Of a stretch of DNA of 64,000 bases, positions 1-64,000 are shown one piece after another. Made by a program: the position numbers and the translations under genes. Under the pieces are notes generated by a model. That model made no database searches. It saw only the letters and a program-made list of their open reading frames with translations, and was not told the origin of the DNA. The DNA comes from a virus. Location: positions 1 through 64,000 of the IMG/VR virus record IMGVR_UViG_3300007345_000027. One strand, written 5' to 3'. Positions within the stretch are counted from its first letter, which is position 1. Every line of letters begins with the position of its first letter.

Positions 1-2
1 AG

Positions 3-1472
3 GGAACACAAGGATCTCAAGGATTCCAGGGAACTCAAGGGTCACAGGGATTCCAGGGAACACAAGGATCTCAAGGATTCCAGGGTCTTCAAGGAAGAAC
101 TGGACCTGTTGCTGGATCTGCATATCAAGTAATTTATAAAGATGGTTCCAATGAACCAGTAGGATCTAATACCTTACAATTTGATGGACAAAATTTATCT
201 GTTTCTGGTGAAGTAAACGCTCTTGGTGGATTTAACCTTGGTATTCATTCTGGTGGGACAGCGATTACAACTGGTATAATTACTGCCGTAAACTTTATTG
301 GAACTGGTAATACAGTATCTTATAATAGTTCTTCAAAAGTTGTTGATGTTTCTATTTCTGGTGGTGATAAATGGATTCTTGTAGAAGATGATTACACAGC
401 AACTGTCGGAGACCAAATTGTTGCTGATACTATAGGGAATCCCGAATCTACTTCTAATCCCTTTACAATAACTTTACCATCAAACCCTGTTTTTGGTGAT
501 ACTGTTACAATAGCTGATGGTCATGATTGGAGTCTTGCAAATCTAACAGTTACATCTTCTGATAATATAGAATCATCATCATCTGATAGAACTGAAGGTA
601 CTCAACATGCATTAGTTAAGTATGTATATCTTAATTCTAATGTTGGGTGGAATAGATATACTCAATATGAGGCTCTTCAGGGTGCTCAGGGACTTCAAGG
701 TTTACAGGGATTACAAGGGACTCAGGGTTTACAGGGAATACAAGGTAATCAAGGAACTCAGGGAAGACAGGGTCTTCAAGGAACTCAAGGAATAGGTAAT
801 CAAGGAACTCAAGGTCTTCAGGGTTATACTGGTGATTTTGGTTCTCAAGGTGCTCAGGGACTTCAAGGTTTACAGGGTCTTCAGGGACTTCAAGGATCAA
901 ATGCTGGGCAGGGTGTTCAGGGTGTTCAGGGTATTACTGGTTATATCGCTGATGGTGGTGTTGAGAGAACAGTTACATCTGTGATTATTGGTGCTGCAGC
1001 AACTGATAGAATATCCGCTAATTATACTGTTGGATATGTTGATGTCTTCTTGAATGGATCTAAATTGGATTCAAGTGAATATACTGCAACTAATGGTTCA
1101 TCTATCATCTTTACTGAGGATCCTGTTGAGAATGATATTATTGAAACAATCGCTTATGAGAGAGTAAGTCTTGGGTCAATCATTGGTATTACTACATCAT
1201 CGGCATATACTTTAGTTTCTACTGATGCTGGTAAATTTGTTAATACTAGTGATGATGTAATCATACCTCAAAATGTTTTTAATGAGGGGGATATAATTTC
1301 CGTTTATAATAATTCTGGAGCTACTTTTGATGTTGTGCAAGGTTCTGGAACCACTGTTTATCTTGGTGGAGTTGGAAGTACGGGAAATAAAACACTTTCA
1401 GCAAAAGGTCTTGCAACAATTTTATGTGTTGGAACTAATAAATTTGTAATTGTTGGTGCGGGGGTAGTATAA
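3..1472 (+). CDS. collagen-like tail fibre protein, 5'-truncated by window edge
   Basis: Frame starting at nt 3 is open to TAA at 1472 (the 981..1472 track ORF is only its C-terminus); Gly-X-Gln repeats plus fibre domains shared with 10138..10872 (YTA..GDQ..ADT..FTITLP) and 2500..5427 (GY.DV.LNG..TATNG). Confidence 0.85.
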   Translation, partial: GTQGSQGFQGTQGSQGFQGTQGSQGFQGLQGRTGPVAGSAYQVIYKDGSNEPVGSNTLQFDGQNLSVSGEVNALGGFNLGIHSGGTAITTGIITAVNFIGTGNTVSYNSSSKVVDVSISGGDKWILVEDDYTATVGDQIVADTIGNPESTSNPFTITLPSNPVFGDTVTIADGHDWSLANLTVTSSDNIESSSSDRTEGTQHALVKYVYLNSNVGWNRYTQYEALQGAQGLQGLQGLQGTQGLQGIQGNQGTQGRQGLQGTQGIGNQGTQGLQGYTGDFGSQGAQGLQGLQGLQGLQGSNAGQGVQGVQGITGYIADGGVERTVTSVIIGAAATDRISANYTVGYVDVFLNGSKLDSSEYTATNGSSIIFTEDPVENDIIETIAYERVSLGSIIGITTSSAYTLVSTDAGKFVNTSDDVIIPQNVFNEGDIISVYNNSGATFDVVQGSGTTVYLGGVGSTGNKTLSAKGLATILCVGTNKFVIVGAGVV

Positions 1473-2452
1473 TGTCAATTCTTCAAATGTTATTTCATCG
1501 CGAAGTTGCAATTATGACAAGCGGTGGAACAGTATTAGAACCAGGGAATGGATATAAGTATCACGTATTTACCAATCAAAATAGTACAGAATACTTTCAA
1601 ATAATTAAAGCTCCTCAGAATCAATTAACATTTGATTATATTATTATTGGTGGCGGTGGTGGTGGAGGAGCGACTAGAACAGAACCCAATAATCAGAGTA
1701 CATATGGTTCTGGTGGTGGAGGAGCAGGAGGTGTTTTGGCAGGAATTGGTACTTTGAGTGTTGGATCCTATGCTGTTCAATGTGGTGCTGGTGGAACAGG
1801 TGGAATTGATGGTGCAACTGATGCTATTGCTTATGGTAGGGGTAATAATGGAACACCATCCTATCTTTGGAATGGGGAGACTAATAGTGGTATAGGAACC
1901 GCTATTGGTGGTGGAGGTGGTGGATATGGTACTTGGAGTGGACCTGAGTCGAGTACATATGGTCCTGGAAATCCTGGTGGATCTGGTGGAGGTGGTGCTG
2001 CTCCATCAAGAACTAAGGGGTCTGGAACTCCTGGACAGGGAAATGATGGCGGACAAGCAATTTTTTCTGGAAATGTAACTGCTGGTGGTGGCGGCGGATC
2101 TGGTGGTAATGGTAGCAGTAATACTTATGGTGGTGTGGCTAACACTTACCCAATTTATCCAGCACCAATAATTGCTCCTGCAATACCATCTACAGATAGA
2201 CCTGATTGGACTCCAACTGTAACTACATCAGGATATTATGCTTCTGGCGGTAATGGTGGAAGCAGTAGTAATAATTTAACATCTTTAGGTGGTGCTGGTG
2301 GTAACAGTGCATTTCTTAGTGTTTCATATAGACATGCTCATAACTACACTGGTGCAGGTGGTGGTGGGCATCCTGGAAGATTTGGTTATGCTGGTGGTGA
2401 TGGTGGACATGGGGCTCATGGTCTTGTTGTTATTCGGATTGATGTTTCATAA
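1472..2452 (+). CDS. glycine-rich virion/fibre-associated protein
   Basis: Repeated GGGGG/GGAGG runs between YKYHVFT and GxVVIR end motifs, typical of phage glycine-rich domains; TAATG coupling to the upstream gene. Confidence 0.75.
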   Translation: MSILQMLFHREVAIMTSGGTVLEPGNGYKYHVFTNQNSTEYFQIIKAPQNQLTFDYIIIGGGGGGGATRTEPNNQSTYGSGGGGAGGVLAGIGTLSVGSYAVQCGAGGTGGIDGATDAIAYGRGNNGTPSYLWNGETNSGIGTAIGGGGGGYGTWSGPESSTYGPGNPGGSGGGGAAPSRTKGSGTPGQGNDGGQAIFSGNVTAGGGGGSGGNGSSNTYGGVANTYPIYPAPIIAPAIPSTDRPDWTPTVTTSGYYASGGNGGSSSNNLTSLGGAGGNSAFLSVSYRHAHNYTGAGGGGHPGRFGYAGGDGGHGAHGLVVIRIDVS

Positions 2453-2499
2453 CATGTTTTACATTTATAAAAATAAATACTTAAAACCATAGGAATATA

Positions 2500-5427
2500 A
2501 TGGGAAAGTCTAGACAAACTGGTAAGTTATCTTCAGATGGAATGCTTTTCCCCTCAGTTACTGATGGGAAGGTGGGGATAGGCACGACTATACCTTCTGA
2601 GACTTTACATATCCAGGGAAGTGCGAGACTTACTGGAGAACTGAAAGATTACTATAATGTTTCGGGAACTGCAGGGCAGATTTTAATCTCAACTGGATCT
2701 GGAGTATCGTGGACTTCTGATGGGTCTACAATTACTGGTGTTGGAGCACCTGGTTATTGGGAAAGTAATACGGTAGGTCTTTCCACAAATTCTCATGTTA
2801 GTATTGGCGCTGGTTTAAGTGTAACTGGTATTTCTACCTTTAAAGATCGTATACAACTTGGCGATACTTTAGGTAATGGATTATATGTTGGTAATGATAA
2901 TGATCTTATAATATACGAAACTTCTGGTGATGTTGGGATTAACTACCAGACAAGTGGTGGAACATTGTTTATCCGTGGTGATAATGTTAAGATCGATACG
3001 GCTGGATCAAAAAGAATTCTCACACACTCTGCTGGTGCAGTAGATCTTTATTATGCTGATAGTAAAAAACTTGAAACTGCTAATACTGGTGTAAGAATTA
3101 CTGGTGGACTTCTGGACAAAGATGGTGATATTGGATCATCTGGACAAGTATTAAGTTCTACTGGAACTGAGATTAATTGGGTTGATGCGGCAGTTGCTTC
3201 TCAAGGACTTCAAGGGGTTCAAGGTGTTAAGGGGCGTGGAGGTGGAGTAGTATATCGATATAGTAATACAACAACTAAGTCTAATCCTGGAGCGGGTTAT
3301 TTTAGATGGGATGATACATCCGCAGCATCAGTAACAGAAATATACATTCATCATAATGATTTACAAAACATATCTCAAACTTCGTGGATTGGTAATTGGT
3401 CTTCTATAGGGGGAGCAAATCCTATAGGATATTTACATATACAATTATTTAATTATACTTGGACTTTTGAAGTTACTGATATAGTCGATGAATCGGTTAA
3501 CCAAGGTACTGATACATATTACACACTTACTGTTAGTCTTTCATCTGGTAGTATCACCACAATTGGTAATAACAATCATTGTTCTATTTTCTTTGTTCCT
3601 ACTGGATTGCAAGGTGTTCAAGGTGGATTATCTGCTCAAGGACTTCAAGGACTTCAAGGTATTAAGGGAGATACTGGCAACTTTGGTGGTGCTACATTTT
3701 ATTATACCTTTGAAGCAAATACCACAGATGCGAATCCAGGTTCAGGAGATATTAGATTAGATAATTCAACTCAGAATGCTGCAACGGGTATCTATATTTG
3801 TGACATAGATGAGAACGGTAATGATATATCATCTTATCTACAAACTATTGATGACTCTACAAGTACTATCAAGGGTCATGTCAAGATTTCAAACAAAACA
3901 GATCCAAGTCAATTTATATTATTTACAATTTCAAGTCTTACAGACAACAGTGGATATTTTGATATTACGGTAAGTCCTGTAGATTCATCGGCAACTAATC
4001 CATTTAGTGCTGATGAAGACATTATAATAACCTTTGCTAGAACTGGTGATAAAGGAGAAACGGGTCCTCAAGGAAATCAGGGAACTCAGGGTGTTCAAGG
4101 ATTCCAAGGAACTCAGGGTGTTGGATCTCAGGGAACTCAGGGTGTTAAGGGTGAAGACTCTAACGTACCTGGTCCTCAAGGTGCTCAAGGTCTTCAAGGT
4201 CTTCAAGGTCGTGATGGATCTAATGCTGGACAAGGTACTCAAGGTTCTCAAGGATTCCAAGGTCTTCAGGGGCAAAGAGGTCAAACAGGTGCTGGTACTC
4301 CTGGTTCCGATGGTGCTCAAGGTACTCAAGGACTTGTTGGATCACAACCTATTGCAAAACAGTATGTTGTTACTGTATCTGGTAGTGTTTTTGTTCTAGA
4401 TGGTGATTCTCAACCATCTTTATCTTTATTCAGGGGTCAAAAGTATACCTTTGATCAATCTGATTCTAGTAATGTTAGTCATGAATTAGAATTAGAACTT
4501 CTAAATGGATCTGGATACACTAGTGGATGGACTGATAATGGTGGTACATTAGGAACAGATTTGGTACATACTTTTGTAGTTCCCTACGATGCACCAGACC
4601 AACTTAATTATAGTTGTGTTACTCATGGAACTTCTATGGGTAATACCATTAACATCTATGATCTTACTGCCTCTGACTTACAAGGTCTCCAAGGTATAAT
4701 TGGTTCTGGTGCTCAAGGCACTCAAGGATCTCAAGGATTCCAAGGAACTCAGGGTGTTGGATCTCAGGGAACTCAGGGTGTTAAGGGTGAAGACTCTAAC
4801 GTACCTGGTCCTCAAGGTGCTCAAGGTATTCAAGCTACTCAAGGTCTTCAGGGTCTTCAGGGAGTTGGATTCCAAGGTTTACAGGGACCAGCTGGTGCTG
4901 GTAGTGCTATTACAGTTCAGGATGAGGGTTCTGCTTTAACAACAGCAGCATCCGTATTAAACTTTGTTGGTAGTGGTGTAGTTGCATCAGGAACTGGTTC
5001 AACAAAAACAATTACAATTTCTGGAGGTGGAGGTGGTGGTAGTACTACAAGAACAGTTACTACTCAAACTGTTAGTAGTGCAACCGATACATATTCAGTT
5101 ACTTATGATGTTGGATATCTTGATGTATACCTTAATGGTGTCAGATTAGAAACTGGTGAATTTACGGCAACAAATGGGACAAGTGTTGTATTGGATAATG
5201 ATACTCACGTTGGAGATGTGATTGAATTTGTTGCATATAGTTCTGTATCTCTTACTAGTGTTGAGGTTAGTGATGATACGACTCCAGAATTAGGTGGTCA
5301 TCTTGATTTAAATGGATATAATATTACTGGTATTGGCAGTATAAGTATTACTGGTGATATATCTGCTAATAATGTTCAGATGGCAACTCAAAATGATGCA
5401 ATTGCATTTGCAATCGCATTAGGATGA
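2500..5427 (+). CDS. collagen-like tail fibre with cupredoxin-like domain
   Basis: GKVGIGTT.P fibre motif, Gly-X-Gln runs, H...C-V-T-H-G-T-S-M motif, hydrophobic C-terminus AIAFAIALG. Confidence 0.8.
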   Translation: MGKSRQTGKLSSDGMLFPSVTDGKVGIGTTIPSETLHIQGSARLTGELKDYYNVSGTAGQILISTGSGVSWTSDGSTITGVGAPGYWESNTVGLSTNSHVSIGAGLSVTGISTFKDRIQLGDTLGNGLYVGNDNDLIIYETSGDVGINYQTSGGTLFIRGDNVKIDTAGSKRILTHSAGAVDLYYADSKKLETANTGVRITGGLLDKDGDIGSSGQVLSSTGTEINWVDAAVASQGLQGVQGVKGRGGGVVYRYSNTTTKSNPGAGYFRWDDTSAASVTEIYIHHNDLQNISQTSWIGNWSSIGGANPIGYLHIQLFNYTWTFEVTDIVDESVNQGTDTYYTLTVSLSSGSITTIGNNNHCSIFFVPTGLQGVQGGLSAQGLQGLQGIKGDTGNFGGATFYYTFEANTTDANPGSGDIRLDNSTQNAATGIYICDIDENGNDISSYLQTIDDSTSTIKGHVKISNKTDPSQFILFTISSLTDNSGYFDITVSPVDSSATNPFSADEDIIITFARTGDKGETGPQGNQGTQGVQGFQGTQGVGSQGTQGVKGEDSNVPGPQGAQGLQGLQGRDGSNAGQGTQGSQGFQGLQGQRGQTGAGTPGSDGAQGTQGLVGSQPIAKQYVVTVSGSVFVLDGDSQPSLSLFRGQKYTFDQSDSSNVSHELELELLNGSGYTSGWTDNGGTLGTDLVHTFVVPYDAPDQLNYSCVTHGTSMGNTINIYDLTASDLQGLQGIIGSGAQGTQGSQGFQGTQGVGSQGTQGVKGEDSNVPGPQGAQGIQATQGLQGLQGVGFQGLQGPAGAGSAITVQDEGSALTTAASVLNFVGSGVVASGTGSTKTITISGGGGGGSTTRTVTTQTVSSATDTYSVTYDVGYLDVYLNGVRLETGEFTATNGTSVVLDNDTHVGDVIEFVAYSSVSLTSVEVSDDTTPELGGHLDLNGYNITGIGSISITGDISANNVQMATQNDAIAFAIALG
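4095..4827 (+). repeat. 97-bp identical direct repeat (4095-4191 and 4731-4827)
   Basis: tcaaggattccaaggaactcagggtgttggatct...ggtcctcaaggtgctcaaggt read at both positions. Confidence 0.9.
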
Positions 5428-5457
5428 TAAATACTGATATAAAACTGAAAGGATACA

Positions 5458-8400
5458 ATGGCAAAGAAGTTAATCTATAATTACACCTTTGATGCTTCTG
5501 CACAAACTGTAGTTATAAAGGGGTTATATAAACTTAGAACACTTCAACTGATCACAAATGTAACCGATCAGACAATTATTTACAATTTTGCCGATACAAA
5601 TAAAGGGGGCACTACATCATATAATAGTGATAATGATGAGACGACTATCACTTTAGAATATGACACTACCACGATGAGTGATAGTGATGAGCTTCAAATA
5701 TTTGTTGATGAACAAGAGAATAAAATTGAAGCAGGAGAATCACTATTAGATCCTGTTCATAAATTTAGAGTATCAAATCCAGAGAATTTAATTGATACTG
5801 ACTTTGAATATGGATTACAACCAACAAAGTGGGAAACATTAGAACTTGTTAATAATATTCCATCAACATACACAAGAGCTCCTGGTATCTCTATTGGTGG
5901 AATTAGTCAGGTTAATATCACAAATAATAGTGATGAGGTTACTGTTGTTTGTACGATTAACCATGACTTAGCAGTTGGTGATCCAATTGAAGTTCAAGGA
6001 ACCAATGTAAGAACAGTAAACGGAAAGTATATTATTACTGCAGTTCCATCTGATACTACATTTGTTTATAGAGCAGGTTCTATACAATCTACAACTGCAA
6101 ATACAAAGACGGTATATACAACGATTATTCCTGGTTCATTTTTCACTGGATCAAATATTGAATATGAGAAAAGTAGAGGAATTGAGACAGATAATGCAGA
6201 TCCATCAACATTAACAATCGAAACAGAATTTAATCATGGATTAACAACATCAACCAGTTTGTATATTACAAATACTGTAGGCAAAAGATCTATTGGTATT
6301 GCAAGTACAGCATCAAATGCTCCTGATGGAAGTCCTTTTGTGAATATAACTGATGATAGTTTTTATGCTGCTAATCACGGATTATATACAAATCAAACCG
6401 TATTTTTATCAGCAGATACTGGTGGAACAATGCCAACGGCAGCTACTGGAGCAGGTGGAGAACCTGAAACAAGTAGTGCTGCAATAAACACAATATTTGA
6501 TGCCGTTACGACTGCTGCAGATGCAATTGTATCAACACATGGAGCAAATCACTCCAGAATTTATCATAATGCTAATATCTCAACTTCTGCATTTTATACT
6601 ACTAATGGAGTAGGCATAACTCCAAGAGAAGGTGCTAGTGGTGGTGCAAATGATATACAGTATCAGGATTTTTCATATGGACAATATTCTGGCTCTTCGA
6701 ATAGAGCTAACCCTCTATATTTCTATAACTCTTCTCTTGCTTTTAGAGCAGAATATCGTTGGTATGATTATGGAGAAATTGCATCCGTTTTATTTACAGG
6801 AAATCCAGTAGATGTTGGACAGTATTTTACAAGATATACTGATAATACTGGATCTGCTCCAGCAACACTAGCAAATCTAGGATATTATTATCAATCAACT
6901 GCACATAATTATCTGGGATTTACGGATCATATTATAACTGTACGATCATTTCCAGATCCAAGCACAGTTGAGTCAAGTATTGCCAGACAACGATACTTTG
7001 ATTATACTTATTATAGCAAAGGAAGTAATACTTCTAGCGGATATAGTAATTATTATGTACAAAATACCAGACAAAATGCTGGTGATGGATGGTATTATAC
7101 TTACCTTTGCCAGTATTATCGTGGTGATACTGCTCGTTCTGGTGCCGTAAAATTTAATATTTTCTTAGAAAATGATAATTGGAGTGCTCAGTATGGAGGA
7201 AATACTTTTTGGTCTCAATACCGTAGAAATATTGAGTGGGCATTTCATGGTACATTTTCAAATAGTACGCAAAATATAAGAGGACAATTTTACCTCATTG
7301 AAGTTTTATTTGCTCTTGATGAAGATACTGCCACTAATTACTATGATAGTGCTACTTTTGCATCAAGAATAAGTGATATTGTTGATCAAATCAAAACTGA
7401 TACTTCAGTTGTTGGATTAAGTGGTGTTGGTATCAATACACTTACGGCAGAAGTAGTCGATGTAAATCGATTTAAATTAAAAGATAGTAATGGAAATGTT
7501 CTGGATTTTACTGATACGGGTGCAGCACCTTTATTAGTAGAAACTGCACAAACGACTGGTGTTGTTGATGATTACTATGATATAACTGGAATAACTAGTA
7601 CAACAGTAAGTATTGGTGTTAGCAATAGAATTGTATCAAGAGAACTTACATTTGGTAACACAGGTATCACATCTGATGCTAATTCAGATTCATATTATAT
7701 CAATATACCAACTGGTCATGGATTAAATAATCTTCAAAAATTAGTTTTTGATGAGGTCAGTGGTGCCAGTATTCCTGGATTAACATCAGGAACAACATAT
7801 TATGCGATTGTTCCCAACAATGAATATGTTCAGTTAGGTTTTTCTACTAGTGATGCACAAACTGGTATTAATTCAATTACTGATCTTCAGGCATCTTCTG
7901 GTTCATATAAACTTACAATTCCTGGAATTGCTGGAAGAGTTGCAGCAGCAGGAACGGTTACTACAACAGAAACAGGAACAACAGTAACAGGAACAAATAC
8001 GAAATTCCAATCAACATATTCTATCGGAGATCCATTTATTGTTGCTGGACTATCAACTTTCTCAGATTATGCTCAAGGAGAAGTTGCATCTATTGTAAGT
8101 GATACGAGTTTAGTTCTTCGTAATTCGATTGGTATTGCAAAAACTGGTGTAGAGCATTATGTTGATACAAAGATCAATGTAAGGGCAGATGGAACCTTTA
8201 TTCATAGACCTTTTGATGGTGGTGTGGATATTACTGCTGGAACATCACCAAATTCAAAAATTATCAGACAAACAAGAAAATATTTCCGTTATCAATCTGG
8301 TAAAGGTATTCAGTGTTCAATGGCTATTAACTTCAATCCATATCAACCAGCAAGATTAGTTGAAGGATCTGGAACCACTGTTACCGTGACGACAGAATAT

Positions 8401-10119
8401 CCACATAATTTAACTGCTGGTGATACAATTAAGTTTAGGGGTGCGAGTGATTCAAATTATAATGGAACTAATTTTACTGTAGCAAATCCAACAACATTTA
8501 CTTTCCAATATACTGCGGGTGGAACAGTATCAGAAGCAAATCCAACAGGATTTATGGAATGGACTATTAACTCATATAGTGGTGCTTCTGTTCGTGCTGG
8601 ATTATTTGATGATCAAAATGGTTTCTTCTATGAATATGATGGATCAAATTTATATTGTGTAAGAAGATCCTCTGTTCAACAGTTATCTGGAACATCAAAT
8701 GTTACTTATCTGAGTAATAAAATTCTTGGTACAAATACAAGATTCCAAGATCAATTATCTGTAAATGATATGATTGTGGTTAGAGGTCAATCATATAAAG
8801 TTACCGCAATTCATGGTCAGGATGAGATTGATATACAACCAAAATATAGAGGATCATCAAATTCTGGTGTTGTGATTACACTTACTCAGGATGTAAGAAC
8901 TGCACAGACATCCTGGAATATTGATAAGGCAGATGGGTCAGGACCATCTGGATATAATTTAGATATCAATTCAATCCAAATGGCTTATATGGATTATTCC
9001 TGGTACGGTGCAGGTAAGATTCGTTTTGGTTTCAAAGATACCTACGGTCATGTTAAGTATATGCACGAATTTATTCATAATAATAGATTGAATGAAGCAT
9101 ATATGAGAACGGGTAATGTCCCTGCTAGATATGAGGTTGCAAATACAACAGATACTCCAACATTTGTTCCTTCATTATTCCACTGGGGAACATCAGTTAT
9201 TATGGATGGTGGATTTGATAATGATGATAGTTATCTATTTACTGCATCGGGCAATTCATTATCATTCACAAATGGAGATAGTGATACTGTAACTACAACC
9301 GCAGATGGTGCAATTAGTAGACAAAAAATTTATGGAAATTATTCAAACTGGTATTTAAGATTAACATTTTCTGCTGCTGATGCAGATAAGTTTACAAATG
9401 GTATTCCATTGTATACTGTTGATGATGAATTGAATGGCCAAGCAGTTGACTTCACTCAATATTCGGGAAATAGTTTCTATGTCTATATCTATCTTTCTAC
9501 TGGATGGAATCAACCTGGAGTTTATCCACTTGTTTCTTCAGGAACTGCAGTCAGTATTGGTGCTCCGTCTAGTGGTGGTTCTAATAGTGATGTTGATCTT
9601 AATTCATTAATTCCTTTGATTAGTATTCGTCTTGCACCGTCAGCAGATAATAATTTGATTGGAGAACTTGGTGAAAGAGATATTATTAATCGAATGCAAT
9701 TAAAATTACAAGAGATGGGTGTTTCCGTATCACATGACTCAAGAATTACTGTCGTATTGAATGGATCATTAAGTAATTTAAATCACTTAAATGTTGGTTC
9801 TCCATCACTTTCACAATATACTGCTCATGATTCTGGAGATACCATTCAAGGAGGAACAACAATTTACCAGTTCCGTGCATCTGGCGGACCTATTGGTATT
9901 GGAACTCAAGGTCAAGAAATTAGATCTGTTGCATCTGAAACATTTGATTTAAGTAGATTGACTGATCTTGGAAACTCTATTCTTGGTGGTGATGGTGTAT
10001 TTCCAAACGGTCCAGATGTAATTACAATTTGTGCATCATCTCTTGATACTGCAAGTATCAATAAAGATTCACCTTATCAAATATCATCTAGAATTTCTTG
10101 GTCAGAATCTCAAGCATAA
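5458..10119 (+). CDS. large virion structural protein (cyanophage fibre/baseplate-associated)
   Basis: 1553-aa Thr/Gly-rich beta protein with repeated (H)GL..GD.V modules; ATAAATA late-promoter-like site at ~5427; structural gene context. Confidence 0.7.
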   Translation: MAKKLIYNYTFDASAQTVVIKGLYKLRTLQLITNVTDQTIIYNFADTNKGGTTSYNSDNDETTITLEYDTTTMSDSDELQIFVDEQENKIEAGESLLDPVHKFRVSNPENLIDTDFEYGLQPTKWETLELVNNIPSTYTRAPGISIGGISQVNITNNSDEVTVVCTINHDLAVGDPIEVQGTNVRTVNGKYIITAVPSDTTFVYRAGSIQSTTANTKTVYTTIIPGSFFTGSNIEYEKSRGIETDNADPSTLTIETEFNHGLTTSTSLYITNTVGKRSIGIASTASNAPDGSPFVNITDDSFYAANHGLYTNQTVFLSADTGGTMPTAATGAGGEPETSSAAINTIFDAVTTAADAIVSTHGANHSRIYHNANISTSAFYTTNGVGITPREGASGGANDIQYQDFSYGQYSGSSNRANPLYFYNSSLAFRAEYRWYDYGEIASVLFTGNPVDVGQYFTRYTDNTGSAPATLANLGYYYQSTAHNYLGFTDHIITVRSFPDPSTVESSIARQRYFDYTYYSKGSNTSSGYSNYYVQNTRQNAGDGWYYTYLCQYYRGDTARSGAVKFNIFLENDNWSAQYGGNTFWSQYRRNIEWAFHGTFSNSTQNIRGQFYLIEVLFALDEDTATNYYDSATFASRISDIVDQIKTDTSVVGLSGVGINTLTAEVVDVNRFKLKDSNGNVLDFTDTGAAPLLVETAQTTGVVDDYYDITGITSTTVSIGVSNRIVSRELTFGNTGITSDANSDSYYINIPTGHGLNNLQKLVFDEVSGASIPGLTSGTTYYAIVPNNEYVQLGFSTSDAQTGINSITDLQASSGSYKLTIPGIAGRVAAAGTVTTTETGTTVTGTNTKFQSTYSIGDPFIVAGLSTFSDYAQGEVASIVSDTSLVLRNSIGIAKTGVEHYVDTKINVRADGTFIHRPFDGGVDITAGTSPNSKIIRQTRKYFRYQSGKGIQCSMAINFNPYQPARLVEGSGTTVTVTTEYPHNLTAGDTIKFRGASDSNYNGTNFTVANPTTFTFQYTAGGTVSEANPTGFMEWTINSYSGASVRAGLFDDQNGFFYEYDGSNLYCVRRSSVQQLSGTSNVTYLSNKILGTNTRFQDQLSVNDMIVVRGQSYKVTAIHGQDEIDIQPKYRGSSNSGVVITLTQDVRTAQTSWNIDKADGSGPSGYNLDINSIQMAYMDYSWYGAGKIRFGFKDTYGHVKYMHEFIHNNRLNEAYMRTGNVPARYEVANTTDTPTFVPSLFHWGTSVIMDGGFDNDDSYLFTASGNSLSFTNGDSDTVTTTADGAISRQKIYGNYSNWYLRLTFSAADADKFTNGIPLYTVDDELNGQAVDFTQYSGNSFYVYIYLSTGWNQPGVYPLVSSGTAVSIGAPSSGGSNSDVDLNSLIPLISIRLAPSADNNLIGELGERDIINRMQLKLQEMGVSVSHDSRITVVLNGSLSNLNHLNVGSPSLSQYTAHDSGDTIQGGTTIYQFRASGGPIGIGTQGQEIRSVASETFDLSRLTDLGNSILGGDGVFPNGPDVITICASSLDTASINKDSPYQISSRISWSESQA

Positions 10120-10137
10120 TAGGGAGGAACTAACTAA

Positions 10138-10872
10138 ATGGGAAGAACTAGAGAAACTGCAAATTTAGTTTCCGAAGGATTAATAACAAGAGCTGTTGAT
10201 ACGGATAGAATTGGTATCAACAGTTCTGTTCCTACTAGTTTACTTGATGTTCGTGGAACGATAACAGGAACTGATTATTCTGGTGATGGTTCTGCATTGA
10301 GTGGAATTGTAACATCAATTGTTGCTGGAACTAATATTACTTTAACTGGTGGTCCTACAGGAATAGTTACTATTAATAGTTCTGGTGGTGGTGGAGGAGG
10401 ATCAAATCCATGGACTAGAAAGACTACAACTTATACAGCTTCTGCTGGTGATCAACTTATTGCCGACACCTCTGGTGGTAGTTTTACTATAACATTACCA
10501 GCATCTCCAAGTGAAGGTGATTCTGTTAAAATTGGTGACGGTGGAGATTGGGACACTAATAATTTAACAGTGGCACGTAATGGTAGTAATATTGAAGGTT
10601 CCGCTGATAATTTTATTTTAGATTTGAAGGGTGTCATTGTAGAATTTGTATATGAAGATGCAACAGATGGATGGCAAGTTTATTCATATACTGGTCTTGG
10701 TGGTGGAATAACAATACAAGAAGAAGGATCTAATGTTGGTGCTGCAGTAACAACTTTAAATTTTTATGGTTCTTCAGTAACAGCAGCAGTAAATAGTGGT
10801 ATCGCTTCAGTTACAATTTCTGGTTCTGGTGGTGGATCGGCAGATCTACTGGAATCTATGTTATTTACCTAA
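10138..10872 (+). CDS. short tail-fibre-like protein
   Basis: RIGINS..P fibre motif, YTA..GDQ..ADT..FTITLP domain, GGAGG RBS. Confidence 0.7.
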   Translation: MGRTRETANLVSEGLITRAVDTDRIGINSSVPTSLLDVRGTITGTDYSGDGSALSGIVTSIVAGTNITLTGGPTGIVTINSSGGGGGGSNPWTRKTTTYTASAGDQLIADTSGGSFTITLPASPSEGDSVKIGDGGDWDTNNLTVARNGSNIEGSADNFILDLKGVIVEFVYEDATDGWQVYSYTGLGGGITIQEEGSNVGAAVTTLNFYGSSVTAAVNSGIASVTISGSGGGSADLLESMLFT

Positions 10873-10894
10873 ATAAAATTAAAACGAAAATATA

Positions 10895-11245
10895 ATGGCC
10901 CTAGCAAAAACTGGTTTAGGATTTCCCGTTTCCGTTTCAGCAAATAGTACTGGAACAGTTGTCCAAGTTCAGAATTCTCAAAAAATATACGTCCGAGGAT
11001 TACTGATACATAATCTAGACACTGGTGCTAACACAACTTTTCACGTCTATGTGGTGGCTAATGGTGGATCTCCAGCAACATCAAACAAAATAATTAAAGG
11101 TGCAATGAGTGCTTCAGATACGGCATTTATTGAGTTCGCATATCCAATCACATTGACAACAAATGGTGATACGATTCGGGTTGAAAATGACAGTACAACA
11201 AATGCAATAACTGTTTTACCTTTGGGTGATAAGGAGTCCTCATAA
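10895..11245 (+). CDS. small (~116 aa) virion adaptor-like protein
   Basis: Pattern similarity by eye to 14817..15179, 60859..61218 and the N-terminus of 13715..14755. Confidence 0.6.
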   Translation: MALAKTGLGFPVSVSANSTGTVVQVQNSQKIYVRGLLIHNLDTGANTTFHVYVVANGGSPATSNKIIKGAMSASDTAFIEFAYPITLTTNGDTIRVENDSTTNAITVLPLGDKESS

Positions 11246-11246
11246 T

Positions 11247-12002
11247 ATGCCAATAAAAAGTTATAATTCTGGTAGAAGAACTGTAGCAAAGACGGACACT
11301 TCTAGTAAAATAGTAACAGGTCAGTCTGAATTGTCATACCATGCTGCCGAGAATTTATCCGTAAAAATACAAGACGCATATATTACATTTAAGTATTATA
11401 GGTGGGGTGATTACATGGGAACTACTAATTTTTATTGGCACGATATTTCTGCTGGTACTCTTACTCAATTGCCTGTATCATCAAATAATGGTACAACTTA
11501 TACCAGTGGTATGGGAAGTGAACAACACTCCGCTGATGGTCAGCCATGGCTTACTGGTACTATTAACATGTCATCTTATGAATCTAGTGGTTGGGGAAGA
11601 TTTCTTGTACGTCAACAGGCTTCTAGTGATGCTTCAAATTGGTTTCTTGGTGATTTCCAAATGGATCATATAGAAATTCATGCTGCTAATGGAGTTATTA
11701 ATAATTTAGATCCAGACTTGTATAGACAAAACAGTGCTCAATATTGGCAAAGATCTACAACTTATAGTACTGCTTGGACTACCTCTCACTCATGGACTGA
11801 TGTTGCATACCAAGAAAATACTGATAGCATGTGGTGTTATGATGCTGGTGGAACAGGTAGCACCAATACTGGAGCTACTGCTAATTCTGATGGATCTGCT
11901 ACTGAATATTATCTTTATTGTGAAGTTTCTGGTGCTGCTAGCAGATATTCTTATCTCCAAACAAAATATCAATATGACATGTTTACTGGTCAATCACAGT
12001 AA
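11247..12002 (+). CDS. MAM-like (ConA-type) domain protein, apparently circularly permuted
   Basis: FKYYRWGDYMGT, GDFQMDHI and TGSTNTG...YLYCEVS motifs; ATG at 11247 after AAGGAG preferred over the track start. Confidence 0.6.
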   Translation: MPIKSYNSGRRTVAKTDTSSKIVTGQSELSYHAAENLSVKIQDAYITFKYYRWGDYMGTTNFYWHDISAGTLTQLPVSSNNGTTYTSGMGSEQHSADGQPWLTGTINMSSYESSGWGRFLVRQQASSDASNWFLGDFQMDHIEIHAANGVINNLDPDLYRQNSAQYWQRSTTYSTAWTTSHSWTDVAYQENTDSMWCYDAGGTGSTNTGATANSDGSATEYYLYCEVSGAASRYSYLQTKYQYDMFTGQSQ

Positions 12003-12052
12003 TATGTGAAAGTATTATATGATATAATTATTTGAACAGGAAAATATAATAA

Positions 12053-12673
12053 ATGGCATATCAGAGTATTTGGTATATGACTAATCTGCCAGAAAAGGTT
12101 GTTGAAGTCATATGTGAAGATTTGAATAATAATTTTGGGAATCAAATGAATGATTCTCTTTTATCTGGTGATTCTTTAAATAAAGATAAGAGAGCATCAA
12201 AAAATTCTTGGATTCCAACAACGCATTGGGTTGGAGGATTTGTTTGGCATTATATTCAAAGAGCAAATAGGGAAAATTTTCTCTATGATATCCGTAATAT
12301 TGATGCAGAGAATATGCAATTTACTCAATATGATGTTGGTGAATTTTACACTTGGCATAATGATGCTGGAATATCATGCCATTACAAACCAATTTCTGTA
12401 GGAAATTATTCTGATGGTAGAGCACAAGATTTTGTAAATGAAAATCTAGAATTGGTTAGAAAACTTTCGTTTGTTGTTCAACTTTCAAATCCAGAAGATT
12501 ATGAGGGTGGAAATTTACAATTACTTGCTGAAGATGGAAAAAGTTATTTTGCTCCAAGGCAGAGGGGAACTATAGTAATTTTTGATTCTAGAACTCAGCA
12601 TAGAGTTTTGAAAGTTACTAAAGGACAAAGAAAATCATTAGTTGGTTGGGTTGTTGGACCTAGGTGGAAGTAA
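12053..12673 (+). CDS. 2OG-Fe(II) oxygenase (prolyl-4-hydroxylase-like)
   Basis: WHND (HxD), RKLS.VVQLS, YEGG, H.V..V..G.R.SLV.W motifs. Confidence 0.9.
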   Translation: MAYQSIWYMTNLPEKVVEVICEDLNNNFGNQMNDSLLSGDSLNKDKRASKNSWIPTTHWVGGFVWHYIQRANRENFLYDIRNIDAENMQFTQYDVGEFYTWHNDAGISCHYKPISVGNYSDGRAQDFVNENLELVRKLSFVVQLSNPEDYEGGNLQLLAEDGKSYFAPRQRGTIVIFDSRTQHRVLKVTKGQRKSLVGWVVGPRWK

Positions 12674-12676
12674 ATT

Positions 12677-13297
12677 ATGACTATTAGTAAAACAAATAAT
12701 AGTGTTTTTGATGAACAAGGATACTTAGTTGTTAAGGATTTATGGAATCCTGAAGAGTTGTACAGGAATGTTCCATCTAAAACTGGGCAAATACATTACT
12801 GGGGTAAAAAATTAAACGAGTTTACATATGCTGGTGAAGATATGCAAGTAAATGGAGCTACTTGCTGTTATAATCACCCACAATATAGAAATATACACAA
12901 CCAGATTAGATTGAAAATAGAAAAAATAATTGGTAAAAAACTTTATAATACTTATTATTTTGATAGATTTTATTTTTCAAATCAAAAATTAGAAAAACAT
13001 ATTGATAGACCATCATGTGAAATATCAGTATCAATACATGTATCTTCTAATTCAAAGAAACCTTGGCCAATATTTGTAAAAACACCAAATGGTGATGATG
13101 TTTCTGTGAATCTTTCTGCTGGAGATGCAATTCTATATAAGGGTTGTGAAATACTTCATTGGAGAGAAGAATTTGACAAGAAAAATTTTTCAATAACAAA
13201 AAATATTTTTAAAAAATATTATCATCAAATATTTTTTCATTATGTGTTGTCTGATGGACATAATGTACATTATGCTTTTGATAGTGCAGATAAATAG
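12677..13297 (+). CDS. 2OG-Fe(II) oxygenase-like protein
   Basis: HIDRPSCEISVS (HxD), GDA.LY.G, HWRE, Q.FFHY motifs. Confidence 0.8.
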   Translation: MTISKTNNSVFDEQGYLVVKDLWNPEELYRNVPSKTGQIHYWGKKLNEFTYAGEDMQVNGATCCYNHPQYRNIHNQIRLKIEKIIGKKLYNTYYFDRFYFSNQKLEKHIDRPSCEISVSIHVSSNSKKPWPIFVKTPNGDDVSVNLSAGDAILYKGCEILHWREEFDKKNFSITKNIFKKYYHQIFFHYVLSDGHNVHYAFDSADK

Positions 13298-13319
13298 ATC
13301 ATATTAACCCTACAATATT

Positions 13320-13679
13320 ATGCCCGATATAAGATTAACAGAGTTTTTAACTGGTACTAATTTTTCTGGAGCACAAGGTGTTCAGGGTCTTGCTAACCAA
13401 GGCACTCAAGGAACCATTGGTCTTCAAGGACTTCAAGGACTTCAGGGTCTCTTTGGTGCTGTTGGTGGTCAAGGTTCTCAAGGCACTCAAGGTGTTCAAG
13501 GTCTTGCTGGTGCTGGTGGTATTCAAGGAAACCAAGGTACTCAAGGTTTGCAGGGTCTTTCTGGTGAATATGCTGCTGTCGGTGCCCAGGGTGTTCAAGG
13601 TATTGCTGGTACTTCTGATGGTGGAGGTAGTGGCAGTGGTGGCAGTGGTGGTGTTATGATATCAATGATTTTTGGATGA
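13320..13679 (+). CDS. mini collagen-like protein
   Basis: 119 aa, mostly Gly-X-Gln, ends VMISMIFG. Confidence 0.75.
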   Translation: MPDIRLTEFLTGTNFSGAQGVQGLANQGTQGTIGLQGLQGLQGLFGAVGGQGSQGTQGVQGLAGAGGIQGNQGTQGLQGLSGEYAAVGAQGVQGIAGTSDGGGSGSGGSGGVMISMIFG

Positions 13680-13681
13680 TA

Positions 13682-13689
13682 TATAAATA
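13682..13689 (+). promoter_or_regulatory. T4-type late promoter TATAAATA
   Basis: Exact consensus ending 25 nt upstream of the ATG at 13715. Confidence 0.65.
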
Positions 13690-13714
13690 TTTGAACGCAT
13701 GAAAAAGATTTTAT

Positions 13715-14755
13715 ATGGCTGATCCAAATATTGCGAGTGCTTCGTCAATTCATGGAGGTTATGTTGCGGCATCTACAACAACAACGTTAACATCTCTCCT
13801 GTCTGTTACCGCTGATTCTAATAAGGTATATAAAATAGATACTATATACGCTTCATGTTCAAGTAGTAGTACTCTAGGTGGAGTAGATATTTGTATTAGT
13901 GATGGTGTTAATGATCGTTATATTGCAAAAAACGTACAAGTACCACCTGAAAGTACGCAAATTATTTTAAACAGGTCTAGATACTTCTATCTTCAAGAAG
14001 GAGAGAGTATAAAAGTTAGTGGTTATAACACTCATGTTATTGTCGTTTATGATGATATTTACACCGCACCTGGTGTTATTACTGATGGTTTAATATTTCA
14101 TGTCGATGCTGCTGATAGTGCTTCATACAGTGGAAGTGGCACTACTTGGACTGATATAAGTGGACAAGGCAACGATATGACATTAAATGGATCGCCTACA
14201 CATACGAGTGGATCTGGTGGTTATTTCCAATTTGATGGAACTAGTAGTGAATATGCAAATGTATCTCTTTCAGATTTCAACAGTGGTCATAATCCCATCT
14301 CAATCGAAGCGTGGGTGAATATTGATGATACTGATTCAGCTTATAGACATATTTTTGGGGCGCGTGATACTGGAAGTAATAACTTTGGTTTTTATATGTT
14401 ATTGCTTCTTGGTTCTAATGTATATAAAATGGAAGCTAGATTAGAAACAACAACTACTACTGATATTGTTTATAATCTTGGTTCGCACTGGAATTCTTGG
14501 CGTCAAATAGTGTTCACGTGGGATGCTGATGGTGATAATGCAATTAGACTTTATATAAATGGATCGCTTATATCGACTGGTTCGACAAATACTAATTCAT
14601 TTGGAACTGCAGCTGATTTTACGGTTGCTAAAACTAGTGGTGATGCCTTTCCTACTCAAATGAAGGGATCTAAATTTTTAGTATATACTAAAGCATTGTC
14701 TGCTAACGAAGTTCTAAATAATTATAATTACTATAAAGATGAATTTGGACTGTGA
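13715..14755 (+). CDS. adaptor-like N-domain fused to LamG/ConA-like lectin domain
   Basis: DA..SY.GSGTTW.D.SG.GN, FDG, SIEAWVN, LYING, Y.KALS..EV..NY motifs. Confidence 0.85.
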   Translation: MADPNIASASSIHGGYVAASTTTTLTSLLSVTADSNKVYKIDTIYASCSSSSTLGGVDICISDGVNDRYIAKNVQVPPESTQIILNRSRYFYLQEGESIKVSGYNTHVIVVYDDIYTAPGVITDGLIFHVDAADSASYSGSGTTWTDISGQGNDMTLNGSPTHTSGSGGYFQFDGTSSEYANVSLSDFNSGHNPISIEAWVNIDDTDSAYRHIFGARDTGSNNFGFYMLLLLGSNVYKMEARLETTTTTDIVYNLGSHWNSWRQIVFTWDADGDNAIRLYINGSLISTGSTNTNSFGTAADFTVAKTSGDAFPTQMKGSKFLVYTKALSANEVLNNYNYYKDEFGL

Positions 14756-14816
14756 TAATTATACATAGTAAGTAGTGGGTTATTAGTTTTAAATGAAGAT
14801 AGGAGTAAATCAGTAA

Positions 14817-15179
14817 ATGGCAAATCCAAGTTTAACAAAATCTGGACTCGTTATATTGGGTAAGCATGTTTCAGGATCTGTTACTACATCATTATCATCT
14901 ATTTTGACGAATAGTGCATCCTCAGATAAAGTATTTAAAATAAATTCAATTTACGCTGCAAATATTTCTACTGGAACGGATGCATGGATATCTGTTTCTA
15001 TAAACGATGGATCAAATGATCGTTATCTTGCATATAGAATATATGTTCCTACTTCATCTACACAAATTATTTTAGATAAAGATTCATATTTATATCTTTT
15101 AGAGGGGCATTCTATAAAAGTACAAGCAAGTAGTAGCTCAATTCTTGAAGTAACTATCGGATACGAGGAAATCTACTAA
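14817..15179 (+). CDS. small (120 aa) virion adaptor-like protein
   Basis: Clear paralogue of the 13715 N-terminus (KV.KI..IYA, DRY.A, STQIIL, YL.EG.SIKV). Confidence 0.7.
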   Translation: MANPSLTKSGLVILGKHVSGSVTTSLSSILTNSASSDKVFKINSIYAANISTGTDAWISVSINDGSNDRYLAYRIYVPTSSTQIILDKDSYLYLLEGHSIKVQASSSSILEVTIGYEEIY

Positions 15180-16942
15180 TGTCTATTAATAGTAGCAGTT
15201 TATTGACTGGAACGGTAAGGAAAGCCGCAATTCCTAGTGGTATGGTAAGTCAAAATGAATATCTTCGGAAAAAGGTTAGTGCAGATCTAGCATCTTCATC
15301 TCTTTCCGCAGTTACTGTGAATAGATATTTCAATCCAGTTGTTACTGGTCGAACAGCTTGGTATGATGTTCACGTTAGCCCCGATGGAACTAAAATGTTC
15401 TTGGCTACTAGTTCAGATTACATTAGACAATATTCATTATCAACACCTTTCGATCCAAGTTCAGCATCATATGTTCGTGAATGGTCTCATGTACAATATG
15501 AAGGTAATTCATATGGGTTTGATATTTCACCTGATGGTCAATATTTGATTCTGTGTGGACATGATAAAGATGGTATAATTTTATTTAATATGTCAACTCC
15601 GTGGGATTTATCAACAATATCTTACGGTGCCATTCCATATAAAAAATATGATAATTTAGCAACTGCAACTGGAGTATCAGATGCTTCTACATACTCATTT
15701 GAATTTAATAATGATGGAACTAAAGTTTATTTTGTTGCCCCGAATGATAGAGTAGCTCAACGTACTTTGTCTACTGCATACGATATAAGTACAGCAGGGG
15801 GTGTAACTTATTACACTATGTCAACAAGTCCACTGAATAGAACTGCTAGATCTATAAGATGGAAACCTGACGGCACAAAGTTTTGGATTTTGTGTGATGG
15901 ATATAATGATTTATTTGAATTCTCAGTTTCAACTGCATGGGATGTGTCATCAACTGTTACTGAGGGTAATAGTGTTGATCTTGGGACTTGGGAGACAGGT
16001 CCATATGATTTTCAGTTTTATAATAGTGGATCTAATCTATTAGTTCTTGGAATGACGGGAGATGTATTTGATAGATTTAGTTTAAGTACTGCTTATGATA
16101 TTAGTAGTACTTTAACTCATCTTGGAACAACAAGTGCAGTTGATTCAAATCCAACTGGATTTGATTTCAATTCTGATGGTACAGTAATTGCCTGGTGTGG
16201 TTATGGAATGGATGGAATTTATATTGGTGAATTATCAACACCTTATGATATTACTAGTATGGGCTCTAATTATGCTAAGTATGATCTGAATCATTACAGA
16301 CAAAGTTCTGGGAATAATTCTTACTATGCTTATACCATAGCGTGTGTTAGATGGCAATCTGATGATATTTTATGGGTTGGTGACCTTTATACAACTGGTG
16401 ACTATGATAGAATTTTTAGAATGAAATATGCTGGAAAAGAATCTACACATGTTGGTAATGAAAGATATGGATTAATAGCAGCATCTTTGTTTACAAATAA
16501 TCAGAGTGCTGATACTCCACTTGGTTGCCGTTATAGTTACGATGGAACAAAGTTGTGGGCTATTGATAATAATATTGCATATCAGTATACGGTTGATCCT
16601 CCGTGGTATGGACTAAGAACAATAGAAGGTGATACTACTTATAATTATGATGGTTCAAGCATTGCATTAGATGATAATGCTAATGTTGAAGGCAGTACAA
16701 ATGGTATTGCATGGTCTGAAGATGGACGATACTTATTTACGGCTGGACATAGCACTGATGAAATACAACAATATAAGACTAGTGTCCCCTGGAGATTAAC
16801 TGGAGTTAGTTTAACATTTATGCAATCTTTTAAGGTAACGCAACAAGAAACTACTCTCAGAGGAATTCACGTTCGTGGGAGAAATATATATTTCATAGGA
16901 TCTAGTTCAAATAAAGTTTATTGGTGCCCAATTCCATATTAA
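15179..16942 (+). CDS. beta-propeller repeat protein (putative receptor-binding head)
   Basis: Many repeats of F..DGTK......D...Q..LST.(W/Y)D.S. Confidence 0.75.
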   Translation: MSINSSSLLTGTVRKAAIPSGMVSQNEYLRKKVSADLASSSLSAVTVNRYFNPVVTGRTAWYDVHVSPDGTKMFLATSSDYIRQYSLSTPFDPSSASYVREWSHVQYEGNSYGFDISPDGQYLILCGHDKDGIILFNMSTPWDLSTISYGAIPYKKYDNLATATGVSDASTYSFEFNNDGTKVYFVAPNDRVAQRTLSTAYDISTAGGVTYYTMSTSPLNRTARSIRWKPDGTKFWILCDGYNDLFEFSVSTAWDVSSTVTEGNSVDLGTWETGPYDFQFYNSGSNLLVLGMTGDVFDRFSLSTAYDISSTLTHLGTTSAVDSNPTGFDFNSDGTVIAWCGYGMDGIYIGELSTPYDITSMGSNYAKYDLNHYRQSSGNNSYYAYTIACVRWQSDDILWVGDLYTTGDYDRIFRMKYAGKESTHVGNERYGLIAASLFTNNQSADTPLGCRYSYDGTKLWAIDNNIAYQYTVDPPWYGLRTIEGDTTYNYDGSSIALDDNANVEGSTNGIAWSEDGRYLFTAGHSTDEIQQYKTSVPWRLTGVSLTFMQSFKVTQQETTLRGIHVRGRNIYFIGSSSNKVYWCPIPY

Positions 16943-16998
16943 TGTGCTAGAATAGAGTTTATAACTCCAAAATAAATATCAACAGTTGATTTAATAAT

Positions 16999-17997
16999 AT
17001 GAGTGAAGAAAATTTTGTAAAGATTGCCTTAGAAAATGGTGGATCTATACACCCACTGATTATTCCTTCAGAAGATCTTAAAGGACCAGCACTAACTAAC
17101 CCATCAATTTATAATGATAATGGAAAAATCATTGTAAATCTTAGAAATATTAATTATACATTGTATCATTCTGAATTGAATAAGTATGAACATCATTGGG
17201 GACCATTAGTTTATATTCATCCAGAAAACGATTTACGTCTTCGCACTAAAAATATTATGTGTGAAATGACAGATGATATGTCTATTAAATATTATCATCA
17301 TATTGATACTTCAGATTTTCCTGATAAAGAATTATGGGAATTTGTTGGATTGGAAGATGCTCGGATTATGAGGTGGGATGGTAAACTTTATATTTGTGGT
17401 GTAAGAAGAGATACCACTTATAATGGTCAAGGACGCATGGAGTTGTCTGAGATTGAGTTTACTGAAAATGGTGTTAAAGAATTAAAACAATATAGAATTC
17501 CAGTTCCTGGTGACGATCAGGGTGACAAGACTTCTTATTGTGAAAAAAACTGGATGCCTGTCCTAGACATGCCGTTTCATTTTATTAAGTGGACTAATGG
17601 AACGGAAGTAGTTAAGTATAATATGGAAACAAATAAAACTGAAAGAGTTGCTCTCTCAGAATGGCAGGATTTGGGATGTATTGATTTGCGTGGTGGATCG
17701 CAAGTTTTAAAATTGGATGATCAAAGACGTTTCTGTTTGAATCATGAGACATTCCTATATCAAAGTCCTGCAGGAAGAAAGGATGGAACATACAGGCATA
17801 GATTTGTTGTATGGGATAAAGACTGGAAGATTACTAAAGTATCAAAAAGATTTTCTTTCTTAGGTGGTTCTATTGAATTTGCAGTTGGAATGTGTGAGTA
17901 CGGTGATGATTACTTGATGACATTTGGATTCCAGGATAATGCTGCATATTTGTTGAGAGTTCCCAAGCAAGTCGTTAAAAATTACATTTTTGAATAA
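16999..17997 (+). CDS. five-bladed beta-propeller glycosidase/glycosyltransferase-like protein (GH43/GH130/GT91-like fold)
   Basis: NPSI, GLEDAR, EKNWMP, LRGGS, IEFAVG, FG.QD motifs. Confidence 0.65.
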   Translation: MSEENFVKIALENGGSIHPLIIPSEDLKGPALTNPSIYNDNGKIIVNLRNINYTLYHSELNKYEHHWGPLVYIHPENDLRLRTKNIMCEMTDDMSIKYYHHIDTSDFPDKELWEFVGLEDARIMRWDGKLYICGVRRDTTYNGQGRMELSEIEFTENGVKELKQYRIPVPGDDQGDKTSYCEKNWMPVLDMPFHFIKWTNGTEVVKYNMETNKTERVALSEWQDLGCIDLRGGSQVLKLDDQRRFCLNHETFLYQSPAGRKDGTYRHRFVVWDKDWKITKVSKRFSFLGGSIEFAVGMCEYGDDYLMTFGFQDNAAYLLRVPKQVVKNYIFE

Positions 17998-18773
17998 TGA
18001 AAATCGCTATATGTATTTCTGGTGCTGTCAGGTATCCAGAATTTGCTGTTCGTAGTATTGAGAATATAACTAAAAATTATGAAGATCTAAAACTTTTTAT
18101 TCATACTTGGAAGATATATGATCGTGAAGATTTTACGACAACGATACAGGGTTTAGAGTTAAAGGAAAAACAAAACATTGTAGAAACTGATCTTGGTATT
18201 ATTGATCAAAATCAATACAAGTATGAGACTTTACTCATTGAAGATTATGAAAGTAAAAAACATCATTTTCAAAAAATATATGATTGTTTAGATACCAATC
18301 CCTTTATACCAGATACATGTATTAAACCAAGGCATGATATTGGTTACATAAGTATGTTGTACTCTATTTGGAAAAGTAATCAATTAAAAAAAGATTATGA
18401 GAATGAAAACAATATTGTTTTTGATAGAGTTATACGGATGAGATTTGATAGTGATTTTGAAGGTAAAGAATTGGATTTGAAAAAGTTACCAGATTGTATT
18501 AATATTCCAAAAGGTGAAGATTGGTGTGGTGGAGTTAATGATCAATTTGCATTAGGTACATCACAATTGATGGACATATATTCTGATTTATATAATAATC
18601 TCACTAATATGGGTACCATTGATTATCATCCAGAATCTATTCTTCGTGATTATTTGAACAGTATGCAAATAGAACTTAATAGATTTCCTTTCAATGTTAT
18701 TATCAATAACAAAAAAGATTTTAGGAGATACTGGTATGGTGAACATTATTCCGCAGAAACTCACGTTTACTAA
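17997..18773 (+). CDS. putative glycosyltransferase-like protein
   Basis: MKIAICISG..R, FIHTW, K..YE..N...FD.VIR.RFD, ND.FA.G, HPE motifs recalled from glycan-cluster proteins. Confidence 0.55.
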   Translation: MKIAICISGAVRYPEFAVRSIENITKNYEDLKLFIHTWKIYDREDFTTTIQGLELKEKQNIVETDLGIIDQNQYKYETLLIEDYESKKHHFQKIYDCLDTNPFIPDTCIKPRHDIGYISMLYSIWKSNQLKKDYENENNIVFDRVIRMRFDSDFEGKELDLKKLPDCINIPKGEDWCGGVNDQFALGTSQLMDIYSDLYNNLTNMGTIDYHPESILRDYLNSMQIELNRFPFNVIINNKKDFRRYWYGEHYSAETHVY

Positions 18774-19645
18774 TGAAAATTTTATACGTCTATAACTTTG
18801 CATACCCAGAATATCAGGCAGATACTGTTTATCATGGATTAATTGATAGTGGATTTGATGTATATGAGACTCATTATCCTTCTTATATGATTAAAAATAG
18901 TTCTGATCTATCTAAATTATATGGAAAAGGATTTACTATGTTTGGAAAACTTGATTATGTTCCAAACGTAGAATCTCCAGAAATAATAGTTGAAAAAATA
19001 CGTTCTAAGTTTTATGATATTATTATATACGGATGTGTATACACACATGAGTCATTTCCAAATAGGAGATGTTTAGATTATCTTGATATTGTTAGAAAAT
19101 ACTATTCTAAAGATAAAGTTCATTTTATTGATGGATCAGATAATTCTTGGAATTATTCTCACGCTTTTGGAATATTTCCTTATGGAATAATATGGAAGAG
19201 TCAATTAGAAAATATAGGAGCAGGAAATCCCATAAGTTTTGGTATACCTGAGTCACAACTAATTAAACATACTCCTAAAAAAGAAAAAGTATTTGCTGAC
19301 ATAATTCCTGGAAAAAAAGAAACGTATGTTTATACTACTGAAGAATCATATTATAGGGATTATGCAATATCTTATTATGGAATAACTTGGAAAAAAAGTC
19401 AATGGAATTGTATGAGGCATCTTGAAATACTTGCCAATAAGTGTGTACCATATTTTCCAGATATTGATGAATGTCCTGCATTTGTGATGTTAGATTATCC
19501 TAAAGAGATATTCAGAGAGGTTAATAAATATGCTAGAAAAGGAGAAATTCATCCAGAATATAATTCTTTAAATGAATATCTTTTTTCCCATCTAAAAAAC
19601 AATTTAACAACAAAACAAATTGTGAAAAAAATTATAAATTATTAA
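18773..19645 (+). CDS. putative glycosyltransferase (GT-B-like C-terminus)
   Basis: WNCMRHLEILANKCVPYF resembles a GT-B nucleotide-sugar binding segment; cluster context. Confidence 0.55.
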   Translation: MKILYVYNFAYPEYQADTVYHGLIDSGFDVYETHYPSYMIKNSSDLSKLYGKGFTMFGKLDYVPNVESPEIIVEKIRSKFYDIIIYGCVYTHESFPNRRCLDYLDIVRKYYSKDKVHFIDGSDNSWNYSHAFGIFPYGIIWKSQLENIGAGNPISFGIPESQLIKHTPKKEKVFADIIPGKKETYVYTTEESYYRDYAISYYGITWKKSQWNCMRHLEILANKCVPYFPDIDECPAFVMLDYPKEIFREVNKYARKGEIHPEYNSLNEYLFSHLKNNLTTKQIVKKIINY

Positions 19646-19649
19646 CTAA

Positions 19650-20282
19650 ATGAACATATTAATAACTCCAGGAAATACTGCAACACATTACTTATTACGA
19701 TGGTTGGGAAAAGGACCAACATTAGATGGATCAACTTATAGCGTTCATAGTAGATTTAAAAAAGAAGGATTGCCTATAGAATATTCTAATAATTATATAA
19801 AATATAAGAATGGACATAAAATTCATTATTTAATGTGTAATCCTTATGACTATATTTTAGCTTCCTTCCGCAGAGGATTTCCTAGTGAAACATGGGTTCA
19901 TTGGAGAGAATGGTGTTGTGGCGATCCAACTTATTTTAAGGTTGGTAATACAATAACCCTTAAAGAATACTTACTAAATCCTTATGATGCGGTTCAATAT
20001 AAATCTCACTTAACGGGTTATGTTGAAAATCCCAATAGTGAATATGAATTTTTATTCACCAAGTATGAGTCTTTGGGTGATATTAAAGTTCAAGAAGAGA
20101 TTAGAAATTATTGGGGAGTCCCTAAAAACCATCCTAAACTTAATTTTAAGGAAAGAAAAACAAGTTGGGAAAAAGAAACAGAAGAAATAAAACAATTGTT
20201 GGAACAAAAATTGGGAGAGGAATATAAATGGTTTACTAATCTTCCTGACTATTTTAAACTAAAACCTGGAGAAGTATTATGA
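19650..20282 (+). CDS. sulfotransferase-fold protein (putative)
   Basis: PGNTATHYL (5'-PSB-like), Y..CNPYD...S (3'-PB-like), KYESL. Confidence 0.45.
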   Translation: MNILITPGNTATHYLLRWLGKGPTLDGSTYSVHSRFKKEGLPIEYSNNYIKYKNGHKIHYLMCNPYDYILASFRRGFPSETWVHWREWCCGDPTYFKVGNTITLKEYLLNPYDAVQYKSHLTGYVENPNSEYEFLFTKYESLGDIKVQEEIRNYWGVPKNHPKLNFKERKTSWEKETEEIKQLLEQKLGEEYKWFTNLPDYFKLKPGEVL

Positions 20283-20923
20283 AATGGAAAAAAGATCTTG
20301 TTTGTGATATCAGAACTTTTACTGAATATGATGATTTAGATTATGAGCAAAATGATTTTTTTAAAAATTATGTAAGATCTGATAATTGTAAAGAAGTAAC
20401 TGAATGTAATAGATCAAATCTTTTAGAACAATTTTTAAAAGTAAAAGATCATGCTAAAGCAATTCTTGAGATTGGTATTGCTAGAAATGATGAAGAATCA
20501 TTTGTTCATGTATTAACTTCAAATAAAAGACATGAGACTATATACGTTGGTCTTGATCTTGAAGATAGGTCTTTTATAAGGGATCCAGATAATAACATTC
20601 ATACCATTCAGAACAATAGTTCATATATTGATGAAAATGTTGGTATGTTTGACCAGTTTTGGGGAATTAAAAAATTTGATTTCATTTTTATTGATGGATG
20701 GCATAGTATTAATCAAGTATTGACTGATTGGGAATATACTAAATTGTTAGCACCGAATGGAATAGTTGGTTTACATGACACAACGTGTCATCCAGGTCCA
20801 AATAAATTTATTAATAATTTGGACAAAACTAGATGGGATGTTATTGAAAATGCATGTCCTCAAGATTGGGGAATTGGATTTGCTAGAAAAAAGAGATACA
20901 ATAAGTTTATTGAGGTAAAGTGA
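20279..20923 (+). CDS. class I SAM-dependent methyltransferase (Methyltransf_24-like)
   Basis: ILEIGI, FDFIFIDGWHS, L..NG.V..HD motifs. Confidence 0.8.
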   Translation: MKWKKDLVCDIRTFTEYDDLDYEQNDFFKNYVRSDNCKEVTECNRSNLLEQFLKVKDHAKAILEIGIARNDEESFVHVLTSNKRHETIYVGLDLEDRSFIRDPDNNIHTIQNNSSYIDENVGMFDQFWGIKKFDFIFIDGWHSINQVLTDWEYTKLLAPNGIVGLHDTTCHPGPNKFINNLDKTRWDVIENACPQDWGIGFARKKRYNKFIEVK

Positions 20924-21646
20924 ATGAACATTTTAATACCAATGGCGGGTGAAGGAACTAGATTTCCTAGAGATACTTACAAAATACCAAAACCTTTAAT
21001 TGATATACACGGTGTTCCAATGATACAAAGAGCTATTGAGTCTCTTGGTATGAATGGTACATATCATTTTGTAATCAGAAAGGATAGTTATTATGATCAG
21101 GTTTGCACATTACTTCACAACATTCTTCCCGATGCAAAAATAATCAGTGTAGAAGAAACAACCGAAGGTCCTGCATCTAGTTGTCTTTTATTTAAAGATT
21201 ATATTAATAATGAGGATGAACTTGTTATTGCCAATTGTGATCAAATTATGTGGTGGGATTCTGATCTTTTCTTGACAACTGCTAGATATTATAAGTATGA
21301 TGGTGTTGTTGTAACTTATAGCACAACTACTCCTAAAAATAGTTATGCTAAAATTGATAAAAATGGTTTTGTTAAATTGATAAAAGAAAAGGAGGTATTG
21401 AGTGACATTTCTTTAAATGGTATTCATTACTGGAGAAAGGGTAAGTACTTTGTACAAAGTACTGAGAGTATGATAGAATGTGATGATAGAGCACCTAATG
21501 GTGAATTTTATGTTGGACCTTCTTACAATCATATGATAAAGAAGGAGTTAAAAGTTGGTATTCATCATATTCCAAATTGGCAACATAATCCAGTTGGGGT
21601 TCCAGAAGATTTAGATTCCTTTCTTATGAAATATGAAAATTACTAA
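20924..21646 (+). CDS. sugar-phosphate nucleotidyltransferase (GT-A NTP transferase family)
   Basis: IPMAGEGTRF....PKPLI, T.GPA, ANCDQ, EK..S, NGEFY, G.PEDL motifs. Confidence 0.85.
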   Translation: MNILIPMAGEGTRFPRDTYKIPKPLIDIHGVPMIQRAIESLGMNGTYHFVIRKDSYYDQVCTLLHNILPDAKIISVEETTEGPASSCLLFKDYINNEDELVIANCDQIMWWDSDLFLTTARYYKYDGVVVTYSTTTPKNSYAKIDKNGFVKLIKEKEVLSDISLNGIHYWRKGKYFVQSTESMIECDDRAPNGEFYVGPSYNHMIKKELKVGIHHIPNWQHNPVGVPEDLDSFLMKYENY

Positions 21647-21959
21647 ACTTTCCGATTACACTAGAGGGTGGATCATTGGTGATTTTGAACCCTCTATTTT
21701 TAGAACAAAAGATTTTGAAGTGGCAGTTTTAAATCATAAAAAGGGTGAAGAGTGGCCTGCACATTATCATAAAAAGGGTATAGAATATAATGTTCTAGTT
21801 TCTGGAAAAATGATAATTCAAAATAAAGAAATAAACAGTGGTGATGTATTCGTACTAGATAGATATGAAGTTGCAGATCCAGTGTTTTTGGAAGACTGCA
21901 CAGTAGTATGTGTAAAAACACCATCTATACCATCAGACAAATTTGAGGTTAAATTATGA
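21633..21959 (+). CDS. cupin-domain protein
   Basis: GW.IGDF.P, H.H....E.N....G, GD.F motifs. Confidence 0.8.
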   Translation: MKITKLSDYTRGWIIGDFEPSIFRTKDFEVAVLNHKKGEEWPAHYHKKGIEYNVLVSGKMIIQNKEINSGDVFVLDRYEVADPVFLEDCTVVCVKTPSIPSDKFEVKL

Positions 21960-22634
21960 AATTCAATCAAGTACTTTACAATAGTTTCACATCTCCAACT
22001 GATTTATGTCATATTGGTGAAAAATATAAAACAGACAAATCTTCATTAGTATATGAAATGGGGCGTCATTCCTATACTCCTTTTTATAATTTTTTATTTT
22101 CTAATCTTAGACATAAAGACATTGTGTTTGGTGAGATTGGTATATATAAAAATGCATCTATGAAGATGTGGAGAGAGTATTTTTCGCAGGCTACTCTATA
22201 TGGTTGGGATTGTAAATTGGAACACTGTACAGAAACTCGCTATCAATATGATTTTGTCCAACTTGCTAAAAATGATAATCTTCATAACGTTCATTATGAT
22301 TATATAAATGTTAGGGATGAACAATCAATTCTTGAAGCATTTGAAAAAACAGGTACTAAATTTGATATTATTATAGACGATGCCAGCCATGAGTTTTGGG
22401 ATCAGGTAAAAGTAATTTCAAATGTTCATAAGTATTTAAATCCTGGAGGAATTCTTATAGTTGAAGACGTTGACTACGCAATCCAATCATATGCAAATTT
22501 TCTTGAACAATATAATAATGATAAGTATTATTGTAATATTACTCAAGTAAAGACATATGGTTCTAATAAAACATATGGATTTGCTGGTGATGAGATATTG
22601 GTTTTTATAAAAAATGAGGTTAAAGTATGAAATT
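21944..22634 (+). repeat. 20-bp near-identical direct repeat flanking the methyltransferase gene (21944-21963, 22615-22634)
   Basis: tgaggttaaattatgaaatt vs tgaggttaaagtatgaaatt (19/20 identical). Confidence 0.8.
21956..22630 (+). CDS. SAM-dependent (sugar O-)methyltransferase
   Basis: TDK...HSY..FY, EIGI...S..MW.EYF, FDIIIDDASH, L.PGGI..VED motifs. Confidence 0.8.
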   Translation: MKFNQVLYNSFTSPTDLCHIGEKYKTDKSSLVYEMGRHSYTPFYNFLFSNLRHKDIVFGEIGIYKNASMKMWREYFSQATLYGWDCKLEHCTETRYQYDFVQLAKNDNLHNVHYDYINVRDEQSILEAFEKTGTKFDIIIDDASHEFWDQVKVISNVHKYLNPGGILIVEDVDYAIQSYANFLEQYNNDKYYCNITQVKTYGSNKTYGFAGDEILVFIKNEVKV

Positions 22635-23865
22635 TTTTAGAGAATTAACAGAACAAGAAAAAAATCGTTGTGTTGTTGCTACATTTTACATCGAAACATA
22701 TGAAAATATAGGCAACTTGCGAGATGCTGCTTGGGCACTTGCAATTGGACAAAGTGTGGGTAATCCAAAAGTTCGTAATCGTTGGGAAAGTGATGATCTT
22801 TTTGAACTTGCATCATGCGTCATTTACGACGATGAAGAAAAATTAACTAACATGACTTCTGGTGAAGTAAAGATTGGTTTCCCTAAAGTGAATACTGATT
22901 GGGAAGGTGATGGTATTTCTCATCTGATGTGTCAGTTAATGGGTGGACAACTTGATATTGATGTCTTCAAAACATGTAGACTCAGAAAACTTGATTTTCC
23001 TGCTGATGTTGAAGCACAGTTTTTGGGACCTAAGTATGGTATTGATGGTATCCGTAGGTTTGTTAATCGTTACGATAAACCACTTTCTGGTGCTATTGTT
23101 AAACCAAAAACTGGAATCTCTCCACAAACTCTTTCGGAGATGGTTAAAGAACTTCTCGATGGTGGAGTAGATTTTATTAAAGAAGATGAGATTCTTTCCA
23201 ATCCATCTTTTTGCCGTCTTGAAGATCGTGTAGAACTTATTTCAAATCTTGTTAATGAATGTGGTAGGGGAGTAATTTACTGTTTCTGCATTAATGGTGA
23301 TCACCATACTATCCTTGATCGTGCAAAGTTTGTTGCAAATAATGGTGGTAATGGTATTCACATTAATTTCTGGAGTGGACTTGGTGTTTACAATTCCGTG
23401 AGGAAGATGGATCTTCCAATGTTTGTTCATTATCAGAAGAGTGGAGATAAGATTCTGACTGATAAGCGTCATAACTTTGGTATCGATTGGAGTGTTCTTT
23501 GTGACCTTGCAGGTCTCTGTGGTGTTGATACTATCCATGCTGGTATGTGGGGTGGATATTTGAGTGATGATGAAGCAGAACTGCATACCGTGATGGATAC
23601 TTTGCATCATAGAAATGTCCTACCAGCACTCAGTTGTGGTATGCATCCAGGTATCGTCAACACTACTGCTGAGAAGTTTGGAACTGATTTCCTAGCAAAC
23701 TGTGGTGGTGCAGTTCATGGACACCCTGGTGGCACTCTCTCTGGTGCTTTAGCAATGCGACAAGCGATTGATAAGAATCCTGGAGAGGAATTCCGTGCTG
23801 CTATTGATAAGTGGGGATATGAAACTGGTGGTGGATCTCTTCCAGAATGGGTTTTAGAGTTTTGA
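22627..23865 (+). CDS. RuBisCO-like protein (form IV / IV-like RLP)
   Basis: IVKPKTG (K175/K177), GVDFIKEDE (K201/D203/E204), D.IHAG, LSCGMHP, GG.VHGHP.G...GA.AMRQA; loop-6 Lys334, Arg295, Asn123 and Glu60 equivalents are substituted. Confidence 0.93.
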   Translation: MKFFRELTEQEKNRCVVATFYIETYENIGNLRDAAWALAIGQSVGNPKVRNRWESDDLFELASCVIYDDEEKLTNMTSGEVKIGFPKVNTDWEGDGISHLMCQLMGGQLDIDVFKTCRLRKLDFPADVEAQFLGPKYGIDGIRRFVNRYDKPLSGAIVKPKTGISPQTLSEMVKELLDGGVDFIKEDEILSNPSFCRLEDRVELISNLVNECGRGVIYCFCINGDHHTILDRAKFVANNGGNGIHINFWSGLGVYNSVRKMDLPMFVHYQKSGDKILTDKRHNFGIDWSVLCDLAGLCGVDTIHAGMWGGYLSDDEAELHTVMDTLHHRNVLPALSCGMHPGIVNTTAEKFGTDFLANCGGAVHGHPGGTLSGALAMRQAIDKNPGEEFRAAIDKWGYETGGGSLPEWVLEF

Positions 23866-23866
23866 T

Positions 23867-24346
23867 ATGATTATCATTGCTCATAGGGGAAATGTAGATG
23901 GTCCTAATCCTGAAAGGGAAAATAGTCCAGATTACATTGATGAAGCCTTATCGATGGGATATGACGTAGAAATTGATTTGAGATCGAAAGATAAACAACT
24001 TTTTCTTGGACATGATAAACCTCAATATCCATTGAAACTTGGGTGGCTTTATAAGCATAGAGAAAGACTCTGGATTCACTGTAAAGATCGTGAATCCTTA
24101 GAGTTCTGCTCTTCTACGGTCATGAATTTACATTACTTCTATCATGAAAATGATAGGTATGCTTTAACCAGTAGGGGTATTGGGTGGGTATTAGTAGGAC
24201 AAATACCATATAATAACTCAATCATTGTTCTACCAGAGTCCATTTCTTATTACAATAAATACGAAGAAAGATACGATAGAATATTATCAACAAAAGGTAT
24301 CTGTACAGATAATTGTAATTATTATAGGAGAGAGTTGTCTGAATGA
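23867..24346 (+). CDS. glycerophosphodiester phosphodiesterase-like (PLC-like TIM barrel) protein
   Basis: IAHRGN, EN, GYDVEID, LGHD, WIHCK, GICTD motifs. Confidence 0.8.
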   Translation: MIIIAHRGNVDGPNPERENSPDYIDEALSMGYDVEIDLRSKDKQLFLGHDKPQYPLKLGWLYKHRERLWIHCKDRESLEFCSSTVMNLHYFYHENDRYALTSRGIGWVLVGQIPYNNSIIVLPESISYYNKYEERYDRILSTKGICTDNCNYYRRELSE

Positions 24347-27300
24347 AGATTTCATTAATATGTGCTTGTAAAAATAGAAATGAAGCATTAAGAGTTTCAT
24401 TAAATTCTTGGTTAAATTACTCAGAAATATCAGAAATTATTATTGTTGATTGGAAATCTGACAAACCATTAAAAAATCTAACTCAACTGGACGAAAGGAT
24501 TAAAATCATTCGTGTAGATGATGTTGAGTATTTTAATCAACCACAACCATTAAACTTGGCTGCTCAACAAGCGACTGGAGATTACATACTTAAGGTTGAT
24601 TGTGATTATATAATGAGTCCATATTATTCCTTTTTCAACAAATATAAGATTGATGAAAATTCATTTGTTAGTGGAAAATCTTCTATAAAAAGTCCAGAAT
24701 TTTATGATGAAGAGAGTGGTCTTCATAAATTTGATAAAATGAAGATGAGTGTTGAGCAAATACAAGATTATTACAATTCTTATAGTTCATACTATAGGTA
24801 TTTGACAGGTCTTCTTTTTGTTTCAAAGGAACATTTTATTAATATTGGTGGATATAACGAATCGTTTTCAGATTTTTACTCATTTGAAGATGATGAGATT
24901 TATAAAAGATTAGAGATTTATGGATTAGAGCACAAGAAATTAGATTTTGATTATCATCTAATTCACATGCCTCATCCAGACAATAAACGATTTGAAAACT
25001 TTCGTTCAACCTATGAGCAAAGAGAAATAAGAGATATTATAAGAGCAAATCTTTCTGGTTGTTATAGTGGTGATGATTTAGAATGGCAAACTGATTACGT
25101 TTTAGCAATGAAACACAATCAGATTAACCGTGCTAAAGTGGATGAAGTATCTGGAGCATACGTTAAGTGTGAAACTAAATGGATAGTTTCTTCTGAAGGT
25201 GGTCGTTATTACACAGCATCTATTGATAATAACCAACATCAACTGGATAAAAATAAATTAAAAAATCTTCCACCAGTTAATTTTATTAGTGTTGAACATT
25301 CTGAAGAGAGGAGAGAAAATTTATATAAAATATTTTCAGAGTATGGTATACTAGAAGATCATATAACTCCTCATATATTTAAAAAATATGATGATAGTGA
25401 GCATCAAATTCAAAGTGGGTACTTACATCGATTAAGTATTGGTAGTAGAGGTCCAGTAACTTCTCATTTAAAGGCCATTAAAGAATGGTTGAATGACACT
25501 GAAGAGGAATATGCTTTTTTCTGTGAAGATGATATCTCCTTAGAATCTGTAAAATATTGGGACTTTACATGGGAAGAGTTTTTTAACTCTTTACCTCCAC
25601 AATGGGAATGTGTTCAACTTTGTTTACTTAGAGAATATGAGTATGGTTTAGATATTAAATTTAAAACTAGAGAATGGAGTGATTGGTCTGGATGTGCATA
25701 CTTAATTAGTAGAAAATATGCACAAAAATTGATTGATACATATTATTATGATGATGTATTCCATCTTGATTCCAAATGTCACGATGTAGAATACAGACCA
25801 GACTGGGCTATTGTACCAGTTATTGAAACTATTATCTTTGGATTGAGTGATGAAGTTTATGTAATTCCTCTCTTTTTAGAAGATATTTCCTTTAAAGCAT
25901 CATATCAAATTGACGGTGAAGATGATAATGTAAATGTTCACCATCATAATTCACACAATATTGTCCTTAATAAATGGAAAGAAATGGCATTTAAATTGAA
26001 TCAAAGTAAAGAGATACCAAACAAAATAAAATTTGTAAACTTTCCTAGCGTTTACTATATAAGTTTAGAGGAAAGTGTTGAACGGAGAAATAAACTTAAT
26101 AAACAATTTTTTAGTTGTGGTGTAGAAAAAACTGTTGGTGTAATTTCCAAGAGATTTTCTGAATCTGATGATAAATTAGAAGGAGAGCAGTTACATATAC
26201 TTGATGATGGTACAAAGGGATGTGTAGTATCTCATATCAAGATGATTAAAAAGTGGTATGATGAAACTGATGAAGAGTATGCATTCTTTTGTGAAGATGA
26301 TCTAAGCCTTGAGACTGTTAATGATTGGAATTTTTCTTGGACAGAATTTATTCAAAGTCTTCCAGAAGATGCTGAATGTGTTCAACTCTGCTGTGTACGA
26401 GATGGTCAGGAAGAAGTGAGATTGCGTGATAGATCAATGTATGATTGGTCTGTAACCGCATATATTTTAACCAGAGGGTATGCTAAAAAAATAATTGATC
26501 ATTATTTTGATAATAATACTTATACTTTAAATATTCCAAACTCCAATTTTTATCCAATGCCAGAAAATGTAATTTTCTATGGACTTGGTAAAGTTTATTC
26601 TATAAATCTTTTTGTTGAAGATCAAAATCATCCTTCTACTTTTTATGGGAAAGAGGGATTATCTGATAAAAACAAAGCACATCATGTTGAAACATATAAA
26701 TTTGTCACAGATTGGTGGAAAAATAACAATGTTTCACTTGGCGCACTGCTTTCTGTAACTTCCGAAAAAGATACTGAAATTGTAGAAGAAAAAAAAAGTA
26801 TTGGAAGGGAAAGGACTGAGTTAGAGCAGTTATTGTATGAATATTCTTTAGATTGTGAGGATGCACAAAAAAATTACAACCTTGGAATATGGTATGAAAA
26901 AGAAGGGCACACTGCACCAGCACTTTCATATTTCTTGAGAGCCGCTGAAAGGTTTGAAAGTGAAGATATGCAATATGAAGCAATAATTAAGTGCCATCAT
27001 TGTTATGATAAACAAGGAACAAGAGATGGTACAGCAGAATCATTACTGCAGCAAGCGTTATGTATAAAACCAACTAGACCAGAAGCATACTTTTTGCTTG
27101 CAAGATTCCATGAGAAAAGATCGCAGTGGAGTCACTGTTATCAATTTGCCTGCCAGGGTTTGACTTTATCTGATTTTGATTCTCCGAAAACAACACATGA
27201 TGTTGAATATCCTGGAAGACTTGGTTTACTTTTTGAAAAAGCATCTTCTGGTTGGTACTGGGGTAAAGTTGAAGAATCTAAAGAAATTTTTCTAGATTTG

Positions 27301-27387
27301 ATTGATAACTATAATCTTACTCCGTATTATCATAATCTTATTGTTGATAATTTGAAGCACTATGATATTGAACGCGAAAAAAAGTAG
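24343..27387 (+). CDS. multidomain glycosyltransferase: GT2/GT7-like + two GT25-like + TPR
   Basis: N-terminal KNR/IIVDW/KVDCD/GGYNE/EDDE; two copies of IS.E...RR..SH.K.IK.W...F.EDD; C-terminal TPR helices (P.RPEAY..LA). Confidence 0.8.
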   Translation: MKISLICACKNRNEALRVSLNSWLNYSEISEIIIVDWKSDKPLKNLTQLDERIKIIRVDDVEYFNQPQPLNLAAQQATGDYILKVDCDYIMSPYYSFFNKYKIDENSFVSGKSSIKSPEFYDEESGLHKFDKMKMSVEQIQDYYNSYSSYYRYLTGLLFVSKEHFINIGGYNESFSDFYSFEDDEIYKRLEIYGLEHKKLDFDYHLIHMPHPDNKRFENFRSTYEQREIRDIIRANLSGCYSGDDLEWQTDYVLAMKHNQINRAKVDEVSGAYVKCETKWIVSSEGGRYYTASIDNNQHQLDKNKLKNLPPVNFISVEHSEERRENLYKIFSEYGILEDHITPHIFKKYDDSEHQIQSGYLHRLSIGSRGPVTSHLKAIKEWLNDTEEEYAFFCEDDISLESVKYWDFTWEEFFNSLPPQWECVQLCLLREYEYGLDIKFKTREWSDWSGCAYLISRKYAQKLIDTYYYDDVFHLDSKCHDVEYRPDWAIVPVIETIIFGLSDEVYVIPLFLEDISFKASYQIDGEDDNVNVHHHNSHNIVLNKWKEMAFKLNQSKEIPNKIKFVNFPSVYYISLEESVERRNKLNKQFFSCGVEKTVGVISKRFSESDDKLEGEQLHILDDGTKGCVVSHIKMIKKWYDETDEEYAFFCEDDLSLETVNDWNFSWTEFIQSLPEDAECVQLCCVRDGQEEVRLRDRSMYDWSVTAYILTRGYAKKIIDHYFDNNTYTLNIPNSNFYPMPENVIFYGLGKVYSINLFVEDQNHPSTFYGKEGLSDKNKAHHVETYKFVTDWWKNNNVSLGALLSVTSEKDTEIVEEKKSIGRERTELEQLLYEYSLDCEDAQKNYNLGIWYEKEGHTAPALSYFLRAAERFESEDMQYEAIIKCHHCYDKQGTRDGTAESLLQQALCIKPTRPEAYFLLARFHEKRSQWSHCYQFACQGLTLSDFDSPKTTHDVEYPGRLGLLFEKASSGWYWGKVEESKEIFLDLIDNYNLTPYYHNLIVDNLKHYDIEREKK

Positions 27388-27389
27388 TC

Positions 27390-28211
27390 ATGCGGAATAA
27401 TAATGAGTATGAAAAACATGATATTATTCTGCAAGGAAAATATGATGAATTTACCAATGATGTAATAGAAAGTTATTTAAATATTCCTTTCGTTAATAAT
27501 ATAATTTTATCCTGTTGGGATGATGATGATTTATCATCCCTCAGAGATATTATTGATAAAAATGTAGATAGAATTGTATTAGTACCGAACAAAAAACCTA
27601 CAAATACTGGAGATGATAATGTCAATCTTCAAATTTTCTCCTCTTTCAGTGGTATAAAAAAATCTACAACAGAGTATTCTATAAAAATGCGTACCGATCA
27701 GTTATATGATCATAAGAGTATGCTCAATATGTATGAATTTTTTATAGAGAACAGAGAGAAAGATCGTATATTTGTACCAGGATTATATCCACATCTTCTA
27801 TTCCACCCCAGAGATCATCTTTTCTGGGGAAAAACTGAAGATTTATATAAATTATTTGATATACCATTAAAAACATATAACATTACAGATCTGGTAAAAA
27901 TATCAAAGAATGATCTGTGGAAATATTATCCATATTTTACTAGATCTGAAACTTATATTGGAGCACATTATTGTTCTAATTTTGATGATCGTGTCAAGAT
28001 AATGCTAATCCAACAAGATAAGTATCTATATGATAATTGTCAACAATGGGATGAATCTCATGAGATTAGCACTAATCTATCAAAAAGGTTATTTAAATCT
28101 TTCCCTAAAAAAGGTATTGATTTAAAATGGCCTAAAAAAGATCTTATGTCATACCCATATGATGATCAAAAAAATGGTTACAATGAATGTTGGCATGAGG
28201 ATGGAGTATAG
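27390..28211 (+). CDS. WavE-like lipopolysaccharide synthesis protein
   Basis: I.QG, N.N.QI.S...G, K.RTD, FH..D..F.G...DL..LF motifs. Confidence 0.7.
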   Translation: MRNNNEYEKHDIILQGKYDEFTNDVIESYLNIPFVNNIILSCWDDDDLSSLRDIIDKNVDRIVLVPNKKPTNTGDDNVNLQIFSSFSGIKKSTTEYSIKMRTDQLYDHKSMLNMYEFFIENREKDRIFVPGLYPHLLFHPRDHLFWGKTEDLYKLFDIPLKTYNITDLVKISKNDLWKYYPYFTRSETYIGAHYCSNFDDRVKIMLIQQDKYLYDNCQQWDESHEISTNLSKRLFKSFPKKGIDLKWPKKDLMSYPYDDQKNGYNECWHEDGV

Positions 28212-28229
28212 AAAAGGAGGAATTTAATT

Positions 28230-28463
28230 TTGTTTAAAATTTTTACTAGAAAAAATTGTAAGTATTGCTATAAAGTTAAACAAGTGATAGAATTAACAGG
28301 TAACTCTTATGAGGAACTTACTCTGGGAAAAGATTTTACCAGGGATGATTTTATTTCTAAATTTGGAAGTGAATCAACTTTTCCTCAAGTAATTTATGAA
28401 GATGAATACTTGGGTGGATGTACAGATACAATTAAATTTTTAAAAGAAAAACAATTTGTCTAA
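28230..28463 (+). CDS. nrdC: glutaredoxin
   Basis: CKYC, TFPQV, GGCTD; strong AAGGAGG RBS, TTG start. Confidence 0.9.
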   Translation: MFKIFTRKNCKYCYKVKQVIELTGNSYEELTLGKDFTRDDFISKFGSESTFPQVIYEDEYLGGCTDTIKFLKEKQFV

Positions 28464-28644
28464 TAACAATATAAATAATTCTAAGATTCCTATTAACCGA
28501 GGAGTTGAATTTGTTTTACGCGGAGGCAAAAAGAAAAAACCCAACGTTATACACTTTATTACAAATAAAGTATTAAATTTTCGTAGAAGGGAAATTAATC
28601 TTTATTTTGAATTTTCTTTAAATATAAAGAAAAAAGAAAAATAG
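28456..28644 (+). CDS. small basic hypothetical protein
   Basis: 62-aa ORF in operon context (INRGVE..LR motif). Confidence 0.5.
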   Translation: MSNNNINNSKIPINRGVEFVLRGGKKKKPNVIHFITNKVLNFRRREINLYFEFSLNIKKKEK

Positions 28645-28664
28645 TTTCCTAAGAGGTAAGAACA

Positions 28665-28892
28665 ATGTTAGCAGTAAGTTTAGTTTTTGGATCATTTTTG
28701 ACTATTTTGTTTCTTATACTAGGAACTGTTGTTGGGTGGACCGCGAGAGAATACATGATGAATTATCGGGAAGTACCAAGACCTCATCCCGAAATGTTTG
28801 ATGGTAACGGGAACCTAATACCCGATGAGGTAATTGCATTTAATTTTGAAAACTATTATGACGACAACCAATCAGAAGAAGACGACGACTAG
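28665..28892 (+). CDS. conserved cyanophage membrane protein
   Basis: N-terminal TM helix, HPEMFD..GN motif, GAGG RBS. Confidence 0.7.
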   Translation: MLAVSLVFGSFLTILFLILGTVVGWTAREYMMNYREVPRPHPEMFDGNGNLIPDEVIAFNFENYYDDNQSEEDDD

Positions 28893-29448
28893 GAAAAAAG
28901 CAGCATCTAAACCTATTCCAGATCTTGCAAAAAATCCTTTTGCTTTTGAAGTTTTACAATTAGCTTCCAAACAGCGTAGTAAAGCAAAAAAAGTTGAGGT
29001 TCTTCAAAAATACGGAGATAATTCTCTTAAAGCAGTTTTTATTTGGAATTTTGATGAGAGTGTAATCAGTCTTCTTCCAGAAGGACCTGTTCCTTATGCT
29101 ACTAATGGTGAACAAAATGCTTTTAGTGGTGATATGAGTGGCAAAATTGGTGATGCAGTTAAAAAAATGGAAGAACTTGGTAGTAACTCACTTGGCATGA
29201 ATGATCAGGGGCAAACTACCATTCGTAAAGAATTTCGTAAGTTTTATAATTTTCTTCGTGGTGGAAATCCTGGTATGAATTCTATGAGGAGAGAAACTCT
29301 TTTCATTGATATGCTTAGGGGTTTACATCCTTTGGAAGCAGAAATTTTAATCTTAATTAAAGATAAAAAACTGCAAACCAAGTACAATATCACTAAAGAT
29401 ATTGTTTCTACTGCGTATCCTGATATTAAATGGGGAAATCGCTCATGA
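28858..29448 (+). CDS. conserved T4-like cyanophage hypothetical protein
   Basis: WNFD...LP.G.VPY and RRE..FI..L.GLHP.EA motifs; ATG 28858 preferred as start. Confidence 0.75.
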   Translation: MTTTNQKKTTTRKKAASKPIPDLAKNPFAFEVLQLASKQRSKAKKVEVLQKYGDNSLKAVFIWNFDESVISLLPEGPVPYATNGEQNAFSGDMSGKIGDAVKKMEELGSNSLGMNDQGQTTIRKEFRKFYNFLRGGNPGMNSMRRETLFIDMLRGLHPLEAEILILIKDKKLQTKYNITKDIVSTAYPDIKWGNRS

Positions 29449-29804
29449 ATGAGACTTATGATGAAGTAAAATCTAAGGAAACTGGAGGATCATCTGTGGA
29501 ATGGAGTAACGAAGAAAAAGAAAATTCCACAGCTAGATATGGTTGTAGTATTTTGGTTGAGAAAGCAACTTTAGAACAAGTTAAAGATCCATCTTGGCCA
29601 AATGATGCCAGATTAATTTGGTATATCGTTGATGGTATTGAGTATATGGATCTTACTAGATGTAGTAAAATATCTAAGTTGTTTGATATGTATTATGATA
29701 AGTATGGTAAAGGATCAATACAGAAAATTGATTTTGGTTATGGTACAGTGAATCCAAAACTCTGGGGGTATAAAGCACCCACCGAAAAGAAAAAGCGAAA
29801 GTGA
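29445..29804 (+). CDS. conserved cyanophage hypothetical protein
   Basis: FD.YYD.YG and GYG..NPKLWG motifs; ATGA overlap with upstream gene. Confidence 0.7.
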   Translation: MNETYDEVKSKETGGSSVEWSNEEKENSTARYGCSILVEKATLEQVKDPSWPNDARLIWYIVDGIEYMDLTRCSKISKLFDMYYDKYGKGSIQKIDFGYGTVNPKLWGYKAPTEKKKRK

Positions 29805-29865
29805 TTTCCCAATAACCCCGAAAAAAATTCGCCAAAATTTTTAACCTGTAAGGTTTTTTAAAATT

Positions 29866-29879
29866 GTATCATAAGTTAC
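29866..29879. promoter_or_regulatory. NtcA-binding site GTA-N8-TAC
   Basis: tGTAtcataagtTACa, 8 nt upstream of a sigma70 -35 box. Confidence 0.65.
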
Positions 29880-29887
29880 ATAACTAC

Positions 29888-29916
29888 TTGACTACATAGT
29901 ACATAGGAGTTATAAT
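29888..29916 (+). promoter_or_regulatory. sigma70-type promoter
   Basis: TTGACT-N17-TATAAT; predicted start just before CGTTC at 29926. Confidence 0.8.
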
Positions 29917-29935
29917 ACTCTAGTACGTTCATCCA

Positions 29936-30136
29936 ATGTTAGCACTACTGCTGGCATTCACCCTTGCCCATCATAATGACGCTAATCCTTACGATTGGCA
30001 CATGTCTTGTGAAAGGTGGTTACAACGATCTACGGAAATCCGATTAGATCCAAACCTTGACCTTCGGTCGAAGTTGAGTCTAATCGCTTACCTCAAATCA
30101 AAAGTACCAGGTGAATGTAACGGAGTGTATACATAG
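29936..30136 (+). CDS. small hypothetical protein (hydrophobic N-terminus, 2 Cys) inside riboswitch loop
   Basis: 66-aa ORF whose start and stop sit in the P2 stem. Confidence 0.6.
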   Translation: MLALLLAFTLAHHNDANPYDWHMSCERWLQRSTEIRLDPNLDLRSKLSLIAYLKSKVPGECNGVYT

Positions 30137-30171
30137 GACGCAAGTAAGTCGCGGAACGGAGCGTTCATCCC

Positions 30172-30342
30172 ATGCTAGAATTACTTTTATATTCAAGTAT
30201 AACTTGTACTGATGCTGATGCATTATTGTTCAGGATCACAAAAAATAGATCAGAACTACCTCCACAAGTGGTGGTAGAATTGGTAGAGACCGTAAAGGAA
30301 TCTGTACCTGAATGTGAATTCTACTGGGACGCAAACGACTGA
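30172..30342 (+). CDS. small hypothetical protein MLELLLYSS...FYWDAND inside second riboswitch loop
   Basis: 56-aa ORF read by hand (below track cutoff); GGAG upstream; similar C...C layout to the preceding ORF. Confidence 0.6.
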   Translation: MLELLLYSSITCTDADALLFRITKNRSELPPQVVVELVETVKESVPECEFYWDAND

Positions 30343-30414
30343 AGGAACGGGAAAAAACGGATCCAGCGAAAGCTGAGAAGGTTAATTTTCACCCATTCTT
30401 TTAGGAGACCTACA

Positions 30415-30579
30415 ATGAACACCCTCAATCTCATTAAAAAGCAAATTAAAAAAGCAGCAGCACTGCACGACGCTCAAATCGCAATGACCACTTATCGTGG
30501 TGTCAAGTATGAGTGTAAGCAAGGTGCTGATGAAGTACATGGTACTTTCTGCTATCGCGGTCACACTTATAATAAGTGA
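30415..30579 (+). CDS. DUF4278-like small protein (YRG repeats)
   Basis: 54 aa MNTLNLIKK...TYRGVKY...CYRGHTYNK; AGGAG RBS; YRG peptides are the usual genes downstream of glutamine riboswitches. Confidence 0.7.
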   Translation: MNTLNLIKKQIKKAAALHDAQIAMTTYRGVKYECKQGADEVHGTFCYRGHTYNK

Positions 30580-30673
30580 GGCAATTATGCAAGCATTATA
30601 AGTAGTATCATTAGGTTCTATTTTTAGTATTGCATTTCTTGGTTTAGTTTACGGAAAGTTAACACTTTTACAT

Positions 30674-30702
30674 AAGAGAGGTTAAGAAACCTCTCTTTTT
30701 TT
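30674..30702 (+). terminator. intrinsic terminator
   Basis: aagagaggtt-aaga-aacctctctt followed by a T run. Confidence 0.8.
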
Positions 30703-30727
30703 GTACTTACATTAAAAAGTTACAATA

Positions 30728-30741
30728 GTATATTAAGATAC
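30728..30741. promoter_or_regulatory. second NtcA-like site GTA-N8-TAC
   Basis: GTAtattaagaTAC with TAGAAT 20 nt downstream. Confidence 0.45.
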
Positions 30742-30845
30742 CAAAACATTACTACATAGAATAGAATTAAGGTTCTGCTTATGTTCTGAAATTTTTTCTT
30801 TATTATGATTTTCTAAATTAATGTTAAAATTGCGTTGGAGGTGTG

Positions 30846-31025
30846 ATGCATAATCTCATTTCTCGCAACCAATTAGCAGAATGGAATCATTTTGAGAGTA
30901 CGCTAAACCGATGTAATGAGGAATTAGATCTGGTAAACGATTACTTTGACTGCTTAATTGAATGCGACGAAGACCAAGCTACATGTAAGCGAATCTGCAG
31001 AATTCTATTAGACACTGAGGGTTGA
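30846..31025 (+). CDS. small cysteine-rich protein (twin CxxxC) of cyanophage/cyanobacterial type
   Basis: MHNLISRNQL...DYFDCLIECD....CKRIC; GGAGG RBS. Confidence 0.65.
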   Translation: MHNLISRNQLAEWNHFESTLNRCNEELDLVNDYFDCLIECDEDQATCKRICRILLDTEG

Positions 31026-31040
31026 TCACCCTCTTTTTTT
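31017..31040 (+). terminator. intrinsic terminator
   Basis: gagggt-tgatc-accctc followed by T7. Confidence 0.75.
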
Positions 31041-31071
31041 GTGCTATACTCTATAATAATGAAAATAATTT

Positions 31072-31236
31072 ATGGACAAAGAAAGGTTAAAACTAATAGT
31101 TCGTAATTTGGAATTATTGGTTGATTCTCTAAAAGCTGAAGTTCTATCTGATGTGGAAGCATATAAATATCCAGAATCTACTTCAAAAAGAAAAGAACTA
31201 GATTACGATGAAATCTTTGAGGATGATGATGACTGA
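31072..31236 (+). CDS. conserved cyanophage hypothetical protein
   Basis: 54-aa ORF MDKERLKLIVRNLELLVDSLKAEV...DYDEIFEDDDD, read by hand. Confidence 0.65.
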   Translation: MDKERLKLIVRNLELLVDSLKAEVLSDVEAYKYPESTSKRKELDYDEIFEDDDD

Positions 31237-31399
31237 TACGACAAGAGCTAAACGTCTTGTAAAATTGCTTGAAAGACTTATCAAGCAAGATCATCTTTAT
31301 GATGAAGAAAGGATTGTAGAAATGAAAAAAGAACTTTCCAATCTTAAAGAACAAATTTCCGAAATTGAAAAACAAAATTACAAAGGATTTGGTAAATGA
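31229..31399 (+). CDS. small coiled-coil hypothetical protein
   Basis: ORF ending KGFGK, overlapping the thyX start. Confidence 0.6.
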   Translation: MTDTTRAKRLVKLLERLIKQDHLYDEERIVEMKKELSNLKEQISEIEKQNYKGFGK

Positions 31400-32034
31400 C
31401 CGTAAAACTGATTAGTGTAACTCCAGATGCAGAAGAAACTATGGCATATGTTGCCAGAGTTTCTAATCCTGCAAATCAAGAAAACGAAAAATATGCAGGA
31501 CTTTTGAAATATTGTATTAAACATAATCACTGGAGTGTATTTGAGCAAAGTTTCATGACTCTGGAGATTGAAACTACCAGGGCAATCGCAGCTCAAATTT
31601 TGCGTCACCGTTCGTTCACATATCAAGAGTTTTCCCAGCGGTACGCTGATTCATCTCTGTTAGGTTTTGATAAGATTCCACTACCAGAACTTCGTAGGCA
31701 AGACACGAAGAATCGCCAAAATTCTATTGATGATTTGGATCCTTTTGATGTTCAGACTCTGCAACTTCAGATGCAAACTCTCTTTGATTCTTCCATGGCT
31801 TTGTACAAGCAAATGCTTGGACGTGGTGTCGCAAAGGAATGTGCAAGAAATGTGCTTCCACTCTGCGTACCAACAAAAATCTACATGTCAGGATCATGCA
31901 GGTCATGGATCCATTATATAACTCTGAGGTCTGCAAACGGCACTCAGAAAGAGCACATGGATGTAGCAAATGGATGTAAGAAGATTTTTATTGAACAGTT
32001 TCCAACAGTTGCTGAAGCACTTGAATGGGTATAA
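31396..32034 (+). CDS. thyX: FAD-dependent thymidylate synthase
   Basis: H.S.FE, RHRSFTYQEFSQRY ThyX motif, E.AR.VLP. Confidence 0.95.
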   Translation: MTVKLISVTPDAEETMAYVARVSNPANQENEKYAGLLKYCIKHNHWSVFEQSFMTLEIETTRAIAAQILRHRSFTYQEFSQRYADSSLLGFDKIPLPELRRQDTKNRQNSIDDLDPFDVQTLQLQMQTLFDSSMALYKQMLGRGVAKECARNVLPLCVPTKIYMSGSCRSWIHYITLRSANGTQKEHMDVANGCKKIFIEQFPTVAEALEWV

Positions 32035-32037
32035 ATA
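32030..32037 (+). promoter_or_regulatory. T4-type late promoter TATAAATA
   Basis: Exact consensus upstream of 32061. Confidence 0.6.
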
Positions 32038-32060
32038 TTTTCGTATTGAAATTATAAAGA

Positions 32061-32306
32061 ATGGCAACTTATCCTGTAAAACATAAAGAAACTGGTGAAA
32101 CCAAAGAAGTGAAGATGAGTGTTCACGAATGGGATCAGTGGAGAGAAGACAACCCAGAATGGGAAAGATACTATACTCCATACAACGCACCAGGATTTGG
32201 TGAAGTTGGTGAATGGCAGAGTAAATTAGTTGCTAAAAATCCAGGATGGAATGATGTCCTTGGAAGAGCAGCATCTATGCCTGGCGCAAACGTAAAAAAG
32301 ATTTAG
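32061..32306 (+). CDS. conserved T4-like hypothetical protein upstream of phoH
   Basis: M.TYPV....TGE and GW..VL motifs; typical position. Confidence 0.7.
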   Translation: MATYPVKHKETGETKEVKMSVHEWDQWREDNPEWERYYTPYNAPGFGEVGEWQSKLVAKNPGWNDVLGRAASMPGANVKKI

Positions 32307-32315
32307 TATTCTAGT

Positions 32316-33074
32316 ATGGCAAGAAGAAAAAGAGGATCTGCAGAGCAACCTATTGGGGTTGGACTCACTGTAAAGCAGATGAAGCGTAGAAAACCATTAG
32401 GGTTAGAATATCTTATTGATATTGAACCTATTACTGATAATCAAAAAACTTATTTTGATTCATATAAAGAAGATAAACATCTAGTTGCCTATGGTTGTGC
32501 TGGAACTGGTAAAACGTTTATTACTCTTTATAATGCACTTAAAGATGTATTAGATGAAAATAGTCCTTTTGAAAAAATTTATTTGGTTAGATCGTTAGTT
32601 GCAACCAGGGAAATTGGTTTTTTACCTGGTACTCATGAAGATAAAGCAGACATTTATCAAATTCCATATAAAAATATGGTGAAGTATATGTTTCAAATGC
32701 CCAGTGATGCAGATTTTGAAATGCTTTACGGTAATTTGAAGTCACAAGAAACGATTAAGTTTTGGAGCACTTCTTTTCTTCGTGGAACTACTCTCGATAA
32801 TGCAATTATTATTGTTGATGAATTTCAAAATCTAACTTTCCACGAACTTGATAGTATAATTACACGAATCGGTGAAAACTCTAAAATTATGTTTTGTGGT
32901 GATGCCACTCAGTCTGATTTAACAAAGACTAATGATAAGAATGGTATCTTTGATTTTATAAAAATACTGCAAACTATGCCTTCTGTCGATCTTGTTGAGT
33001 TTGATGTTAATGATATTGTAAGATCTGGTTTGGTTAAAGAATATCTTCTTGCAAAACAAGAAACTAATTTATGA
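32316..33074 (+). CDS. phoH: PhoH-family ATPase
   Basis: G.AGTGKT, RS.V..REIGFLPG, RG.T, DE.QN, GD..Q.D motifs. Confidence 0.95.
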   Translation: MARRKRGSAEQPIGVGLTVKQMKRRKPLGLEYLIDIEPITDNQKTYFDSYKEDKHLVAYGCAGTGKTFITLYNALKDVLDENSPFEKIYLVRSLVATREIGFLPGTHEDKADIYQIPYKNMVKYMFQMPSDADFEMLYGNLKSQETIKFWSTSFLRGTTLDNAIIIVDEFQNLTFHELDSIITRIGENSKIMFCGDATQSDLTKTNDKNGIFDFIKILQTMPSVDLVEFDVNDIVRSGLVKEYLLAKQETNL

Positions 33075-33772
33075 ATGATGTTATTGTTATAGATAATTTT
33101 TATTCAGATCCAGATAGTGTTGTAAATTATGCCTTATCACAAAAATTTTCTTCTGAGGTAGGTTCTAATTGGCCAGGAAAAAGAACTTCAATATTAGATA
33201 ATAACTCTGATATTTTCACATCTTTTTCAGTTTTATTAAAAAATAAAACTAGTGTTGATGTATTCAATTATGATTTGGAAACTTCATTTCATAAAACATA
33301 TATTTTTTCTCCTTTTAAAAATTCATCATTAAATAGTGGATTTGTACATACCGATCTTTATAAAAACTATTTTATAGATGGTAAAAAAACTCTTTCTGGT
33401 GTTGTTTATTTAAATAAAAAATCCATTAAAAGTTCTGGAACTAGTTTTTATAAATTAAAAAATTATACAAATAACATTTCAGATCCATCAACAAATAAAA
33501 AGTTTGCAGATCTTAGAAGAGAATATGACTACTATTTCAATGCATACAAAAATATGCTATACTCTTCTTATATTCCCAAACCAAATCCTGCTATAGACAT
33601 TATTAAAATAAAAGATAAAGTTGATGAATTATTTGAAAAAACACATGAAATTGATAATGTTTATAATAGATTAATCTTATATAATTCAAATTACTTTCAT
33701 AGTGCTAGTAATTTATTCTCTAATAACTTTGATCCAAGATTAACACAAGTATTTTTTATGAGTGAAAAATGA
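33071..33772 (+). CDS. 2OG-Fe(II) oxygenase-like protein (DUF6445-like)
   Basis: IDNFY.DP, WPG.R, HTD, GT.FY, N.YNRL..Y....FH, RLTQVFF motifs. Confidence 0.7.
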   Translation: MNDVIVIDNFYSDPDSVVNYALSQKFSSEVGSNWPGKRTSILDNNSDIFTSFSVLLKNKTSVDVFNYDLETSFHKTYIFSPFKNSSLNSGFVHTDLYKNYFIDGKKTLSGVVYLNKKSIKSSGTSFYKLKNYTNNISDPSTNKKFADLRREYDYYFNAYKNMLYSSYIPKPNPAIDIIKIKDKVDELFEKTHEIDNVYNRLILYNSNYFHSASNLFSNNFDPRLTQVFFMSEK

Positions 33773-34452
33773 TTTTTAACCATGTTGATATTGATCTTCC
33801 ATCTCTTGAAAGAGAAACAATTGATGGAGTAAGATTTTATAAAGTTCCTGATGAAGAAGAACTCCTCCGACTGGTCTCCATTACATCTGTTACCAGTCAC
33901 AGAAATAGAGAATTTTTTGCTAAGTGGAGAAAACGGGTAGGGGAAGAAAAAGCAGAACGCATCACAAAACGTGCCACAAGTCGTGGTACAGATATGCATA
34001 CTCTTGTAGAGTATTTTCTAAAGAATGAAGAATTGCCAGAAGTACAACCTATTTCTGACTTTTTATTTAAAATCTCTAAGCAAACTCTTAAAAATATAAA
34101 TAATATATACACCCTTGAAGGTTCGCTATATAGTAAACAATTAGGGATTGCGGGAACTGTTGATTGTATTGCAGAATACAACGGCGAATTAGCAATAATC
34201 GACTTTAAGACATCTGCTAAACCGAAACCACGGGAGTGGATTGATCACTATTTTGTACAGTGCATGGCATATGGTTGTATGCTGTACGAACTGACTGGTA
34301 TTTCAGTCAAAAAACTTGTAATTATTATGGCTTGCGAAAATGGAGAATGCGTCGTCTATGAAGAACGAGACAAATCAAAGTACATCAAACTTCTCACAGA
34401 ATATATTGGAGAGTTTGTTAGAGATAAATTGGAATTCTATGGAACAAAATAA
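33769..34452 (+). CDS. PD-(D/E)XK exonuclease (Cas4-like / exonuclease A)
   Basis: S.TSV, RGT.MH, AGTVDC, IIDFKTS, Q..AY motifs. Confidence 0.85.
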   Translation: MIFNHVDIDLPSLERETIDGVRFYKVPDEEELLRLVSITSVTSHRNREFFAKWRKRVGEEKAERITKRATSRGTDMHTLVEYFLKNEELPEVQPISDFLFKISKQTLKNINNIYTLEGSLYSKQLGIAGTVDCIAEYNGELAIIDFKTSAKPKPREWIDHYFVQCMAYGCMLYELTGISVKKLVIIMACENGECVVYEERDKSKYIKLLTEYIGEFVRDKLEFYGTK

Positions 34453-34699
34453 AGATCTAAAAAACGTGTTAGAAAACAAGTTTTTAACACCATCAAAATT
34501 TGCAATAGAAATTGAAAAAATTGTTGCAAAAGAAAAGATGAATTATATTGATGCAATATGTTTCTATTGTGAGACTAACAATATTGAAGTTGATTCAATT
34601 ACAAAACTTGTATCAAAACCTCTAAAAGAAAAGTTAAAGTGGGATGCTATTCGTCTCAACTTTATGAAAAAAACATCGAGAGCTAAACTGCCACTATGA
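34439..34699 (+). CDS. gp33: late-promoter transcription co-activator gp33
   Basis: F...IE.....YIDAI..C...IE......LKEKL..A..LN; lies before gp59. Confidence 0.85.
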   Translation: MEQNKDLKNVLENKFLTPSKFAIEIEKIVAKEKMNYIDAICFYCETNNIEVDSITKLVSKPLKEKLKWDAIRLNFMKKTSRAKLPL

Positions 34700-35292
34700 T
34701 CGTGACTCCCTTTGAAACTTACCAACATTATTTGTCACTAAAAAATCACTTCACAAATCCAAAATACGACTTTTTCAAATACGGGGCAAAAACCCGTGCG
34801 AGTATTACTTCTTTCAATAAAAGAAAAGACAAGTATTGGTTTGAAAAAACCTCTCGTAAGTATTCTGATCAAGAAATTTTGGATTTTTTAGTATCTAATT
34901 TTGCTGCTGCCGATAACCCACAAAACCTATGGATTGGAGAAATTATCAATTCTGGCGAAAGAGTGTACGCCGATTGGATGAAACGTCGTCAGAGTTCAAC
35001 TTACTTGTTCAAAGAACAAAGCAACGAATTACTATCGAACAACGAATTAGAGAATCTCTTCAATTGTTCCAAGGGTCACCCAATTTTACTAAAAAAATTT
35101 CTTGGTGGAGAAATAAGTCTTGAAACATTCGTTATTTTTGAAAAAATTTTTGGTTTTTCAAAAAACTTTGATAAAAAATTAAAAGATCCTGTATGGGAAA
35201 CCGTAAGTTTAAAATTAAAAAAATATAATCCCTTCATAAATATTGATGTATTCAAATACAAGAAAATTTTGAGAGACCTGGTAGATGAGTGA
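34696..35292 (+). CDS. gp59: helicase loader gp59
   Basis: YLSLKNHF...YDFFKY, F.KRKD.Y.F, I.LET motifs. Confidence 0.9.
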   Translation: MIVTPFETYQHYLSLKNHFTNPKYDFFKYGAKTRASITSFNKRKDKYWFEKTSRKYSDQEILDFLVSNFAAADNPQNLWIGEIINSGERVYADWMKRRQSSTYLFKEQSNELLSNNELENLFNCSKGHPILLKKFLGGEISLETFVIFEKIFGFSKNFDKKLKDPVWETVSLKLKKYNPFINIDVFKYKKILRDLVDE

Positions 35293-35617
35293 CTTTTTTG
35301 AATCTGAAATTATTCAAAAAGAACTTGAAGAGATAAATTATCTTCAAGAAAAAATTTATGGAAGTTTATTGTCTTTTAGTGCAATGTCCCGTGAAGAAAA
35401 GTTGGAACATGTCCAAATTCTCACAGACTTGCTAGAAAAGCAGCAAGTGATGTATACTAGGTTATCTCTTTCAGACGACCCTAAAGCGGTAGAAATGAAA
35501 GAGAATCTTCGTAAATCAGTTGCTCTGATGGGTTTTCCACCAGAAACTGATATGATTATGCTTTTTGATAGTATGAATGCAACCATCGAGGCACTTAAAA
35601 AATACATTGACGCCTAA
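35285..35617 (+). CDS. conserved cyanophage/cyanobacterial protein (DUF1825-like)
   Basis: FF.SEI.Q.E and R..LSDDP.A motifs. Confidence 0.7.
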   Translation: MSDFFESEIIQKELEEINYLQEKIYGSLLSFSAMSREEKLEHVQILTDLLEKQQVMYTRLSLSDDPKAVEMKENLRKSVALMGFPPETDMIMLFDSMNATIEALKKYIDA

Positions 35618-35635
35618 CCGATTTTTTGTTATACT
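35607..35635 (+). promoter_or_regulatory. sigma70-type promoter for gp32
   Basis: TTGACG-N17-TATACT with extended TG. Confidence 0.75.
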
Positions 35636-35680
35636 ATCCAAGTAAATCCCCCCGAATCCAATTAATCCGAGGTAATCCAA

Positions 35681-36631
35681 ATGTCTTTCGCAGACCTTAA
35701 AAAGCAATCCAAACTGGGCTCTTTGACCGCTAAACTGGTTAAAGAAGTCGAAAAAATGAATAATTCCGCTAACCCAGGAGATGAGCGTCTCTGGAAACTG
35801 GAATGTGATAAGAGCGGCAACGGTTATGCCGTTATTCGTTTCCTGCCTGCTCCTAACGGCGAAGATCTGCCGTTTGTTAAACTGTACTCCCATGCCTTCC
35901 AAGGTCCTGGTGGTTGGTACATTGAGAACTCTCTGACTACGATGGGACAGAAAGATCCTGTGTCTGAGTATAATTCCATGCTTTGGAACAATGGCACTGA
36001 TGCTGGAAAAGAACTTGCACGTAAGCAGAAGCGTAAACTGACTTACATCGCCAACATTTATGTTGTAAAAGATCCTGCTAATCCTGAAAACGAGGGAAAA
36101 GTTTTCTTGTATAAGTTTGGTAAGAAGATCTTTGATAAACTCACTACTGCAATGCAACCTGAGTTTGAAGATGAGGAAGCAATCGATCCGTTCGACTTCT
36201 GGCAAGGTGCTAACTTCAAGCTGAAGGCGAAGAACGTTGCTGGTTATCGTAACTATGACTCTTCGGAGTTTGCCCGCTCCAGCGCCCTCCTAGATGATGA
36301 TGACGCTATGGAAGCAATCTGGAAGAAGCAGTATTCTCTTTCTGAACTTGTTGCTCCCGATCAGTTCAAAACCTATGATGAACTGAAAAAGCGTATGGAT
36401 TATGTTCTTGGAAATAAGGGAACTCCTAAATTCCAAGATCAGGAGACCCTTGAGGAAGAGGAAGAGTTCCGCCGCCAAAATCGTGGTGAGAGCAATCCTA
36501 TGCCACAATCAATGAAAGAAGAATTGAATTCATTGAGTGATGGGCGAGACTTTAACAGCTCCGATATCACCAGTTCTTCTACCGAAGATGATGATACACT
36601 GAGTTACTTTGCTAAACTGGCAGAGGACTGA
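35681..36631 (+). CDS. gp32: single-stranded DNA-binding protein gp32
   Basis: D.R.WK...DK.GNG.AVIRFLP, WYIEN, FGKKIFDK, NYD.S.F, acidic tail. Confidence 0.95.
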   Translation: MSFADLKKQSKLGSLTAKLVKEVEKMNNSANPGDERLWKLECDKSGNGYAVIRFLPAPNGEDLPFVKLYSHAFQGPGGWYIENSLTTMGQKDPVSEYNSMLWNNGTDAGKELARKQKRKLTYIANIYVVKDPANPENEGKVFLYKFGKKIFDKLTTAMQPEFEDEEAIDPFDFWQGANFKLKAKNVAGYRNYDSSEFARSSALLDDDDAMEAIWKKQYSLSELVAPDQFKTYDELKKRMDYVLGNKGTPKFQDQETLEEEEEFRRQNRGESNPMPQSMKEELNSLSDGRDFNSSDITSSSTEDDDTLSYFAKLAED

Positions 36632-36720
36632 TGAAAAAAAGTTCAAGTGGTCATATGAGAGGGTCTGCCTGACCCTCCTGGTTGTGGCAACTTATTATAT
36701 GCTTATCTTTAAGTAACAGC

Positions 36721-36747
36721 GGGGGGATTTAAATCCCCCCCTTTTTT
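36721..36747 (+). terminator. intrinsic terminator between convergent gp32 and gp53
   Basis: Palindrome ggggggatttaaatcccccc followed by a T run. Confidence 0.8.
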
Positions 36748-37447
36748 ATGGAGAGGTAATTCTAATATTTTCTGCTTTAATCAAAGTATCATTCACATAT
36801 TGTGATGAGTCTTTGTATTTCATCAACTGTCTCAATTCATCTAAAAATTGCTCTAAATATCGAGATCTTAATACTGTAATTTCTCTTTTTTTATCATTTT
36901 TCATTACCTCATATTCAAAATTAGTTACAGGTATTGTGATATTTTCAACTCTCTTATATGAGTTGGTATCTGCATCATAATATTGAACATATGATTGTGT
37001 TGGTAATGTATCTGTTACTGGTTTTGGTACTTTGTGATTTTGATCTACAATTTCACCAGCAGGGAGAATAATTCTACCTTTCGCATCTTTTACTTCAATA
37101 GTTTCATAATATTTGACATCATTTAAAGTGTCACCATATAAATCATATGCATATGCTTCAAGATTACTATTTGATAAAGGCCATTCATTCCTAACATTTA
37201 GTATATTGGCAGATATTAAAACAACCCAATCTAAAGTGGAATCTTTATACAATTCGTTTGCAACTTGATCGGGGCGTGTATCTTCTACTATTGTATATTT
37301 TTCAAAAGCATTATAAATTTTTTCAAAATCACTACGAATTTTTACTCTTCTAAAGAGATTTTTAGCTCTAACAAACTCTAGTGTTGATGTTCTATCAACT
37401 AATGGTGATTGGTAATCTAGTTCTGGAAGTTCTCTGAAATAACCCAT
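36746..37447 (-). CDS. gp53: baseplate wedge subunit gp53
   Basis: YF..LP, RPD.VA..LY....DWV.L..N, WP motifs. Confidence 0.85.
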   Translation of the reverse strand: MGYFRELPELDYQSPLVDRTSTLEFVRAKNLFRRVKIRSDFEKIYNAFEKYTIVEDTRPDQVANELYKDSTLDWVVLISANILNVRNEWPLSNSNLEAYAYDLYGDTLNDVKYYETIEVKDAKGRIILPAGEIVDQNHKVPKPVTDTLPTQSYVQYYDADTNSYKRVENITIPVTNFEYEVMKNDKKREITVLRSRYLEQFLDELRQLMKYKDSSQYVNDTLIKAENIRITSP

Positions 37448-37448
37448 A

Positions 37449-38345
37449 TCAGTATCCTACTCCTAAAAGACTATCAGTATAATCTTCTGCATAAACTGGT
37501 ACAACTTCTTGAAAACTTAAATCAAGTTGCATAGAAACAGGAGTTCCGTCATGATATGTTGCATAAACATTTTCACCAGTATAATTAACTGCCATATTTT
37601 TTAGAGCACATTCTTTGAATGATGGTAGAAATGGGTGTTTAGTATTCCCCTTTCTATATTGCAGATCAAAGTAACCAGGAGTCTTAATAAATGTACCAGG
37701 GTCCTTTTCTTTACTATTATTCTTAGCACTCATATGCACTTTAAGTGTTCTAATTATTTTTTTAATATTATCTCTGTCCTCTTCATTTCTCGGTGTTAAC
37801 TTGAATGAAAAGTTAAACTCTCTTAAAGTAACACCGTTGAACAATAATCTATTATTTTGATTTACGATTTGACCATAACTACGTGCCAGAATTTGATCTA
37901 GGGTAACATTACCACCAAGAACATTTACTGCTTCTGCAGATAATTGAGTTTTTCCTAATGTTATTATCTTATCCAAATCCAAAGAACCACGAATCGTTCC
38001 CAATTTCCCTTTAACTTCTTCTAATGATCCTTCGAGATTAAATAGGTCAATATCCATTAGTGCCCCTCCTGCAGCGACTCCTGCAGCAGTAAGATTATTC
38101 ATCTTACTTTCACCCCAAGATACCGCATTGGAATCTTGCAAATTTGATGGCATTGGTAAGTATATGACTGAACCAATCTGTATGGATTCTTTTTTAGAAT
38201 AATCAAGCAATCCAGTAACGGTAAAATTTGTGTTACCAATTCCAGATGCATCTGGATTTACATATTCCTTAAGTGTAATACTAAAATAATCAGTTTCCTT
38301 CTCAATTGCCATATCAGAAGGATACCTTATTGATTGTTCTGCCAT
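37449..38345 (-). CDS. gp48: baseplate tail-tube cap gp48
   Basis: RYP, LPMP, LF.G...R.F.F.F...PR, C.L....VNY, L.FQE motifs. Confidence 0.8.
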   Translation of the reverse strand: MAEQSIRYPSDMAIEKETDYFSITLKEYVNPDASGIGNTNFTVTGLLDYSKKESIQIGSVIYLPMPSNLQDSNAVSWGESKMNNLTAAGVAAGGALMDIDLFNLEGSLEEVKGKLGTIRGSLDLDKIITLGKTQLSAEAVNVLGGNVTLDQILARSYGQIVNQNNRLLFNGVTLREFNFSFKLTPRNEEDRDNIKKIIRTLKVHMSAKNNSKEKDPGTFIKTPGYFDLQYRKGNTKHPFLPSFKECALKNMAVNYTGENVYATYHDGTPVSMQLDLSFQEVVPVYAEDYTDSLLGVGY

Positions 38346-38354
38346 TATCCTTTT

Positions 38355-38759
38355 TTAACTATTTAGACGAAAGTTTCCAAAAGGTATGGTTTGTAAATCT
38401 TTTATCTCAGATTGATAGACTTCATATATTTCCCCTACTATCTCATCCCAAGTATATTGTCTAACTTTTCCCCAATGAAAGTTTATACCTCTGAACCCCC
38501 ATGAAAAAACATCTGAAACGGCAACAAATGGATTTTGATCATATTTTATGTTTGGTGTTTTAGGATTGTAAACAAAAATGTAGTATTTTCCAGAATCAGG
38601 AACTTTTCCACTTTCATTTAAAACATTCATTAATTCAATCATTAAATCATCTGGATGTTCAGTACCGACGATACTATCAGTTACTGATCTAAGACGATTT
38701 ACATTAAAATCAGTATCAGTATTTTCTGCTGCTCTTTGCCTTAGTGTTTTTCTTGGCAT
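38355..38759 (-). CDS. gp2-like DNA end protector (short form)
   Basis: Y.FVY.PKT...YD..P and GF.G.N.HW motifs; between gp4 and gp48. Confidence 0.55.
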   Translation of the reverse strand: MPRKTLRQRAAENTDTDFNVNRLRSVTDSIVGTEHPDDLMIELMNVLNESGKVPDSGKYYIFVYNPKTPNIKYDQNPFVAVSDVFSWGFRGINFHWGKVRQYTWDEIVGEIYEVYQSEIKDLQTIPFGNFRLNS

Positions 38760-38760
38760 T

Positions 38761-39195
38761 TTAGATACCTAGTTCGTCTTCTGTGATAATTTTAAATTTC
38801 CATCGACGATCTTCACAAAATTCTTGAGCAACTTTCCATTTTGCTTGATTTTTTGCCCATTCAGTAACTTCATATATGTAACCTTTAGTTTTTGTTTTTT
38901 TAACTTTAGGTTCAATAGTTTGTTTTTTGGGTTTTATTTCAATCAAATACTTTTGAATCTGTCCATTATTTTCTACAACTTTAATATAAAAATCTGGAAA
39001 GTAACGATGAATTCTGTTATCTAACGGTGATCTATAAGGAAGTGCAAGTTCTTCACTACCCCATTCTAATATTCTTTCATTTTTATCACAATAAACCATA
39101 AACTTTCTTTCCCATAATGATCTATAAACTATATTTGTAGGATCACCCTTGTATTTCTTGGGATAAGAAGGTTTGTATTTTCCTTTGTATGCCAT
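38761..39195 (-). CDS. gp4: head completion nuclease gp4
   Basis: KY.GDP..I.YRS.WE, W.SEE, RYFPDF, EIKP..Q, N.AKW motifs. Confidence 0.9.
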   Translation of the reverse strand: MAYKGKYKPSYPKKYKGDPTNIVYRSLWERKFMVYCDKNERILEWGSEELALPYRSPLDNRIHRYFPDFYIKVVENNGQIQKYLIEIKPKKQTIEPKVKKTKTKGYIYEVTEWAKNQAKWKVAQEFCEDRRWKFKIITEDELGI

Positions 39196-39232
39196 CTAAA
39201 TAGTTCATAACATAGCGTATAAAAGTATTTAG
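39196..39232. promoter_or_regulatory. pair of opposed late-promoter-like sites
   Basis: CTAAATA on + at 39196-39202 and on - at 39226-39232, in the 39-bp gap between divergent structural genes. Confidence 0.55.
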
Positions 39233-39234
39233 AA

Positions 39235-39942
39235 ATGAAAGTTCCAGAGATTGGCACTGTAAATATGAGTATGTTGCCAACGTTTTTGAATTTATCGAGA
39301 ACAAATCTATACGAAGTTTTTATTGGAAATTCTTGGGCTTCACCATCAACTACAACATCATTTTTAAAGTTTCTTAGTGATGGTACTCAATATGGATCTA
39401 TCAATTTCAATGAAGATTTTGGTAGAGGTATAGGTCTTCTTTGTACTAATGCAACTTTACCAGCATCTTCATATGCAACTGCAGAAGTAAAAGATAATTT
39501 CATTGGTGTTGGGCAAGAATTTGCACATACTAGAATTAATACTGATATTGACTTCACATTTTATATTGATAGACAATATAAAGTATTAGGATTTTTTGAA
39601 GCATGGATGGATTTTATTTCTGGTGGCGCTGGTGGAGACATGCCACAACAAAACTCAGATCAATCAGCATCAGTTGGTTATTATAGAAGATATAACTACC
39701 CAAAGTATTATAAAACTAACGGAATTTACATCAAAAAGTTTGAAGCAGACTATGCAAAAGGTGGTGCAACAAACATATCATATCAGTTAGTTAATGCTTT
39801 TCCTAAGTCTATGGCTTCAATACCAGTTGCATATGGTGGTTCTGAAATTATGAAAATAACAGTTACTCTAAACTATGATAGATACATTGTACGTAGGGAG
39901 TTTGCAACCGAATCAATTGATTTGAACGGCAATATTGCATAA
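39235..39942 (+). CDS. tail-tube-like baseplate protein (gp54-like tube initiator)
   Basis: SR.N.YEV, C..A.LP, TFY.D, FE.W.D.I, L.NAFP motifs; context. Confidence 0.65.
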   Translation: MKVPEIGTVNMSMLPTFLNLSRTNLYEVFIGNSWASPSTTTSFLKFLSDGTQYGSINFNEDFGRGIGLLCTNATLPASSYATAEVKDNFIGVGQEFAHTRINTDIDFTFYIDRQYKVLGFFEAWMDFISGGAGGDMPQQNSDQSASVGYYRRYNYPKYYKTNGIYIKKFEADYAKGGATNISYQLVNAFPKSMASIPVAYGGSEIMKITVTLNYDRYIVRREFATESIDLNGNIA

Positions 39943-39947
39943 CACCC

Positions 39948-39955
39948 TATAAATA
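39948..39955 (+). promoter_or_regulatory. T4-type late promoter TATAAATA
   Basis: Exact consensus upstream of gp26. Confidence 0.65.
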
Positions 39956-39981
39956 AAAACACATGAATTGTATAGAAAATT

Positions 39982-40704
39982 ATGCCTTTACCTAAGATTA
40001 ATACGCCATTGTATGAGATGGAAATTCCATCTTCTGGTAAAAAGATTAAGTATAGACCTTTTCTTGTTAGAGAAGAAAAGATTCTAATCATGGCATTAGA
40101 ATCTGAAGATATGAAACAAATTACCAATGCTATTGTACAAATCTTAGGAGATTGTATTAGCACAAGAGGTGTTAAGATAAAAGACTTATCAACTTTTGAT
40201 ATTGAATATATTTTCCTCAATGTTAGAGCAAAATCTGTTGGTGAATCAGTTGAAGTAAGTGTTATCTGCCCAGATGATGAAGAAACTCAAGTTAAAACAT
40301 CTATTGATATAGATAGCATTTCAGTTCAGAGAAATCCTGACCATGAACAGATTATTAGGTTGGATGATGAACTTTCAATGAAGATGAAGTATCCTTCCTT
40401 GGATCAGTTTGTTGAGAATAATTTTGAATATAATACGGATGATGATAATGTTGACAAATCATTAGACATGATTGTCTCATGTATCGATATGGTATATAAT
40501 AAAGAAGAGTCTTGGTCTGCAAAAGATTGTACTAAGAAAGAGTTGAAGGATTTTGTAGATCAAATGAACACCAGGCAGTTGAAAGAGGTTGAAAACTTCT
40601 TTATAACTATGCCTAAATTGATGCATATTGTTAATGTTACAAATCCGAAAACCAAAGTTGAATCTGAAGTCGTTCTTGAGGGCCTTGCAAGTTTTTTCAC
40701 CTGA
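39982..40704 (+). CDS. gp26: baseplate hub assembly protein gp26
   Basis: MPLPK..TP.Y, YRPFLV.EEK.L, FD.EY.FL..RAKSVGE, LEGL..FF motifs. Confidence 0.9.
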   Translation: MPLPKINTPLYEMEIPSSGKKIKYRPFLVREEKILIMALESEDMKQITNAIVQILGDCISTRGVKIKDLSTFDIEYIFLNVRAKSVGESVEVSVICPDDEETQVKTSIDIDSISVQRNPDHEQIIRLDDELSMKMKYPSLDQFVENNFEYNTDDDNVDKSLDMIVSCIDMVYNKEESWSAKDCTKKELKDFVDQMNTRQLKEVENFFITMPKLMHIVNVTNPKTKVESEVVLEGLASFFT

Positions 40705-40706
40705 GT

Positions 40707-40883
40707 ATGGCTCATACTAATCTTGAGTCATATTACCGTGTTAATTTTGCCTTGATGCAGCATCATAAATATAGCTTGACGGAGTTGGAAAATATGATTC
40801 CCTTTGAAAGGGAAATCTATGTTTCGCTTTTACAACAGCATGTTGAAGAAGAAAATCTAAAAGCACAACAAAGTGGAAATTAA
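40707..40883 (+). CDS. gp51: baseplate hub assembly catalyst gp51-like (possibly a frameshift extension of gp26)
   Basis: 58-aa ORF read by hand: NFALMQHHKYSLTELENMIPFEREIYV. Confidence 0.8.
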   Translation: MAHTNLESYYRVNFALMQHHKYSLTELENMIPFEREIYVSLLQQHVEEENLKAQQSGN

Positions 40884-43401
40884 CCAAATCTATAGAGCAC
40901 CATCTCTTCCCAAAATTAGTAGAAGAAATATAAATTCTTCTTTAAATCGTGGTGCTTTAGGATCTGGTATAAGTCTTAAAAAAAGTAGTTTTAGTTTTAA
41001 ACAACTAACACCAAAAATTACACCTAGTAAATTAGTTTCTGAAAAGAGTGAAAATCAAGAATCACGTGGTATAGTTAAATATATTCAGTCTAATTTAAAT
41101 ATATTTAAAGTTTTAGAAGAATCTAATAAGTTACTTTCTCAAATTAGAGAGCAGTTAAGTTTAGATTATGATGAAAGGATAAAGGAAAGAAATGAAAATT
41201 TAAGACTATCGAAAAAAAGGATAGCAAAAAATAAAATTAATGAAAAAGAAAAGAGGATAGAAAGTCGGGGTAAATCTTTAATTGGTAGTGCATTAAATAC
41301 TGTAATAGCACCTGCTAAAAGTATATTCCAAAGAATTTTAGATTTTCTTTCTATAATAATAACTGGTATAGTACTCAATACTGCCTTTAAATGGTTATCT
41401 GAGAAAGAAAACCAAGAAAAATTACAGCAGTTCTTTAATTTCTTAAAAGATTACTGGAAAGAATTACTAGTAGTTTTTGGTGCAGTAAAATTACTTGGAT
41501 TAGTTAAAAAATTATACAAAATTGGAAGAGGTCTTAGATCTCTCTTTGAAAATAGACTTAAAACACCTAGGGTTCAACCACCAAAATTCCCTTTAGAAGA
41601 TCTTTGTGCAAAGCTTCCAAACTGTATCAAAGAACCATCTCCAGAACTGTCATCTGCGTTGGAAGCGCAAATGCAGGCAGCAATTAGTAAAACAGATTAT
41701 AAACCTATTTTTACAGGTATTTTTAATGGACTTCTGGGTTTGGGAGCTATTGAAATATTAAGACAACTTATAGAGATTAGTAATCCATTAACTGCACTTG
41801 CCAAAGCTTCTGAATCTAGTGCTTCGGCTTCACCACTAAAACCTAAAGAGACGCCACCGATAGAAGAAGTAACAAAATCCGAACCTACACCATTAGAAAT
41901 AATAAGAAGAAAGGCAATACCAGTAGGAGTTCAAGAATATGTTAATCCTTTACTTAAAAAATATTACAATGATCGTACTATTTTTGGACAAACAAAAACA
42001 CAAAGTGTTCAAACTCCAATGGGTCAATTGATCGTTGAACCAACATCAAAAAATATATTCACTGGGGATGACACACCCAAATTCAGATTTATAAGCAAAG
42101 AAGAACAGGATTATAAAGCTCAACAAACTCAGTTGATGTTAGATAATCCGTGGATTAAAACCTTCTTCGGAGCTCAAACTGCATTAGATTATGCAGGTAT
42201 GATTATGGCTGGAAGACCTGGAAGGGGAGTGAGACCGAAATCTCCTTTTACAAGTCTTAGATCTGCCAACCTAAGCAAATTTAAAGTTGCTGTTAGAAAT
42301 CGTTTAGGGCAATTAAAACTTAAACTACCAGATCGTCAGGCAGATAGAGTAGTCATAGCAGCTGAAAAAGAAGTACAATCTCCAGCATTTCATAGAGCTC
42401 TCTTACAACAAAGAGCAAAAGAAGGTAGATTGGTAGTAGATGAAAATGTTGTTCTTGATGAGGTATTAAAACGTCTCATACAGAGAGAATTATCTGGAAC
42501 ATCTGGTGGAAATCTTTTTGTTGGAGCACCTAAAGAAGTCAGACAACAGTTAGAGAGAATATATGCAAATAGTCCATCTGAAAAAGTAAATGTTCAACCA
42601 GAAACCCAATTTAGAAGTATGGGTGGAACAGTATTTGGTTCAGGATCTCAAACAGTTGATAGTGTTCCTGCAATGCTTGCTCCTGGAGAAGAAGTTATTC
42701 GTTCATCAGCAGCAAATCCTTTCCGCCCACTTTTAAAGGATATTAATGATAATGCTGGAAGATTGTGGAAACAATTTACTGAAGCAACTATCAACCAAGA
42801 AAAAATTAATGCAGTAACTAGAAGATCAAACAGGGTATTTAAAGATTTAATTACTGAATTTACTGAATTGTTTGATGAAGAGAAGCGAGAAATTTCTAAG
42901 AAAAATAGAAAGGAAAGAGCAAAAACAAATCCACCAAGTGGTGATCCACCAAGTGGTGGTGGATCACCAGGATTAAAATCTAAAATTACTAGACCGAAAA
43001 GATCTAGACCTAAAAAAATGTCTGGACCAAGTATTCCAGCACCAAAATTTGTAAGTCAAAATAAACAATCACCATCAAGATCTCATTTTTCATCAGTTAA
43101 TAATAGTATAAGACAACCCGTAACTAATAATATTGCTAAACCAGTAACAAATGTAAAAAATATTGTACAATCTCCTACAAGTACAACTGTCGTTCCATTT
43201 GTTATTGAAAAAGAAACTGGTTCTCCATCTGTTAATGTTGTTAATCTTGCGCCCAAGGTTTTAGATCTTTCTAAAAAATCTACACCAAAACCAAGGACTA
43301 CACAATCAGATGCTACATCTCCAATTCCTTCTATATCACCATTTGATTCTAATAATGACTTTAATTATACAGTCCCAGAAACTTTAGGTATCTTGGTGTA
43401 A
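40873..43401 (+). CDS. tape-measure-like / baseplate hub protein
   Basis: Coiled-coil and amphipathic N-half; GG.V.GSG...DSVPAML.PGE.V motif; follows gp26/gp51. Confidence 0.6.
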   Translation: MEINQIYRAPSLPKISRRNINSSLNRGALGSGISLKKSSFSFKQLTPKITPSKLVSEKSENQESRGIVKYIQSNLNIFKVLEESNKLLSQIREQLSLDYDERIKERNENLRLSKKRIAKNKINEKEKRIESRGKSLIGSALNTVIAPAKSIFQRILDFLSIIITGIVLNTAFKWLSEKENQEKLQQFFNFLKDYWKELLVVFGAVKLLGLVKKLYKIGRGLRSLFENRLKTPRVQPPKFPLEDLCAKLPNCIKEPSPELSSALEAQMQAAISKTDYKPIFTGIFNGLLGLGAIEILRQLIEISNPLTALAKASESSASASPLKPKETPPIEEVTKSEPTPLEIIRRKAIPVGVQEYVNPLLKKYYNDRTIFGQTKTQSVQTPMGQLIVEPTSKNIFTGDDTPKFRFISKEEQDYKAQQTQLMLDNPWIKTFFGAQTALDYAGMIMAGRPGRGVRPKSPFTSLRSANLSKFKVAVRNRLGQLKLKLPDRQADRVVIAAEKEVQSPAFHRALLQQRAKEGRLVVDENVVLDEVLKRLIQRELSGTSGGNLFVGAPKEVRQQLERIYANSPSEKVNVQPETQFRSMGGTVFGSGSQTVDSVPAMLAPGEEVIRSSAANPFRPLLKDINDNAGRLWKQFTEATINQEKINAVTRRSNRVFKDLITEFTELFDEEKREISKKNRKERAKTNPPSGDPPSGGGSPGLKSKITRPKRSRPKKMSGPSIPAPKFVSQNKQSPSRSHFSSVNNSIRQPVTNNIAKPVTNVKNIVQSPTSTTVVPFVIEKETGSPSVNVVNLAPKVLDLSKKSTPKPRTTQSDATSPIPSISPFDSNNDFNYTVPETLGILV

Positions 43402-43402
43402 T

Positions 43403-46093
43403 ATGGAAAGTACAAAGAGCGTAAAAAAATTAAAATTTAATATTCTTAATATAAATTCTTTGATTTTTTCAAAAAGAAAAAAAATATCGAAAATAAAAAA
43501 GGATGAAAAAAGATTTAATTTTATTCTTTTAGGTAAATCAAAACGTAAGAAAAAGGAAAACAAAATAGAAGCGGGAGCACAAAAGTCTGCATTGACTAAT
43601 ATTGCTACAAGATTGGTAGCAAAACCAAAGAGTATGATTGATAAGTTCAAAGAAGTTTTTGGTGTTATTATACTTGGTGTTTTAGTAAATAATTTACCAA
43701 CCCTTTTAAGGGGGTTACAGACTGCATTTACTACAATAAAGAAATTTTTTGAAGATAATCCTTGGTTAGGTCCAGCTATTGCAACAATATTTGATATTGT
43801 TGTAAAAGGAATGAAAGGAATACTTGATTTAACAAAAGTTTTATTACCAATAATCGGTGGATCATTCCAAGCAGGACTTGATACGATTAGAGAAGCTGGA
43901 AAACTTATTAATGAAACTGATAAGATGTTAAAAGGATTAGATTTTGATATCTTTAATTTAATTAAAAATCCTGATGAAGATGATAAGATTAAACAAGAAT
44001 TGGCAGAGATAGAAGGAAAGTATTATTCAAGCACGACTAAGAAAGTATATGGTAGTTATTCTGAAGCACTTAAAGATCCTGCAGTAAAAGCTGTTGCTAT
44101 TAAACCAGTAAAGGTAAAAGCACAACAAAAAATAAAAGCATCGGCTCCTGGTTACGATTCAAACACTGGAACTGTCTTCCTAAAAGATAAGAGTAAAGTA
44201 ATCATGGCTCCTTTTCAGGGGAAAATGGGAGTTATGTCTCCTGGAGATAAGACTGGTACTGCAACCACAGCACCAGAATCTTGGCAGGGAATTGGTGAAG
44301 AGAAAGTATGGGATGCAAACGTAGAAAGATATGAATCTCAGCGTGCATACAATGATATACAAAAACTTTCAACTGGAGGAACAGTTACTGGTCAGAAAAT
44401 GACAGTTTCTGGTGGATTAACTGGGAAAGCTAAAAGGGCAATCACATCTGTAAATTATTTTTCAAAATTAAAAACAAATACTGAAGAATCTAGTAATATA
44501 TCGAAAGAATATGAAGAAAATAATTCATTATTTAAGACTTTCATGCAGTCTTACAAATCTTTATTGAAACTAAAATATCCTAGAGAGAAAAGACCAGTAG
44601 GACGTTTACCATCCGATTACAAAGCGACTGAGCAACAGGCGTTTAAAGAGGAGGAATTGTGGAATAGAAAGAGGACTATTATTAGTCAAGATGCAACCGA
44701 TGAACCTGGATATGAGATTACAGGTCCCAATCCTAATATGATTGCATTATTTGATGGTAAAGTTATACCACGTGGAATTGCTAATGATCCAGCAGACCCT
44801 GGATGGGACAAAGATCCTAGTAAAAAACGTGGATACGGAAATCATGTAATTATACGAAGTGAAGATCCAAATAATCCAGGAACTTATTTTGATGCACTAT
44901 ATGCCCATTTTCCTACAGGAGAACTGAAAGTTAAAGATGGGGATACTATTACTGCGGGACAAGTTTTAGGTAGAAAAGCAACAAGACAAGAATATCTAGA
45001 TAAACCAAGAGAAGTTGGTAGTGGGACTGGACCACACCAGAGCGTTGATTTTTTCAAGGAAGGTGGACCTTATACTACTAAAGCAGGTGCATATCCTGGT
45101 TGGGCACGATTAAGACCATTAATAACAACTCAATTATTAGGTGGAGGTGGTCCTGGTCCTAATCAATTGAAACAAGGTGATATTATTGCTACTAATGCAA
45201 AAACATCTTATTATGATCCATCTTTGGGTGGAATTAATGCAAGTGGATATAAAACACCAGATGGATTACCAGCAACTTCTTCTGGTGAAGGTTATCGACC
45301 AGAATTATTTACTGCTGCAGCATTCCCAGAATTTTTGGCAAAACTTCCAAAATCTATGACTTATAGAGCAGATCCCAGATATATGCCTGGTGGTAGAACT
45401 TTATCTAGGGGTCAGGCTTTCAATGTTATCGTGACAAATACTAGAACAAATAAAACTGCAGTTGTACGTGTAAATGATGCAGGTTCTGGAGTACCAGGAC
45501 ACTCTAAAAATCATATGTTAGATTTTAGTGTTGCCACAAAAGATTATCTTGGAACTGGTGATGGCAATTACACTATTAAAATGGGATCACCAACGATGAA
45601 ACCAGGTCCATATAAATTAGAACCACCAAAACCAAAAACCAATTTACAGATAAGTGAAAATATCAAAAAAATGATATTAAGTATTGGAAAGGGTAATAAT
45701 ATGATATTTGGACAAGAAAATATAAATGTTGAAATAGATAGTAGTGGTAAACTCATAATCAAAGATACTAGAGGTGCATTTGGAACTGGATTATTTCCAA
45801 CTGAATATGAAACCACCAATGAAAAAAATAAAAAACTTTTGTTAAAAATTGAAAAATTGTTGGAACAGAGAATAAAAAACAATCAACAGATAAGACCACA
45901 GCAAGGAATATCACCAGCTACTCCTGGATATGGTGGTGGTGATTCTGCATCAATAACTATATTGAAAGAAACAACCGTAGCTGTGGTTTCTGGTCCAACT
46001 GAAATTGTTGAAGTTCCTGTACAACAAGTTGTTCCATTTGTTATCACACCAAAGTCAGGATCTGGATTACGTAATAGATCCCTAATCTCTTAA
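43403..46093 (+). CDS. hub/tape-measure-like protein with M23 peptidase-like and RlpA/DPBB-like muralytic domains
   Basis: GYGNHV, YAH, G.GTGPH (M23); S.Y.P, TAA, V.VND.G, LDFS (DPBB). Confidence 0.7.
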   Translation: MESTKSVKKLKFNILNINSLIFSKRKKISKIKKDEKRFNFILLGKSKRKKKENKIEAGAQKSALTNIATRLVAKPKSMIDKFKEVFGVIILGVLVNNLPTLLRGLQTAFTTIKKFFEDNPWLGPAIATIFDIVVKGMKGILDLTKVLLPIIGGSFQAGLDTIREAGKLINETDKMLKGLDFDIFNLIKNPDEDDKIKQELAEIEGKYYSSTTKKVYGSYSEALKDPAVKAVAIKPVKVKAQQKIKASAPGYDSNTGTVFLKDKSKVIMAPFQGKMGVMSPGDKTGTATTAPESWQGIGEEKVWDANVERYESQRAYNDIQKLSTGGTVTGQKMTVSGGLTGKAKRAITSVNYFSKLKTNTEESSNISKEYEENNSLFKTFMQSYKSLLKLKYPREKRPVGRLPSDYKATEQQAFKEEELWNRKRTIISQDATDEPGYEITGPNPNMIALFDGKVIPRGIANDPADPGWDKDPSKKRGYGNHVIIRSEDPNNPGTYFDALYAHFPTGELKVKDGDTITAGQVLGRKATRQEYLDKPREVGSGTGPHQSVDFFKEGGPYTTKAGAYPGWARLRPLITTQLLGGGGPGPNQLKQGDIIATNAKTSYYDPSLGGINASGYKTPDGLPATSSGEGYRPELFTAAAFPEFLAKLPKSMTYRADPRYMPGGRTLSRGQAFNVIVTNTRTNKTAVVRVNDAGSGVPGHSKNHMLDFSVATKDYLGTGDGNYTIKMGSPTMKPGPYKLEPPKPKTNLQISENIKKMILSIGKGNNMIFGQENINVEIDSSGKLIIKDTRGAFGTGLFPTEYETTNEKNKKLLLKIEKLLEQRIKNNQQIRPQQGISPATPGYGGGDSASITILKETTVAVVSGPTEIVEVPVQQVVPFVITPKSGSGLRNRSLIS

Positions 46094-46097
46094 AGAC

Positions 46098-47417
46098 ATG
46101 CCATATAGTAATTCATCCCACTACAAACAAATATTAATTGGAAGACCAAAAGATAATACGGTAGTTCCTATTGAAGCAAAAACATTGGGATTTAAGTATT
46201 ATGAAAGTATTTTTTCTCCAATACTTACAGCATCATTAACATATTATGATGTTGGAGATCTTGTAAGAGCAAGTTCTAATGTTGATGTTCAAACAAGACT
46301 TGGAACACTACGAGATAGTTTACCAATTATTGGTAAGGGACAAGAATCTGTACAATTTTTTATTGAGAATGAATCTGGATTTTTAGATTTTAGGACAACT
46401 CCATTTAGAGTTTCAAATCCAACTCCGATTTCTCAAGACAGTCAATCTGAAACTGTTACTTTAAGTTTACTTTCAGAGTCTTCAGTTATAAACGGAACTC
46501 ACAAAAGTTTTAAGAGTTATCATAATACTATTTCTAGTTCTATTGAAAAAATATTAACAGATGAGTTGGGATTTCCAACAGAAAAAGTTTTTATAGATCA
46601 AACAAGTAATAGTGATTCTTTTCGTATGAATGGTAACAGACCATTTGATATTATTACTTCCATGGCGAAAAAATCTGTCTCTAGTACGGGTGGACCTGGA
46701 TATTTTTTCTGGGAGACTCAAGATGGCATGAACTACAAATCAATTGATAGTATCATTCAATCAGATCCTGTTGCAACTTACACGCACACAGATGTAATGT
46801 TCAATACTGATGATAGAAAAAATGATTTTAAGATATTAAAAGAACCTGTTTATCATAATAATAGTAATGTTTTGAGTAATATGTACTCTGGTATTTCTAT
46901 GATAAAGGAAGCATCTTTTGATATGAGTACTTTTGGATATGTTGAAAAACAAGTACCATTAGCATCTTATGGACATAGTACTCTTGGAAATAATATAGAT
47001 TTTCAAGCTTTATATGATGATGAAGATAAAACTAATGTTAATTTTTCAAGAACTGTGTTTTCACTTGCAGATTCTGGATTCACTAATCCTGGAATAAGTT
47101 CATCTATTGTGAATGATAAAAAATTCTACCTATCAAGATCAATACAGAGATATAATTTATTAATGTCACACGTGATTGATATAATAGTTCCATGTAATTT
47201 AGCATTACATGCTGGTGATGTTATAAATTGTATTTTTCAGAAAATTTCTTTTGATAGTAAACATAAAGGTACCAAAAGTGAATTAAATAGTGGTAAATAT
47301 ATTATAACTCATTTATGCCATGATTTTAGACCTAGATCTTCATATACTTCTTTAAGAATAGTTCGGGACACACCTGGAATATATACAAATACGGAGACAA
47401 CTTCTAATGTCATTTAA
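46098..47417 (+). CDS. baseplate hub protein (gp27-like)
   Basis: YYESIFSP, GYFFWETQDG..YKSID, P.N..L.AGD.I, SGKYII..L.H; immediately before the gp5 OB-fold gene. Confidence 0.6.
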   Translation: MPYSNSSHYKQILIGRPKDNTVVPIEAKTLGFKYYESIFSPILTASLTYYDVGDLVRASSNVDVQTRLGTLRDSLPIIGKGQESVQFFIENESGFLDFRTTPFRVSNPTPISQDSQSETVTLSLLSESSVINGTHKSFKSYHNTISSSIEKILTDELGFPTEKVFIDQTSNSDSFRMNGNRPFDIITSMAKKSVSSTGGPGYFFWETQDGMNYKSIDSIIQSDPVATYTHTDVMFNTDDRKNDFKILKEPVYHNNSNVLSNMYSGISMIKEASFDMSTFGYVEKQVPLASYGHSTLGNNIDFQALYDDEDKTNVNFSRTVFSLADSGFTNPGISSSIVNDKKFYLSRSIQRYNLLMSHVIDIIVPCNLALHAGDVINCIFQKISFDSKHKGTKSELNSGKYIITHLCHDFRPRSSYTSLRIVRDTPGIYTNTETTSNVI

Positions 47418-47913
47418 TCCAGATTTTGTTGGAAAAGCACCATTAAAATGGTTCATAGGTCAAGTTCCCTTGGGACAAACAATTAATATTGAAAATCCTA
47501 AAGGGTGGGGTGATCGTGTTAAAGTTAGGATATTGGGTTATCACCCATCATTAGGTTCTGAACTTTCTGATGATGGGTTGGAATGGGCAGTGATCATGAG
47601 ATCAACTAGTCATGGATCTCTAAATAGAAAGAGTGTTGGAATAACTGGTGGTGAATGGGTTGTCGGAGTATTTTTAAATGATGATCCAGAAAAACTATTA
47701 CCTTTGATAGTAGGAGTTTTGGGGAGAAGTGATCCATCATACGAAATAACTGAAAGTGATCAAACATCGAAAAAAAGTGCAGAATTTAAAAAGACTAAAA
47801 ATTGGTATAAAAGTGTGCAACCAGCTCTGTATCATATGATTAGTGGAAAAAAACCTGGTGAAAAAAGAGAGCAAACACCATTTCGTACAAGTAACAGTTT
47901 TTTTAGAAAATAA
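47407..47913 (+). CDS. gp5: gp5 N-terminal OB-fold (baseplate spike) protein
   Basis: WFIGQV, RVKVRILGYH, L.WA, G.WV.G.F.....P...G motifs. Confidence 0.75.
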   Translation: MSFNPDFVGKAPLKWFIGQVPLGQTINIENPKGWGDRVKVRILGYHPSLGSELSDDGLEWAVIMRSTSHGSLNRKSVGITGGEWVVGVFLNDDPEKLLPLIVGVLGRSDPSYEITESDQTSKKSAEFKKTKNWYKSVQPALYHMISGKKPGEKREQTPFRTSNSFFRK

Positions 47914-50633
47914 TGGCAAAAAGTAGAACACCAACAGATTATCTTAATAATGATTTAACAGGTAATTCTGTAAAAATTCCTAATAATGAAAAAATCAATA
48001 TAATACAAGAAAATGGGTACTTTGATCCGAGTAAATTACCTGTATGTAGAACTTTAGCTCTTGATTCATATAGAGAGTTATGTGAGCTTCCACATGTTAA
48101 AGCTGCTCCATGTGGAAAAAATAATGCAGCAAATATATATGTTTCACTAAAAAAGTTTTTTATTTTTCTTAGAGGGTTGAAGAAATATGGAGATAAGTAT
48201 ATTAATGGAACTATAAAGGCAGTATCTAATTTACAAAGCGAAATAAGAGCAACAATATCAGAAATAGTTGGAGTTCTTAAGGGCATTACTCAAAGATCTA
48301 GAGAATGGGTTCTTAGAAAGATCAAGTCTGGTATTGATTATTTAATTTACTTAACAAATCCTCCACAAACCAAAGAAACGACCAAGTCAAAACTGGCAAT
48401 TACACTTGATAAAGTATTTTGTAAATTTGATGATATTATTGATGGATTATTTAATTTAGTTGGAGATTTTTTATATTCATTTATAGGAAAAGTTATAAAC
48501 GTTCCTTTTTGTTCTGTTGAAAATTATGTTAATGCAATATTAAATAAACTTCTTAATGATATCGATAGAGCAATGAAACCTTTTTTTGATTCAATCAATA
48601 AGGAACTTGCTCCAGTATCAAGAGTTATGGGGTCTGTTTATCAGGCGATTAATTTTATATTGGGATTTGAAGGATTTTTATGTGAACAACCAGAGTGTAA
48701 TGAAGAATTAAAAGAATTTGCAGCTGGACCATTTGGTGGACCACAAAATACTAAAACTGATAATTGGTATAACTTTAGTTTTAGTGAAGGTATCTCTAAA
48801 TCTGTTAATGGGTGGATGGATGACTTCTTTGGAGAAGGTGATCCAGAAAATCAGGGTGGATATGTTTCTCCAGGTGGTTGTTATAGTGGTTCTTTTGAAT
48901 GTGGTGTTCAGGTTGAATTTTTTGGTGGAGGTGGAGCACAAGCTGTAGGTGGAGCTGTTGTTAATGCCATTGGAGAAATTGTTGGTGTTAATATGTTCTA
49001 TCCAGGAAATGAATATGAATCAACTCCATTTATGTCCTTTGTAGATCCTGGTGGATGTGGTGTTGGTGGAAATGGATATCCAATTTTGGAAGGTGGTGAA
49101 GTAACTGATGTTGTAATTACAAATCCAGGAATTGGATATACTAATCAAATTAGACCTCAACCAGTAATTAGAAGTTTAGAATCTGTTCCAAGAGATGTTG
49201 AAGTTAATAATACAGTAACTATTAGATGGGAAACATCAAATGCGGATAAAGTAAGATTAAATGTTCAAGGTCTTGGAGATTTACCTGCTAATGGAAGTCG
49301 TACAATAAACATATCAGAAGATGATGTTAATTTTCCTGCTGGTTCCAATGAAACTGAAAAAATATATCAACTTACAGCGATAAAAACTTTTTCTGATCAT
49401 CCACAGAATGAAACTAAAAATGATATCTCAGTTAGGGTATTTAAAAATGATGTTCCAGGAGATCCTGGAGATCCTATCAATACAGATCCACCGTCAATAG
49501 ACTCATTTGCGGCAGAACCAGAAGATTCTGTTGTAGGAAACACAGTTAAGTTTATTTGGAGTACTAGTAATGCAACTCAAGTTTCTTTAGGTAGTTATAA
49601 TCAACAGTCTGATACATCTGAAACAATATACAGTGGATTAGTTCCTAATGGATCAGCATCTTTAGTTATTCCACTTGATACCGAATTTGCTGAAGGTGAA
49701 ACAACCAAAGAATTGTATTATATTCTTACCGCATTAAATACAAAAGCTTTATCTATTGAAAATACTGCTGTTGAAGTAATTCAAATTATCGTATCAAAAT
49801 TAGAAGATCCTACAGTTCCCGAGGATCCTACAGATCCACCAGATCCCCCAGGTTCCGATGATCCTGAGGATGTAACTGGTGTACCAGGTACCGATCCAGA
49901 CCCAGATCCAGACCCCGATCCAGATCCAGACCCCGATCCAGACCCCGATCCAGATCCAGACCCCGATCCAGATGTTGAAGATCCTACTGGTGATCCAGAC
50001 CCAGATCCAAATCCAGACCCAAATCCAGACCCAGATCCAGATAATGATCCAACTGGTGATCCAAATAATCCAATTCCATCTGGTGGTGGTGGAAGTAATG
50101 AAGTACCAACTGGTAGTACAACCAGTACTTCACCTACAGGTGGCGGTGGAACGGGTGAACCATCTGGTGGTGATGATGATGGTGAAACTGATTCCAATCA
50201 AGACGGAGATGGTAGAGATCAGAATATAATAAATCTACCAGGATTAATTGCATCGATTGATGATGATCCTGATGAAGATCAAGTTCCTGAAGATTCGTCA
50301 CAAGTAGTTTCTGAAATCAGTAGAATTATAATTGTTAGCACTGGAACTGGATATGATGAAGAAGATACCGTTGAAGTAGATGGAGATCTTGAAGATCAAC
50401 CAGAGTTTGAACTTGAAGTTTCTCCAGATGGTGAAATAGTTGATATTAGAATTGTATCATCACCAAGAGGATACACAGTTCTCCCAGATATTACAATAAA
50501 TAGTAGAAATGGAGTAGGAGCTAAGTTTAGAACAGTGCTTAAATTCACACCCATTTCTGCTCTTGAACAGGAAGAATTGGATGCTATTGGTACAGATAAA
50601 TTGTTAACCGTAATTGATTGTATTTCAAGATGA
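47913..50633 (+). CDS. gp5-associated baseplate protein with Ig-like domains and Asp-Pro repeat
   Basis: Cys-containing helical N-half, G.GY repeats, two W.TSNA..V.L Ig-like units, (DP)n tract. Confidence 0.6.
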   Translation: MAKSRTPTDYLNNDLTGNSVKIPNNEKINIIQENGYFDPSKLPVCRTLALDSYRELCELPHVKAAPCGKNNAANIYVSLKKFFIFLRGLKKYGDKYINGTIKAVSNLQSEIRATISEIVGVLKGITQRSREWVLRKIKSGIDYLIYLTNPPQTKETTKSKLAITLDKVFCKFDDIIDGLFNLVGDFLYSFIGKVINVPFCSVENYVNAILNKLLNDIDRAMKPFFDSINKELAPVSRVMGSVYQAINFILGFEGFLCEQPECNEELKEFAAGPFGGPQNTKTDNWYNFSFSEGISKSVNGWMDDFFGEGDPENQGGYVSPGGCYSGSFECGVQVEFFGGGGAQAVGGAVVNAIGEIVGVNMFYPGNEYESTPFMSFVDPGGCGVGGNGYPILEGGEVTDVVITNPGIGYTNQIRPQPVIRSLESVPRDVEVNNTVTIRWETSNADKVRLNVQGLGDLPANGSRTINISEDDVNFPAGSNETEKIYQLTAIKTFSDHPQNETKNDISVRVFKNDVPGDPGDPINTDPPSIDSFAAEPEDSVVGNTVKFIWSTSNATQVSLGSYNQQSDTSETIYSGLVPNGSASLVIPLDTEFAEGETTKELYYILTALNTKALSIENTAVEVIQIIVSKLEDPTVPEDPTDPPDPPGSDDPEDVTGVPGTDPDPDPDPDPDPDPDPDPDPDPDPDPDVEDPTGDPDPDPNPDPNPDPDPDNDPTGDPNNPIPSGGGGSNEVPTGSTTSTSPTGGGGTGEPSGGDDDGETDSNQDGDGRDQNIINLPGLIASIDDDPDEDQVPEDSSQVVSEISRIIIVSTGTGYDEEDTVEVDGDLEDQPEFELEVSPDGEIVDIRIVSSPRGYTVLPDITINSRNGVGAKFRTVLKFTPISALEQEELDAIGTDKLLTVIDCISR
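49892..50045 (+). repeat. 6-bp-unit tandem repeat encoding (Asp-Pro)n
   Basis: gatcca/gacccc/gaccca units repeated more than 20 times with one short interruption. Confidence 0.9.
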
Positions 50634-51241
50634 CAACACCACCATCAAATCCAGCACCAGATTATACAATTGCAAATAATCCACATGCTTATGTTCATTG
50701 TGGTCCCATAGGACCAGGATCACAGGATGATGGTAGAGATTTTTGTATTATTACATCAACAAATAATCACTGTGTTTATCATAAAGATGGATCTAAAGTT
50801 GAACATATACAAGACGCATGGCACGAAGTTTCTGGTCATAGTATAGATGGAACAAAAAAAGAAGCTATTGCAAGATCTATCGTTGCCAAAAACGGTGATT
50901 TAATTATTAATGCTGAAAGAGGAAATATACATCTTAAAGCAAAAAATATTCATATCGAAACAACAGGTGAAAAAAATCAAGGAAATTTTTTAGTATCTTC
51001 AAATGGGCATGTAATCATAGCTTCAACAAAGGAAGTGCGTATTGCTGCATCTAGATTATGTCTAAATGGAACTAGTGGAGTAAATATAGTTACAGAAAAC
51101 TTTGTAAATGTAATGGGATTATTAGAACAATTTCCTCCTCAATCAATGACAAAATCGATTACATCATTACTTCAAGGAAATTGGGAATCTTTGTTAAAGG
51201 GTCTATCCCAGTCATGTGGATCTACAGGAACAGTAAAATAA
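50630..51241 (+). CDS. gp5 C-terminal beta-helix-like spike protein
   Basis: A.NGD..I.A..G.I.L.AKNI.I repeats; ATGA overlap. Confidence 0.55.
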   Translation: MTTPPSNPAPDYTIANNPHAYVHCGPIGPGSQDDGRDFCIITSTNNHCVYHKDGSKVEHIQDAWHEVSGHSIDGTKKEAIARSIVAKNGDLIINAERGNIHLKAKNIHIETTGEKNQGNFLVSSNGHVIIASTKEVRIAASRLCLNGTSGVNIVTENFVNVMGLLEQFPPQSMTKSITSLLQGNWESLLKGLSQSCGSTGTVK

Positions 51242-51252
51242 AATAATATATT

Positions 51253-52140
51253 ATGTCATCAGCAAATTTTTCGGATATTTCGACAAGTTATTTAGAAGTT
51301 AAAGCACCAGTTGTTGGCGCTGCATTAAACATACCACAAGCATTCATCCCACCAGGAAGTGCAAACATATATCAATGTTTTGTCGGTTCTGGTATGAATA
51401 AAATTGTTAATGCAGCACTTAATGTGATGTCTAACACCACAAATCCAATAGCTGTTGAAGTTGTAGGACCATCTAATTTAACAGGTGTAGTTACTATTGT
51501 TGGCGCTACATCCGTAAATGGTGCTACTAGAATTGAGGGTCCTACCCTAGATGTAGTTTCAGTCACAACAACCGTTAAAAGTACAAAAACTGCAATAGCT
51601 GGAACTAAGGGACTTACTTTAACTGGTAATAGTGTTCTTATGAATGGTAGTGGTAAAGTTGATATATCTGCACCTACTATCAATTTGAATGGTGCTGTTC
51701 TTGTTGCTGGAGTTGGTAATCTTCCATTAGCTTTAAATAGTAAAAAAACCTTTGATATAAAGCACCCCAATAAACCAAATTATAGGTTAAGACATGCATG
51801 TGTTGAGGGTCCAGAAGCTGCAATATACGTTCGAGGAAAGTTGTTAAATAGTAATGTAATTACTCTCCCCGATTATTGGGATGGTTTAGTTGACAAAGAG
51901 TCTATCACAGTAAATCTTACTCAAATAGGGCATAGTCAAGATCTTTATGTTGAAAAAATTGAATGGGGTAAAAATATTATTGTAAAATCTGGAAATGGAA
52001 CAACAATTAATTGTCATTATCAAGTTTGGGCTGATAGATTGGGTAAAATGATAATAGAGTACGAAGGTACCACACCAGATGATTACCCAGGTGATAATTC
52101 GGAATATTCAATCGCTGGTTGGACATACGACAAGAAATAA
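51253..52140 (+). CDS. spike/fibre protein with C-terminal intramolecular-chaperone-like domain
   Basis: K.FDI.HP...LRHAC.EGPE...Y.RG..LP.YW motif after beta-helix repeats. Confidence 0.7.
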   Translation: MSSANFSDISTSYLEVKAPVVGAALNIPQAFIPPGSANIYQCFVGSGMNKIVNAALNVMSNTTNPIAVEVVGPSNLTGVVTIVGATSVNGATRIEGPTLDVVSVTTTVKSTKTAIAGTKGLTLTGNSVLMNGSGKVDISAPTINLNGAVLVAGVGNLPLALNSKKTFDIKHPNKPNYRLRHACVEGPEAAIYVRGKLLNSNVITLPDYWDGLVDKESITVNLTQIGHSQDLYVEKIEWGKNIIVKSGNGTTINCHYQVWADRLGKMIIEYEGTTPDDYPGDNSEYSIAGWTYDKK

Positions 52141-52143
52141 AAC

Positions 52144-55100
52144 ATGGCAAGAATTAATATCTACAGTACAAATCAACCGCCTGAGCAACTATCTCTTTTA
52201 GAGATAGATGATCTTAAGGTTGGAACAGGTGTTACCGTATATGGTAATACTGGTATTGTTAGTGCAGTTAGTGTCTATGCTCAAAATTATTATGGTGATG
52301 GATCTAACTTAGAGAACGTTGGTATAGAAGTTAGTGCAATTGATACATTAACTATAGACCCTGAAACTGGGAATGGTGTAATTAGTAATCAGATTACAAA
52401 TGTAAAAGCAATACGTTTTGATACTGATTCTGGATTTGCAGTATCTGATTTGGGTGATGGTGCTGTACAAATTGCCCTTAATAGTACGTTTAAATATTGG
52501 GAAGTTGATGGGCAAGATACATTAGAAGCCGAAGGTCTTGATACTGTAAAAATAGTAGCTGGTGTTGGTATTGCACTTACAACACAAAACATTGATGGTG
52601 ATAAAAGATTAACGATTACTGGAACCGTAGGTGCTCAAGGTCTCCAAGGTACTTTAAGTAATTTTCAAGGAACACAAGGATTACAGGGATTACAAGGACA
52701 TCAGGGATTACAGGGAAATCAAGGATTACAAGGTAATCAAGGAACACAGGGAAATCAAGGACTACAAGGTGTACTTGGTAATTTTCAAGGAACCCAAGGA
52801 CTCCAAGGTGCTCAAGGTTTACAAGGTTCTCAGGGGTCACAAGGATTTCAAGGACTCCAAGGTGCTCAAGGACTCCAAGGTGCTCAGGGTGTACTTAGCA
52901 ATTTCCAAGGACTTCAAGGTTCAAAAGGATCTCAAGGCGCACAAGGATTCCAAGGTGTTCAGGGTTTAATTGGTGAGCAAGGTAATAAAGGTGATAGTGG
53001 TGGAACAATATGGAGATTTAATACTTCTACAACACAGGGAGATCCTGGTAATGGATACTTTAGATTTGATAATAATACTCCAGCAGATATAACAAAAATA
53101 TACATTGATAATATTGATAGTGTAGGTAAGAATCAAACTGCATGGTTTGATGATTGGGAAATTTTAGGATCAAAACCAACTGTAGGATATTTGCATTTAC
53201 AATCTTCTTCCCCAGACGGAACTATTTCTTATATTTTTGAAGTTACTGATGTAAATGCTGGTACTCAGGGTGCTTTTAATACTTATTATACACTTACTGT
53301 CAATCTTTTAACAGATACTACTAGTACAATAGGTGCAAATACAAAGATTGCATTTTTCTTCGCTCCTATTGGAAGGCAAGGTGTTCAAGGTTTACAAGGT
53401 TTACAAGGATTCCAAGGTGTCCAGAGTGCTCAAGGTCTTCAAGGACTTCAAGGACTTCAGGGTCCTTTAAGTAATTTTCAAGGAACTCAAGGATTACAAG
53501 GTTTACAAGGTGTCCAGAGTGCTCAAGGTCTTCAAGGACTTCAAGGACTTCAAGGTGTAATTAGCAATTTTCAAGGAACTCAAGGATTACAAGGTAATCA
53601 AGGAACACAGGGAAATCAAGGACTACAAGGTGTAGTTGGTAATTTCCAAGGAACTCAAGGTTTACAAGGTGTACAATCTAATCAAGGAACTCAGGGACTC
53701 CAAGGAGTTCAAGGACTCCAAGGACTTCAAGGACTTCAGGGTCCTTTAAGTAATTTTCAAGGAACTCAGGGTGTTGTTGGATTTCCTAATGGTGTACCTT
53801 ATGAATTTGATAGTGAAACTCAGAGACCACTTGATCCAGGTGGAATTAGTAATATTTTATATCGAGTCGCAAATGGAACACTAAAATTTAATAATCTTTC
53901 AATTGCATCAGTTAATAGAATTTTTATTTCGGTACAAGATTATTATGGAGTATCAAGATCTAATTGGATTAACGGGTGGGATGATCCTTCATTCACAAAC
54001 ACTATAAAAGGATCTTTAACTATTTCATCAGCGGAAACTAACAATCCTGGAGCTGTTATATTTTATGTTACTCAAGTTGAAGATGTAACAATAAATGGAT
54101 TTTCTGGTAGTCATAGATTCTTAGAGGTTTATGTTACTTATCTTTCTGGTTCTTCTAGTTTTGATGATACAGAGAGATTATCTATCTCATTTAACCCTAC
54201 TGGTGTTCAAGGTCTTCAGGGTGTTCAAGGTCCTTTAAGTAATTTTCAAGGAACACAAGGATTACAGGGATTACAAGGACATCAGGGTGTTCAAGGATTA
54301 CAAGGACTTCAAGGTAATCTAAGTAATTTCCAAGGAACACAGGGAAATCAGGGTGTTCAAGGATTACAAGGACTTCAAGGATTACAAGGACTTCAAGGTT
54401 TACAGGGTTTCCAAGGCACTCAAGGATGTCAAGGATTTCAAGGACTTCAAGGTTTACAGGGAATGCAAGGACTTCAGGGTCCTTTAAGTAATTTTCAAGG
54501 TGTTCAAGGATCTCAAGGATTCCAAGGTCTCCAAGGATTACAAGGTTTACAAGGTGTCCAGAGTGCTCAAGGTCTTCAAGGTCTTCAGGGTCTTCAAGGT
54601 CTTCAGGGTCTTCAAGGTAATATAAGTAATTTCCAAGGTACACAAGGAATGCAAGGACTTCAGGGTCCTTTAAGTAATTTTCAAGGTGTTCAAGGATCTC
54701 AAGGATTCCAAGGTGTTCAAGGTCCTTTAAGTAATTTTCAAGGAACTCAAGGTCTCCAAGGTCTCCAAGGATTACAAGGTATACAAGGTAATCAAGGAAC
54801 TCAAGGTGTCCAAGGTCTCCAAGGATTACAGGGATTACAAGGTAATCAAGGTACTCAAGGACTTCAAGGTTTACAGGGATTACAGGGATTACAAGGACTT
54901 CAAGGATTACAAGGACTTCAAGGTTTACAGGGATTACAAGGTTTACAGGGATTACAAGGTGTAATTGGCAATTTTCAAGGTACTCAAGGACTACAAGGAA
55001 ATCAGGGTGTTCAAGGTCTTCAAGGTTTACAGGGAGTTCAATCTACACAAGGAACACAGGGTCTTCAGGGACCTCAGGGTGTTCAAGGTACTCAAGGTAC

Positions 55101-58100
55101 TCAGGGTGTTCAAGGTGTTCAAGGTGTTCAAGGATTACAAGGAAATCAGGGTACCCAAGGTCTCCAAGGTTTACAGGGTGTAAGATCGAATTTCCAAGGA
55201 ACTCAAGGCACTCAAGGTTTACAGGGACCCCAAGGTACTCAGGGTTTACAAGGAGTTCAAGGAACTCAAGGTTTACAGGGACATCAAGGAACGCAAGGTT
55301 TACAGGGAGTTCAGGGAACACAAGGACTCCAAGGTATTCAAGGACTCCAGGGAACGCAAGGTACTCAAGGTTTACAAGGAACACAGGGGACACAGGGATT
55401 CCAGGGAGTTCAGGGCACTCAAGGATTACAAGGAGTTCAAGGAATCCAAGGTACTCAAGGACTTCAAGGATTGCAAGGTCCTAAGGGAATAACACAATTT
55501 GAAGTTGATGATACCGATGAAGATGTAGTTCTTTATCCAGTGATGACCAACGTTACTGTTGGATCAACTGAAGTGATAGAGGTATCTAGTGAAAAATTAG
55601 TTTTCAATCCATCCTCTGGTAGTATTGGTATTGGAACGAGTGCAATTACAAATACACTGACTGTAGTTGGAACAGCAACAGCAACAAATTATTTTGGTAA
55701 TGGTGATACTCTAAGTGGAATTGTTACTCAAATTGTTCCAGGAATTGGTATTGATATTTTTGAAACTCAAGTTCCAGGAAAAGGTAAAGTAGAAGTTCAA
55801 TCATATAAACCAGTTGGAAGAACGATATTTGTTTCTATAAATGGTGATGATAATAATACTGGTCTTGCAGAAAATCATCCAAAGCGAACTATAAAAGGAG
55901 CTTCATCTGTTGCATTAACAAATGATACTATAAAAGTATTTCCAGGCACATATGTTGAGGATAATCCTGTTATTCTGAATAAAATTGTTTCGATTGAAGG
56001 AACAGAACTTAGAAATTGTATTATTACACCAAAAAATCCAAATCAAGATTTGATTTATGTTAATAATGGATGTCATATAACTGATATTAGCTTTATCGGT
56101 CCAGAAATGACTGATGGAGCTGCAGTGGTAGCATTACAACCTTTATTGGGGGTTGCTACGGATAGATTCTTTGATGCTGCAAGAATGATTAGATTGAATT
56201 TAGATTATATTGCGAAAGAATCTGTAGGATTCTTAACTAGTGGATATAGTGGATTTGCTGGAAATCATAGAGAGCAAGATGCTGCAAGATTAATTGATTT
56301 AAATATTGACTATATTGCTGCAGAAACAGTAGGATTTTTAACCACTGCATACGTTGGTTCCGCTGGTCAACCATTTGTTGTTACTAATTCTTCAGGTATT
56401 TCTACAGATCCATCTAATTGTGAAGATGATATTAAAGATATTTTGCGTTCTTTATCTTATGATTTGAAAGCTGGAAGTAATAAAAAATGTGTTGGTGCAG
56501 GATTATCTTATTATGATGATGGAGGAACACTTCTCCACATTATTGGAAACGATGAAAATGGAAATAGTATTCAAGATGCGACTATATCCGCTATACAATA
56601 TGCTGTTGGTGTTACAACATACATTATAGATAACAAAGATTATAAATCTCAACCTGGTGTTACAACTTATAGTCAACTTGCACAAAATGTTTCTTACTCA
56701 CCAATTTTAGTTGGTGGCGGTTGCACTGCAGTTAGAGAAAAAATAAGAGAACGTGTTGGTATTATTACTAATATTATTGATAATTTTAATTATGCTACTG
56801 GTATTACAACAATTCATGGAGTAAGATTAGAAAGTGCTGATTGTGCCGATGATGTTGGTGATATATGGAGATCTGTAATATATGATATTACTAGAGGTGG
56901 TAACTCTAAGTGTGTTGGTGCTGGTAAATCATATTATGATGATGATTGGAACTTAGCAGTTGGTACATTAGACAATGAAAAAGGTGAAATTGAACAGACA
57001 ATTGCAACTTTAGACTATTCATTTGATGTTGCTAGAGCAATTGTTAATAACTCTACTTGGGGAGGAACTGTAGTTGGATTTGGAACAACTGTTGTATCTG
57101 CAGATTATGATTATAGTACTGGCATTACTACAATAACTGCTACAGATCATGGATTATTAAAAGATGATGCTGTCAAAATTGAGAATCTGACATATTCATG
57201 TACATCTGGATCTTCTGGAGTTCCTGTTGGTGTTATAACAGCTTCTTACACTAACAGCACAGGAATTACAACAATTCAAACTTCTGGTTATCTACCAATA
57301 TCCTCTGGTGATCGAGTTAAAATTGAAGGATTAACTTTCGAGTGTGTTGATGGAACGGACGTTTATCCAGATGGAAATCAAGGATATGAATTTACAGTTC
57401 AAGATGTTATTAGTTCTTCATCTAGTAGCACTACATTTATAGTAAATACTGGATCTACAACTTATGCAAATCCTCATACTTACGTGAGTGGTGGACAAGT
57501 ATCCAAACTTTATACACCAGTATTTACTGTAGATGATGCAGATTATGATTATTTAACTGGAATAACTACGGTAACAGTTACTGGAACTGGTCCAACAGGT
57601 CCATATCTTTTCATTGAACCAGGAAAGAGAGTAAAACTTGGAGGATTAGTTTTTAGTTGTGATCAAGGTCAATCAGTTTATCCATCTGGAAATAATGGAT
57701 ATGATTTTGAAGTTATATCTACAACTGATGATCGATATGTTGATGCTGCAAATTTAATAAAAGCAAATAGAACTGAAATTATTGATAAATCTTTAGCTTC
57801 GATTGCAATATCTCATCCAGATTTTTATTATCCTAATGATGTACAAACAACAAGATTTTCTAGATTTAAAGATGCTTATAGATTAATACAGCAAAACAGA
57901 ACGGAGATCATTAATAGTGCTTGGAATACAATGCAGGCTGGAGAAAATCCTGCAGATTCTTCAACAGAAACTAAGTGTAAACGTGACATTGGTTATTTTG
58001 TAGACGCAGTTTCAACTGATGTATTTACTGGTGGAAATAGTTATTCAATATCATTTGTTAAACTCTATTTTAATAATGGAACACCAATTTCAAATGGATT

Positions 58101-60858
58101 GGTTGGTGAAGAAGCATCATCTATAGATGCTTTTAATGCCGCTAGAGATTTAATGAAGCAGGCAATTACTAATCAACTTACGGTAACAGATTTAACTATT
58201 ACTGCTGATCCAGTGACTGGAGATAATCAGTCATCAGATTCATGTGCTAATGTACAAAGTGCAATTGACACTTTAACTTCTTTAGTTGTTGTAATAATTG
58301 ATGCAGGAAATCTTGATCTCTTAAAAACAACTTATGTTAATGCAGGTATTTTTGTTGCTGGAGAAAATAAGTGTCGTAGAGACATCGGATTTATTGTAGA
58401 TGCTCTCGAAAAGGATATTAGATATGGGACTAATAAATTTATTAGAGAATCTACCAGAGCATATTTTGATGCAAATGGTGCACCAATTACAAATGGATTA
58501 CTTGGAGAGGAGTCAGAATCTATAACGGCATTTAATAGTATTCGCGATTATGCTAAGAAAGCAATTACAAATCAATTAAATGTAAAAGATTTAACGATTA
58601 CAGCAGATCCTCTGACAGGTGATAATCAAGATCCTAGTTCTTGTGCAGATGTGCAAACGAATATTGATAATATTATTGCAATTATAACCACAGTAATTAG
58701 TGACGGTAATTTATCAAATTACCCAGCGTTATACGTTTCTAATAAAGTTGAAGTAAATACAGGAACTACAACAAAAGCACACAATTATGTAAATGGTGGA
58801 ACGTTAACTTCCAATTACACATCTGAAATTTATCCTGATGGAACTTTTGGTTATATTTTCCCAGTTAAAGATGTTCTTAGTGATGATGTATTTGAAGTAG
58901 TAACTGGCAAAACAGTATTACCTCATACATATGAAAGTGGTGGAACAGTTAAAAAGGTTAGTAACTTCCAATCTGAGTTCACTCAAGTAAAAGATTTATC
59001 TATTCAATCTGATTATAAGTCTGGATTTAACAATACGATTAATTCTTGTACTGATGTTGCATCAGCAATGAGGTCATGTGTTGGGGTTGTCACCAATATA
59101 GTTGGTTTAGGATCAACAGCATTCTCAACAATTGGATTCAATACAACATATCCTGGAAATCGTGGAGAAGGATTTGATCATCTCTCAGGAATTTCTAGTG
59201 CTGTTTACGAAAAAGAATCTGGAAAAACAACTCTTAAAGCATTAGGATATACACCTAACGTTGGTGATTTGGTTGAAATTAGAGACCTGTTATTCTCATG
59301 TTCCTCTGGTGGATCTATTTCAACAACAAGATTCCCATCTGGATATTTTGGATATGAGTTCTATGTAACTAAGGTACATGGTGATAATTCTTTTGATGTA
59401 TATACTGGTGTTAGTACTATTCCACACACATATGTTTCTGATGGGTATGTTGTTAATCGTTCAATGAACATTACACAAGCAGATTACACACATACTACAG
59501 GAATAGTTACAATTACTTCACCTGGAATTAAGTTAAGATCAGGTGATTTGGTTACTTTGAGAGATATGGAATTTGCATGTTCTAGTGGAGCGGCTACTAC
59601 AACAATATATCCTTCTGGAAATAACGGTTATGCATTTAGAGTATTAAGTGCAGATAATGAAAATGATACTTTTACGGTAAATGTCGGAACTTCTAGTGTA
59701 GATCATACTTATGTTGTTGGCGGAACTGTTACACCACCATATTCTAGAGGGGTTGGTAATATTGTTCAAGGACCTTATACTAGAAACTGTACAAACTTTA
59801 TTCCAAATTCTATCGGAATGAAAGTTGATGGATTTGAGGCAGAACCTGGTGATTTACCAGATATTGGTGTTACAGGAACGATGAGTGTTGATTCATATAC
59901 ACAGTATAACCAAGGAGGAATTGGAGTTTCTATTACAAATGGAGCATATTCTCAGTTAGTTTCTATATTTACCATTTGTAACGATACAGCAATTTTCACC
60001 GCTTCAGGTGGGCAATGTGACTTAACAAACTCAAACTCCTCATTTGGTAGATTGGGATTGGTTGCTGATGGTGTCGGTGATGAAACATCTAAATCAATTT
60101 ATAGATATACTGGCATTTCTTCTGGAATAGCAGAAGTTGAGCAAGATACTATAACAGTTAGTGGAGTTGGTAGTTATCGTCCTTATGATGGACAAGCATT
60201 ATATTTTGGAGAGTTGTATTATACAGTTCAAAAAATTGAAGTTACTGATGGTGGTTCTGGATACATAGCACCTCCAATAGTTACAATTTCAGATCCAGAA
60301 GGACCAAATGGAATTGTTTGTGAGGGATCACCAAATATTGATGCAAGTGGAAGAGTAATCTCAGTAGATATTATTAGTGCTGGTAGTCAATATTTGACAA
60401 ATCCAACTGTTACGTTTACTGGTGGTGGAGGAGTCGGTGCAGCTGCAACTACCATAATTTATCCATTATATTATTCTATTGAAAGTGCAACAAAACCTGT
60501 TGCAGGAATCTCAACTATTGTTCTAAACCAGAATCTAAATAACACAGTGAGTGCTGGAACAACAGTCTATTTTAGTAGAGTAAGTTTACAAATTACATCA
60601 TCACACTCTTTTGAATGGGTTGGTGCTGGAAATAATATTTTCTCAGCAAAACCTGGATTGGGTGGAGTTGTTATAACTGAAAATGAAGTTGTAATGAACA
60701 ATGGTGGTCAAGTTGTTTATACCAGTACGGATCAAGCTGGTAACTTTAAAATTGGTGATCAGTTTACAATTAATCAACTTACTGGAACAATTAGTGGTAG
60801 AGCATTCAGTCAAAGTCTGTTAAATACAGTAACACCTTTAATTCTTGCAATAGGATAA
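52144..60858 (+). CDS. giant (2904 aa) collagen-like tail fibre with pectin-lyase-like beta-helix and four helical CxxD repeat domains
   Basis: Long Gly-X-Gln tracts; FVS..GDD.N.G.....TI..A...DTI.V.PG.Y.E beta-helix start; C-terminus PLILAIG. Confidence 0.85.
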   Translation: MARINIYSTNQPPEQLSLLEIDDLKVGTGVTVYGNTGIVSAVSVYAQNYYGDGSNLENVGIEVSAIDTLTIDPETGNGVISNQITNVKAIRFDTDSGFAVSDLGDGAVQIALNSTFKYWEVDGQDTLEAEGLDTVKIVAGVGIALTTQNIDGDKRLTITGTVGAQGLQGTLSNFQGTQGLQGLQGHQGLQGNQGLQGNQGTQGNQGLQGVLGNFQGTQGLQGAQGLQGSQGSQGFQGLQGAQGLQGAQGVLSNFQGLQGSKGSQGAQGFQGVQGLIGEQGNKGDSGGTIWRFNTSTTQGDPGNGYFRFDNNTPADITKIYIDNIDSVGKNQTAWFDDWEILGSKPTVGYLHLQSSSPDGTISYIFEVTDVNAGTQGAFNTYYTLTVNLLTDTTSTIGANTKIAFFFAPIGRQGVQGLQGLQGFQGVQSAQGLQGLQGLQGPLSNFQGTQGLQGLQGVQSAQGLQGLQGLQGVISNFQGTQGLQGNQGTQGNQGLQGVVGNFQGTQGLQGVQSNQGTQGLQGVQGLQGLQGLQGPLSNFQGTQGVVGFPNGVPYEFDSETQRPLDPGGISNILYRVANGTLKFNNLSIASVNRIFISVQDYYGVSRSNWINGWDDPSFTNTIKGSLTISSAETNNPGAVIFYVTQVEDVTINGFSGSHRFLEVYVTYLSGSSSFDDTERLSISFNPTGVQGLQGVQGPLSNFQGTQGLQGLQGHQGVQGLQGLQGNLSNFQGTQGNQGVQGLQGLQGLQGLQGLQGFQGTQGCQGFQGLQGLQGMQGLQGPLSNFQGVQGSQGFQGLQGLQGLQGVQSAQGLQGLQGLQGLQGLQGNISNFQGTQGMQGLQGPLSNFQGVQGSQGFQGVQGPLSNFQGTQGLQGLQGLQGIQGNQGTQGVQGLQGLQGLQGNQGTQGLQGLQGLQGLQGLQGLQGLQGLQGLQGLQGLQGVIGNFQGTQGLQGNQGVQGLQGLQGVQSTQGTQGLQGPQGVQGTQGTQGVQGVQGVQGLQGNQGTQGLQGLQGVRSNFQGTQGTQGLQGPQGTQGLQGVQGTQGLQGHQGTQGLQGVQGTQGLQGIQGLQGTQGTQGLQGTQGTQGFQGVQGTQGLQGVQGIQGTQGLQGLQGPKGITQFEVDDTDEDVVLYPVMTNVTVGSTEVIEVSSEKLVFNPSSGSIGIGTSAITNTLTVVGTATATNYFGNGDTLSGIVTQIVPGIGIDIFETQVPGKGKVEVQSYKPVGRTIFVSINGDDNNTGLAENHPKRTIKGASSVALTNDTIKVFPGTYVEDNPVILNKIVSIEGTELRNCIITPKNPNQDLIYVNNGCHITDISFIGPEMTDGAAVVALQPLLGVATDRFFDAARMIRLNLDYIAKESVGFLTSGYSGFAGNHREQDAARLIDLNIDYIAAETVGFLTTAYVGSAGQPFVVTNSSGISTDPSNCEDDIKDILRSLSYDLKAGSNKKCVGAGLSYYDDGGTLLHIIGNDENGNSIQDATISAIQYAVGVTTYIIDNKDYKSQPGVTTYSQLAQNVSYSPILVGGGCTAVREKIRERVGIITNIIDNFNYATGITTIHGVRLESADCADDVGDIWRSVIYDITRGGNSKCVGAGKSYYDDDWNLAVGTLDNEKGEIEQTIATLDYSFDVARAIVNNSTWGGTVVGFGTTVVSADYDYSTGITTITATDHGLLKDDAVKIENLTYSCTSGSSGVPVGVITASYTNSTGITTIQTSGYLPISSGDRVKIEGLTFECVDGTDVYPDGNQGYEFTVQDVISSSSSSTTFIVNTGSTTYANPHTYVSGGQVSKLYTPVFTVDDADYDYLTGITTVTVTGTGPTGPYLFIEPGKRVKLGGLVFSCDQGQSVYPSGNNGYDFEVISTTDDRYVDAANLIKANRTEIIDKSLASIAISHPDFYYPNDVQTTRFSRFKDAYRLIQQNRTEIINSAWNTMQAGENPADSSTETKCKRDIGYFVDAVSTDVFTGGNSYSISFVKLYFNNGTPISNGLVGEEASSIDAFNAARDLMKQAITNQLTVTDLTITADPVTGDNQSSDSCANVQSAIDTLTSLVVVIIDAGNLDLLKTTYVNAGIFVAGENKCRRDIGFIVDALEKDIRYGTNKFIRESTRAYFDANGAPITNGLLGEESESITAFNSIRDYAKKAITNQLNVKDLTITADPLTGDNQDPSSCADVQTNIDNIIAIITTVISDGNLSNYPALYVSNKVEVNTGTTTKAHNYVNGGTLTSNYTSEIYPDGTFGYIFPVKDVLSDDVFEVVTGKTVLPHTYESGGTVKKVSNFQSEFTQVKDLSIQSDYKSGFNNTINSCTDVASAMRSCVGVVTNIVGLGSTAFSTIGFNTTYPGNRGEGFDHLSGISSAVYEKESGKTTLKALGYTPNVGDLVEIRDLLFSCSSGGSISTTRFPSGYFGYEFYVTKVHGDNSFDVYTGVSTIPHTYVSDGYVVNRSMNITQADYTHTTGIVTITSPGIKLRSGDLVTLRDMEFACSSGAATTTIYPSGNNGYAFRVLSADNENDTFTVNVGTSSVDHTYVVGGTVTPPYSRGVGNIVQGPYTRNCTNFIPNSIGMKVDGFEAEPGDLPDIGVTGTMSVDSYTQYNQGGIGVSITNGAYSQLVSIFTICNDTAIFTASGGQCDLTNSNSSFGRLGLVADGVGDETSKSIYRYTGISSGIAEVEQDTITVSGVGSYRPYDGQALYFGELYYTVQKIEVTDGGSGYIAPPIVTISDPEGPNGIVCEGSPNIDASGRVISVDIISAGSQYLTNPTVTFTGGGGVGAAATTIIYPLYYSIESATKPVAGISTIVLNQNLNNTVSAGTTVYFSRVSLQITSSHSFEWVGAGNNIFSAKPGLGGVVITENEVVMNNGGQVVYTSTDQAGNFKIGDQFTINQLTGTISGRAFSQSLLNTVTPLILAIG

Positions 60859-61218
60859 ATGGCAGTAGTAGCACTTAATAAATTCCGAACAATACGAGTA
60901 CCAGTAACTACTGATACTGTTGGTATATACACATGCCCAATTGGTGTTGCATCTATTGTAATATTATGTCAAGTCACCAATGTTTCTTCTGGAGCTGCAT
61001 TGAGTGCATATACAGTTAGTGCATTTCATTCAAGACCAACGGAATCAACTATAAATTTTGCTTTTGCCAATGAATTTTTAGTAGCACCTAATGATGGTGC
61101 AAATTTAGTTTCTGATGGAAGATTGGCATTAGAAACATCAGATAGTATTCAAGTCACTGCAAATGAAAATGGTGTTCTTGAAATAATACTTAGTGTACTT
61201 GAAACAGCAAAACAGTAA
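60859..61218 (+). CDS. small (119 aa) virion adaptor-like protein
   Basis: IYT.P.G, Q.TN, GRL.LET.D.I motifs; size and pattern match the other ~120-aa paralogues. Confidence 0.65.
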   Translation: MAVVALNKFRTIRVPVTTDTVGIYTCPIGVASIVILCQVTNVSSGAALSAYTVSAFHSRPTESTINFAFANEFLVAPNDGANLVSDGRLALETSDSIQVTANENGVLEIILSVLETAKQ

Positions 61219-61226
61219 TATAAAAT

Positions 61227-64000
61227 ATGGACCTTAATTCTAAAAGAGTTAAAAAACTTGCGAGAACGGGAATAACATCCGATAGATATCAATTTCTGGG
61301 ATTAAATCAAGCAGAACCAGATCTTGGAGATCCTTTAGTTGGAGTTTCTTCGATAGTCAATAAACCCATACCTGCTGGCGATCAGTATATGGTTGCTGCT
61401 GTCGATGGTTATGCTGGGGAAAGATATTGGATAAGAGCAACTGAAACACAAGGTGCTGGAATACAAGGTACTCAGGGACTGCAAGGTGCTTTGAGCAATT
61501 TTCAAGGTACTCAAGGTACTCAAGGATTGCAAGGTAATCAAGGGACACAAGGTTTACAGGGAAGACAAGGATTACAGGGTCCTTTAGGAAATTTTCAAGG
61601 TGTTCAAGGATTACAAGGACTTCAAGGATTACAAGGACTTCAAGGTTTACAAGGACTTCAAGGATTACAGGGTGTTCAAGGATCCCAAGGATTCCAAGGC
61701 GTTCAAGGTTTACAAGGACTTCAAGGATTACAGGGTGTTCAAGGATTACAAGGTAATCAAGGAACACAAGGTTTACAAGGAATGCAAGGACTTCAGGGTC
61801 CTTTAAGTAATTTTCAAGGAACACAGGGATCCCAAGGATTTCAAGGTGTTCAAGGTTTTCAAGGTATACAGGGATCTCAAGGTCTTCAAGGAATGCAGGG
61901 ATTCCAGGGAACTCAAGGATTTCAAGGTTTGCAAGGTTTGCAAGGCGTTCAAGGATTACAAGGTTCGCAAGGATTCCAAGGATTACAAGGATTACAAGGA
62001 AGAAGTCACCAAGGTGTTCAAGGTTTACAAGGAACGGAAGGATTCCAAGGTGCTCAAGGTATTCAAGGTATTCAAGGGTTGCAAGGAATCCAGGGTGTGC
62101 TTGGTAATTTTCAGGGCACTCAAGGGACACAAGGTTTACAGGGAATGCAAGGACTTCAGGGTCCTTTAAGTAATTTTCAAGGTGTTCAAGGATCTCAAGG
62201 ATTCCAAGGTGTTCAAGGTTTACAAGGACTTCAGGGAATTCAAGGAGGATTATCCCCTCAAGGTTCTCAGGGTGTTCAAGGAACTCAAGGTCCTCAAGGA
62301 ATACAAGGGTATAGTGGAATTCAGGGACCCCAAGGTACTCAGGGTTTACAAGGAGTTCAAGGTGTACAGGGTGTTCAAGGTAGAGGTATAACTGGTTCAA
62401 AAGGTGATCAAGGTACTCAAGGTGTACAGGGTACTCAAGGATTACAAGGCAGGAGAGGTTCACAAGGAATGCAGGGTGTCGAGGGTGAGCAGGGCACTCA
62501 GGGAACACAGGGAAGGCAGGGTGTTCAAGGCAGAATAGGTTTAGGTGGTATCAAGGGTGACACTGGTTCACAAGGTGCACAAGGTGTTAAAGGATTAACA
62601 TCTACAACACCTTATACATTGATGAATTTTGACATTCCAGGAGATTTGGTTGTTAATACTCAAACTGTTAGTAATAATTTAGTTGATGGTGTATCTTTTA
62701 CCACTGTAGGTAATATAAGTGGCATGAGTAACACATCTAATGTTACATCTGGAGCATCAATTGCATTATTTTCAGGGACAACTGGAGAAAGATGGGTAAG
62801 AACAAGTAGAAAAGTTTATTTTGCCACCATATCTAAGATATTTTTCTATGTCAATCAAGGTGGAAGTGGATGGGGTGAACAACCAGATTCTGGTGAAGGT
62901 TTATCACTCCAATATTCGTTCAACGGCACTAACTGGACTAACATTTTTACAATTCAACCATCAGATATAACAAGAAATACGTGGGTTCTTCAAGAAGTAG
63001 ATGTACCAACTGCAATACAAAATTATGAAGGTGCATATGTTAGATTCAAACAAGACAATAGTAGTGGAACTGCCTTTGATAACTGGGCTATAAGTGCATT
63101 AGCAATACAAATCACTTCTCCAAATACTGGTGGTATAGGTGGTGGAGGTGGTGGATCGGGAACTCTTATACTCGATGCAACAAATACCTCTAATGTTATG
63201 AGAGGCACTGTATATCAAAGATCATTAACTGATGCATTTTCTGATTTTGGAAATGTTTCATCAACACCATTACCTTGGATACAATCCAATGATTACGTTT
63301 TTCAATTTGGTACGTCTGGAGGTAGTATTGGTTCTACTGAAACGAGAACTATCACTACTAGAAATAAAATATTTTTAGCATCTTCAGAATTGGTTGAATT
63401 CTGGTCTCTTCCTGGTGGAGTAGGAGGTTGGGGTGAACAACCAGATGATTTGGAAGAAGTAATACTGGAATATTCTTATAATGGCACTACGGGTTGGAAT
63501 GAGATTGGGGAGAGGGGTAGGTTTAATAGCTCTTCCCAAAATGGTCTTAGATGGATAAGAAATGTATTTAAAGTTCCCGATGGTGCTAAAAACTCTGGTG
63601 GAGTTTTCATAAGACTAAAGCAATCATCTAGTGGTGCTAACATCGACCACTACCTGGTGAGTTCAGTTTACATAAGATCTTATTCTTCCAATACTAATAG
63701 TTCCTTTGCCGCTTTAGATTTTTCAAATTATGCTAGTGCTTATTTTCATAACGCATGGCCAACTACTATTGCCCAATATAACACAATAGGTGCAGTGAAT
63801 TTACCAACATCATCAACTGATGGTTTGATAAATCAATACACTCCAATATGTGTTTTTGATGAAGGTTCCCCTAATATTAGTGCAGATAGAAAAGTTATTA
63901 CACCAAATAGAATATACTTAAAAAATTCCAATACATTTTCATTCCATGTATGTAGAAATTGGTATGAAGGTCCAGATAATGGTGAAGAATTATTCCTTTA
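61227..64000 (+). CDS. collagen-like fibre with reelin-like repeats, 3'-truncated by window edge
   Basis: ATG 61227 ([10 protein letters not shown]...[16 protein letters not shown]) open to the window end; Gly-X-Gln tract ~61450-62590; absent from the track because it has no stop in the window. Confidence 0.85.

Follow-up and report, generated by a model that had tools for sequence, protein, structure and literature searches.

A clade of RuBisCO-like proteins (RLPs) found in phages, bacteria and archaea probably takes part in making an unusual activated sugar destined for a surface glycan, as suggested by the nucleotidyltransferase (NT) that travels with the RLP, and is sometimes fused to it, in phages, SAR11, Legionella and archaea. 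We analyzed one such locus in a 64,000-nt stretch of viral DNA (hereafter, the window), positions 1 to 64,000 of the 97-kb IMG/VR record IMGVR_UViG_3300007345_000027, and favor, with moderate confidence, a reading in which the RLP is an enolizing isomerase or epimerase that, together with the NT, supplies a nucleotide-activated sugar for such a glycan. What we observe directly is the fold of the protein, its kept and lost residues, purifying selection, linkage, gene fusions and a glycan context. The source virus is a T4-like cyanophage, and its host is probably a picocyanobacterium. An earlier note on this DNA had allowed for a chimeric assembly; the contig is not chimeric, given that phage tail-fiber and baseplate genes border the island, the PhoH of the record is 78.6% identical to P-SSM2 PhoH, and relatives of the RLP occur in at least 237 viral contigs. 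Among protein clusters, 2,643 match the RLP at E <= 1e-10.

The RLP gene (22627-23865, plus strand) encodes a full-length protein of 412 aa, as the earlier note had it, belonging to the phage/CPR 'form IV-like' clade. It scores 146.8 bits with Pfam RuBisCO_large (PF00016; cut-off 30.1, E 1.1e-42), matches 99 PDB RuBisCO and RLP sequences at E <= 1e-3, the best of them form III RbcL 2cwx (3.5e-40), and is under strong purifying selection (dN/dS ~0.07). In NCBIfam, none of the models for named RuBisCO and RLP families reaches its cut-off on this protein: rubisco_III reaches 201 bits (cut-off 497), PRK04208 190 (438), the MtnW models TIGR03332 and NF007095 121.9 (513.6) and 162.9 (409), and the OiaX model NF042437 156.4 (700). 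A search for RbcS across the 97-kb record found none, in line with the small subunit gene having been reported missing from the window.

Active-site residues were mapped with MAFFT against a form I RbcL (L130) and checked against the HMMER alignment to 2cwx; standard RuBisCO numbering is given first, with the phage RLP position in brackets. The carbamate and metal residues K201 (K185), D203 (D187) and E204 (E188) are kept, as are K175 (K159), K177 (K161), H327 (H304), S379 (S336), G381 (G338) and G403/G404 (G360/G361), and nearly all mapped sequences of the clade share K201, D203 and E204 as well as K175, K177 and H327. Replaced are E60G (G41), T65N, N123G (G107), K334Y (Y311) and G380C, and, in two independent alignments, H294 corresponds to Q270, R295 to K271 and H298 to D274; the HMMER alignment to 2cwx (form III) also shows K334Y and H294Q. 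The residue list of the earlier note thus stands for the kept positions other than H294 and for the replacement of K334, R295, N123 and E60, but H294 itself is a glutamine: the histidine of the 'VHYQK' motif (H268) aligns with H292. The replaced positions are themselves conserved in the clade, in a pattern that phage, Legionella and DPANN sequences share without exception, with E60, T65 and N123 always replaced, two of them by glycine. In the other proteobacterial RLPs sampled, E60, T65, N123, H294, R295 and K334 are mostly kept.

These sequence features support the placement of the phage RLP as a non-carboxylating member of the superfamily. The earlier note had considered that it might turn out to be a true carboxylase or a DK-MTP-1-P enolase. 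A bona fide RuBisCO of forms I-III was rejected on the replacement of K334, E60, N123, T65 and H294, the missed equivalog cut-offs and the lack of RbcS, and an MtnW-type enolase because all NCBIfam scores lie far below cut-off.

A RuBisCO-superfamily phylogeny groups the RLP with a phage/Beckwithbacteria clade (support 0.94, including the Beckwithbacteria sequence L092) apart from other RLPs, and a clade HMM separates its members, which all score 412 bits or more, from 21 other RLPs and RuBisCOs, none of which exceeds 188 bits. Viral RLPs form a nested crown inside cellular lineages. The clade and its module occur in Pelagibacter, Legionella, Verrucomicrobia and Turneriella chromosomes and in CPR and DPANN genomes, within surface-glycan loci: the context comprises GT9, GT17 and GT61 in SAR11, Wzz, GT2 and GtrA in Francisellaceae, and LicD and a Wzy-like protein in Legionellaceae, where the module consists of RLP and NT only, beside the LicD phosphotransferase.

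In the window, all genes of the module lie on the plus strand. The NT (20924-21646, 240 aa) matches Pfam NTP_transferase (PF00483) at 1.8e-8 (34.7 bits, cut-off 21.2), and its family profile aligns end to end with PDB 4evw (2.6e-35), followed by GMPP, RmlA, GlmU and HddC at 1e-11 to 1e-8; the profile spans 170-227 positions of the RmlA, GlmU, GMPP and HddC structures, and IspD and LicC by the N-terminus only. The protein has a dN/dS of 0.08 and is, as judged from sequence, a member of the sugar-1-phosphate nucleotidyltransferase family. Next comes a small single-domain cupin (21633-21959, 108 aa), with a weak match to Pfam Cupin_7 (20.4 bits, below the cut-off of 27) and a conserved metal-type HxHx4E motif; H44 and E51 never vary in the family alignment, and H35 and H46 hardly do. 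Its AF2 model (pLDDT 97.1) has 141 Foldseek matches in the PDB at E <= 1e-3, the top ones among those listed all having the cupin fold and including small metal cupins such as archaeal phosphomannose isomerase (7zvm/7zvy) and KdgF, which places the protein in the cupin superfamily.

Downstream of the RLP, a 159-aa protein (X159; 23867-24346) appears to be a miniature GDPD-like phosphodiesterase. On its own it has no Pfam match; it carries an N-terminal GDPD catalytic motif (HRG..EN..ExD..GHD) with H6, R7, N19, E35, D37, H49, H71 and K73 invariant, a search with its family HMM extends to Pfam GDPD proteins of 230-270 aa, including ones in DPANN loci, its profile matches PDB GDPD 3i10 at 4.5e-5, and the top Foldseek matches of its AF2 model (pLDDT 94) are all GDPD (E 1.5e-3, TM 0.64). 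Because motif, family HMM and model all point to GDPD, the phosphodiesterase label of the earlier note is acceptable in the sense of a truncated GDPD-like protein, of 159 aa vs about 240 aa for a full (beta/alpha)8 barrel. Two class I methyltransferases accompany these genes. MTa (20279-20923; a SAM methyltransferase of the Methyltransf_24 type, PF13578, 9.2e-7) abuts the NT gene, and 32 of 80 viral loci have it in the vicinity of the RLP; MTb (21956-22630; Methyltransf_31, 6.4e-8) sits between cupin and RLP and is lineage-specific, being detected in only 6 of the 80. The four-gene cassette described previously at 20924-24346 is conserved in its linkage, but the interval holds five ORFs, MTb having gone unmentioned.

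The link of the RLP to NT, cupin and GDPD-like protein is strongly conserved. Among 90 loci with full flanks, 88 carry the NT adjacent to the RLP, 76 have the mini-GDPD and 63 the cupin, in a gene order that differs from locus to locus. The link is further strengthened by natural fusions, with RLP, NT and cupin forming single polypeptides of 813 and 817 aa (P0125, P0126); one NT-RLP fusion was also found (P0139). The NT is likewise fused to HAD in many proteins, with HAD-NT lying directly upstream of cupin-RLP in two loci (L072, L073), to GDPD in one locus (L100), and to a CmcI/Methyltransf_24 domain in a 450-aa protein (P0134) that is 54% identical to the NT of the window. The NT family also partners with other enzymes of ketose phosphates in further phages: RibB, a Ru5P-consuming enzyme, has a cassette-type NT within 8 kb in 8/8 viral loci and is fused to it in 3, and in S-SM2 the same NT family lies beside transketolase-like, class II aldolase and SIS genes.

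The surroundings in the window are also those of a glycan island, in line with the sugar enzymes reported earlier as neighbors of the RLP, and glycan genes surround the module in phages and cells alike. Downstream lie a 1014-aa GT2+GT25 protein and a WavE-family protein (24343-28211, plus strand; Pfam Glycos_transf_2, Glyco_transf_7C, Glyco_transf_25, WavE), transferases that share loci with the cassette in 11-14 viral loci. The upstream part (16999-20282, plus strand) encodes a 332-aa protein of no assigned family, a DUF7796-like protein (17997-18773; Pfam DUF7796, 7e-11) whose family is near the RLP in 38 viral loci, a 290-aa GT-like candidate (atlas lead to Glyco_trans_1_2 at 0.93) and a 210-aa protein of no assigned family; atlas structure neighbors in this part are viral capsular-polysaccharide or GT-like proteins. 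Glycan islands are gene-dense, and some co-location, for example of SDR and GT genes, is non-specific.

Reaction type, step order, substrate and target glycan we infer as follows. The carbamylated-Lys/Mg2+ center of the RLP (K185, D187, E188), together with K159/K161, would enolize a phosphorylated alpha-hydroxy-ketose, and reprotonation of the enediolate would make the RLP an epimerase or a 1,2/1,3-carbonyl-shift isomerase. The cupin, of the phosphosugar-isomerase/KdgF type, might carry out a second tautomerization or isomerization, the mini-GDPD-like enzyme, or a HAD phosphoryl-transfer enzyme in some lineages, might trim or transfer phosphate, and the adjacent NT would join the sugar phosphate to NMP. 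The nucleotide-activated product, methylated in some lineages, would then pass to the island transferases and into a surface glycan of the host envelope or the virion. The RLP and its three partners would share one pathway and probably one complex; since cupin and mini-GDPD are dispensable in some lineages, the four-step scheme is not universal. The substrate most likely derives from a universal pentose-phosphate-pathway metabolite, namely Ru5P, Xu5P or a derivative. RuBP and methylthioribulose-1-phosphate are unlikely as general substrates because neither of two module-bearing chromosomes, a complete one from Pelagibacter and one from Verrucomicrobiae, has a convincing PRK or an IF-2B-type isomerase. 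From the earlier proposal of an anabolic RLP feeding an NDP- or NMP-sugar, the non-carboxylating protein, its conserved partners and the glycan context hold up, and the isomerase, epimerase or branching step is the part that we infer.

In RuBisCO, the P1 phosphate is capped by E60, T65 and N123 of the partner subunit, and because these residues are replaced here, the RLP may act on a nucleotide-linked ketose itself. An RLP-NT-cupin 'metabolon' of this kind, perhaps placing a new (phospho-)sugar on the envelopes of SAR11, Legionellales, CPR and DPANN, and copied by cyanophages to remodel host surface or virions, is a tentative extension that we consider possible.

The product might instead donate a phospho-ketose or phospho-polyol in the manner of a CDP-alcohol (compare LicC/LicD, CDP-ribitol and CDP-xylulose), linked as a phosphodiester through the GDPD-like protein or LicD. 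We regard this as doubtful. In its favor, LicD (1e-42) is a divergent neighbor of RLP and NT in all four Legionellaceae loci, which have no mini-GDPD, X159 resembles phosphodiesterases in fold, and where NT is fused to RibB, the enzyme would be expected to activate a primary phosphate ester, for example DHBP. However, LicD was detected in none of the remaining loci, the NT profile covers 170-220 residues of sugar-1-phosphate nucleotidyltransferases and only the N-terminus of IspD and LicC, and the GtrA/GT2 context in Francisellaceae is typical of lipid-linked glycosyl transfer. For the Legionellaceae combination of RLP, NT and LicD, a phospho-donor of the CDP-alcohol type would be a better fit than one for glycosyl transfer.

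It is improbable that the cassette serves a variant salvage of sulfur or 5-deoxypentose with methylthio- or deoxy-ribulose-1-phosphate as substrate. The MTA-isoprenoid shunt of Rhodospirillum rubrum combines the DeepYkr RLP with a cupin methylsulfurylase, and the MtnW/MtnX/MtnD trio consists of an RLP, a phosphatase and a cupin dioxygenase, so the pairings of RLP with cupin, and with phosphatase and cupin, are known ones; the kept P1 phosphate glycines and changed P2-site residues are also expected with a 1-phosphate substrate. Yet, as noted earlier for the window, no mtn or other salvage genes were identified beside the RLP there or in the related loci examined, and the constant partner of the RLP is the NT, within glycan loci. 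The MtnW models score 122-163 bits vs cut-offs of 409-514, the Pelagibacter and Verrucomicrobiae chromosomes lack the MtnA-type isomerase that makes the ketose-1-phosphate, and the cupin is structurally nearest to phosphosugar isomerase and KdgF-type proteins.

Still less probable is an auxiliary metabolic gene that drains Calvin-cycle or pentose-phosphate intermediates (RuBP, Ru5P) of the host or fixes CO2. The probable picocyanobacterial host is rich in RuBP, and cyanophages redirect carbon flow (work cited in PMC6389311), but K334, E60, N123, H294 and T65 are replaced, no RbcS was found in the record, and the RLP is linked or fused to the NT in 88/90 loci. The same protein and module in heterotrophs whose chromosomes show no convincing PRK weaken the RuBP drawdown suggested by the earlier note. 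A catalytically dead scaffold or regulatory protein held in glycan loci is the least credible reading: several canonical residues are lost and no activity is known for the clade, but the carbamate Lys, metal ligands, K175, K177 and H327 persist in nearly all mapped members, the replaced positions are conserved and dN/dS is 0.07.

To our knowledge, characterized RuBisCO-like proteins all act in salvage or catabolism. A clade devoted to making an activated sugar would be a new functional branch of a much-studied group and would inform the evolution of its active site. Under the tentative metabolon reading, the RuBisCO superfamily would gain its first anabolic function, one in glycan synthesis. 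SAR11 is the most abundant ocean heterotroph, and because the clade is large and lies in glycan loci of SAR11, Legionellales, CPR and DPANN, its product could be a widespread envelope component that could matter for phage recognition. Direct tests are within reach, thanks to the natural triple fusion and to Legionella carriers that can be cultivated, such as L. nautarum and L. drozanskii.

The novelty of a phage RLP was overstated in the earlier note, given that Jaffe, Castelle, Dupont and Banfield (2019, Mol Biol Evol, PMC6389311) published RuBisCO-related proteins from phages and Beckwithbacteria as 'form IV-like', with no function assigned. That clade, with its IMG/VR myovirus contigs, Beckwithbacteria and divergent key residues, is the clade of the RLP in the window. 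In the sections searched, the paper describes neither the module of NT, cupin and mini-GDPD nor the fusions, and it does not mention chromosomes of SAR11, Legionellales, Verrucomicrobia or DPANN as carriers. It leaves the direction of transfer open (PMC6389311), whereas in our tree viral sequences nest in cellular lineages. Like MtnW/YkrW, R. rubrum DeepYkr and OiaX, the phage RLP has the RuBisCO large-subunit fold, keeps the carbamylated-Lys/Mg2+ enolization core and has lost carboxylation residues; unlike MtnW and OiaX, it falls far below their family cut-offs, and in contrast to the characterized RLPs it occurs in an anabolic glycan context rather than in salvage or catabolism.

A solved structure exists for the cassette NT subfamily because its profile matches 4evw over the full length; this entry is a structural-genomics 'nucleoside-diphosphate-sugar pyrophosphorylase' whose title names no substrate or function. 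Pathways for NDP-heptose and CDP-ketose or alditol donors, such as GmhA-HldE-GmhB-HddC, CDP-xylulose to CDP-arabinitol, and LicC/LicD, share with the cassette the succession of a sugar-phosphate isomerase, a phosphatase and an NT leading to a surface-glycan transferase, and HddC-type NTs are among the PDB relatives of the cassette NT. Unlike those pathways, the cassette core contains no kinase, SIS isomerase or reductase, and the isomerase role of the NDP-heptose pathways would fall to a RuBisCO-fold enzyme together with a cupin, an arrangement for which we know of no precedent.

The 412-aa RuBisCO-like protein (RLP; 22627-23865, + strand) is encoded within an island (16999-28211) that is densely packed on one strand, with many genes abutting or overlapping by a few bases. 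It is preceded by genes for a nucleotidyltransferase (NT; 20924-21646), a 108-aa cupin (21633-21959) and a class I methyltransferase (21956-22630), and followed by that for a 159-aa protein (X159; 23867-24346), downstream of which lie a 1014-aa GT2+GT25 protein and then a WavE-family protein. The earlier note counted four genes at 20924-24346, but the interval holds five ORFs, the additional one being the methyltransferase at 21956-22630. Of 80 viral loci, only 6 have a detectable methyltransferase of this kind, so the gene is a lineage-specific insertion, and at the cupin-RLP junction it occurs in a few related loci only (L012, L013 and L027). A second methyltransferase, directly upstream of NT (20279-20923), is of a type found in 32 of the 80 viral loci.

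Scanning IMG/VR identified 237 viral contigs encoding a relative of the RLP, of which the best 80 (RLPs 97-56% identical) were used for the viral analysis, and searching a single genome from each prokaryotic species yielded 46 prokaryotic loci. Using HMMs built from the window proteins, we counted partners in the 90 loci whose RLP gene is flanked by 3 kb or more in both directions and found NT in 88, X159 in 76 and the cupin in 63, upholding the previously proposed linkage of NT, cupin, RLP and phosphodiesterase. Gene orders differ (NT-cupin-RLP-X159, X159-NT-RLP, X159-RLP-MT-NT-cupin), which argues for selection on linkage rather than inherited synteny. An HMM for the RLP clade scores its members at 412 bits or more and 21 other RLPs and RuBisCOs at 188 bits or less. 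The NT, cupin and X159 families are absent beside all 21 of these sampled proteins, an outgroup only, drawn from an order-level genome search in what is probably not the order of R. rubrum. The RLP was not found by tblastn in 50,697 phage records, so that, on this search, no cultured phage carries it.

The cellular carriers include, within SAR11, a complete Pelagibacter chromosome and many single-cell genomes, together with a Verrucomicrobiae chromosome, three Legionella species, a Tatlockia, a Francisellaceae genome, Turneriella, Azospirillum oleiclasticum, a Sphingobacteriales genome, Beckwithbacteria, Saccharibacteria and, among archaea, Woese-, Nano-, Pace- and Micrarchaeota. In a rooted FastTree phylogeny, the RLP clade is monophyletic (support 0.94), with the cellular lineages basal, the viral sequences forming a nested crown, and one SAR11 group placed among the viral sequences. 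The tree suggests that phages acquired the RLP gene from glycan loci of cells, with exchange following later, a reading we hold tentative because outgroup sampling is thin. Two short contigs nesting within the viral crown, one of 4.6 kb binned as Methanobacteriota (L082) and one of 3.3 kb binned as Crocinitomicaceae (L083), contain complete phage-type cassettes, their RLPs sharing 86% and 67% identity with that of the window, respectively; these are probably mis-binned phage fragments.

The cellular neighbors of the RLP are surface-glycan genes, namely, Wzz, GT2 and GtrA in Francisellaceae, GT9, GT17 and GT61 in SAR11, where housekeeping genes, pheT and lepA among them, are also adjacent, and LicD with a Wzy-like membrane protein in Legionellaceae. 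Viral loci contain SDR epimerases, GT11, DegT and FkbM methyltransferases, and their next commonest companion, found in 38 loci and located at 17997-18773 in the window, is a DUF7796-like protein resembling viral capsular or GT-like proteins. Legionellaceae (four loci: Legionella nautarum, L120; Tatlockia sp., L121; L. maceachernii, L122; L. drozanskii, L125) have the module reduced to RLP and NT, which is placed divergently next to genes for the LicD-family phosphotransferase, the Wzy-like protein and a CMD-family protein. These carriers are cultivable, and the product of the module could be identified there by genetics.

The partner enzymes are compatible with a pathway that makes an activated sugar. 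The profile of the NT family matches PDB 4evw, an ‘NDP-sugar pyrophosphorylase’ of unassigned function (2.6e-35), and then GMPP, RmlA, GlmU and HddC over 170-227 positions, whereas IspD and LicC match at the N-terminus only; given these long alignments, NT looks like a nucleotidyltransferase of the sugar-1-phosphate type. The cupin has a conserved HxHx4E motif, and the structures closest to its model (pLDDT 97) are those of small metal cupins, archaeal phosphomannose isomerases and KdgF among them. X159 has no Pfam match but keeps the GDPD catalytic motif; the HMM of its family reaches Pfam GDPD proteins of DPANN loci, its profile matches GDPD structures (4.5e-5), and the top structure matches of its AF2 model (pLDDT 94) are weak but exclusively to GDPDs (E 1.5e-3, TM 0.64). 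We predict that X159 is a truncated GDPD-like enzyme, for which the label phosphodiesterase in the earlier note was reasonable.

A search for longer proteins uncovered two triple fusions, of 813 and 817 aa, in which RLP (~11-390), NT (398-633) and cupin (710-811) form one polypeptide. Other fusions of the NT family are NT-RLP (637 aa), CmcI/Methyltransf_24-NT, many HAD-NT, NT-NT tandems and NT-GT2; at two loci (L072, L073), a HAD-NT fusion lies directly upstream of cupin-RLP, and a Micrarchaeota locus encodes NT joined to a GDPD domain. Taken together, the fusions place RLP, NT, cupin and methyltransferase in a single pathway with a phosphoryl-transfer enzyme. Four HAD-NT cases near an RLP are too few to demonstrate complementarity between HAD and mini-GDPD (X159), for which HAD might substitute.

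Genomic context and fusions provide good support for reading the cassette as an anabolic nucleotide-sugar module. We envisage that the RLP would enolize a phosphorylated alpha-hydroxy-ketose and reprotonate it, resulting in epimerization or a carbonyl shift; the cupin would carry out a further metal-dependent isomerization; the mini-GDPD, or HAD in some lineages, would trim or transfer phosphate; and NT would add the nucleotide. Methyltransferases could then tailor the product, and transferases of the island could install it on a glycan of either the host envelope or the phage’s own virion. We lean towards this scheme as a whole. Alternatively, the activated product could be a phospho-donor instead of a glycosyl donor, a possibility hinted at by the LicD gene beside the module in Legionellaceae; however, LicD, when sought across the loci as a general partner, was present in those four only, and we consider a phospho-donor improbable.

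Clues to the substrate come from the NT subfamily, which also occurs in cultured cyanophages that lack the RLP. HAD-NT fusions of 461 and 456 aa are encoded by the cultured cyanophages S-CAM9 (L160, 5341-6726) and S-PRM1 (L162, 4341-5726) and by a Pelagibacter chromosome (L084, 2758-4128), and a 522-aa NT-NT tandem in S-SM2 (L161, 6001-7569) neighbors transketolase-like, class II aldolase, SIS isomerase and kinase genes. Synechococcus phage S-SKS1 encodes a fusion of NT to a DHBP synthase domain (RibB; 5e-65) within a second NT-centered cassette (L159, 6001-9539; also L163-L170). This cassette, conserved in S-SKS1 and all 8 RibB-bearing viral contigs identified, consists of NT fused or adjacent to RibB, followed by a ~320-aa protein, a 118-aa HAD-like protein and a 269-aa protein of the transaldolase/FSA family. 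In all 8 contigs, a member of the NT family lies within 8 kb of RibB (fused to it in 3), and 2 of them (L163, L164) also contain the full RLP cassette, with the NT-RibB cassette just downstream. To our knowledge, ribulose-5-phosphate is the sole substrate of RibB, and this link suggests that the recurrent partners of the NT family are enzymes that remodel ketose phosphates via enediol chemistry. The pentose-phosphate-derived substrate surmised earlier for the RLP thus gains indirect support.

An IF-2B-family isomerase (MtnA or ribose-1,5-bisphosphate isomerase) is absent from the module-bearing Pelagibacter and Verrucomicrobiae chromosomes, and a strong phosphoribulokinase match was found in only one of five carriers examined, Azospirillum, beside its form I RuBisCO. 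These findings make it unlikely that RuBP or methylthioribulose-1-P is a general substrate, which undercuts the idea that the phage enzyme draws down host RuBP and weakens the case for a salvage route acting on methylthioribulose-1-P.

The RLP matches Pfam RuBisCO_large (1.1e-42) and is about equidistant in sequence from form III RuBisCOs and solved RLPs, falling far under all curated NCBIfam cut-offs: 201 bits against 497 for rubisco_III, 122 and 163 against 514 and 409 for two models of MtnW, the DK-MTP-1-P enolase, and 156 against 700 for the decarboxylase OiaX. Residues were mapped on a form I RbcL from an Azospirillum genome and cross-checked in a HMMER alignment to 2cwx. The RLP retains K175, K177, the carbamate lysine K201, the metal ligands D203 and E204, H327, S379, G381, G403 and G404, and has the substitutions E60G, T65N, N123G, H294Q, R295K, H298D, K334Y and G380C. 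Position 294 had been read as a retained histidine, but that reading was shifted by two positions: H292 is the residue with which the conserved His of VHYQK aligns. This pattern is near-identical across the examined clade members, which span phages, Legionella and DPANN archaea, and the replaced positions are invariant inside the clade, whereas other proteobacterial RLPs sampled retain E60, T65, N123, H294 and mostly R295 and K334. In RuBisCO chemistry, the retained residues bind Mg2+ and abstract and return the proton on the 2,3-enediolate; those lost are needed for CO2 addition and binding of the second phosphate. The RLP gene is under strong purifying selection, with a median dN/dS of 0.07 against close viral homologs, an approximate value given dS >1. 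An MtnW enolase was rejected on the model scores, and a carboxylase on both the scores and the replaced residues.

The window is part of a 97-kb IMG/VR virus record, ~46% complete by CheckV estimate. The cassette region is flanked in both directions by tail-fiber, baseplate-hub and tail genes, PhoH is 78.6% identical to homologs in Prochlorococcus phages P-SSM2 and P-SSM5 and Synechococcus phage S-SRM01, and the best matches of a tail protein are to cyanomyoviruses; by these similarities, the element is classified as a T4-like cyanomyovirus. The flanking structural genes also dispose of a chimeric assembly. Two very long ORFs encode 2904 aa (52144-60858) and 1553 aa (5458-10119; PHROG virion structural protein phrog_5838, 6e-185). 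Two proteins encoded between the fiber genes and the island may be receptor-binding or glycan-binding parts: one of 346 aa carrying a Laminin_G_3 (concanavalin-like lectin) domain (13715-14755) and one of 587 aa whose beta-propeller/lactonase-like matches are weak (15179-16942). After the island, ThyX (1.8e-45), PhoH (2.3e-45) and a DUF6445 protein (31396-33772) form a trio of auxiliary genes typical of cyanomyoviruses.

Literature searches returned no report on an RLP with a nucleotidyltransferase and cupin, an RLP as a viral auxiliary metabolic gene, an RLP with a glycosyltransferase in SAR11, or DHBP with a nucleotidyltransferase in polysaccharide, and only unrelated papers since 2019 on form IV RLPs in phage. 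No description of the NT/cupin/X159 module, its fusions or its wide cellular distribution was found in the literature searched, including passages of Jaffe et al. 2019 (PMC6389311). That paper had already described phage members of the clade: ~80 IMG/VR sequences, some from Myoviridae, grouped with Beckwithbacteria, and their function was left open. The clade is published, with its function unassigned there, and the cassette in which its members reside is real, intact and widely conserved.

Follow-up and report, generated by a model that had tools for sequence, protein, structure and literature searches.

A cyanophage RNA with two predicted glutamine-sensor cores, one inside the other, at the head of a small nitrogen-related operon

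Comparative sequence analysis of a cyanophage locus predicts an RNA made of two glutamine-sensor cores, one inside the other, which heads a small nitrogen-related operon. Between positions 29926 and 30350 of the 64,000-nt stretch of viral DNA analysed here (the window), a complete set of the conserved glutamine-I (glnA) aptamer parts is present, dispersed over 425 nt; each of the elements that a sequence-only reading had placed across about this distance was found in the sequence and given exact coordinates. We consider it probable that the nested aptamer pair forms the leader and body of a ~780-nt phage transcript, in a model that includes an ON switch. The element would be a variant of a known riboswitch class, and our literature search found no paper describing the nested, ORF-enclosing layout. 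Phage riboswitches are considered rare, and a 2017 survey reported no more than two glutamine aptamers from cyanophage genomes (PMC5473149). The present architecture escapes covariance-model annotation owing to the insertions within the aptamer, and RNA family searches should permit large insertions in variable loops.

The outer core is predicted to be a three-way junction of the glutamine-I type, in which P1 joins 29926–29930 to 30345–30349, P2 closes over a first open reading frame (ORF1), and the E-loop sits on P3 (30147–30151/30336–30340). Its parts are:

29926..29930, + strand: outer P1 5′ strand CGUUC, matching the RF01739 and RF01704 consensus
29932..29939, + strand: outer P2 5′ strand UCC(A)AUGU, containing the ORF1 AUG (29936) and covarying with 30131–30138
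30131..30138, + strand: outer P2 3′ strand ACAU(A)GGA, containing the ORF1 UAG stop (30134–30136)
30139..30141, + strand: outer linking strand CGC, with C30141 as linchpin partner of G30350
30142..30146, + strand: E-loop 5′ strand AAGUA, following the linking strand CGC
30147..30151, + strand: P3 5′ strand AGUCG, common to the outer and inner cores
30336..30340, + strand: P3 3′ strand CGACU, which in an alternative fold pairs with the Shine-Dalgarno sequence of the downstream gene
30341..30350, + strand: E-loop 3′ strand GAAG (30341–30344), outer P1 3′ strand GAACG (30345–30349) and linchpin G30350

The junction at 30139..30146 aligns to the RF01739 consensus CGGAAGUA, the segment 30341..30350 is identical to the consensus GAAGGAACG, and the E-loop strands AAGUA and GAAG flank P3 exactly as in RF01739, a match at the level of sequence. 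Following the roles assigned in PMC6698751, the P1 5′ strand carries ligand-contact positions C1 and G2, the ligand-site nucleotides of the outer core are C29926, G29927, G30140, C30141, C30348, G30349 and G30350, and the C/G linchpin is of the Gln-II type. The P1 5′ strand has no variant among the loci examined, which were retrieved with search patterns and a parser that demanded CGUUC.

Pairing of P2 around the 66-aa ORF, with start and stop codon inside the paired strands, had been proposed from the sequence, and coordinates and covariation agree on it. Over 72 distinct strand pairs, cognate P2 duplexes have a mean energy of −10.2 kcal/mol, against −5.6 kcal/mol for non-cognate ones, and none of 5000 permutations reaches the cognate mean; the ORF1 stop codon (UAG, UGA or UAA) varies in step with the partner strand. 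P3 consists of 5 bp, AGUCG/CGACU, and encloses 184 nt where the glutamine-I consensus has a tetraloop. Its compensatory variants include AAUCG/CGAUU, AGUCA/UGACU, GGUCG/CGACU, GGACGG/CCGCCC and GAGCAUA/UAUGCUC, and in 22 compact relatives 96.5% of cells are paired, with a covariation score of 0.255 as compared with 0.094 for shuffles (0/500) and at most 0.077 for slid controls. Across phages with and without inserts (~200 phage loci), both P2 and P3 thus covary.

Within P3 lies what appears to be a circularly permuted copy of the core that lacks the E-loop and uses P3 as its open stem; its P1 would be capped by a 3-nt loop, and its P2 would enclose a second reading frame (ORF2). Its parts are:

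30154..30166, + strand: inner P1 hairpin GAACG-(G)AG-CGUUC, from RNAalifold on 22 compact relatives and the window MFE fold
30168..30172, + strand: inner P2 5′ strand UCCCA, continuing into the ORF2 AUG, the helix extending to ~30185 in the window
30325..30335, + strand: inner P2 3′ strand UGGGA (30325–30329), inner linking strand CGC (30330–30332), then AAA

The inner ligand-site nucleotides, again assigned after PMC6698751, are C30162, G30163, G30331, C30332, C30157, G30158 and G30159, the last being the linchpin partner of C30332; CGUUC, CGC and GAACGG are retained in both cores, each with a C:G linchpin. Inner P2 covaries among compact forms: its closing U-A pair becomes C-G in loci L144, L175 and L209, and L192 carries GAUUAUGG/CCAUAAUC as replacement strands. 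RNAalifold, given the 22 compact relatives, arrives by itself at the nested P1 and P2 as well as the inner P1 and P2, and the unconstrained MFE fold of 29923–30432 (z = −4.9) shows the ORF1-enclosing P2 together with the inner P1 hairpin and an inner P2 of 12 bp. The proposal that P3 harbours a second core is thus backed by P3 covariation and by consensus folding. Overlap with coding sequence is extensive. The GGAG of the inner P1 hairpin doubles as the ORF2 Shine-Dalgarno sequence, and the last codons and TGA of ORF2, verified as TGG GAC GCA AAC GAC TGA, do form the aptamer 3′ strand, the ORF2 tail spanning the inner P2 3′ strand, the junction and the P3 3′ strand. The segment 30325..30335 is encoded as Trp-Asp-Ala-Asn; its core is without variants among sequences selected by a parser that demanded the core sequence.

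The P1 strands CGUUC and GAACG are each present twice and are invariant in the examined loci, both sequences having been imposed by the search patterns, so covariation cannot tell which GAACG partners which CGUUC. An unlikely alternative is that the strands are swapped into a tandem arrangement, with CGUUC (29926) pairing with GAACG (30154) in a Gln-II-like pseudoknot, CGUUC (30162) pairing with GAACG (30345), and P3 retained between the units, or that the RNA switches between this swapped fold and the GAACG-GAG-CGUUC hairpin as its mechanism. The P1 copies are identical, so base-pair energy is equal either way; both the CGC linking strand and GAACGG match the Gln-II type, and Gln-II RNA is a domain-swapped dimer in the crystal (PMC6698751). 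Locus L119 retains a GAACGG-UA-CGUUC hairpin despite a degenerate inner junction, and in the side-by-side reading Infernal places unit 1 of S-SM1 on RF01739 at 28.9 bits and on RF01704 at 25.5 bits. These scores, however, fall under both Rfam cut-offs, whereas the nested reading passes. Unit 1 alone has AAGUA and unit 2 alone has GAAG, and a canonical E-loop beside P1 therefore arises only in the nested fold. The inner P1 connector, variable in sequence and 3–5 nt in length, resembles a hairpin loop, the swapped fold requires two crossing pseudoknots, and RNAalifold returns the nested fold.

Identification of the nested cores as glutamine aptamers comes from natural relatives with collapsed loops. 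The compact loci L131 and L171 score 39.6 and 40.2 bits on RF01739 (gathering cut-off, 35 bits) in a nested alignment in which P3 encloses 38–43 nt. The window itself gave zero Rfam hits at the gathering cut-off or at E ≤ 10, and 11 ORF-bearing relatives also gave zero, as expected if standard covariance searches miss this layout; insertions of 200 nt and 188 nt account for the missing RF01739 match. Since compact homologues score while the window does not, RF01739 membership of the window is argued from homology and not from its own score. On RF01704 the best scores of collapsed relatives are 25.5–35.7 bits, with hairpin-2 pairs mismatched, and the element has an E-loop and a terminal P1 strand in place of the compact H-type pseudoknot of that family. 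All four states of loop occupancy exist: the loci include 91 with both ORFs, 70 with the inner only, 10 with the outer only and 24 with neither, and S-SM1, which lacks ORF1, has CCC-UUCG-GGG at its position.

Comparison with characterized glutamine riboswitches shows features of both classes. With the glutamine-I class (RF01739), exemplified by the Synechocystis gifB (IF17) leader (Klahn et al. 2018, PMC6212724), the phage element shares a variable P2 hairpin and an AAGUA/GAAG E-loop on P3, in a predicted three-way junction with CGUUC/GAACG as putative P1, as well as a position 5′ of a DUF4278 gene and a predicted RBS-inhibitory helix with translational ON logic; an NtcA-type box likewise marks the gifB promoter (PMC7760959). 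In contrast to that class, the present element is phage-encoded and invisible to the Rfam model, its P2 has a translated 66-codon gene where that class has a 4–10 nt loop, its P3 holds a complete second core instead of a GAAA loop, and its linking strand and linchpin are CGC/GAACGG (C:G) and not CGG/GAACGC. With glutamine-II (the Downstream-peptide motif, RF01704, of marine picocyanobacteria, PMC6698751) it has in common the ligand-site nucleotides, the C:G linchpin (CGC…GAACGG), downstream YRG/DUF4278 peptides, and a GAACGG within the loop of the second helix, comparable to the first GAACG copy in the phage. Gln-II, however, lacks an E-loop and folds as a compact H-type pseudoknot of ~60 nt, whereas the phage element has an E-loop and a putative closing P1, and its helix holds a second core plus a gene. 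Tandem glycine riboswitches and tandem glnA RNAs (Weinberg et al. 2010, PMC2864571) likewise combine two aptamers for one ligand with one expression platform, and by analogy such pairing may make low-affinity sites respond more sharply; the aptamers of known tandems are adjacent to each other, whereas here one core is circularly permuted into the P3 of the other, with one helix common to both.

The two reading frames enclosed by the P2 helices are:

29936..30136, + strand: ORF1, 66 aa, Syn9 gp196 family, phrog_6471 (E = 8e-31)
30172..30342, + strand: ORF2, 56 aa, Syn9 gp197 family, phrog_504 (E = 2e-21)

Sequence and model evidence indicates that these are real genes encoding paralogous two-cysteine helical hairpins, both under purifying selection with an estimated dN/dS of about 0.2. 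The ORF1 protein has a hydrophobic N-terminus followed by the two-cysteine hairpin, with C25 and C61 invariant in its family; its AlphaFold model has a mean pLDDT of 82.5 (>90 over the Cys-Cys core), and a fold search with this model gave no significant PDB match. For ORF2 the mean pLDDT is 79 (87–90 over the Cys-Cys core), and hhalign relates it to the ORF1 family with 91.9% probability (E = 7e-7), cysteines aligned to cysteines. Values of dN/dS are 0.16–0.20 for ORF1, with variation in excess at third positions, and 0.21–0.30 for ORF2. Conserved cysteines, confident AlphaFold cores and these ratios uphold the earlier claim that complete protein-coding ORFs lie within the stem-loops. Could the frames instead be structured RNA expansions that stay open by chance, without translation? 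ORF1 has no Shine-Dalgarno sequence and a leader of only ~12 nt, and the region as a whole folds with unusual stability, as its z-score shows. This explanation is nevertheless strongly disfavoured and scarcely credible in view of the low dN/dS, the peak of variation at third codon positions, the preservation of frame in length variants, the invariant cysteines, the confidently predicted helical hairpins and the strong PHROG family matches.

ORFs carried in peripheral loops are familiar from group I and group II introns, such as the phage T4 td intron with I-TevI. As in the phage element, long-range helices there close over a translated ORF, and folding and translation interfere; the introns differ in being self-splicing ribozymes with homing-endonuclease or maturase genes. 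We know of no riboswitch with helices closed over a translated ORF. The present element indicates that entire translated genes in the loops, and a further aptamer in P3, can be tolerated or exploited by an aptamer. It also makes a connection between metabolite sensing and translation, on a single RNA, open to test.

The aptamers are flanked by signals that would define a three-gene operon:

29866..29879, + strand: GTA-N8-TAC palindrome resembling an NtcA box, just 5′ of the −35 hexamer, read from the sequence
29888..29916, + strand: sigma-70-type promoter TTGACT-17-TATAAT, 11 of 12 consensus positions
30339..30407, + strand: expression platform, a sequestering hairpin in the MFE fold
30415..30579, + strand: regulated gene, 54 aa, two YRG motifs, Syn9 gp198 family, DUF4278, IF17-like
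30674..30704, + strand: intrinsic terminator, a 10-bp stem followed by a T run, at the end of the ~780-nt three-gene transcript

Among 164 distinct upstream sequences of relatives, an NtcA-like box lies at −62 to −50 from CGTTC in 107; hexamers resembling −35 and −10 elements occur in 144 and 156, respectively. From the promoter alone, transcription is predicted to start at ~29923, 1–3 nt 5′ of the aptamer; a literature search found no published transcription-start map of Syn9. The DUF4278-like gene begins 65 nt 3′ of P1. Its window protein scores 21.4 bits against Pfam DUF4278, under the cut-off of 25.3, while 36 of 38 family members match (best E = 1.8e-13), and YRG is found in the first downstream ORF at all 187 of 187 loci. 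Neither this regulated gene nor the anti-Shine-Dalgarno platform described below had been mentioned in the sequence-only reading.

In the platform, CUGAAGGAA (30339–30347) pairs with UUCUUUUAG (30396–30404), overlapping the Shine-Dalgarno AGGAG (30403–30407), and a GNRA-capped inner hairpin occupies 30364–30376. RNAalifold on 40 sequences gives the same platform hairpin with a weak energy of −3.6 kcal/mol, and at pair 5–43 of this alternative pairing 36 sequences have UA and 3 have CG. Within the CU-R-AAGG motif of relatives, R = G faces C 45 times or U 42 times, and R = A faces only U (26/26). The variation that suggests an anti-Shine-Dalgarno helix involves few positions. Counts of G-U versus A-C failed to discriminate the strand. 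A further CGUUCAU/AUGAAC pairing at the start of gene 3, predicted in the window fold and in several compact relatives, was considered as an extra lock and rejected; it is lost where gene 3 begins AUGGCA.

Pairing of the Shine-Dalgarno sequence with the 3′ strand of the aptamer P3 and E-loop suggests a glutamine ON switch. In the absence of glutamine, the P3/E-loop/P1 3′ strand CGACUGAAGGAA would pair with the pyrimidine tract and Shine-Dalgarno sequence, keeping the DUF4278 gene off; glutamine binding would stabilise P1, the E-loop and P3, freeing the Shine-Dalgarno sequence and turning on the IF17-like protein, a mechanism resembling that of the host gifB leader. P2 helices contain the start and stop codons of ORF1 and ORF2, and P3 contains the ORF2 stop, a geometry from which we infer that ribosomes and the ligand-competent fold would be mutually exclusive. 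With changing nitrogen status, the operon may in this way toggle between the proteins encoded in the loops and the DUF4278 protein. It is also possible that a ribosome terminating at the ORF2 stop melts the anti-Shine-Dalgarno helix, in which case gene 3 could be turned on by translational coupling irrespective of glutamine.

We tentatively extend the ON-switch model to a two-input device, a possibility worth entertaining more than an expectation. Two glutamine sites would act cooperatively through their one common helix, and ribosome traffic through the loop genes would unfold the sensor; at low glutamine the two-cysteine proteins would be made and the IF17-like glutamine-synthetase inhibitor kept off, and at high glutamine the helices would be locked, the loop genes shut and the inhibitor made. 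If true, neither a riboswitch with aptamer helices over translated genes nor a nested, circularly permuted aptamer pair would have a precedent.

Rather unlikely is the idea that the ORFs are neutral passengers, brought into tolerant P2 loops, or lost from them, by T4-like modular shuffling, with a riboswitch that controls only the DUF4278 gene and ORF translation devoid of regulatory meaning. All four combinations of ORF presence and absence share the core and the downstream gene, it is in the P2 loops that the family varies, and the promoter is located in a covarying palindrome, which recalls the promoter-stem-loop cassettes that have been described in T4-type phages. Yet start and stop codons are integral to the helices in nearly all loci, and the ORFs of the two loops are paralogous, from which it seems that an aptamer-plus-ORF unit was duplicated in one piece. 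The ORF2 tail, moreover, is synonymously frozen (third-position diversity of 0.05 in the last six codons versus 0.36 mid-ORF), and ribosomes would necessarily open P2 and P3 regardless.

Very improbable, in our view, is a relic status for the aptamers, in which ORF insertions abolished ligand sensing and the conserved sequence now serves translational coupling, mRNA stability or recombination. The window and the 11 ORF-bearing relatives searched lack an Rfam match, and glutamine aptamers are weak, with affinities in the mM range (PMC6698751), so that closing a 200-nt loop might be too costly. However, compensatory changes in P2 occur within ORF-bearing loci, which implies that pairing was selected after the ORFs arrived, and the ligand-site nucleotides are unvaried in the examined loci, where the search patterns imposed them. 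Of the 424 GenBank cyanophage records that contain the 41-nt junction, 230 have it at 99% identity or more, whereas adjoining coding DNA falls to about 70%.

The combination of NtcA-type box, glutamine sensor and IF17-like protein indicates the presence in cyanomyoviruses of a nitrogen control unit like that of the host, which these phages may use to manipulate glutamine synthetase during infection. A search of 301 Cyanobiaceae genomes for the compact nested signature matched three, none of them aptamer-like, so that these hosts yielded no copy of the element. In a scan of bacterial genome contigs, almost all matches listed were chance occurrences in unrelated bacteria. The single true carrier among those listed is a Prochlorococcus single-cell contig (L248), and the architecture is found both in the 424 cyanophage records and in several hundred metagenomic contigs.

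Comparative sequence analysis identifies this element as a glutamine riboswitch whose architecture is a new variant, with one aptamer core nested within P3 of another and the P2 helix of each surrounding an ORF. The observation made in the sequence-only reading was confirmed and its interpretation supported. Comparison gives good support to the architecture and the coding content; ligand response and regulatory logic are inferences. The source is a T4-like cyanomyovirus (a 97-kb virus contig), in which positions 29888-30704 form a single compact unit of promoter, three small ORFs and terminator. The aptamer begins at 29926, about 3 nt past the transcription start expected from the promoter.

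Features of the transcription unit
29866-29879, immediately 5′ of the -35 hexamer: GTA-N8-TAC palindrome, putative, NtcA-box-like
ending at 29916, + strand: near-consensus sigma-70 promoter, TTGACT-17-TATAAT, from sequence
downstream of the promoter, + strand: ORF1 (29936-30136), ORF2 (30172-30342) and gene 3 (30415-30579), of 66, 56 and 54 aa, counterparts of Syn9 gp196, gp197 and gp198
30674-30697, + strand: intrinsic terminator, from sequence

Every motif in the earlier description was found in place by direct reading. The outer P2 carries the ORF1 start codon on its 5′ strand and the ORF1 stop codon on its 3′ strand. ORF2 starts within the inner P2 5′ strand and ends in six codons (TGG GAC GCA AAC GAC TGA) that also serve as 3′ strand of the inner P2, inner junction and 3′ strand of P3. 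Such an RNA had been predicted to escape standard covariance searches. Rfam scans of the window found nothing, either at the gathering threshold or with E <= 10 allowed, and 11 ORF-bearing relatives, among them Syn9, Syn19, S-CAM1 and S-CAM3, likewise gave no match. Relatives comprised nine isolate loci, 80 IMG/VR loci found via the ORF2 protein and 120 found via the junction pattern ACGCAAGTA-N5-10-GGAACGG. The full element parsed in 195 of 210 sequences; because the parser demanded exact CGTTCA, GGAACGG and RAAGGAACG, the apparent invariance of these strings is partly by construction. Parsed loci contain both ORFs (91), the inner only (70), the outer only (10) or neither (24). The outer P2 of S-SM1 is CCC-UUCG-GGG and nothing more, and the first of its two units, read side by side, scores 28.9 bits on the glutamine-I model (RF01739) and 25.5 bits on the glutamine-II model (RF01704), both below cut-off. 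The RF01739 cut-off of 35 bits is passed by two loci with neither ORF, L131 (39.6 bits) and L171 (40.2 bits), in alignments whose P3 (GGU...ACU, AGU...ACU) encloses 38-43 nt, the inner core; natural compact relatives thus supply the loop-collapsed form that had been proposed as a check.

The helices covary in relatives with and without inserts. Outer P2 strands vary jointly (UCCaAUGUUAG/CUAACaUAGGA, UCUUAUG/CAUAAGA, UCUCAC/GUGAGA, UCACUaCUAUG/CAUAGaAGUGA), the ORF1 stop codon changing along with its partner strand. Over 72 distinct strand pairs the mean cognate duplex is -10.2 kcal/mol, versus -5.6 for non-cognate pairs, and the cognate mean is attained in 0 of 5000 permutations. P3, mostly AGUCG/CGACU, shows compensatory changes: AAUCG occurs in precisely two loci, the same two with CGAUU, and all three AGUCA loci carry UGACU. 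Further forms are GGUCG/CGACU, GGACGG/CCGCCC and GGACGACG/CGCCGCCC; in a second class AGCCGACUC stands opposite AAAGCCGACU, or AGCCGACAC opposite AAUGCCGACU, a U-A to A-U exchange, and locus L119 has an entirely different 7-bp helix (GAGCAUA/UAUGCUC). In three loci C-G replaces U-A as the closing pair of the inner P2, which turns an ORF2 Asp into Gly; in L192 the helix reads GAUUAUGG/CCAUAAUC. Run on 22 compact elements, RNAalifold by itself arrived at the nested fold, with P1 and P2 of the outer core and the P1 hairpin and P2 of the inner one; when P3 is included, 96.5% of cells are paired and the covariation score is 0.255, versus 0.094 for shuffles (0/500) and a maximum of 0.077 for slid controls.

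In solved structures, glutamine lies in the P1/PK helix, contacting C1:G40 and G2:C39, the latter pair forming a triple with G18, and a long-range linchpin pair closes the site (PMC6698751). The Rfam linchpin pattern is CGG...GAACGC for Gln-I and CGC...GAACGG for Gln-II. Both phage cores carry CGC...GAACGG, shared with Gln-II and different from Gln-I, so that two departures from the RF01739 consensus amount to one compensated pair.

Linchpin pairs, assigned from Gln-I/II structure logic
C30141:G30350, + strand: outer linchpin
C30332:G30159, + strand: inner linchpin

The two CGUUC copies are identical, as are the two GAACG copies, and covariation is therefore blind to the choice of P1 partner. 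This identity would allow a strand-swapped fold, or exchange between swapped and nested folds, which we consider unlikely, since the Rfam model passes only when the element is read as nested. The nested fold is also favoured because it leaves the outer core fully canonical, because the connector from GAACG to the second CGUUC is variable and hairpin-loop-like (3-5 nt), and because it requires no pseudoknot. AAGUA is restricted to the position following the outer P2, and GAAG (or AAAG) to that preceding the last GAACG, so a canonical E-loop arises only when P3 joins the two units.

The embedded ORFs behave as real protein-coding genes, as had been supposed. Median dN/dS (NG86) lies at 0.16-0.20 (ORF1) and 0.21-0.30 (ORF2), diversity peaks at third codon positions, length variants preserve frame, and each ORF matches a PHROG family. 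Both ORF1 cysteines are invariant; of the two in ORF2, one is invariant and one nearly so. AlphaFold predicts helical hairpins (core pLDDT > 90 for ORF1, 87-90 for ORF2), and a PDB structure search with the ORF1 model gave no significant match. The family profiles align cysteine to cysteine (91.9% probability, E = 7e-7), so aptamer and embedded gene were probably duplicated as one unit. Third-position diversity is 0.05 in the last six ORF2 codons versus 0.36 mid-ORF, the signature of an RNA constraint superimposed on coding. Some ORF1-family genes (L110, L124, L125, L141 and others) end Gly-Arg-Lys-stop, from GGA CGC AAG UAA, and so continue across the aptamer junction and into the E-loop, their frame differing from that of the ORF2 tail.

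Downstream, the first ORF has YRG motifs in all 187 loci with enough sequence and starts 21-67 nt past P1. Pfam DUF4278 is matched by 36 of 38 downstream proteins (best E = 1.8e-13); the window's gene 3 protein, at 21.4 bits, falls short of the 25.3 cut-off. The domain is the mark of the glutamine-synthetase inactivating factor IF17 and is what both types of glutamine riboswitch, acting as ON switches, usually control (PMC6212724; PMC6698751). Folding 29923-30432 without constraints pairs CUGAAGGAA (30339-30347) with UUCUUUUAG (30396-30404), the latter overlapping the Shine-Dalgarno AGGAG. Among relatives, the purine of CU-R-AAGG is G opposite C 45 times and opposite U 42 times, and A opposite U only (26/26). 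RNAalifold finds the same sequestering hairpin in 40 short-form platforms, pair 5-43 being UA in 36 and CG in 3, and pair 6-42 GU, AU or GC with no mismatches. Pairing and variation together indicate that the 3′ strand of P3 and the E-loop is common to aptamer and hairpin, the arrangement expected of a glutamine ON switch.

The outer P2 would be opened by a ribosome starting or ending on ORF1, and its inner counterpart by one on ORF2, which on reaching the stop codon would in addition sit over P3, the E-loop and outer P1. Translating the loop genes and adopting the ligand-competent fold would thus be mutually exclusive. The phage may use this exclusion as a toggle, or ORF2 termination may merely couple gene 3 to ORF2. 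The ORF2 Shine-Dalgarno (GGAG, 30158-30161) is partly buried by the inner P1 hairpin.

Several other features were seen nearby. In ORF2 codons 39-44 (30286-30303, GAGACCGTAAAGGAATCT) synonymous sites are frozen (third-position diversity 0.00-0.22; 0.00-0.11 in codons 40-43), a four-fold-degenerate Val codon being constant in 67 distinct sequences; GUAAAGGAA resembles the anti-Shine-Dalgarno CU(G/A)AAGGAA and could pair with the same pyrimidine tract. The long-form platform (30356-30385), missing in many relatives, consists of ACGGAUCC, a GNRA-capped covarying hairpin and GAGAAGGUU; it is similar to the 3′ half of a canonical Gln-I aptamer, which has CGGA..., a P3 capped by a GAAA loop, and GAAGG, and could be what is left of a third unit. 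In the outer P1 5′ strand, GUUCAU (29927-29932) is complementary to AUGAAC at the gene 3 start (30415-30420) and pairs with it in the minimum-free-energy fold, which could provide a second lock; relatives whose gene starts AUGGCA lack this complementarity.

The 41-nt junction (30134-30174) occurs once in each of 424 GenBank phage records, with at least 99% identity in 230, while flanking coding DNA falls to about 70%. Of 301 Cyanobiaceae genomes searched for the compact nested signature, 3 gave a match, none of them aptamer-like. A 2017 survey reported just two glutamine aptamers among cyanophage genomes (PMC5473149), and phage genome papers mention the riboswitch merely in passing. The literature searched contained no account of nesting or of genes within the aptamer, and the word "nested" is missing from the Weinberg 2010 supplements searched (PMC2864571).

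Of 164 distinct relatives, 107 keep the NtcA-box-like palindrome at the spacing seen here. In the host, gifB is NtcA-controlled (PMC7760959), so the phage operon may respond to NtcA as well as to glutamine. At 29905-29922 and in relatives, the -10 hexamer lies within an inverted repeat whose arms covary among phages (GGTCTAT-A-ATAGACC, GGTATATAATACC, GTGTTAGTATTAACAC), which fits a hairpin or the edge of a cassette better than a fixed protein operator. The repeat is reminiscent of the promoter-stem-loop cassettes of T4-type phages. Three more small + strand ORFs (60, 54 and 63 aa; 30843-31399) lie between the terminator and thyX, and one metagenomic phage contig carries a PhotoRC-II RNA (L137:2709-2804, 79.5 bits) about 3.3 kb upstream of its glutamine element.

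What the first reader, a model, noticed from the sequence alone, without database searches (positions are those of the whole stretch)
56161..59110. Four phycobiliprotein-like (globin-fold) domains with bilin-site-like cysteines in the giant tail fibre
Seen: KCKRDIGYFVDAVSTDVFTGG (Cys nt 57976), KCRRDIGFIV (58372), CEDDIKDILRSLSYDLKAG (56419) and CADDVGDIWRSVIYD (56842). Each has a matching R..DAA..I..N...I helix and a distal Cys helix (SCANVQSAI, SCADVQ, GCTAV, SCTDVASAM). Known (recalled): phycocyanin alpha KCARDIGYYLRMVTY...GG, beta CLRDMEIILRYVTYA..AG around bilin-binding Cys84/Asp87, beta GDCSAL at Cys155, and the R..A...I..NA..I helix. Many cyanomyoviruses also encode bilin reductases and lyases. 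Inference: the fibre displays phycobiliprotein-fold domains that might be chromophorylated (photoprotection, light-gated adsorption, mimicry), or the Cys pairs may simply form disulfides.
Basis: partly seen in the sequence, partly recalled or inferred. Interest (0 to 1): 0.85.

Follow-up and report, generated by a model that had tools for sequence, protein, structure and literature searches.

The report
Phycobiliprotein-fold modules in cyanophage fibre
A giant tail or baseplate fibre protein of a T4-like cyanobacterial virus contains four modules that are true relatives of the host's light-harvesting phycobiliproteins and keep the pigment-attachment residues, so it can now be tested whether the virus particle carries a bilin pigment and senses light; pigment binding has not been shown.

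Summary
All quoted motifs and cysteines lie at the stated coordinates in one 2904-aa ORF (52144-60858, +), a collagen-like fibre gene next to a gp5-like baseplate hub gene.

- **Fold:** units D1 and D3 are complete phycobiliprotein (PBP) folds. AlphaFold models match PBP beta chains at Z 14-17 and rmsd 2.3-2.6 A over 131-155 residues. An unbiased search of 48,161 chains ranks PBPs 1-8.
- **Sequence:** D3 passes Pfam PF00502's own cut-off. A profile of 524 phage units matches a PBP profile at 95% probability (P 2.4e-8; reversed control P 0.13-0.36).
- **Partial units:** D2 and D4 are paralogues with helices E-H only. D2 is split by a ~640-aa insertion that holds D3 and D4.
- **Attachment site:** the bilin triad Cys-x-Arg-Asp is kept in 94% of 565 distinct unit motifs. 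The second Cys falls in register with beta-Cys153/158.
- **Distribution:** among isolated phages only cyanophages have the unit. Some carry cpeT and pcyA directly upstream. P-HM1, P-HM2 and S-PM2 (light-dependent adsorption) have units; P-SSM2 and P-SSP7 do not.

Chromophore attachment remains untested (about 50%). The scan has noted the same feature on at least 23 other genomes. I found no paper describing it.

The parts
52144..60858 (+). Giant virion fibre ORF (2904 aa), P0001
   Evidence: Single open frame. PHROG tail-fibre families down to E 1e-259, Pfam Collagen E 7.6e-78. Flanked upstream by a gp5-like baseplate hub/lysozyme ORF (47913-50633) and downstream by another collagen-like fibre ORF (61227-63998+).
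52630..55692 (+). Collagen-like G-x-Q repeat shaft with two globular inserts (aa ~163-1183)
   Evidence: Pfam PF01391, 11 stretches; visible in the translation.
56161..56787 (+). Unit D1 (aa 1340-1548): complete PBP fold of the C-x-[DE]-D subtype. Two helical hairpins, then helices E, F, G, H. Site-1 Cys1426 (nt 56419-56421), site-2 Cys1527 (nt 56722-56724).
   Evidence: AF2 model m61c9e8830f88, pLDDT 76.9. VIA Z 14-15.6, rmsd 2.6 A over 152 aa against PBP beta chains, model 23..211 to chain 20..177. C91 and C192 are invariant in 31 homologues.
56806..57078 (+). Unit D2, first part (aa 1555-1645): helices E, F, G; site-1 Cys1567 (nt 56842-56844)
   Evidence: 38% identical to D1 helices E-G, E 1e-18. 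Helices 229-249, 253-260 and 278-299 in the model.
57079..57720 (+). Beta-rich repeat modules (aa 1646-1859), first part of the insertion that splits D2
   Evidence: Translation. The single-unit relative L216 lacks the whole stretch aa ~1548-2273.
57721..58323 (+). Unit D3 (aa 1860-2060): complete PBP fold with K-C-K-R-D. Site-1 Cys1945 (nt 57976-57978), site-2 Cys2034 (nt 58243-58245).
   Evidence: Pfam PF00502 24.5 bits, above GA 22.2. AF2 model m808a76f98ea1, pLDDT 89.4, pTM 0.88. VIA Z 15-17, rmsd 2.3-2.5 A over 131-155 aa, model 17..194 to chain 7..177. PBPs take ranks 1-8 of 48,161 chains.
58339..58743 (+). Unit D4 (aa 2066-2200): helices E-H only, K-C-R-R-D. Site-1 Cys2077 (nt 58372-58374), site-2 Cys2167 (nt 58642-58644).
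   Evidence: 53% identical to D3 helices E-H, E 1e-46. Model helices 213-235, 239-246, 264-282 and 309-328 repeat the spacing of D3, with Cys308 immediately before the last helix. C218, R220 and D221 are invariant in 32 homologues.
58744..58989 (+). Beta-rich module (aa 2201-2282), end of the insertion
   Evidence: Translation; comparison with L216.
58990..59118 (+). Orphan helix H with Cys2302 (nt 59047-59049), aa 2283-2325: inferred to complete unit D2 (nested architecture)
   Evidence: Contiguous residues 231-509 of the single-unit relatives L216 and L214 align to window aa 2274-2553 at 51-54% identity. Their N-terminal parts align to aa 1236-1547. The motif matches the helix H consensus of the D1-type family.

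Best explanation
**Shown.** The fibre protein carries four modules descended from light-harvesting phycobiliproteins. D1 and D3 are complete PBP folds. D2 and D4 keep helices E-H. D3 and D4, with beta-modules, are inserted inside D2. D3 and D4 keep the full chromophore triad Cys-x-Arg-Asp of PBP position 84-87. All four units keep a second Cys just before helix H, in register with beta-Cys153 (PC) / Cys158 (PE).

**Inferred.** The fibre is folded in the cyanobacterial cytoplasm, where free bilins and lyases are present. At least the CXRD units there take up a bilin on the site-1 Cys. This could be autocatalytic, as shown for CXRD-bearing BBAG globins, or use host S/U- and T-type lyases or the phage's own CpeT. 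The released virion would then carry a few dozen covalently bound bilins on its baseplate fibres.

**More speculative.** Light absorbed by these bilins changes the fibre's conformation and gates adsorption.

**Sub-probabilities.** PBP homology and fold 0.95. Covalent bilin on at least some units 0.5. Light-gated adsorption through these units 0.25. The overall confidence given (0.5) is that of the bilin-binding step.
For: **Fold**
- VIA Z 15-17 (D3) and 14-15.6 (D1), covering nearly the whole PBP chain.
- Unbiased ranking: PBPs first, then sensor globins and photoglobins, then haemoglobins.
- Foldseek's top ~50 hits are almost all PBPs.

**Homology**
- PF00502 above its cut-off.
- hhalign Prob 94-95%, P 1.6e-7 to 2.4e-8, 95-125 columns, with clean reversed controls.

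**Site conservation**
- Cys 98%, Arg 96%, Asp 99% over 524 non-redundant units that are otherwise only ~28-50% identical.
- 530 of 565 distinct motifs keep all three residues.
- Homologue L055 has lost all three together.
- Site-2 Cys is invariant among close relatives. It aligns to beta-Cys153 in low-mact hhalign and by the end register of the superpositions.

**Precedent**
- The CXRD motif is the PBP bilin site. CXRD-bearing BBAG globins self-attach bilins without lyases (PMC10151467).

**Distribution**
- 355 and 193 phage records are hit out of 50,697, all of them cyanophages or marine single-cell viruses.

**Gene neighbourhood**
- Sf-CH3 has cpeT, a 2OG oxygenase and pcyA ending 38 nt before the giant unit-bearing gene.
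- S-PM2 has cpeT 1.4 kb upstream.
- In all 6 IMG/VR contigs with cpeT, it lies within 10 kb upstream on the same strand.

**Phenotype**
- P-HM1, P-HM2 and S-PM2 have units and cpeT; P-SSM2 and P-SSP7 have neither.
- This matches published dark-adsorption behaviour, which is independent of host photosynthesis (PMC6628666).

**psbA-less phage contigs with an FDBR**
- 6 of 16 (6 of the 11 contigs of at least 100 kb) carry units, up to 22 in one ORF.
- One lineage has an adjacent haem oxygenase-FDBR pair.
Against: - No bilin, colour or fluorescence has been shown for any cyanophage particle, and no tool here can test binding.
- The window's own 97-kb record (46% complete) has no cpeT, haem oxygenase or FDBR.
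- Only 6 of 40 unit-bearing contigs have cpeT, and a 100%-complete one has none.
- P-SSM2 and Pelagibacter phage Mosig encode FDBRs but have no units. G045 has 11 units but no HO or FDBR.
- D1 and D2 have Asp/Glu in place of Arg86.
- Site-2 Cys is kept in only ~38% of all units.
- The cpeT neighbourhood lies in a known variable island after gp5, so it may reflect shared ancestry.
- The adsorption correlation rests on about four independent phages.
- The psbA-less comparison has no matched control set.
Confidence: 0.5

Rival explanations
1. Apo-protein scaffold. A PBP gene captured from a host was recruited as a rigid helical building block, or as a trimerisation or spacer module, of the fibre and no longer binds any chromophore. 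On this reading the Cys, Arg and Asp are kept for folding or inter-unit contacts.
For: - The units occur as long tandem arrays (up to 22-29 per protein) and nested inside one another, as structural repeats do.
- Many unit-bearing genomes lack phage lyase or bilin-synthesis genes.
- D1 and D2 have lost Arg86, and site 2 is poorly conserved overall.
- No pigmented cyanophage has been reported in the papers searched.
Against: - An unpaired Cys kept at 98%, together with Arg 96% and Asp 99%, across units that share under 30% identity is hard to explain by packing alone.
- In PBPs and BBAGs these three residues act only on the bilin (PMC10151467).
- One homologue lost all three together.
- The restriction to cyanophages and to FDBR-bearing phages is not predicted by this reading.
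Confidence: 0.35
2. The conserved cysteines serve other chemistry: inter-chain or inter-unit disulfides that lock the assembled trimeric fibre, or binding of a different ligand or metal.
For: - Virions live in oxidising sea water, where free thiols are unusual.
- D1 and D2 carry extra, variable Cys (aa 1449, 1590, 2312).
- The beta-modules between the units also hold a conserved Cys.
Against: - Within one unit the two Cys map to the two separate PBP chromophore sites, so an intradomain bond does not fit the fold (inference).
- Conservation of Arg and Asp beside the Cys is not explained.
- Site 2 is often absent while site 1 is kept, so a fixed Cys pair is not conserved.
Confidence: 0.1
3. Chance or convergent resemblance: an unrelated helical domain that happens to carry a C-x-R-D motif.
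For: - Single-sequence PDB E-values are weak (0.08-2), as are Foldseek E-values (~1e-2).
- The D1-type profile alone is not significant against PBPs (Prob 2-10%).
- Helical proteins often give middling Z-scores.
Against: - Pfam score above its gathering cut-off.
- hhalign 95% over 125 columns, with reversed controls at P 0.13-0.36.
- Z 15-17 at 2.3 A over the whole chain, and PBPs alone fill ranks 1-8 of 48,161 chains.
- Motif identity extends over C, R, D, I, G, Y, V, GG in 22 positions.
Confidence: 0.03

Closest known systems
Light-harvesting phycobiliprotein subunits (Pfam PF00502: CpcA/B, CpeA/B, ApcA/B, the ApcE bilin domain, cryptophyte beta chains)
   Same: - Same fold, helix for helix (Z 14-17).
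- Detectable sequence homology, best to CpcA around Cys84.
- The Cys-x-Arg-Asp triad at the start of helix E.
- A second Cys before helix H, in register with beta-Cys153/158.
   Different: - Not free 160-180-aa subunits but modules embedded in a 2904-aa collagen-like virion fibre.
- Tandem, truncated (E-H only) and nested copies.
- Duplicated A/B-type hairpins.
- A long loop with short strands between helices F and G.
- Conserved Asp at +14 and a GGN motif at +18-20.
- D1 and D2 have Asp/Glu in place of Arg86.
- No evidence for alpha-beta pairing, linker binding or a chromophore.
BBAGs (bilin biosynthesis-associated globins; PMC10151467)
   Same: - PBP paralogues outside the phycobilisome.
- Some carry CXRD and attach bilins without lyases.
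- They are encoded in genomes or clusters with haem oxygenase and an FDBR, as some unit-bearing phages are.
   Different: - The phage units match canonical PBPs far better (hhalign Prob 95%) than three putative cyanobacterial BBAG-like ORFs (Prob 10%). The identity of those ORFs as BBAGs is unverified.
- BBAGs are small cytoplasmic proteins, not virion modules.
Giant structural proteins of T4-like cyanophages (for example the S-PM2 3340- and 3780-aa proteins and the S-CAM1 tail protein, annotated short tail fibre, virion structural protein or baseplate wedge initiator)
   Same: - Direct homologues with 43-57% identity over D3-D4.
- The same predicted two-unit fold in BFVD (S-CAM1, TM 0.91, rmsd 1.5 A).
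- The same position after gp5.
   Different: None of these records or BFVD entries is annotated as phycobiliprotein-like. The number and nesting of the units differ between phages.

Membership tests
Phycobiliprotein (PF00502) | Globin-like PBP fold (helices X/Y, A, B, E, F, G, H) | tested here: met
   D3: Z 15-17, rmsd 2.3-2.5 A over 131-155 aa, chain 7..177 covered. D1: Z 14-15.6, rmsd 2.6 A over 152 aa. PBPs rank 1-8 in the unbiased search. D2 and D4 contain only helices E-H.
Phycobiliprotein (PF00502) | Sequence score above Pfam's gathering cut-off | tested here: met
   Met for D3 only: 24.5 bits against 22.2, and 26.7 bits in the six-frame search. D1, D2 and D4 alone give no Pfam hit. They are linked to D3 by BLAST and by fold.
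Phycobiliprotein (PF00502) | Cys84-x-Arg86-Asp87 chromophore triad | tested here: met
   D3 has KCKRD and D4 has KCRRD. Family-wide: Cys 98%, Arg 96%, Asp 99%. D1 (CEDD) and D2 (CADD) keep Cys and Asp but not Arg.
Phycobiliprotein (PF00502) | Second attachment Cys of beta subunits (beta-153/155/158) | tested here: inconclusive
   The Cys lies immediately before helix H in all four units. The register fits beta-Cys153 (PC) and Cys158 (PE) by the ends of the superpositions, and by low-confidence hhalign columns. It is kept in only 38% of all units.
Phycobiliprotein (PF00502) | Covalently bound bilin | not testable with these tools
   Needs expression with bilin synthesis, or mass spectrometry of virions.
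Phycobiliprotein (PF00502) | Free-standing ~160-180-aa subunit that forms alpha-beta monomers and (alpha-beta)3 discs in phycobilisomes | tested here: not met
   The units are internal modules of a 2904-aa virion protein. Oligomeric state was not modelled.
BBAG (bilin biosynthesis-associated globins) | Closer to BBAG lineages than to light-harvesting PBPs; genomic link to HO and FDBR | tested here: inconclusive
   hhalign gives Prob 10% against three putative BBAG-like ORFs, versus 95% against canonical PBPs. No verified BBAG sequences were at hand. An HO-FDBR pair is present in some unit-bearing psbA-less phages but is not adjacent to the unit gene.
Collagen-like phage tail fibre | G-x-y triple-helix repeats and tail-fibre family matches in a structural gene cluster | tested here: met
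   PF01391 E 7.6e-78. PHROG tail-fibre families. Neighbours are a gp5-like hub and a second collagen-like fibre ORF.

The most novel reading that the evidence does not exclude
Cyanomyovirus particles carry covalently bound bilins on phycobiliprotein-derived fibre modules that act as a virion photoreceptor. This would be the mechanism behind light-dependent adsorption. It would also be a main reason why phages encode CpeT and bilin reductases, including the unexplained haem oxygenase-PcyX/PcyA cassettes of phages that lack psbA.
Probability: 0.25. Interest if true: 0.95.

Novelty: new variant of a known kind. Interest (0 to 1): 0.82.

Why it matters
Three open questions about cyanophages become directly testable with a named target.

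1. **Why is adsorption of S-PM2, P-HM1 and P-HM2 light-dependent yet independent of host photosynthesis?** The literature only says 'host receptors and/or tail fibres' (PMC6628666).
2. **What is the substrate of phage CpeT, and why do phages of hosts with little or no phycobilisome carry bilin reductases?** In Sf-CH3, cpeT and pcyA lie directly in front of the unit-bearing gene.
3. **What do the haem oxygenase-FDBR cassettes of non-cyanobacterial or psbA-less phages serve?** PMC11480375 leaves this open and names bilin-binding globins as one possibility.

If bilins are attached, this would be the first photoreceptor built into a virus particle, and a new source of small self-labelling fluorescent modules. 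If they are not, it remains a clear case of a host antenna protein recruited as a structural repeat of a virion, with nested domain insertion.

Tried and rejected
- **Near-identical DNA in isolated phages:** only a 73-bp hit, so there is no close cultured relative.
- **The look-up of encoding contigs:** Context of the distant metagenomic proteins came from IMG/VR loci instead.
- **Own record (97 kb, 46% complete):** searched for CpeT, haem oxygenase and FDBR; none found. This is uninformative because the record is a fragment.
- **Intradomain disulfide:** could not be measured, because model coordinates are not exposed to scripts. I judged it unlikely from the fold mapping only.
- **Obligate cpeT co-occurrence:** rejected. 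6 of 40 contigs have it, and a complete genome lacks it.
- **'All phage FDBRs serve these units':** rejected. P-SSM2 and Mosig have FDBRs but no units.
- **Control set of large FDBR-less phage contigs:** failed. A GroEL query gave only 10 loci, and a single-protein FDBR query found only identical copies. The 6-of-16 figure therefore has no matched background.
- **D1-type profile alone against PBPs:** not significant.
- **Ten literature searches:** no description of PBP-like domains in phage virions. One search was badly designed and useless.
- **Gasper et al. 2017 on phage CpeT:** not held, so nothing is cited from it.
- **PDB entry 8u0f 'Bacterial fluorescent protein':** it is simply R-phycoerythrin.
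Full report
**Observation.** The window is the first 64 kb of a 97-kb IMG/VR virus record, estimated 46% complete, with low G+C. The finding lies in one ORF, 52144-60858 (+), 2904 aa. Its N-terminal 1180 residues are collagen-like G-x-Q repeats (Pfam PF01391, E 7.6e-78). The whole protein matches PHROG tail-fibre families. Upstream lies a gp5-like baseplate hub/lysozyme ORF; downstream lies a second collagen-like fibre ORF.

**Is it a phycobiliprotein fold?**
- *Sequence.* Excised unit D3 (aa 1860-2065) scores 24.5 bits (E 3e-5) against Pfam PF00502 'Phycobilisome protein', above the curated cut-off of 22.2. The six-frame genome search gives 26.7 bits. All PDB sequence hits are C-phycocyanin alpha chains or allophycocyanin derivatives, and they align K-C-x-R-D-I-G-Y onto Cys84.
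- *D3-D4 model.* An AlphaFold2 model of D3+D4, built on 32 homologues from IMG/VR, has pLDDT 89.4 and pTM 0.88. Foldseek's top ~50 PDB hits are almost all phycobiliproteins. VIA-align gives Z 15-17 and rmsd 2.3-2.5 A over 131-155 residues, with model 17..194 matching chain 7..177 of beta subunits.
- *Unbiased search.* Alignment to 48,161 cluster representatives puts PBP-family chains at ranks 1-8 (Z 12.4-15.6). Stressosome and sensor globins and bilin-binding photoglobins follow (Z 10-11), then haemoglobins (Z 6-8).
- *D1-D2 model.* The model has pLDDT 76.9. D1 matches PBP beta chains at Z 14-15.6, rmsd 2.6 A over 152 residues.
- *Profiles.* I built a profile of 524 non-redundant units from 150 cluster representatives. 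I compared it with profiles of CpcA/B and ApcA/B/D/F taken from cyanobacterial genomes. hhalign gives Prob 94-95%, P 1.6e-7 to 2.4e-8, over 95-125 columns. Reversed templates give P 0.13-0.36.

Homology to PBPs is therefore well supported.

**Anatomy.**
- D3 and D4 are 53% identical over helices E-H (E 1e-46). D1 and D2 are 38% identical (E 1e-18). D1 and D3 are 22% identical and colinear (E 1e-5).
- D1 and D3 each start with two copies of an A/B-like helical hairpin (R..DA..LI..N...I). D2 and D4 start directly at the Cys helix.
- D2 has no helix H of its own. The 'SCTDVASAM' helix at aa 2283-2325 supplies it. In the single-unit relatives L216 and L214, the residues that follow the unit align contiguously to window aa 2274-2553 (51-54% identity). 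Their N-terminal parts align to aa 1236-1547.
- So aa ~1548-2273 is a duplication plus insertion, and D2 is split by ~640 residues that contain beta-modules, D3 and D4. It is an inference, which I could not check, that the spare first hairpin of each pair completes the truncated unit.

**The chromophore site.**
- PBPs use a CXRD motif. The Cys forms the thioether to ring A, and Arg and Asp hydrogen-bond the bilin (PMC10151467).
- In the 524 units the three positions are Cys 98%, Arg 96% and Asp 99%, although the units are otherwise as little as 28% identical. Of 565 distinct motifs, 530 keep all three residues. A further 21 keep Cys and Asp but have lost Arg, mostly to Asp or Glu as in the D1/D2 subtype. 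Only 13 lack the Cys. One close homologue (L055) has lost all three together.
- The second Cys sits immediately before helix H in all four units. Counting back from the aligned C-termini places it on beta-Cys153 of phycocyanin and Cys158 of phycoerythrin. A near-global hhalign aligns it to the Cys of cpcB 'GDCS' with low confidence. It is invariant in close relatives but present in only ~38% of all units.
- Because the two Cys occupy two separate PBP chromophore sites, an intradomain disulfide does not fit the fold. This is an inference.

**Distribution and context.**
- *Isolates.* tblastn of D3-D4 against 50,697 phage records hits 355 records, and a distant multi-unit protein hits 193. All are Synechococcus or Prochlorococcus phages or marine single-cell viruses. 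BFVD holds the same predicted fold in S-CAM1, S-PM2, S-WAM2 and others, none annotated as PBP-like.
- *Gene neighbourhood.* In S-PM2, cpeT lies 1.4 kb upstream of a 3780-aa unit-bearing gene that follows gp5. In Sf-CH3 the order is gp5, cpeT, 2OG-Fe(II) oxygenase, pcyA, then, 38 nt later, the 4323-aa unit-bearing gene. In 6 of 40 unit-bearing IMG/VR contigs cpeT is present, always within 10 kb upstream on the same strand. The other 34 lack it, including one complete genome.
- *Adsorption phenotype.* P-HM1, P-HM2 and S-PM2 have units (4, 4 and 11 matches) and cpeT. P-SSM2 and the podovirus P-SSP7 have neither. P-HM1 and P-HM2 do not adsorb in the dark. S-PM2 adsorption is light-dependent and independent of host photosynthesis. 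P-SSM2 and P-SSP7 adsorb in the dark (PMC6628666). This agreement rests on about four independent phages.
- *psbA-less phages.* Thirteen contigs with multi-unit proteins lack psbA. One lineage among them carries an adjacent haem oxygenase-FDBR pair whose FDBR is nearest to that of Pelagibacter phage Mosig. Conversely, of 16 psbA-less contigs chosen only for carrying an FDBR, 6 have units, up to 22 in one 4187-aa ORF. The purpose of such cassettes is an open question (PMC11480375).
- *Counter-examples.* Mosig and P-SSM2 have FDBRs but no units. G045 has units but no FDBR. The window's own record has none of these genes. I could not assemble a matched control set.

**Interpretation.** What is shown: a host-type antenna protein fold, with its pigment-attachment residues under strong conservation, is built several times into a virion fibre. 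What is inferred: because the fibre folds in a bilin-containing cytoplasm, the CXRD units probably take up a bilin. I put this at about 0.5. The main rival is an apo structural repeat, at about 0.35. A role in light-gated adsorption is attractive but speculative, at about 0.25.

**Comparison with the known.** The units pass the fold, Pfam (D3 only) and CXRD tests of the PBP family. They fail the 'free alpha/beta subunit of a phycobilisome' test, and bilin binding is untestable here. They resemble canonical PBPs more than three putative cyanobacterial BBAG-like ORFs. I file them as a new variant of the PBP kind: a virion-embedded, tandem and nested PBP module.

**Prior notes.** The scan's own earlier notes report the same feature on at least 23 other genomes. 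Those are unchecked AI notes. I tested their leads on nesting, cpeT adjacency and light-dependent adsorption myself. None of my ten literature searches found a description of such domains in phage particles.

Noticed in passing
IMG/VR contigs behind L332 (G055), L377 (G061), L330, L346, L382, L386 and L290/L287/L313 (G044/G043/G046): Large phage contigs (116-353 kb) without psbA carry an FDBR and CXRD-globin units. G055 has 22 units in one 4187-aa ORF. The G043/G044/G046 lineage has an adjacent haem oxygenase-FDBR pair, a GroEL gene and a thymidylate synthase gene, plus an 11-unit 2778-aa ORF. The hosts are unknown.
   Followed up: partly
L322 (Synechococcus phage Sf-CH3, record 19578-34862): The gene order is cpeT, tRNAs, 2OG-Fe(II) oxygenase, pcyA, then 38 nt later the 4323-aa unit-bearing virion gene. 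The same 2OG oxygenase also precedes the giant gene in S-PM2.
   Followed up: partly
L264 (S-PM2 NC_006820, record 168556-173383): The RefSeq record lists 16 tRNA features inside the 3780-aa 'short tail fiber protein' CDS, all sharing its locus tag. This looks like an annotation or coordinate error.
   Followed up: no
window 57079-57720, 58744-58989 and 59150-59800: There are repeated beta-rich modules (Y-D-x-x-T-G-I-T-T ... L-x-F-x-C ... Y-P-x-G-x-x-G-Y-x-F) between and after the PBP units. Each has a conserved Cys. Their fold was not examined.
   Followed up: no
L055:1501-2076: A 67%-identical homologue of D3 reads S-K-Y-K-T-E-L-G where the others read K-C-K-R-D-x-G. It has lost Cys, Arg and Asp together.
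   Followed up: no
window 2500-5427, 5458-10119, 24343-27387, 61227-63998: The window holds further collagen-like fibre ORFs (975 aa, and 924+ aa running off the window), a 1553-aa virion structural protein and a 1014-aa protein with a glucosyltransferase domain. It is largely a structural gene block.
   Followed up: partly
window 50618-51241 and 51253-52140: Two ORFs of unknown function (only PHROG families of unknown function, no Pfam hit) sit between the gp5-like gene and the giant fibre gene. S-PM2 and Sf-CH3 carry cpeT, a 2OG oxygenase and pcyA in this position.
   Followed up: partly
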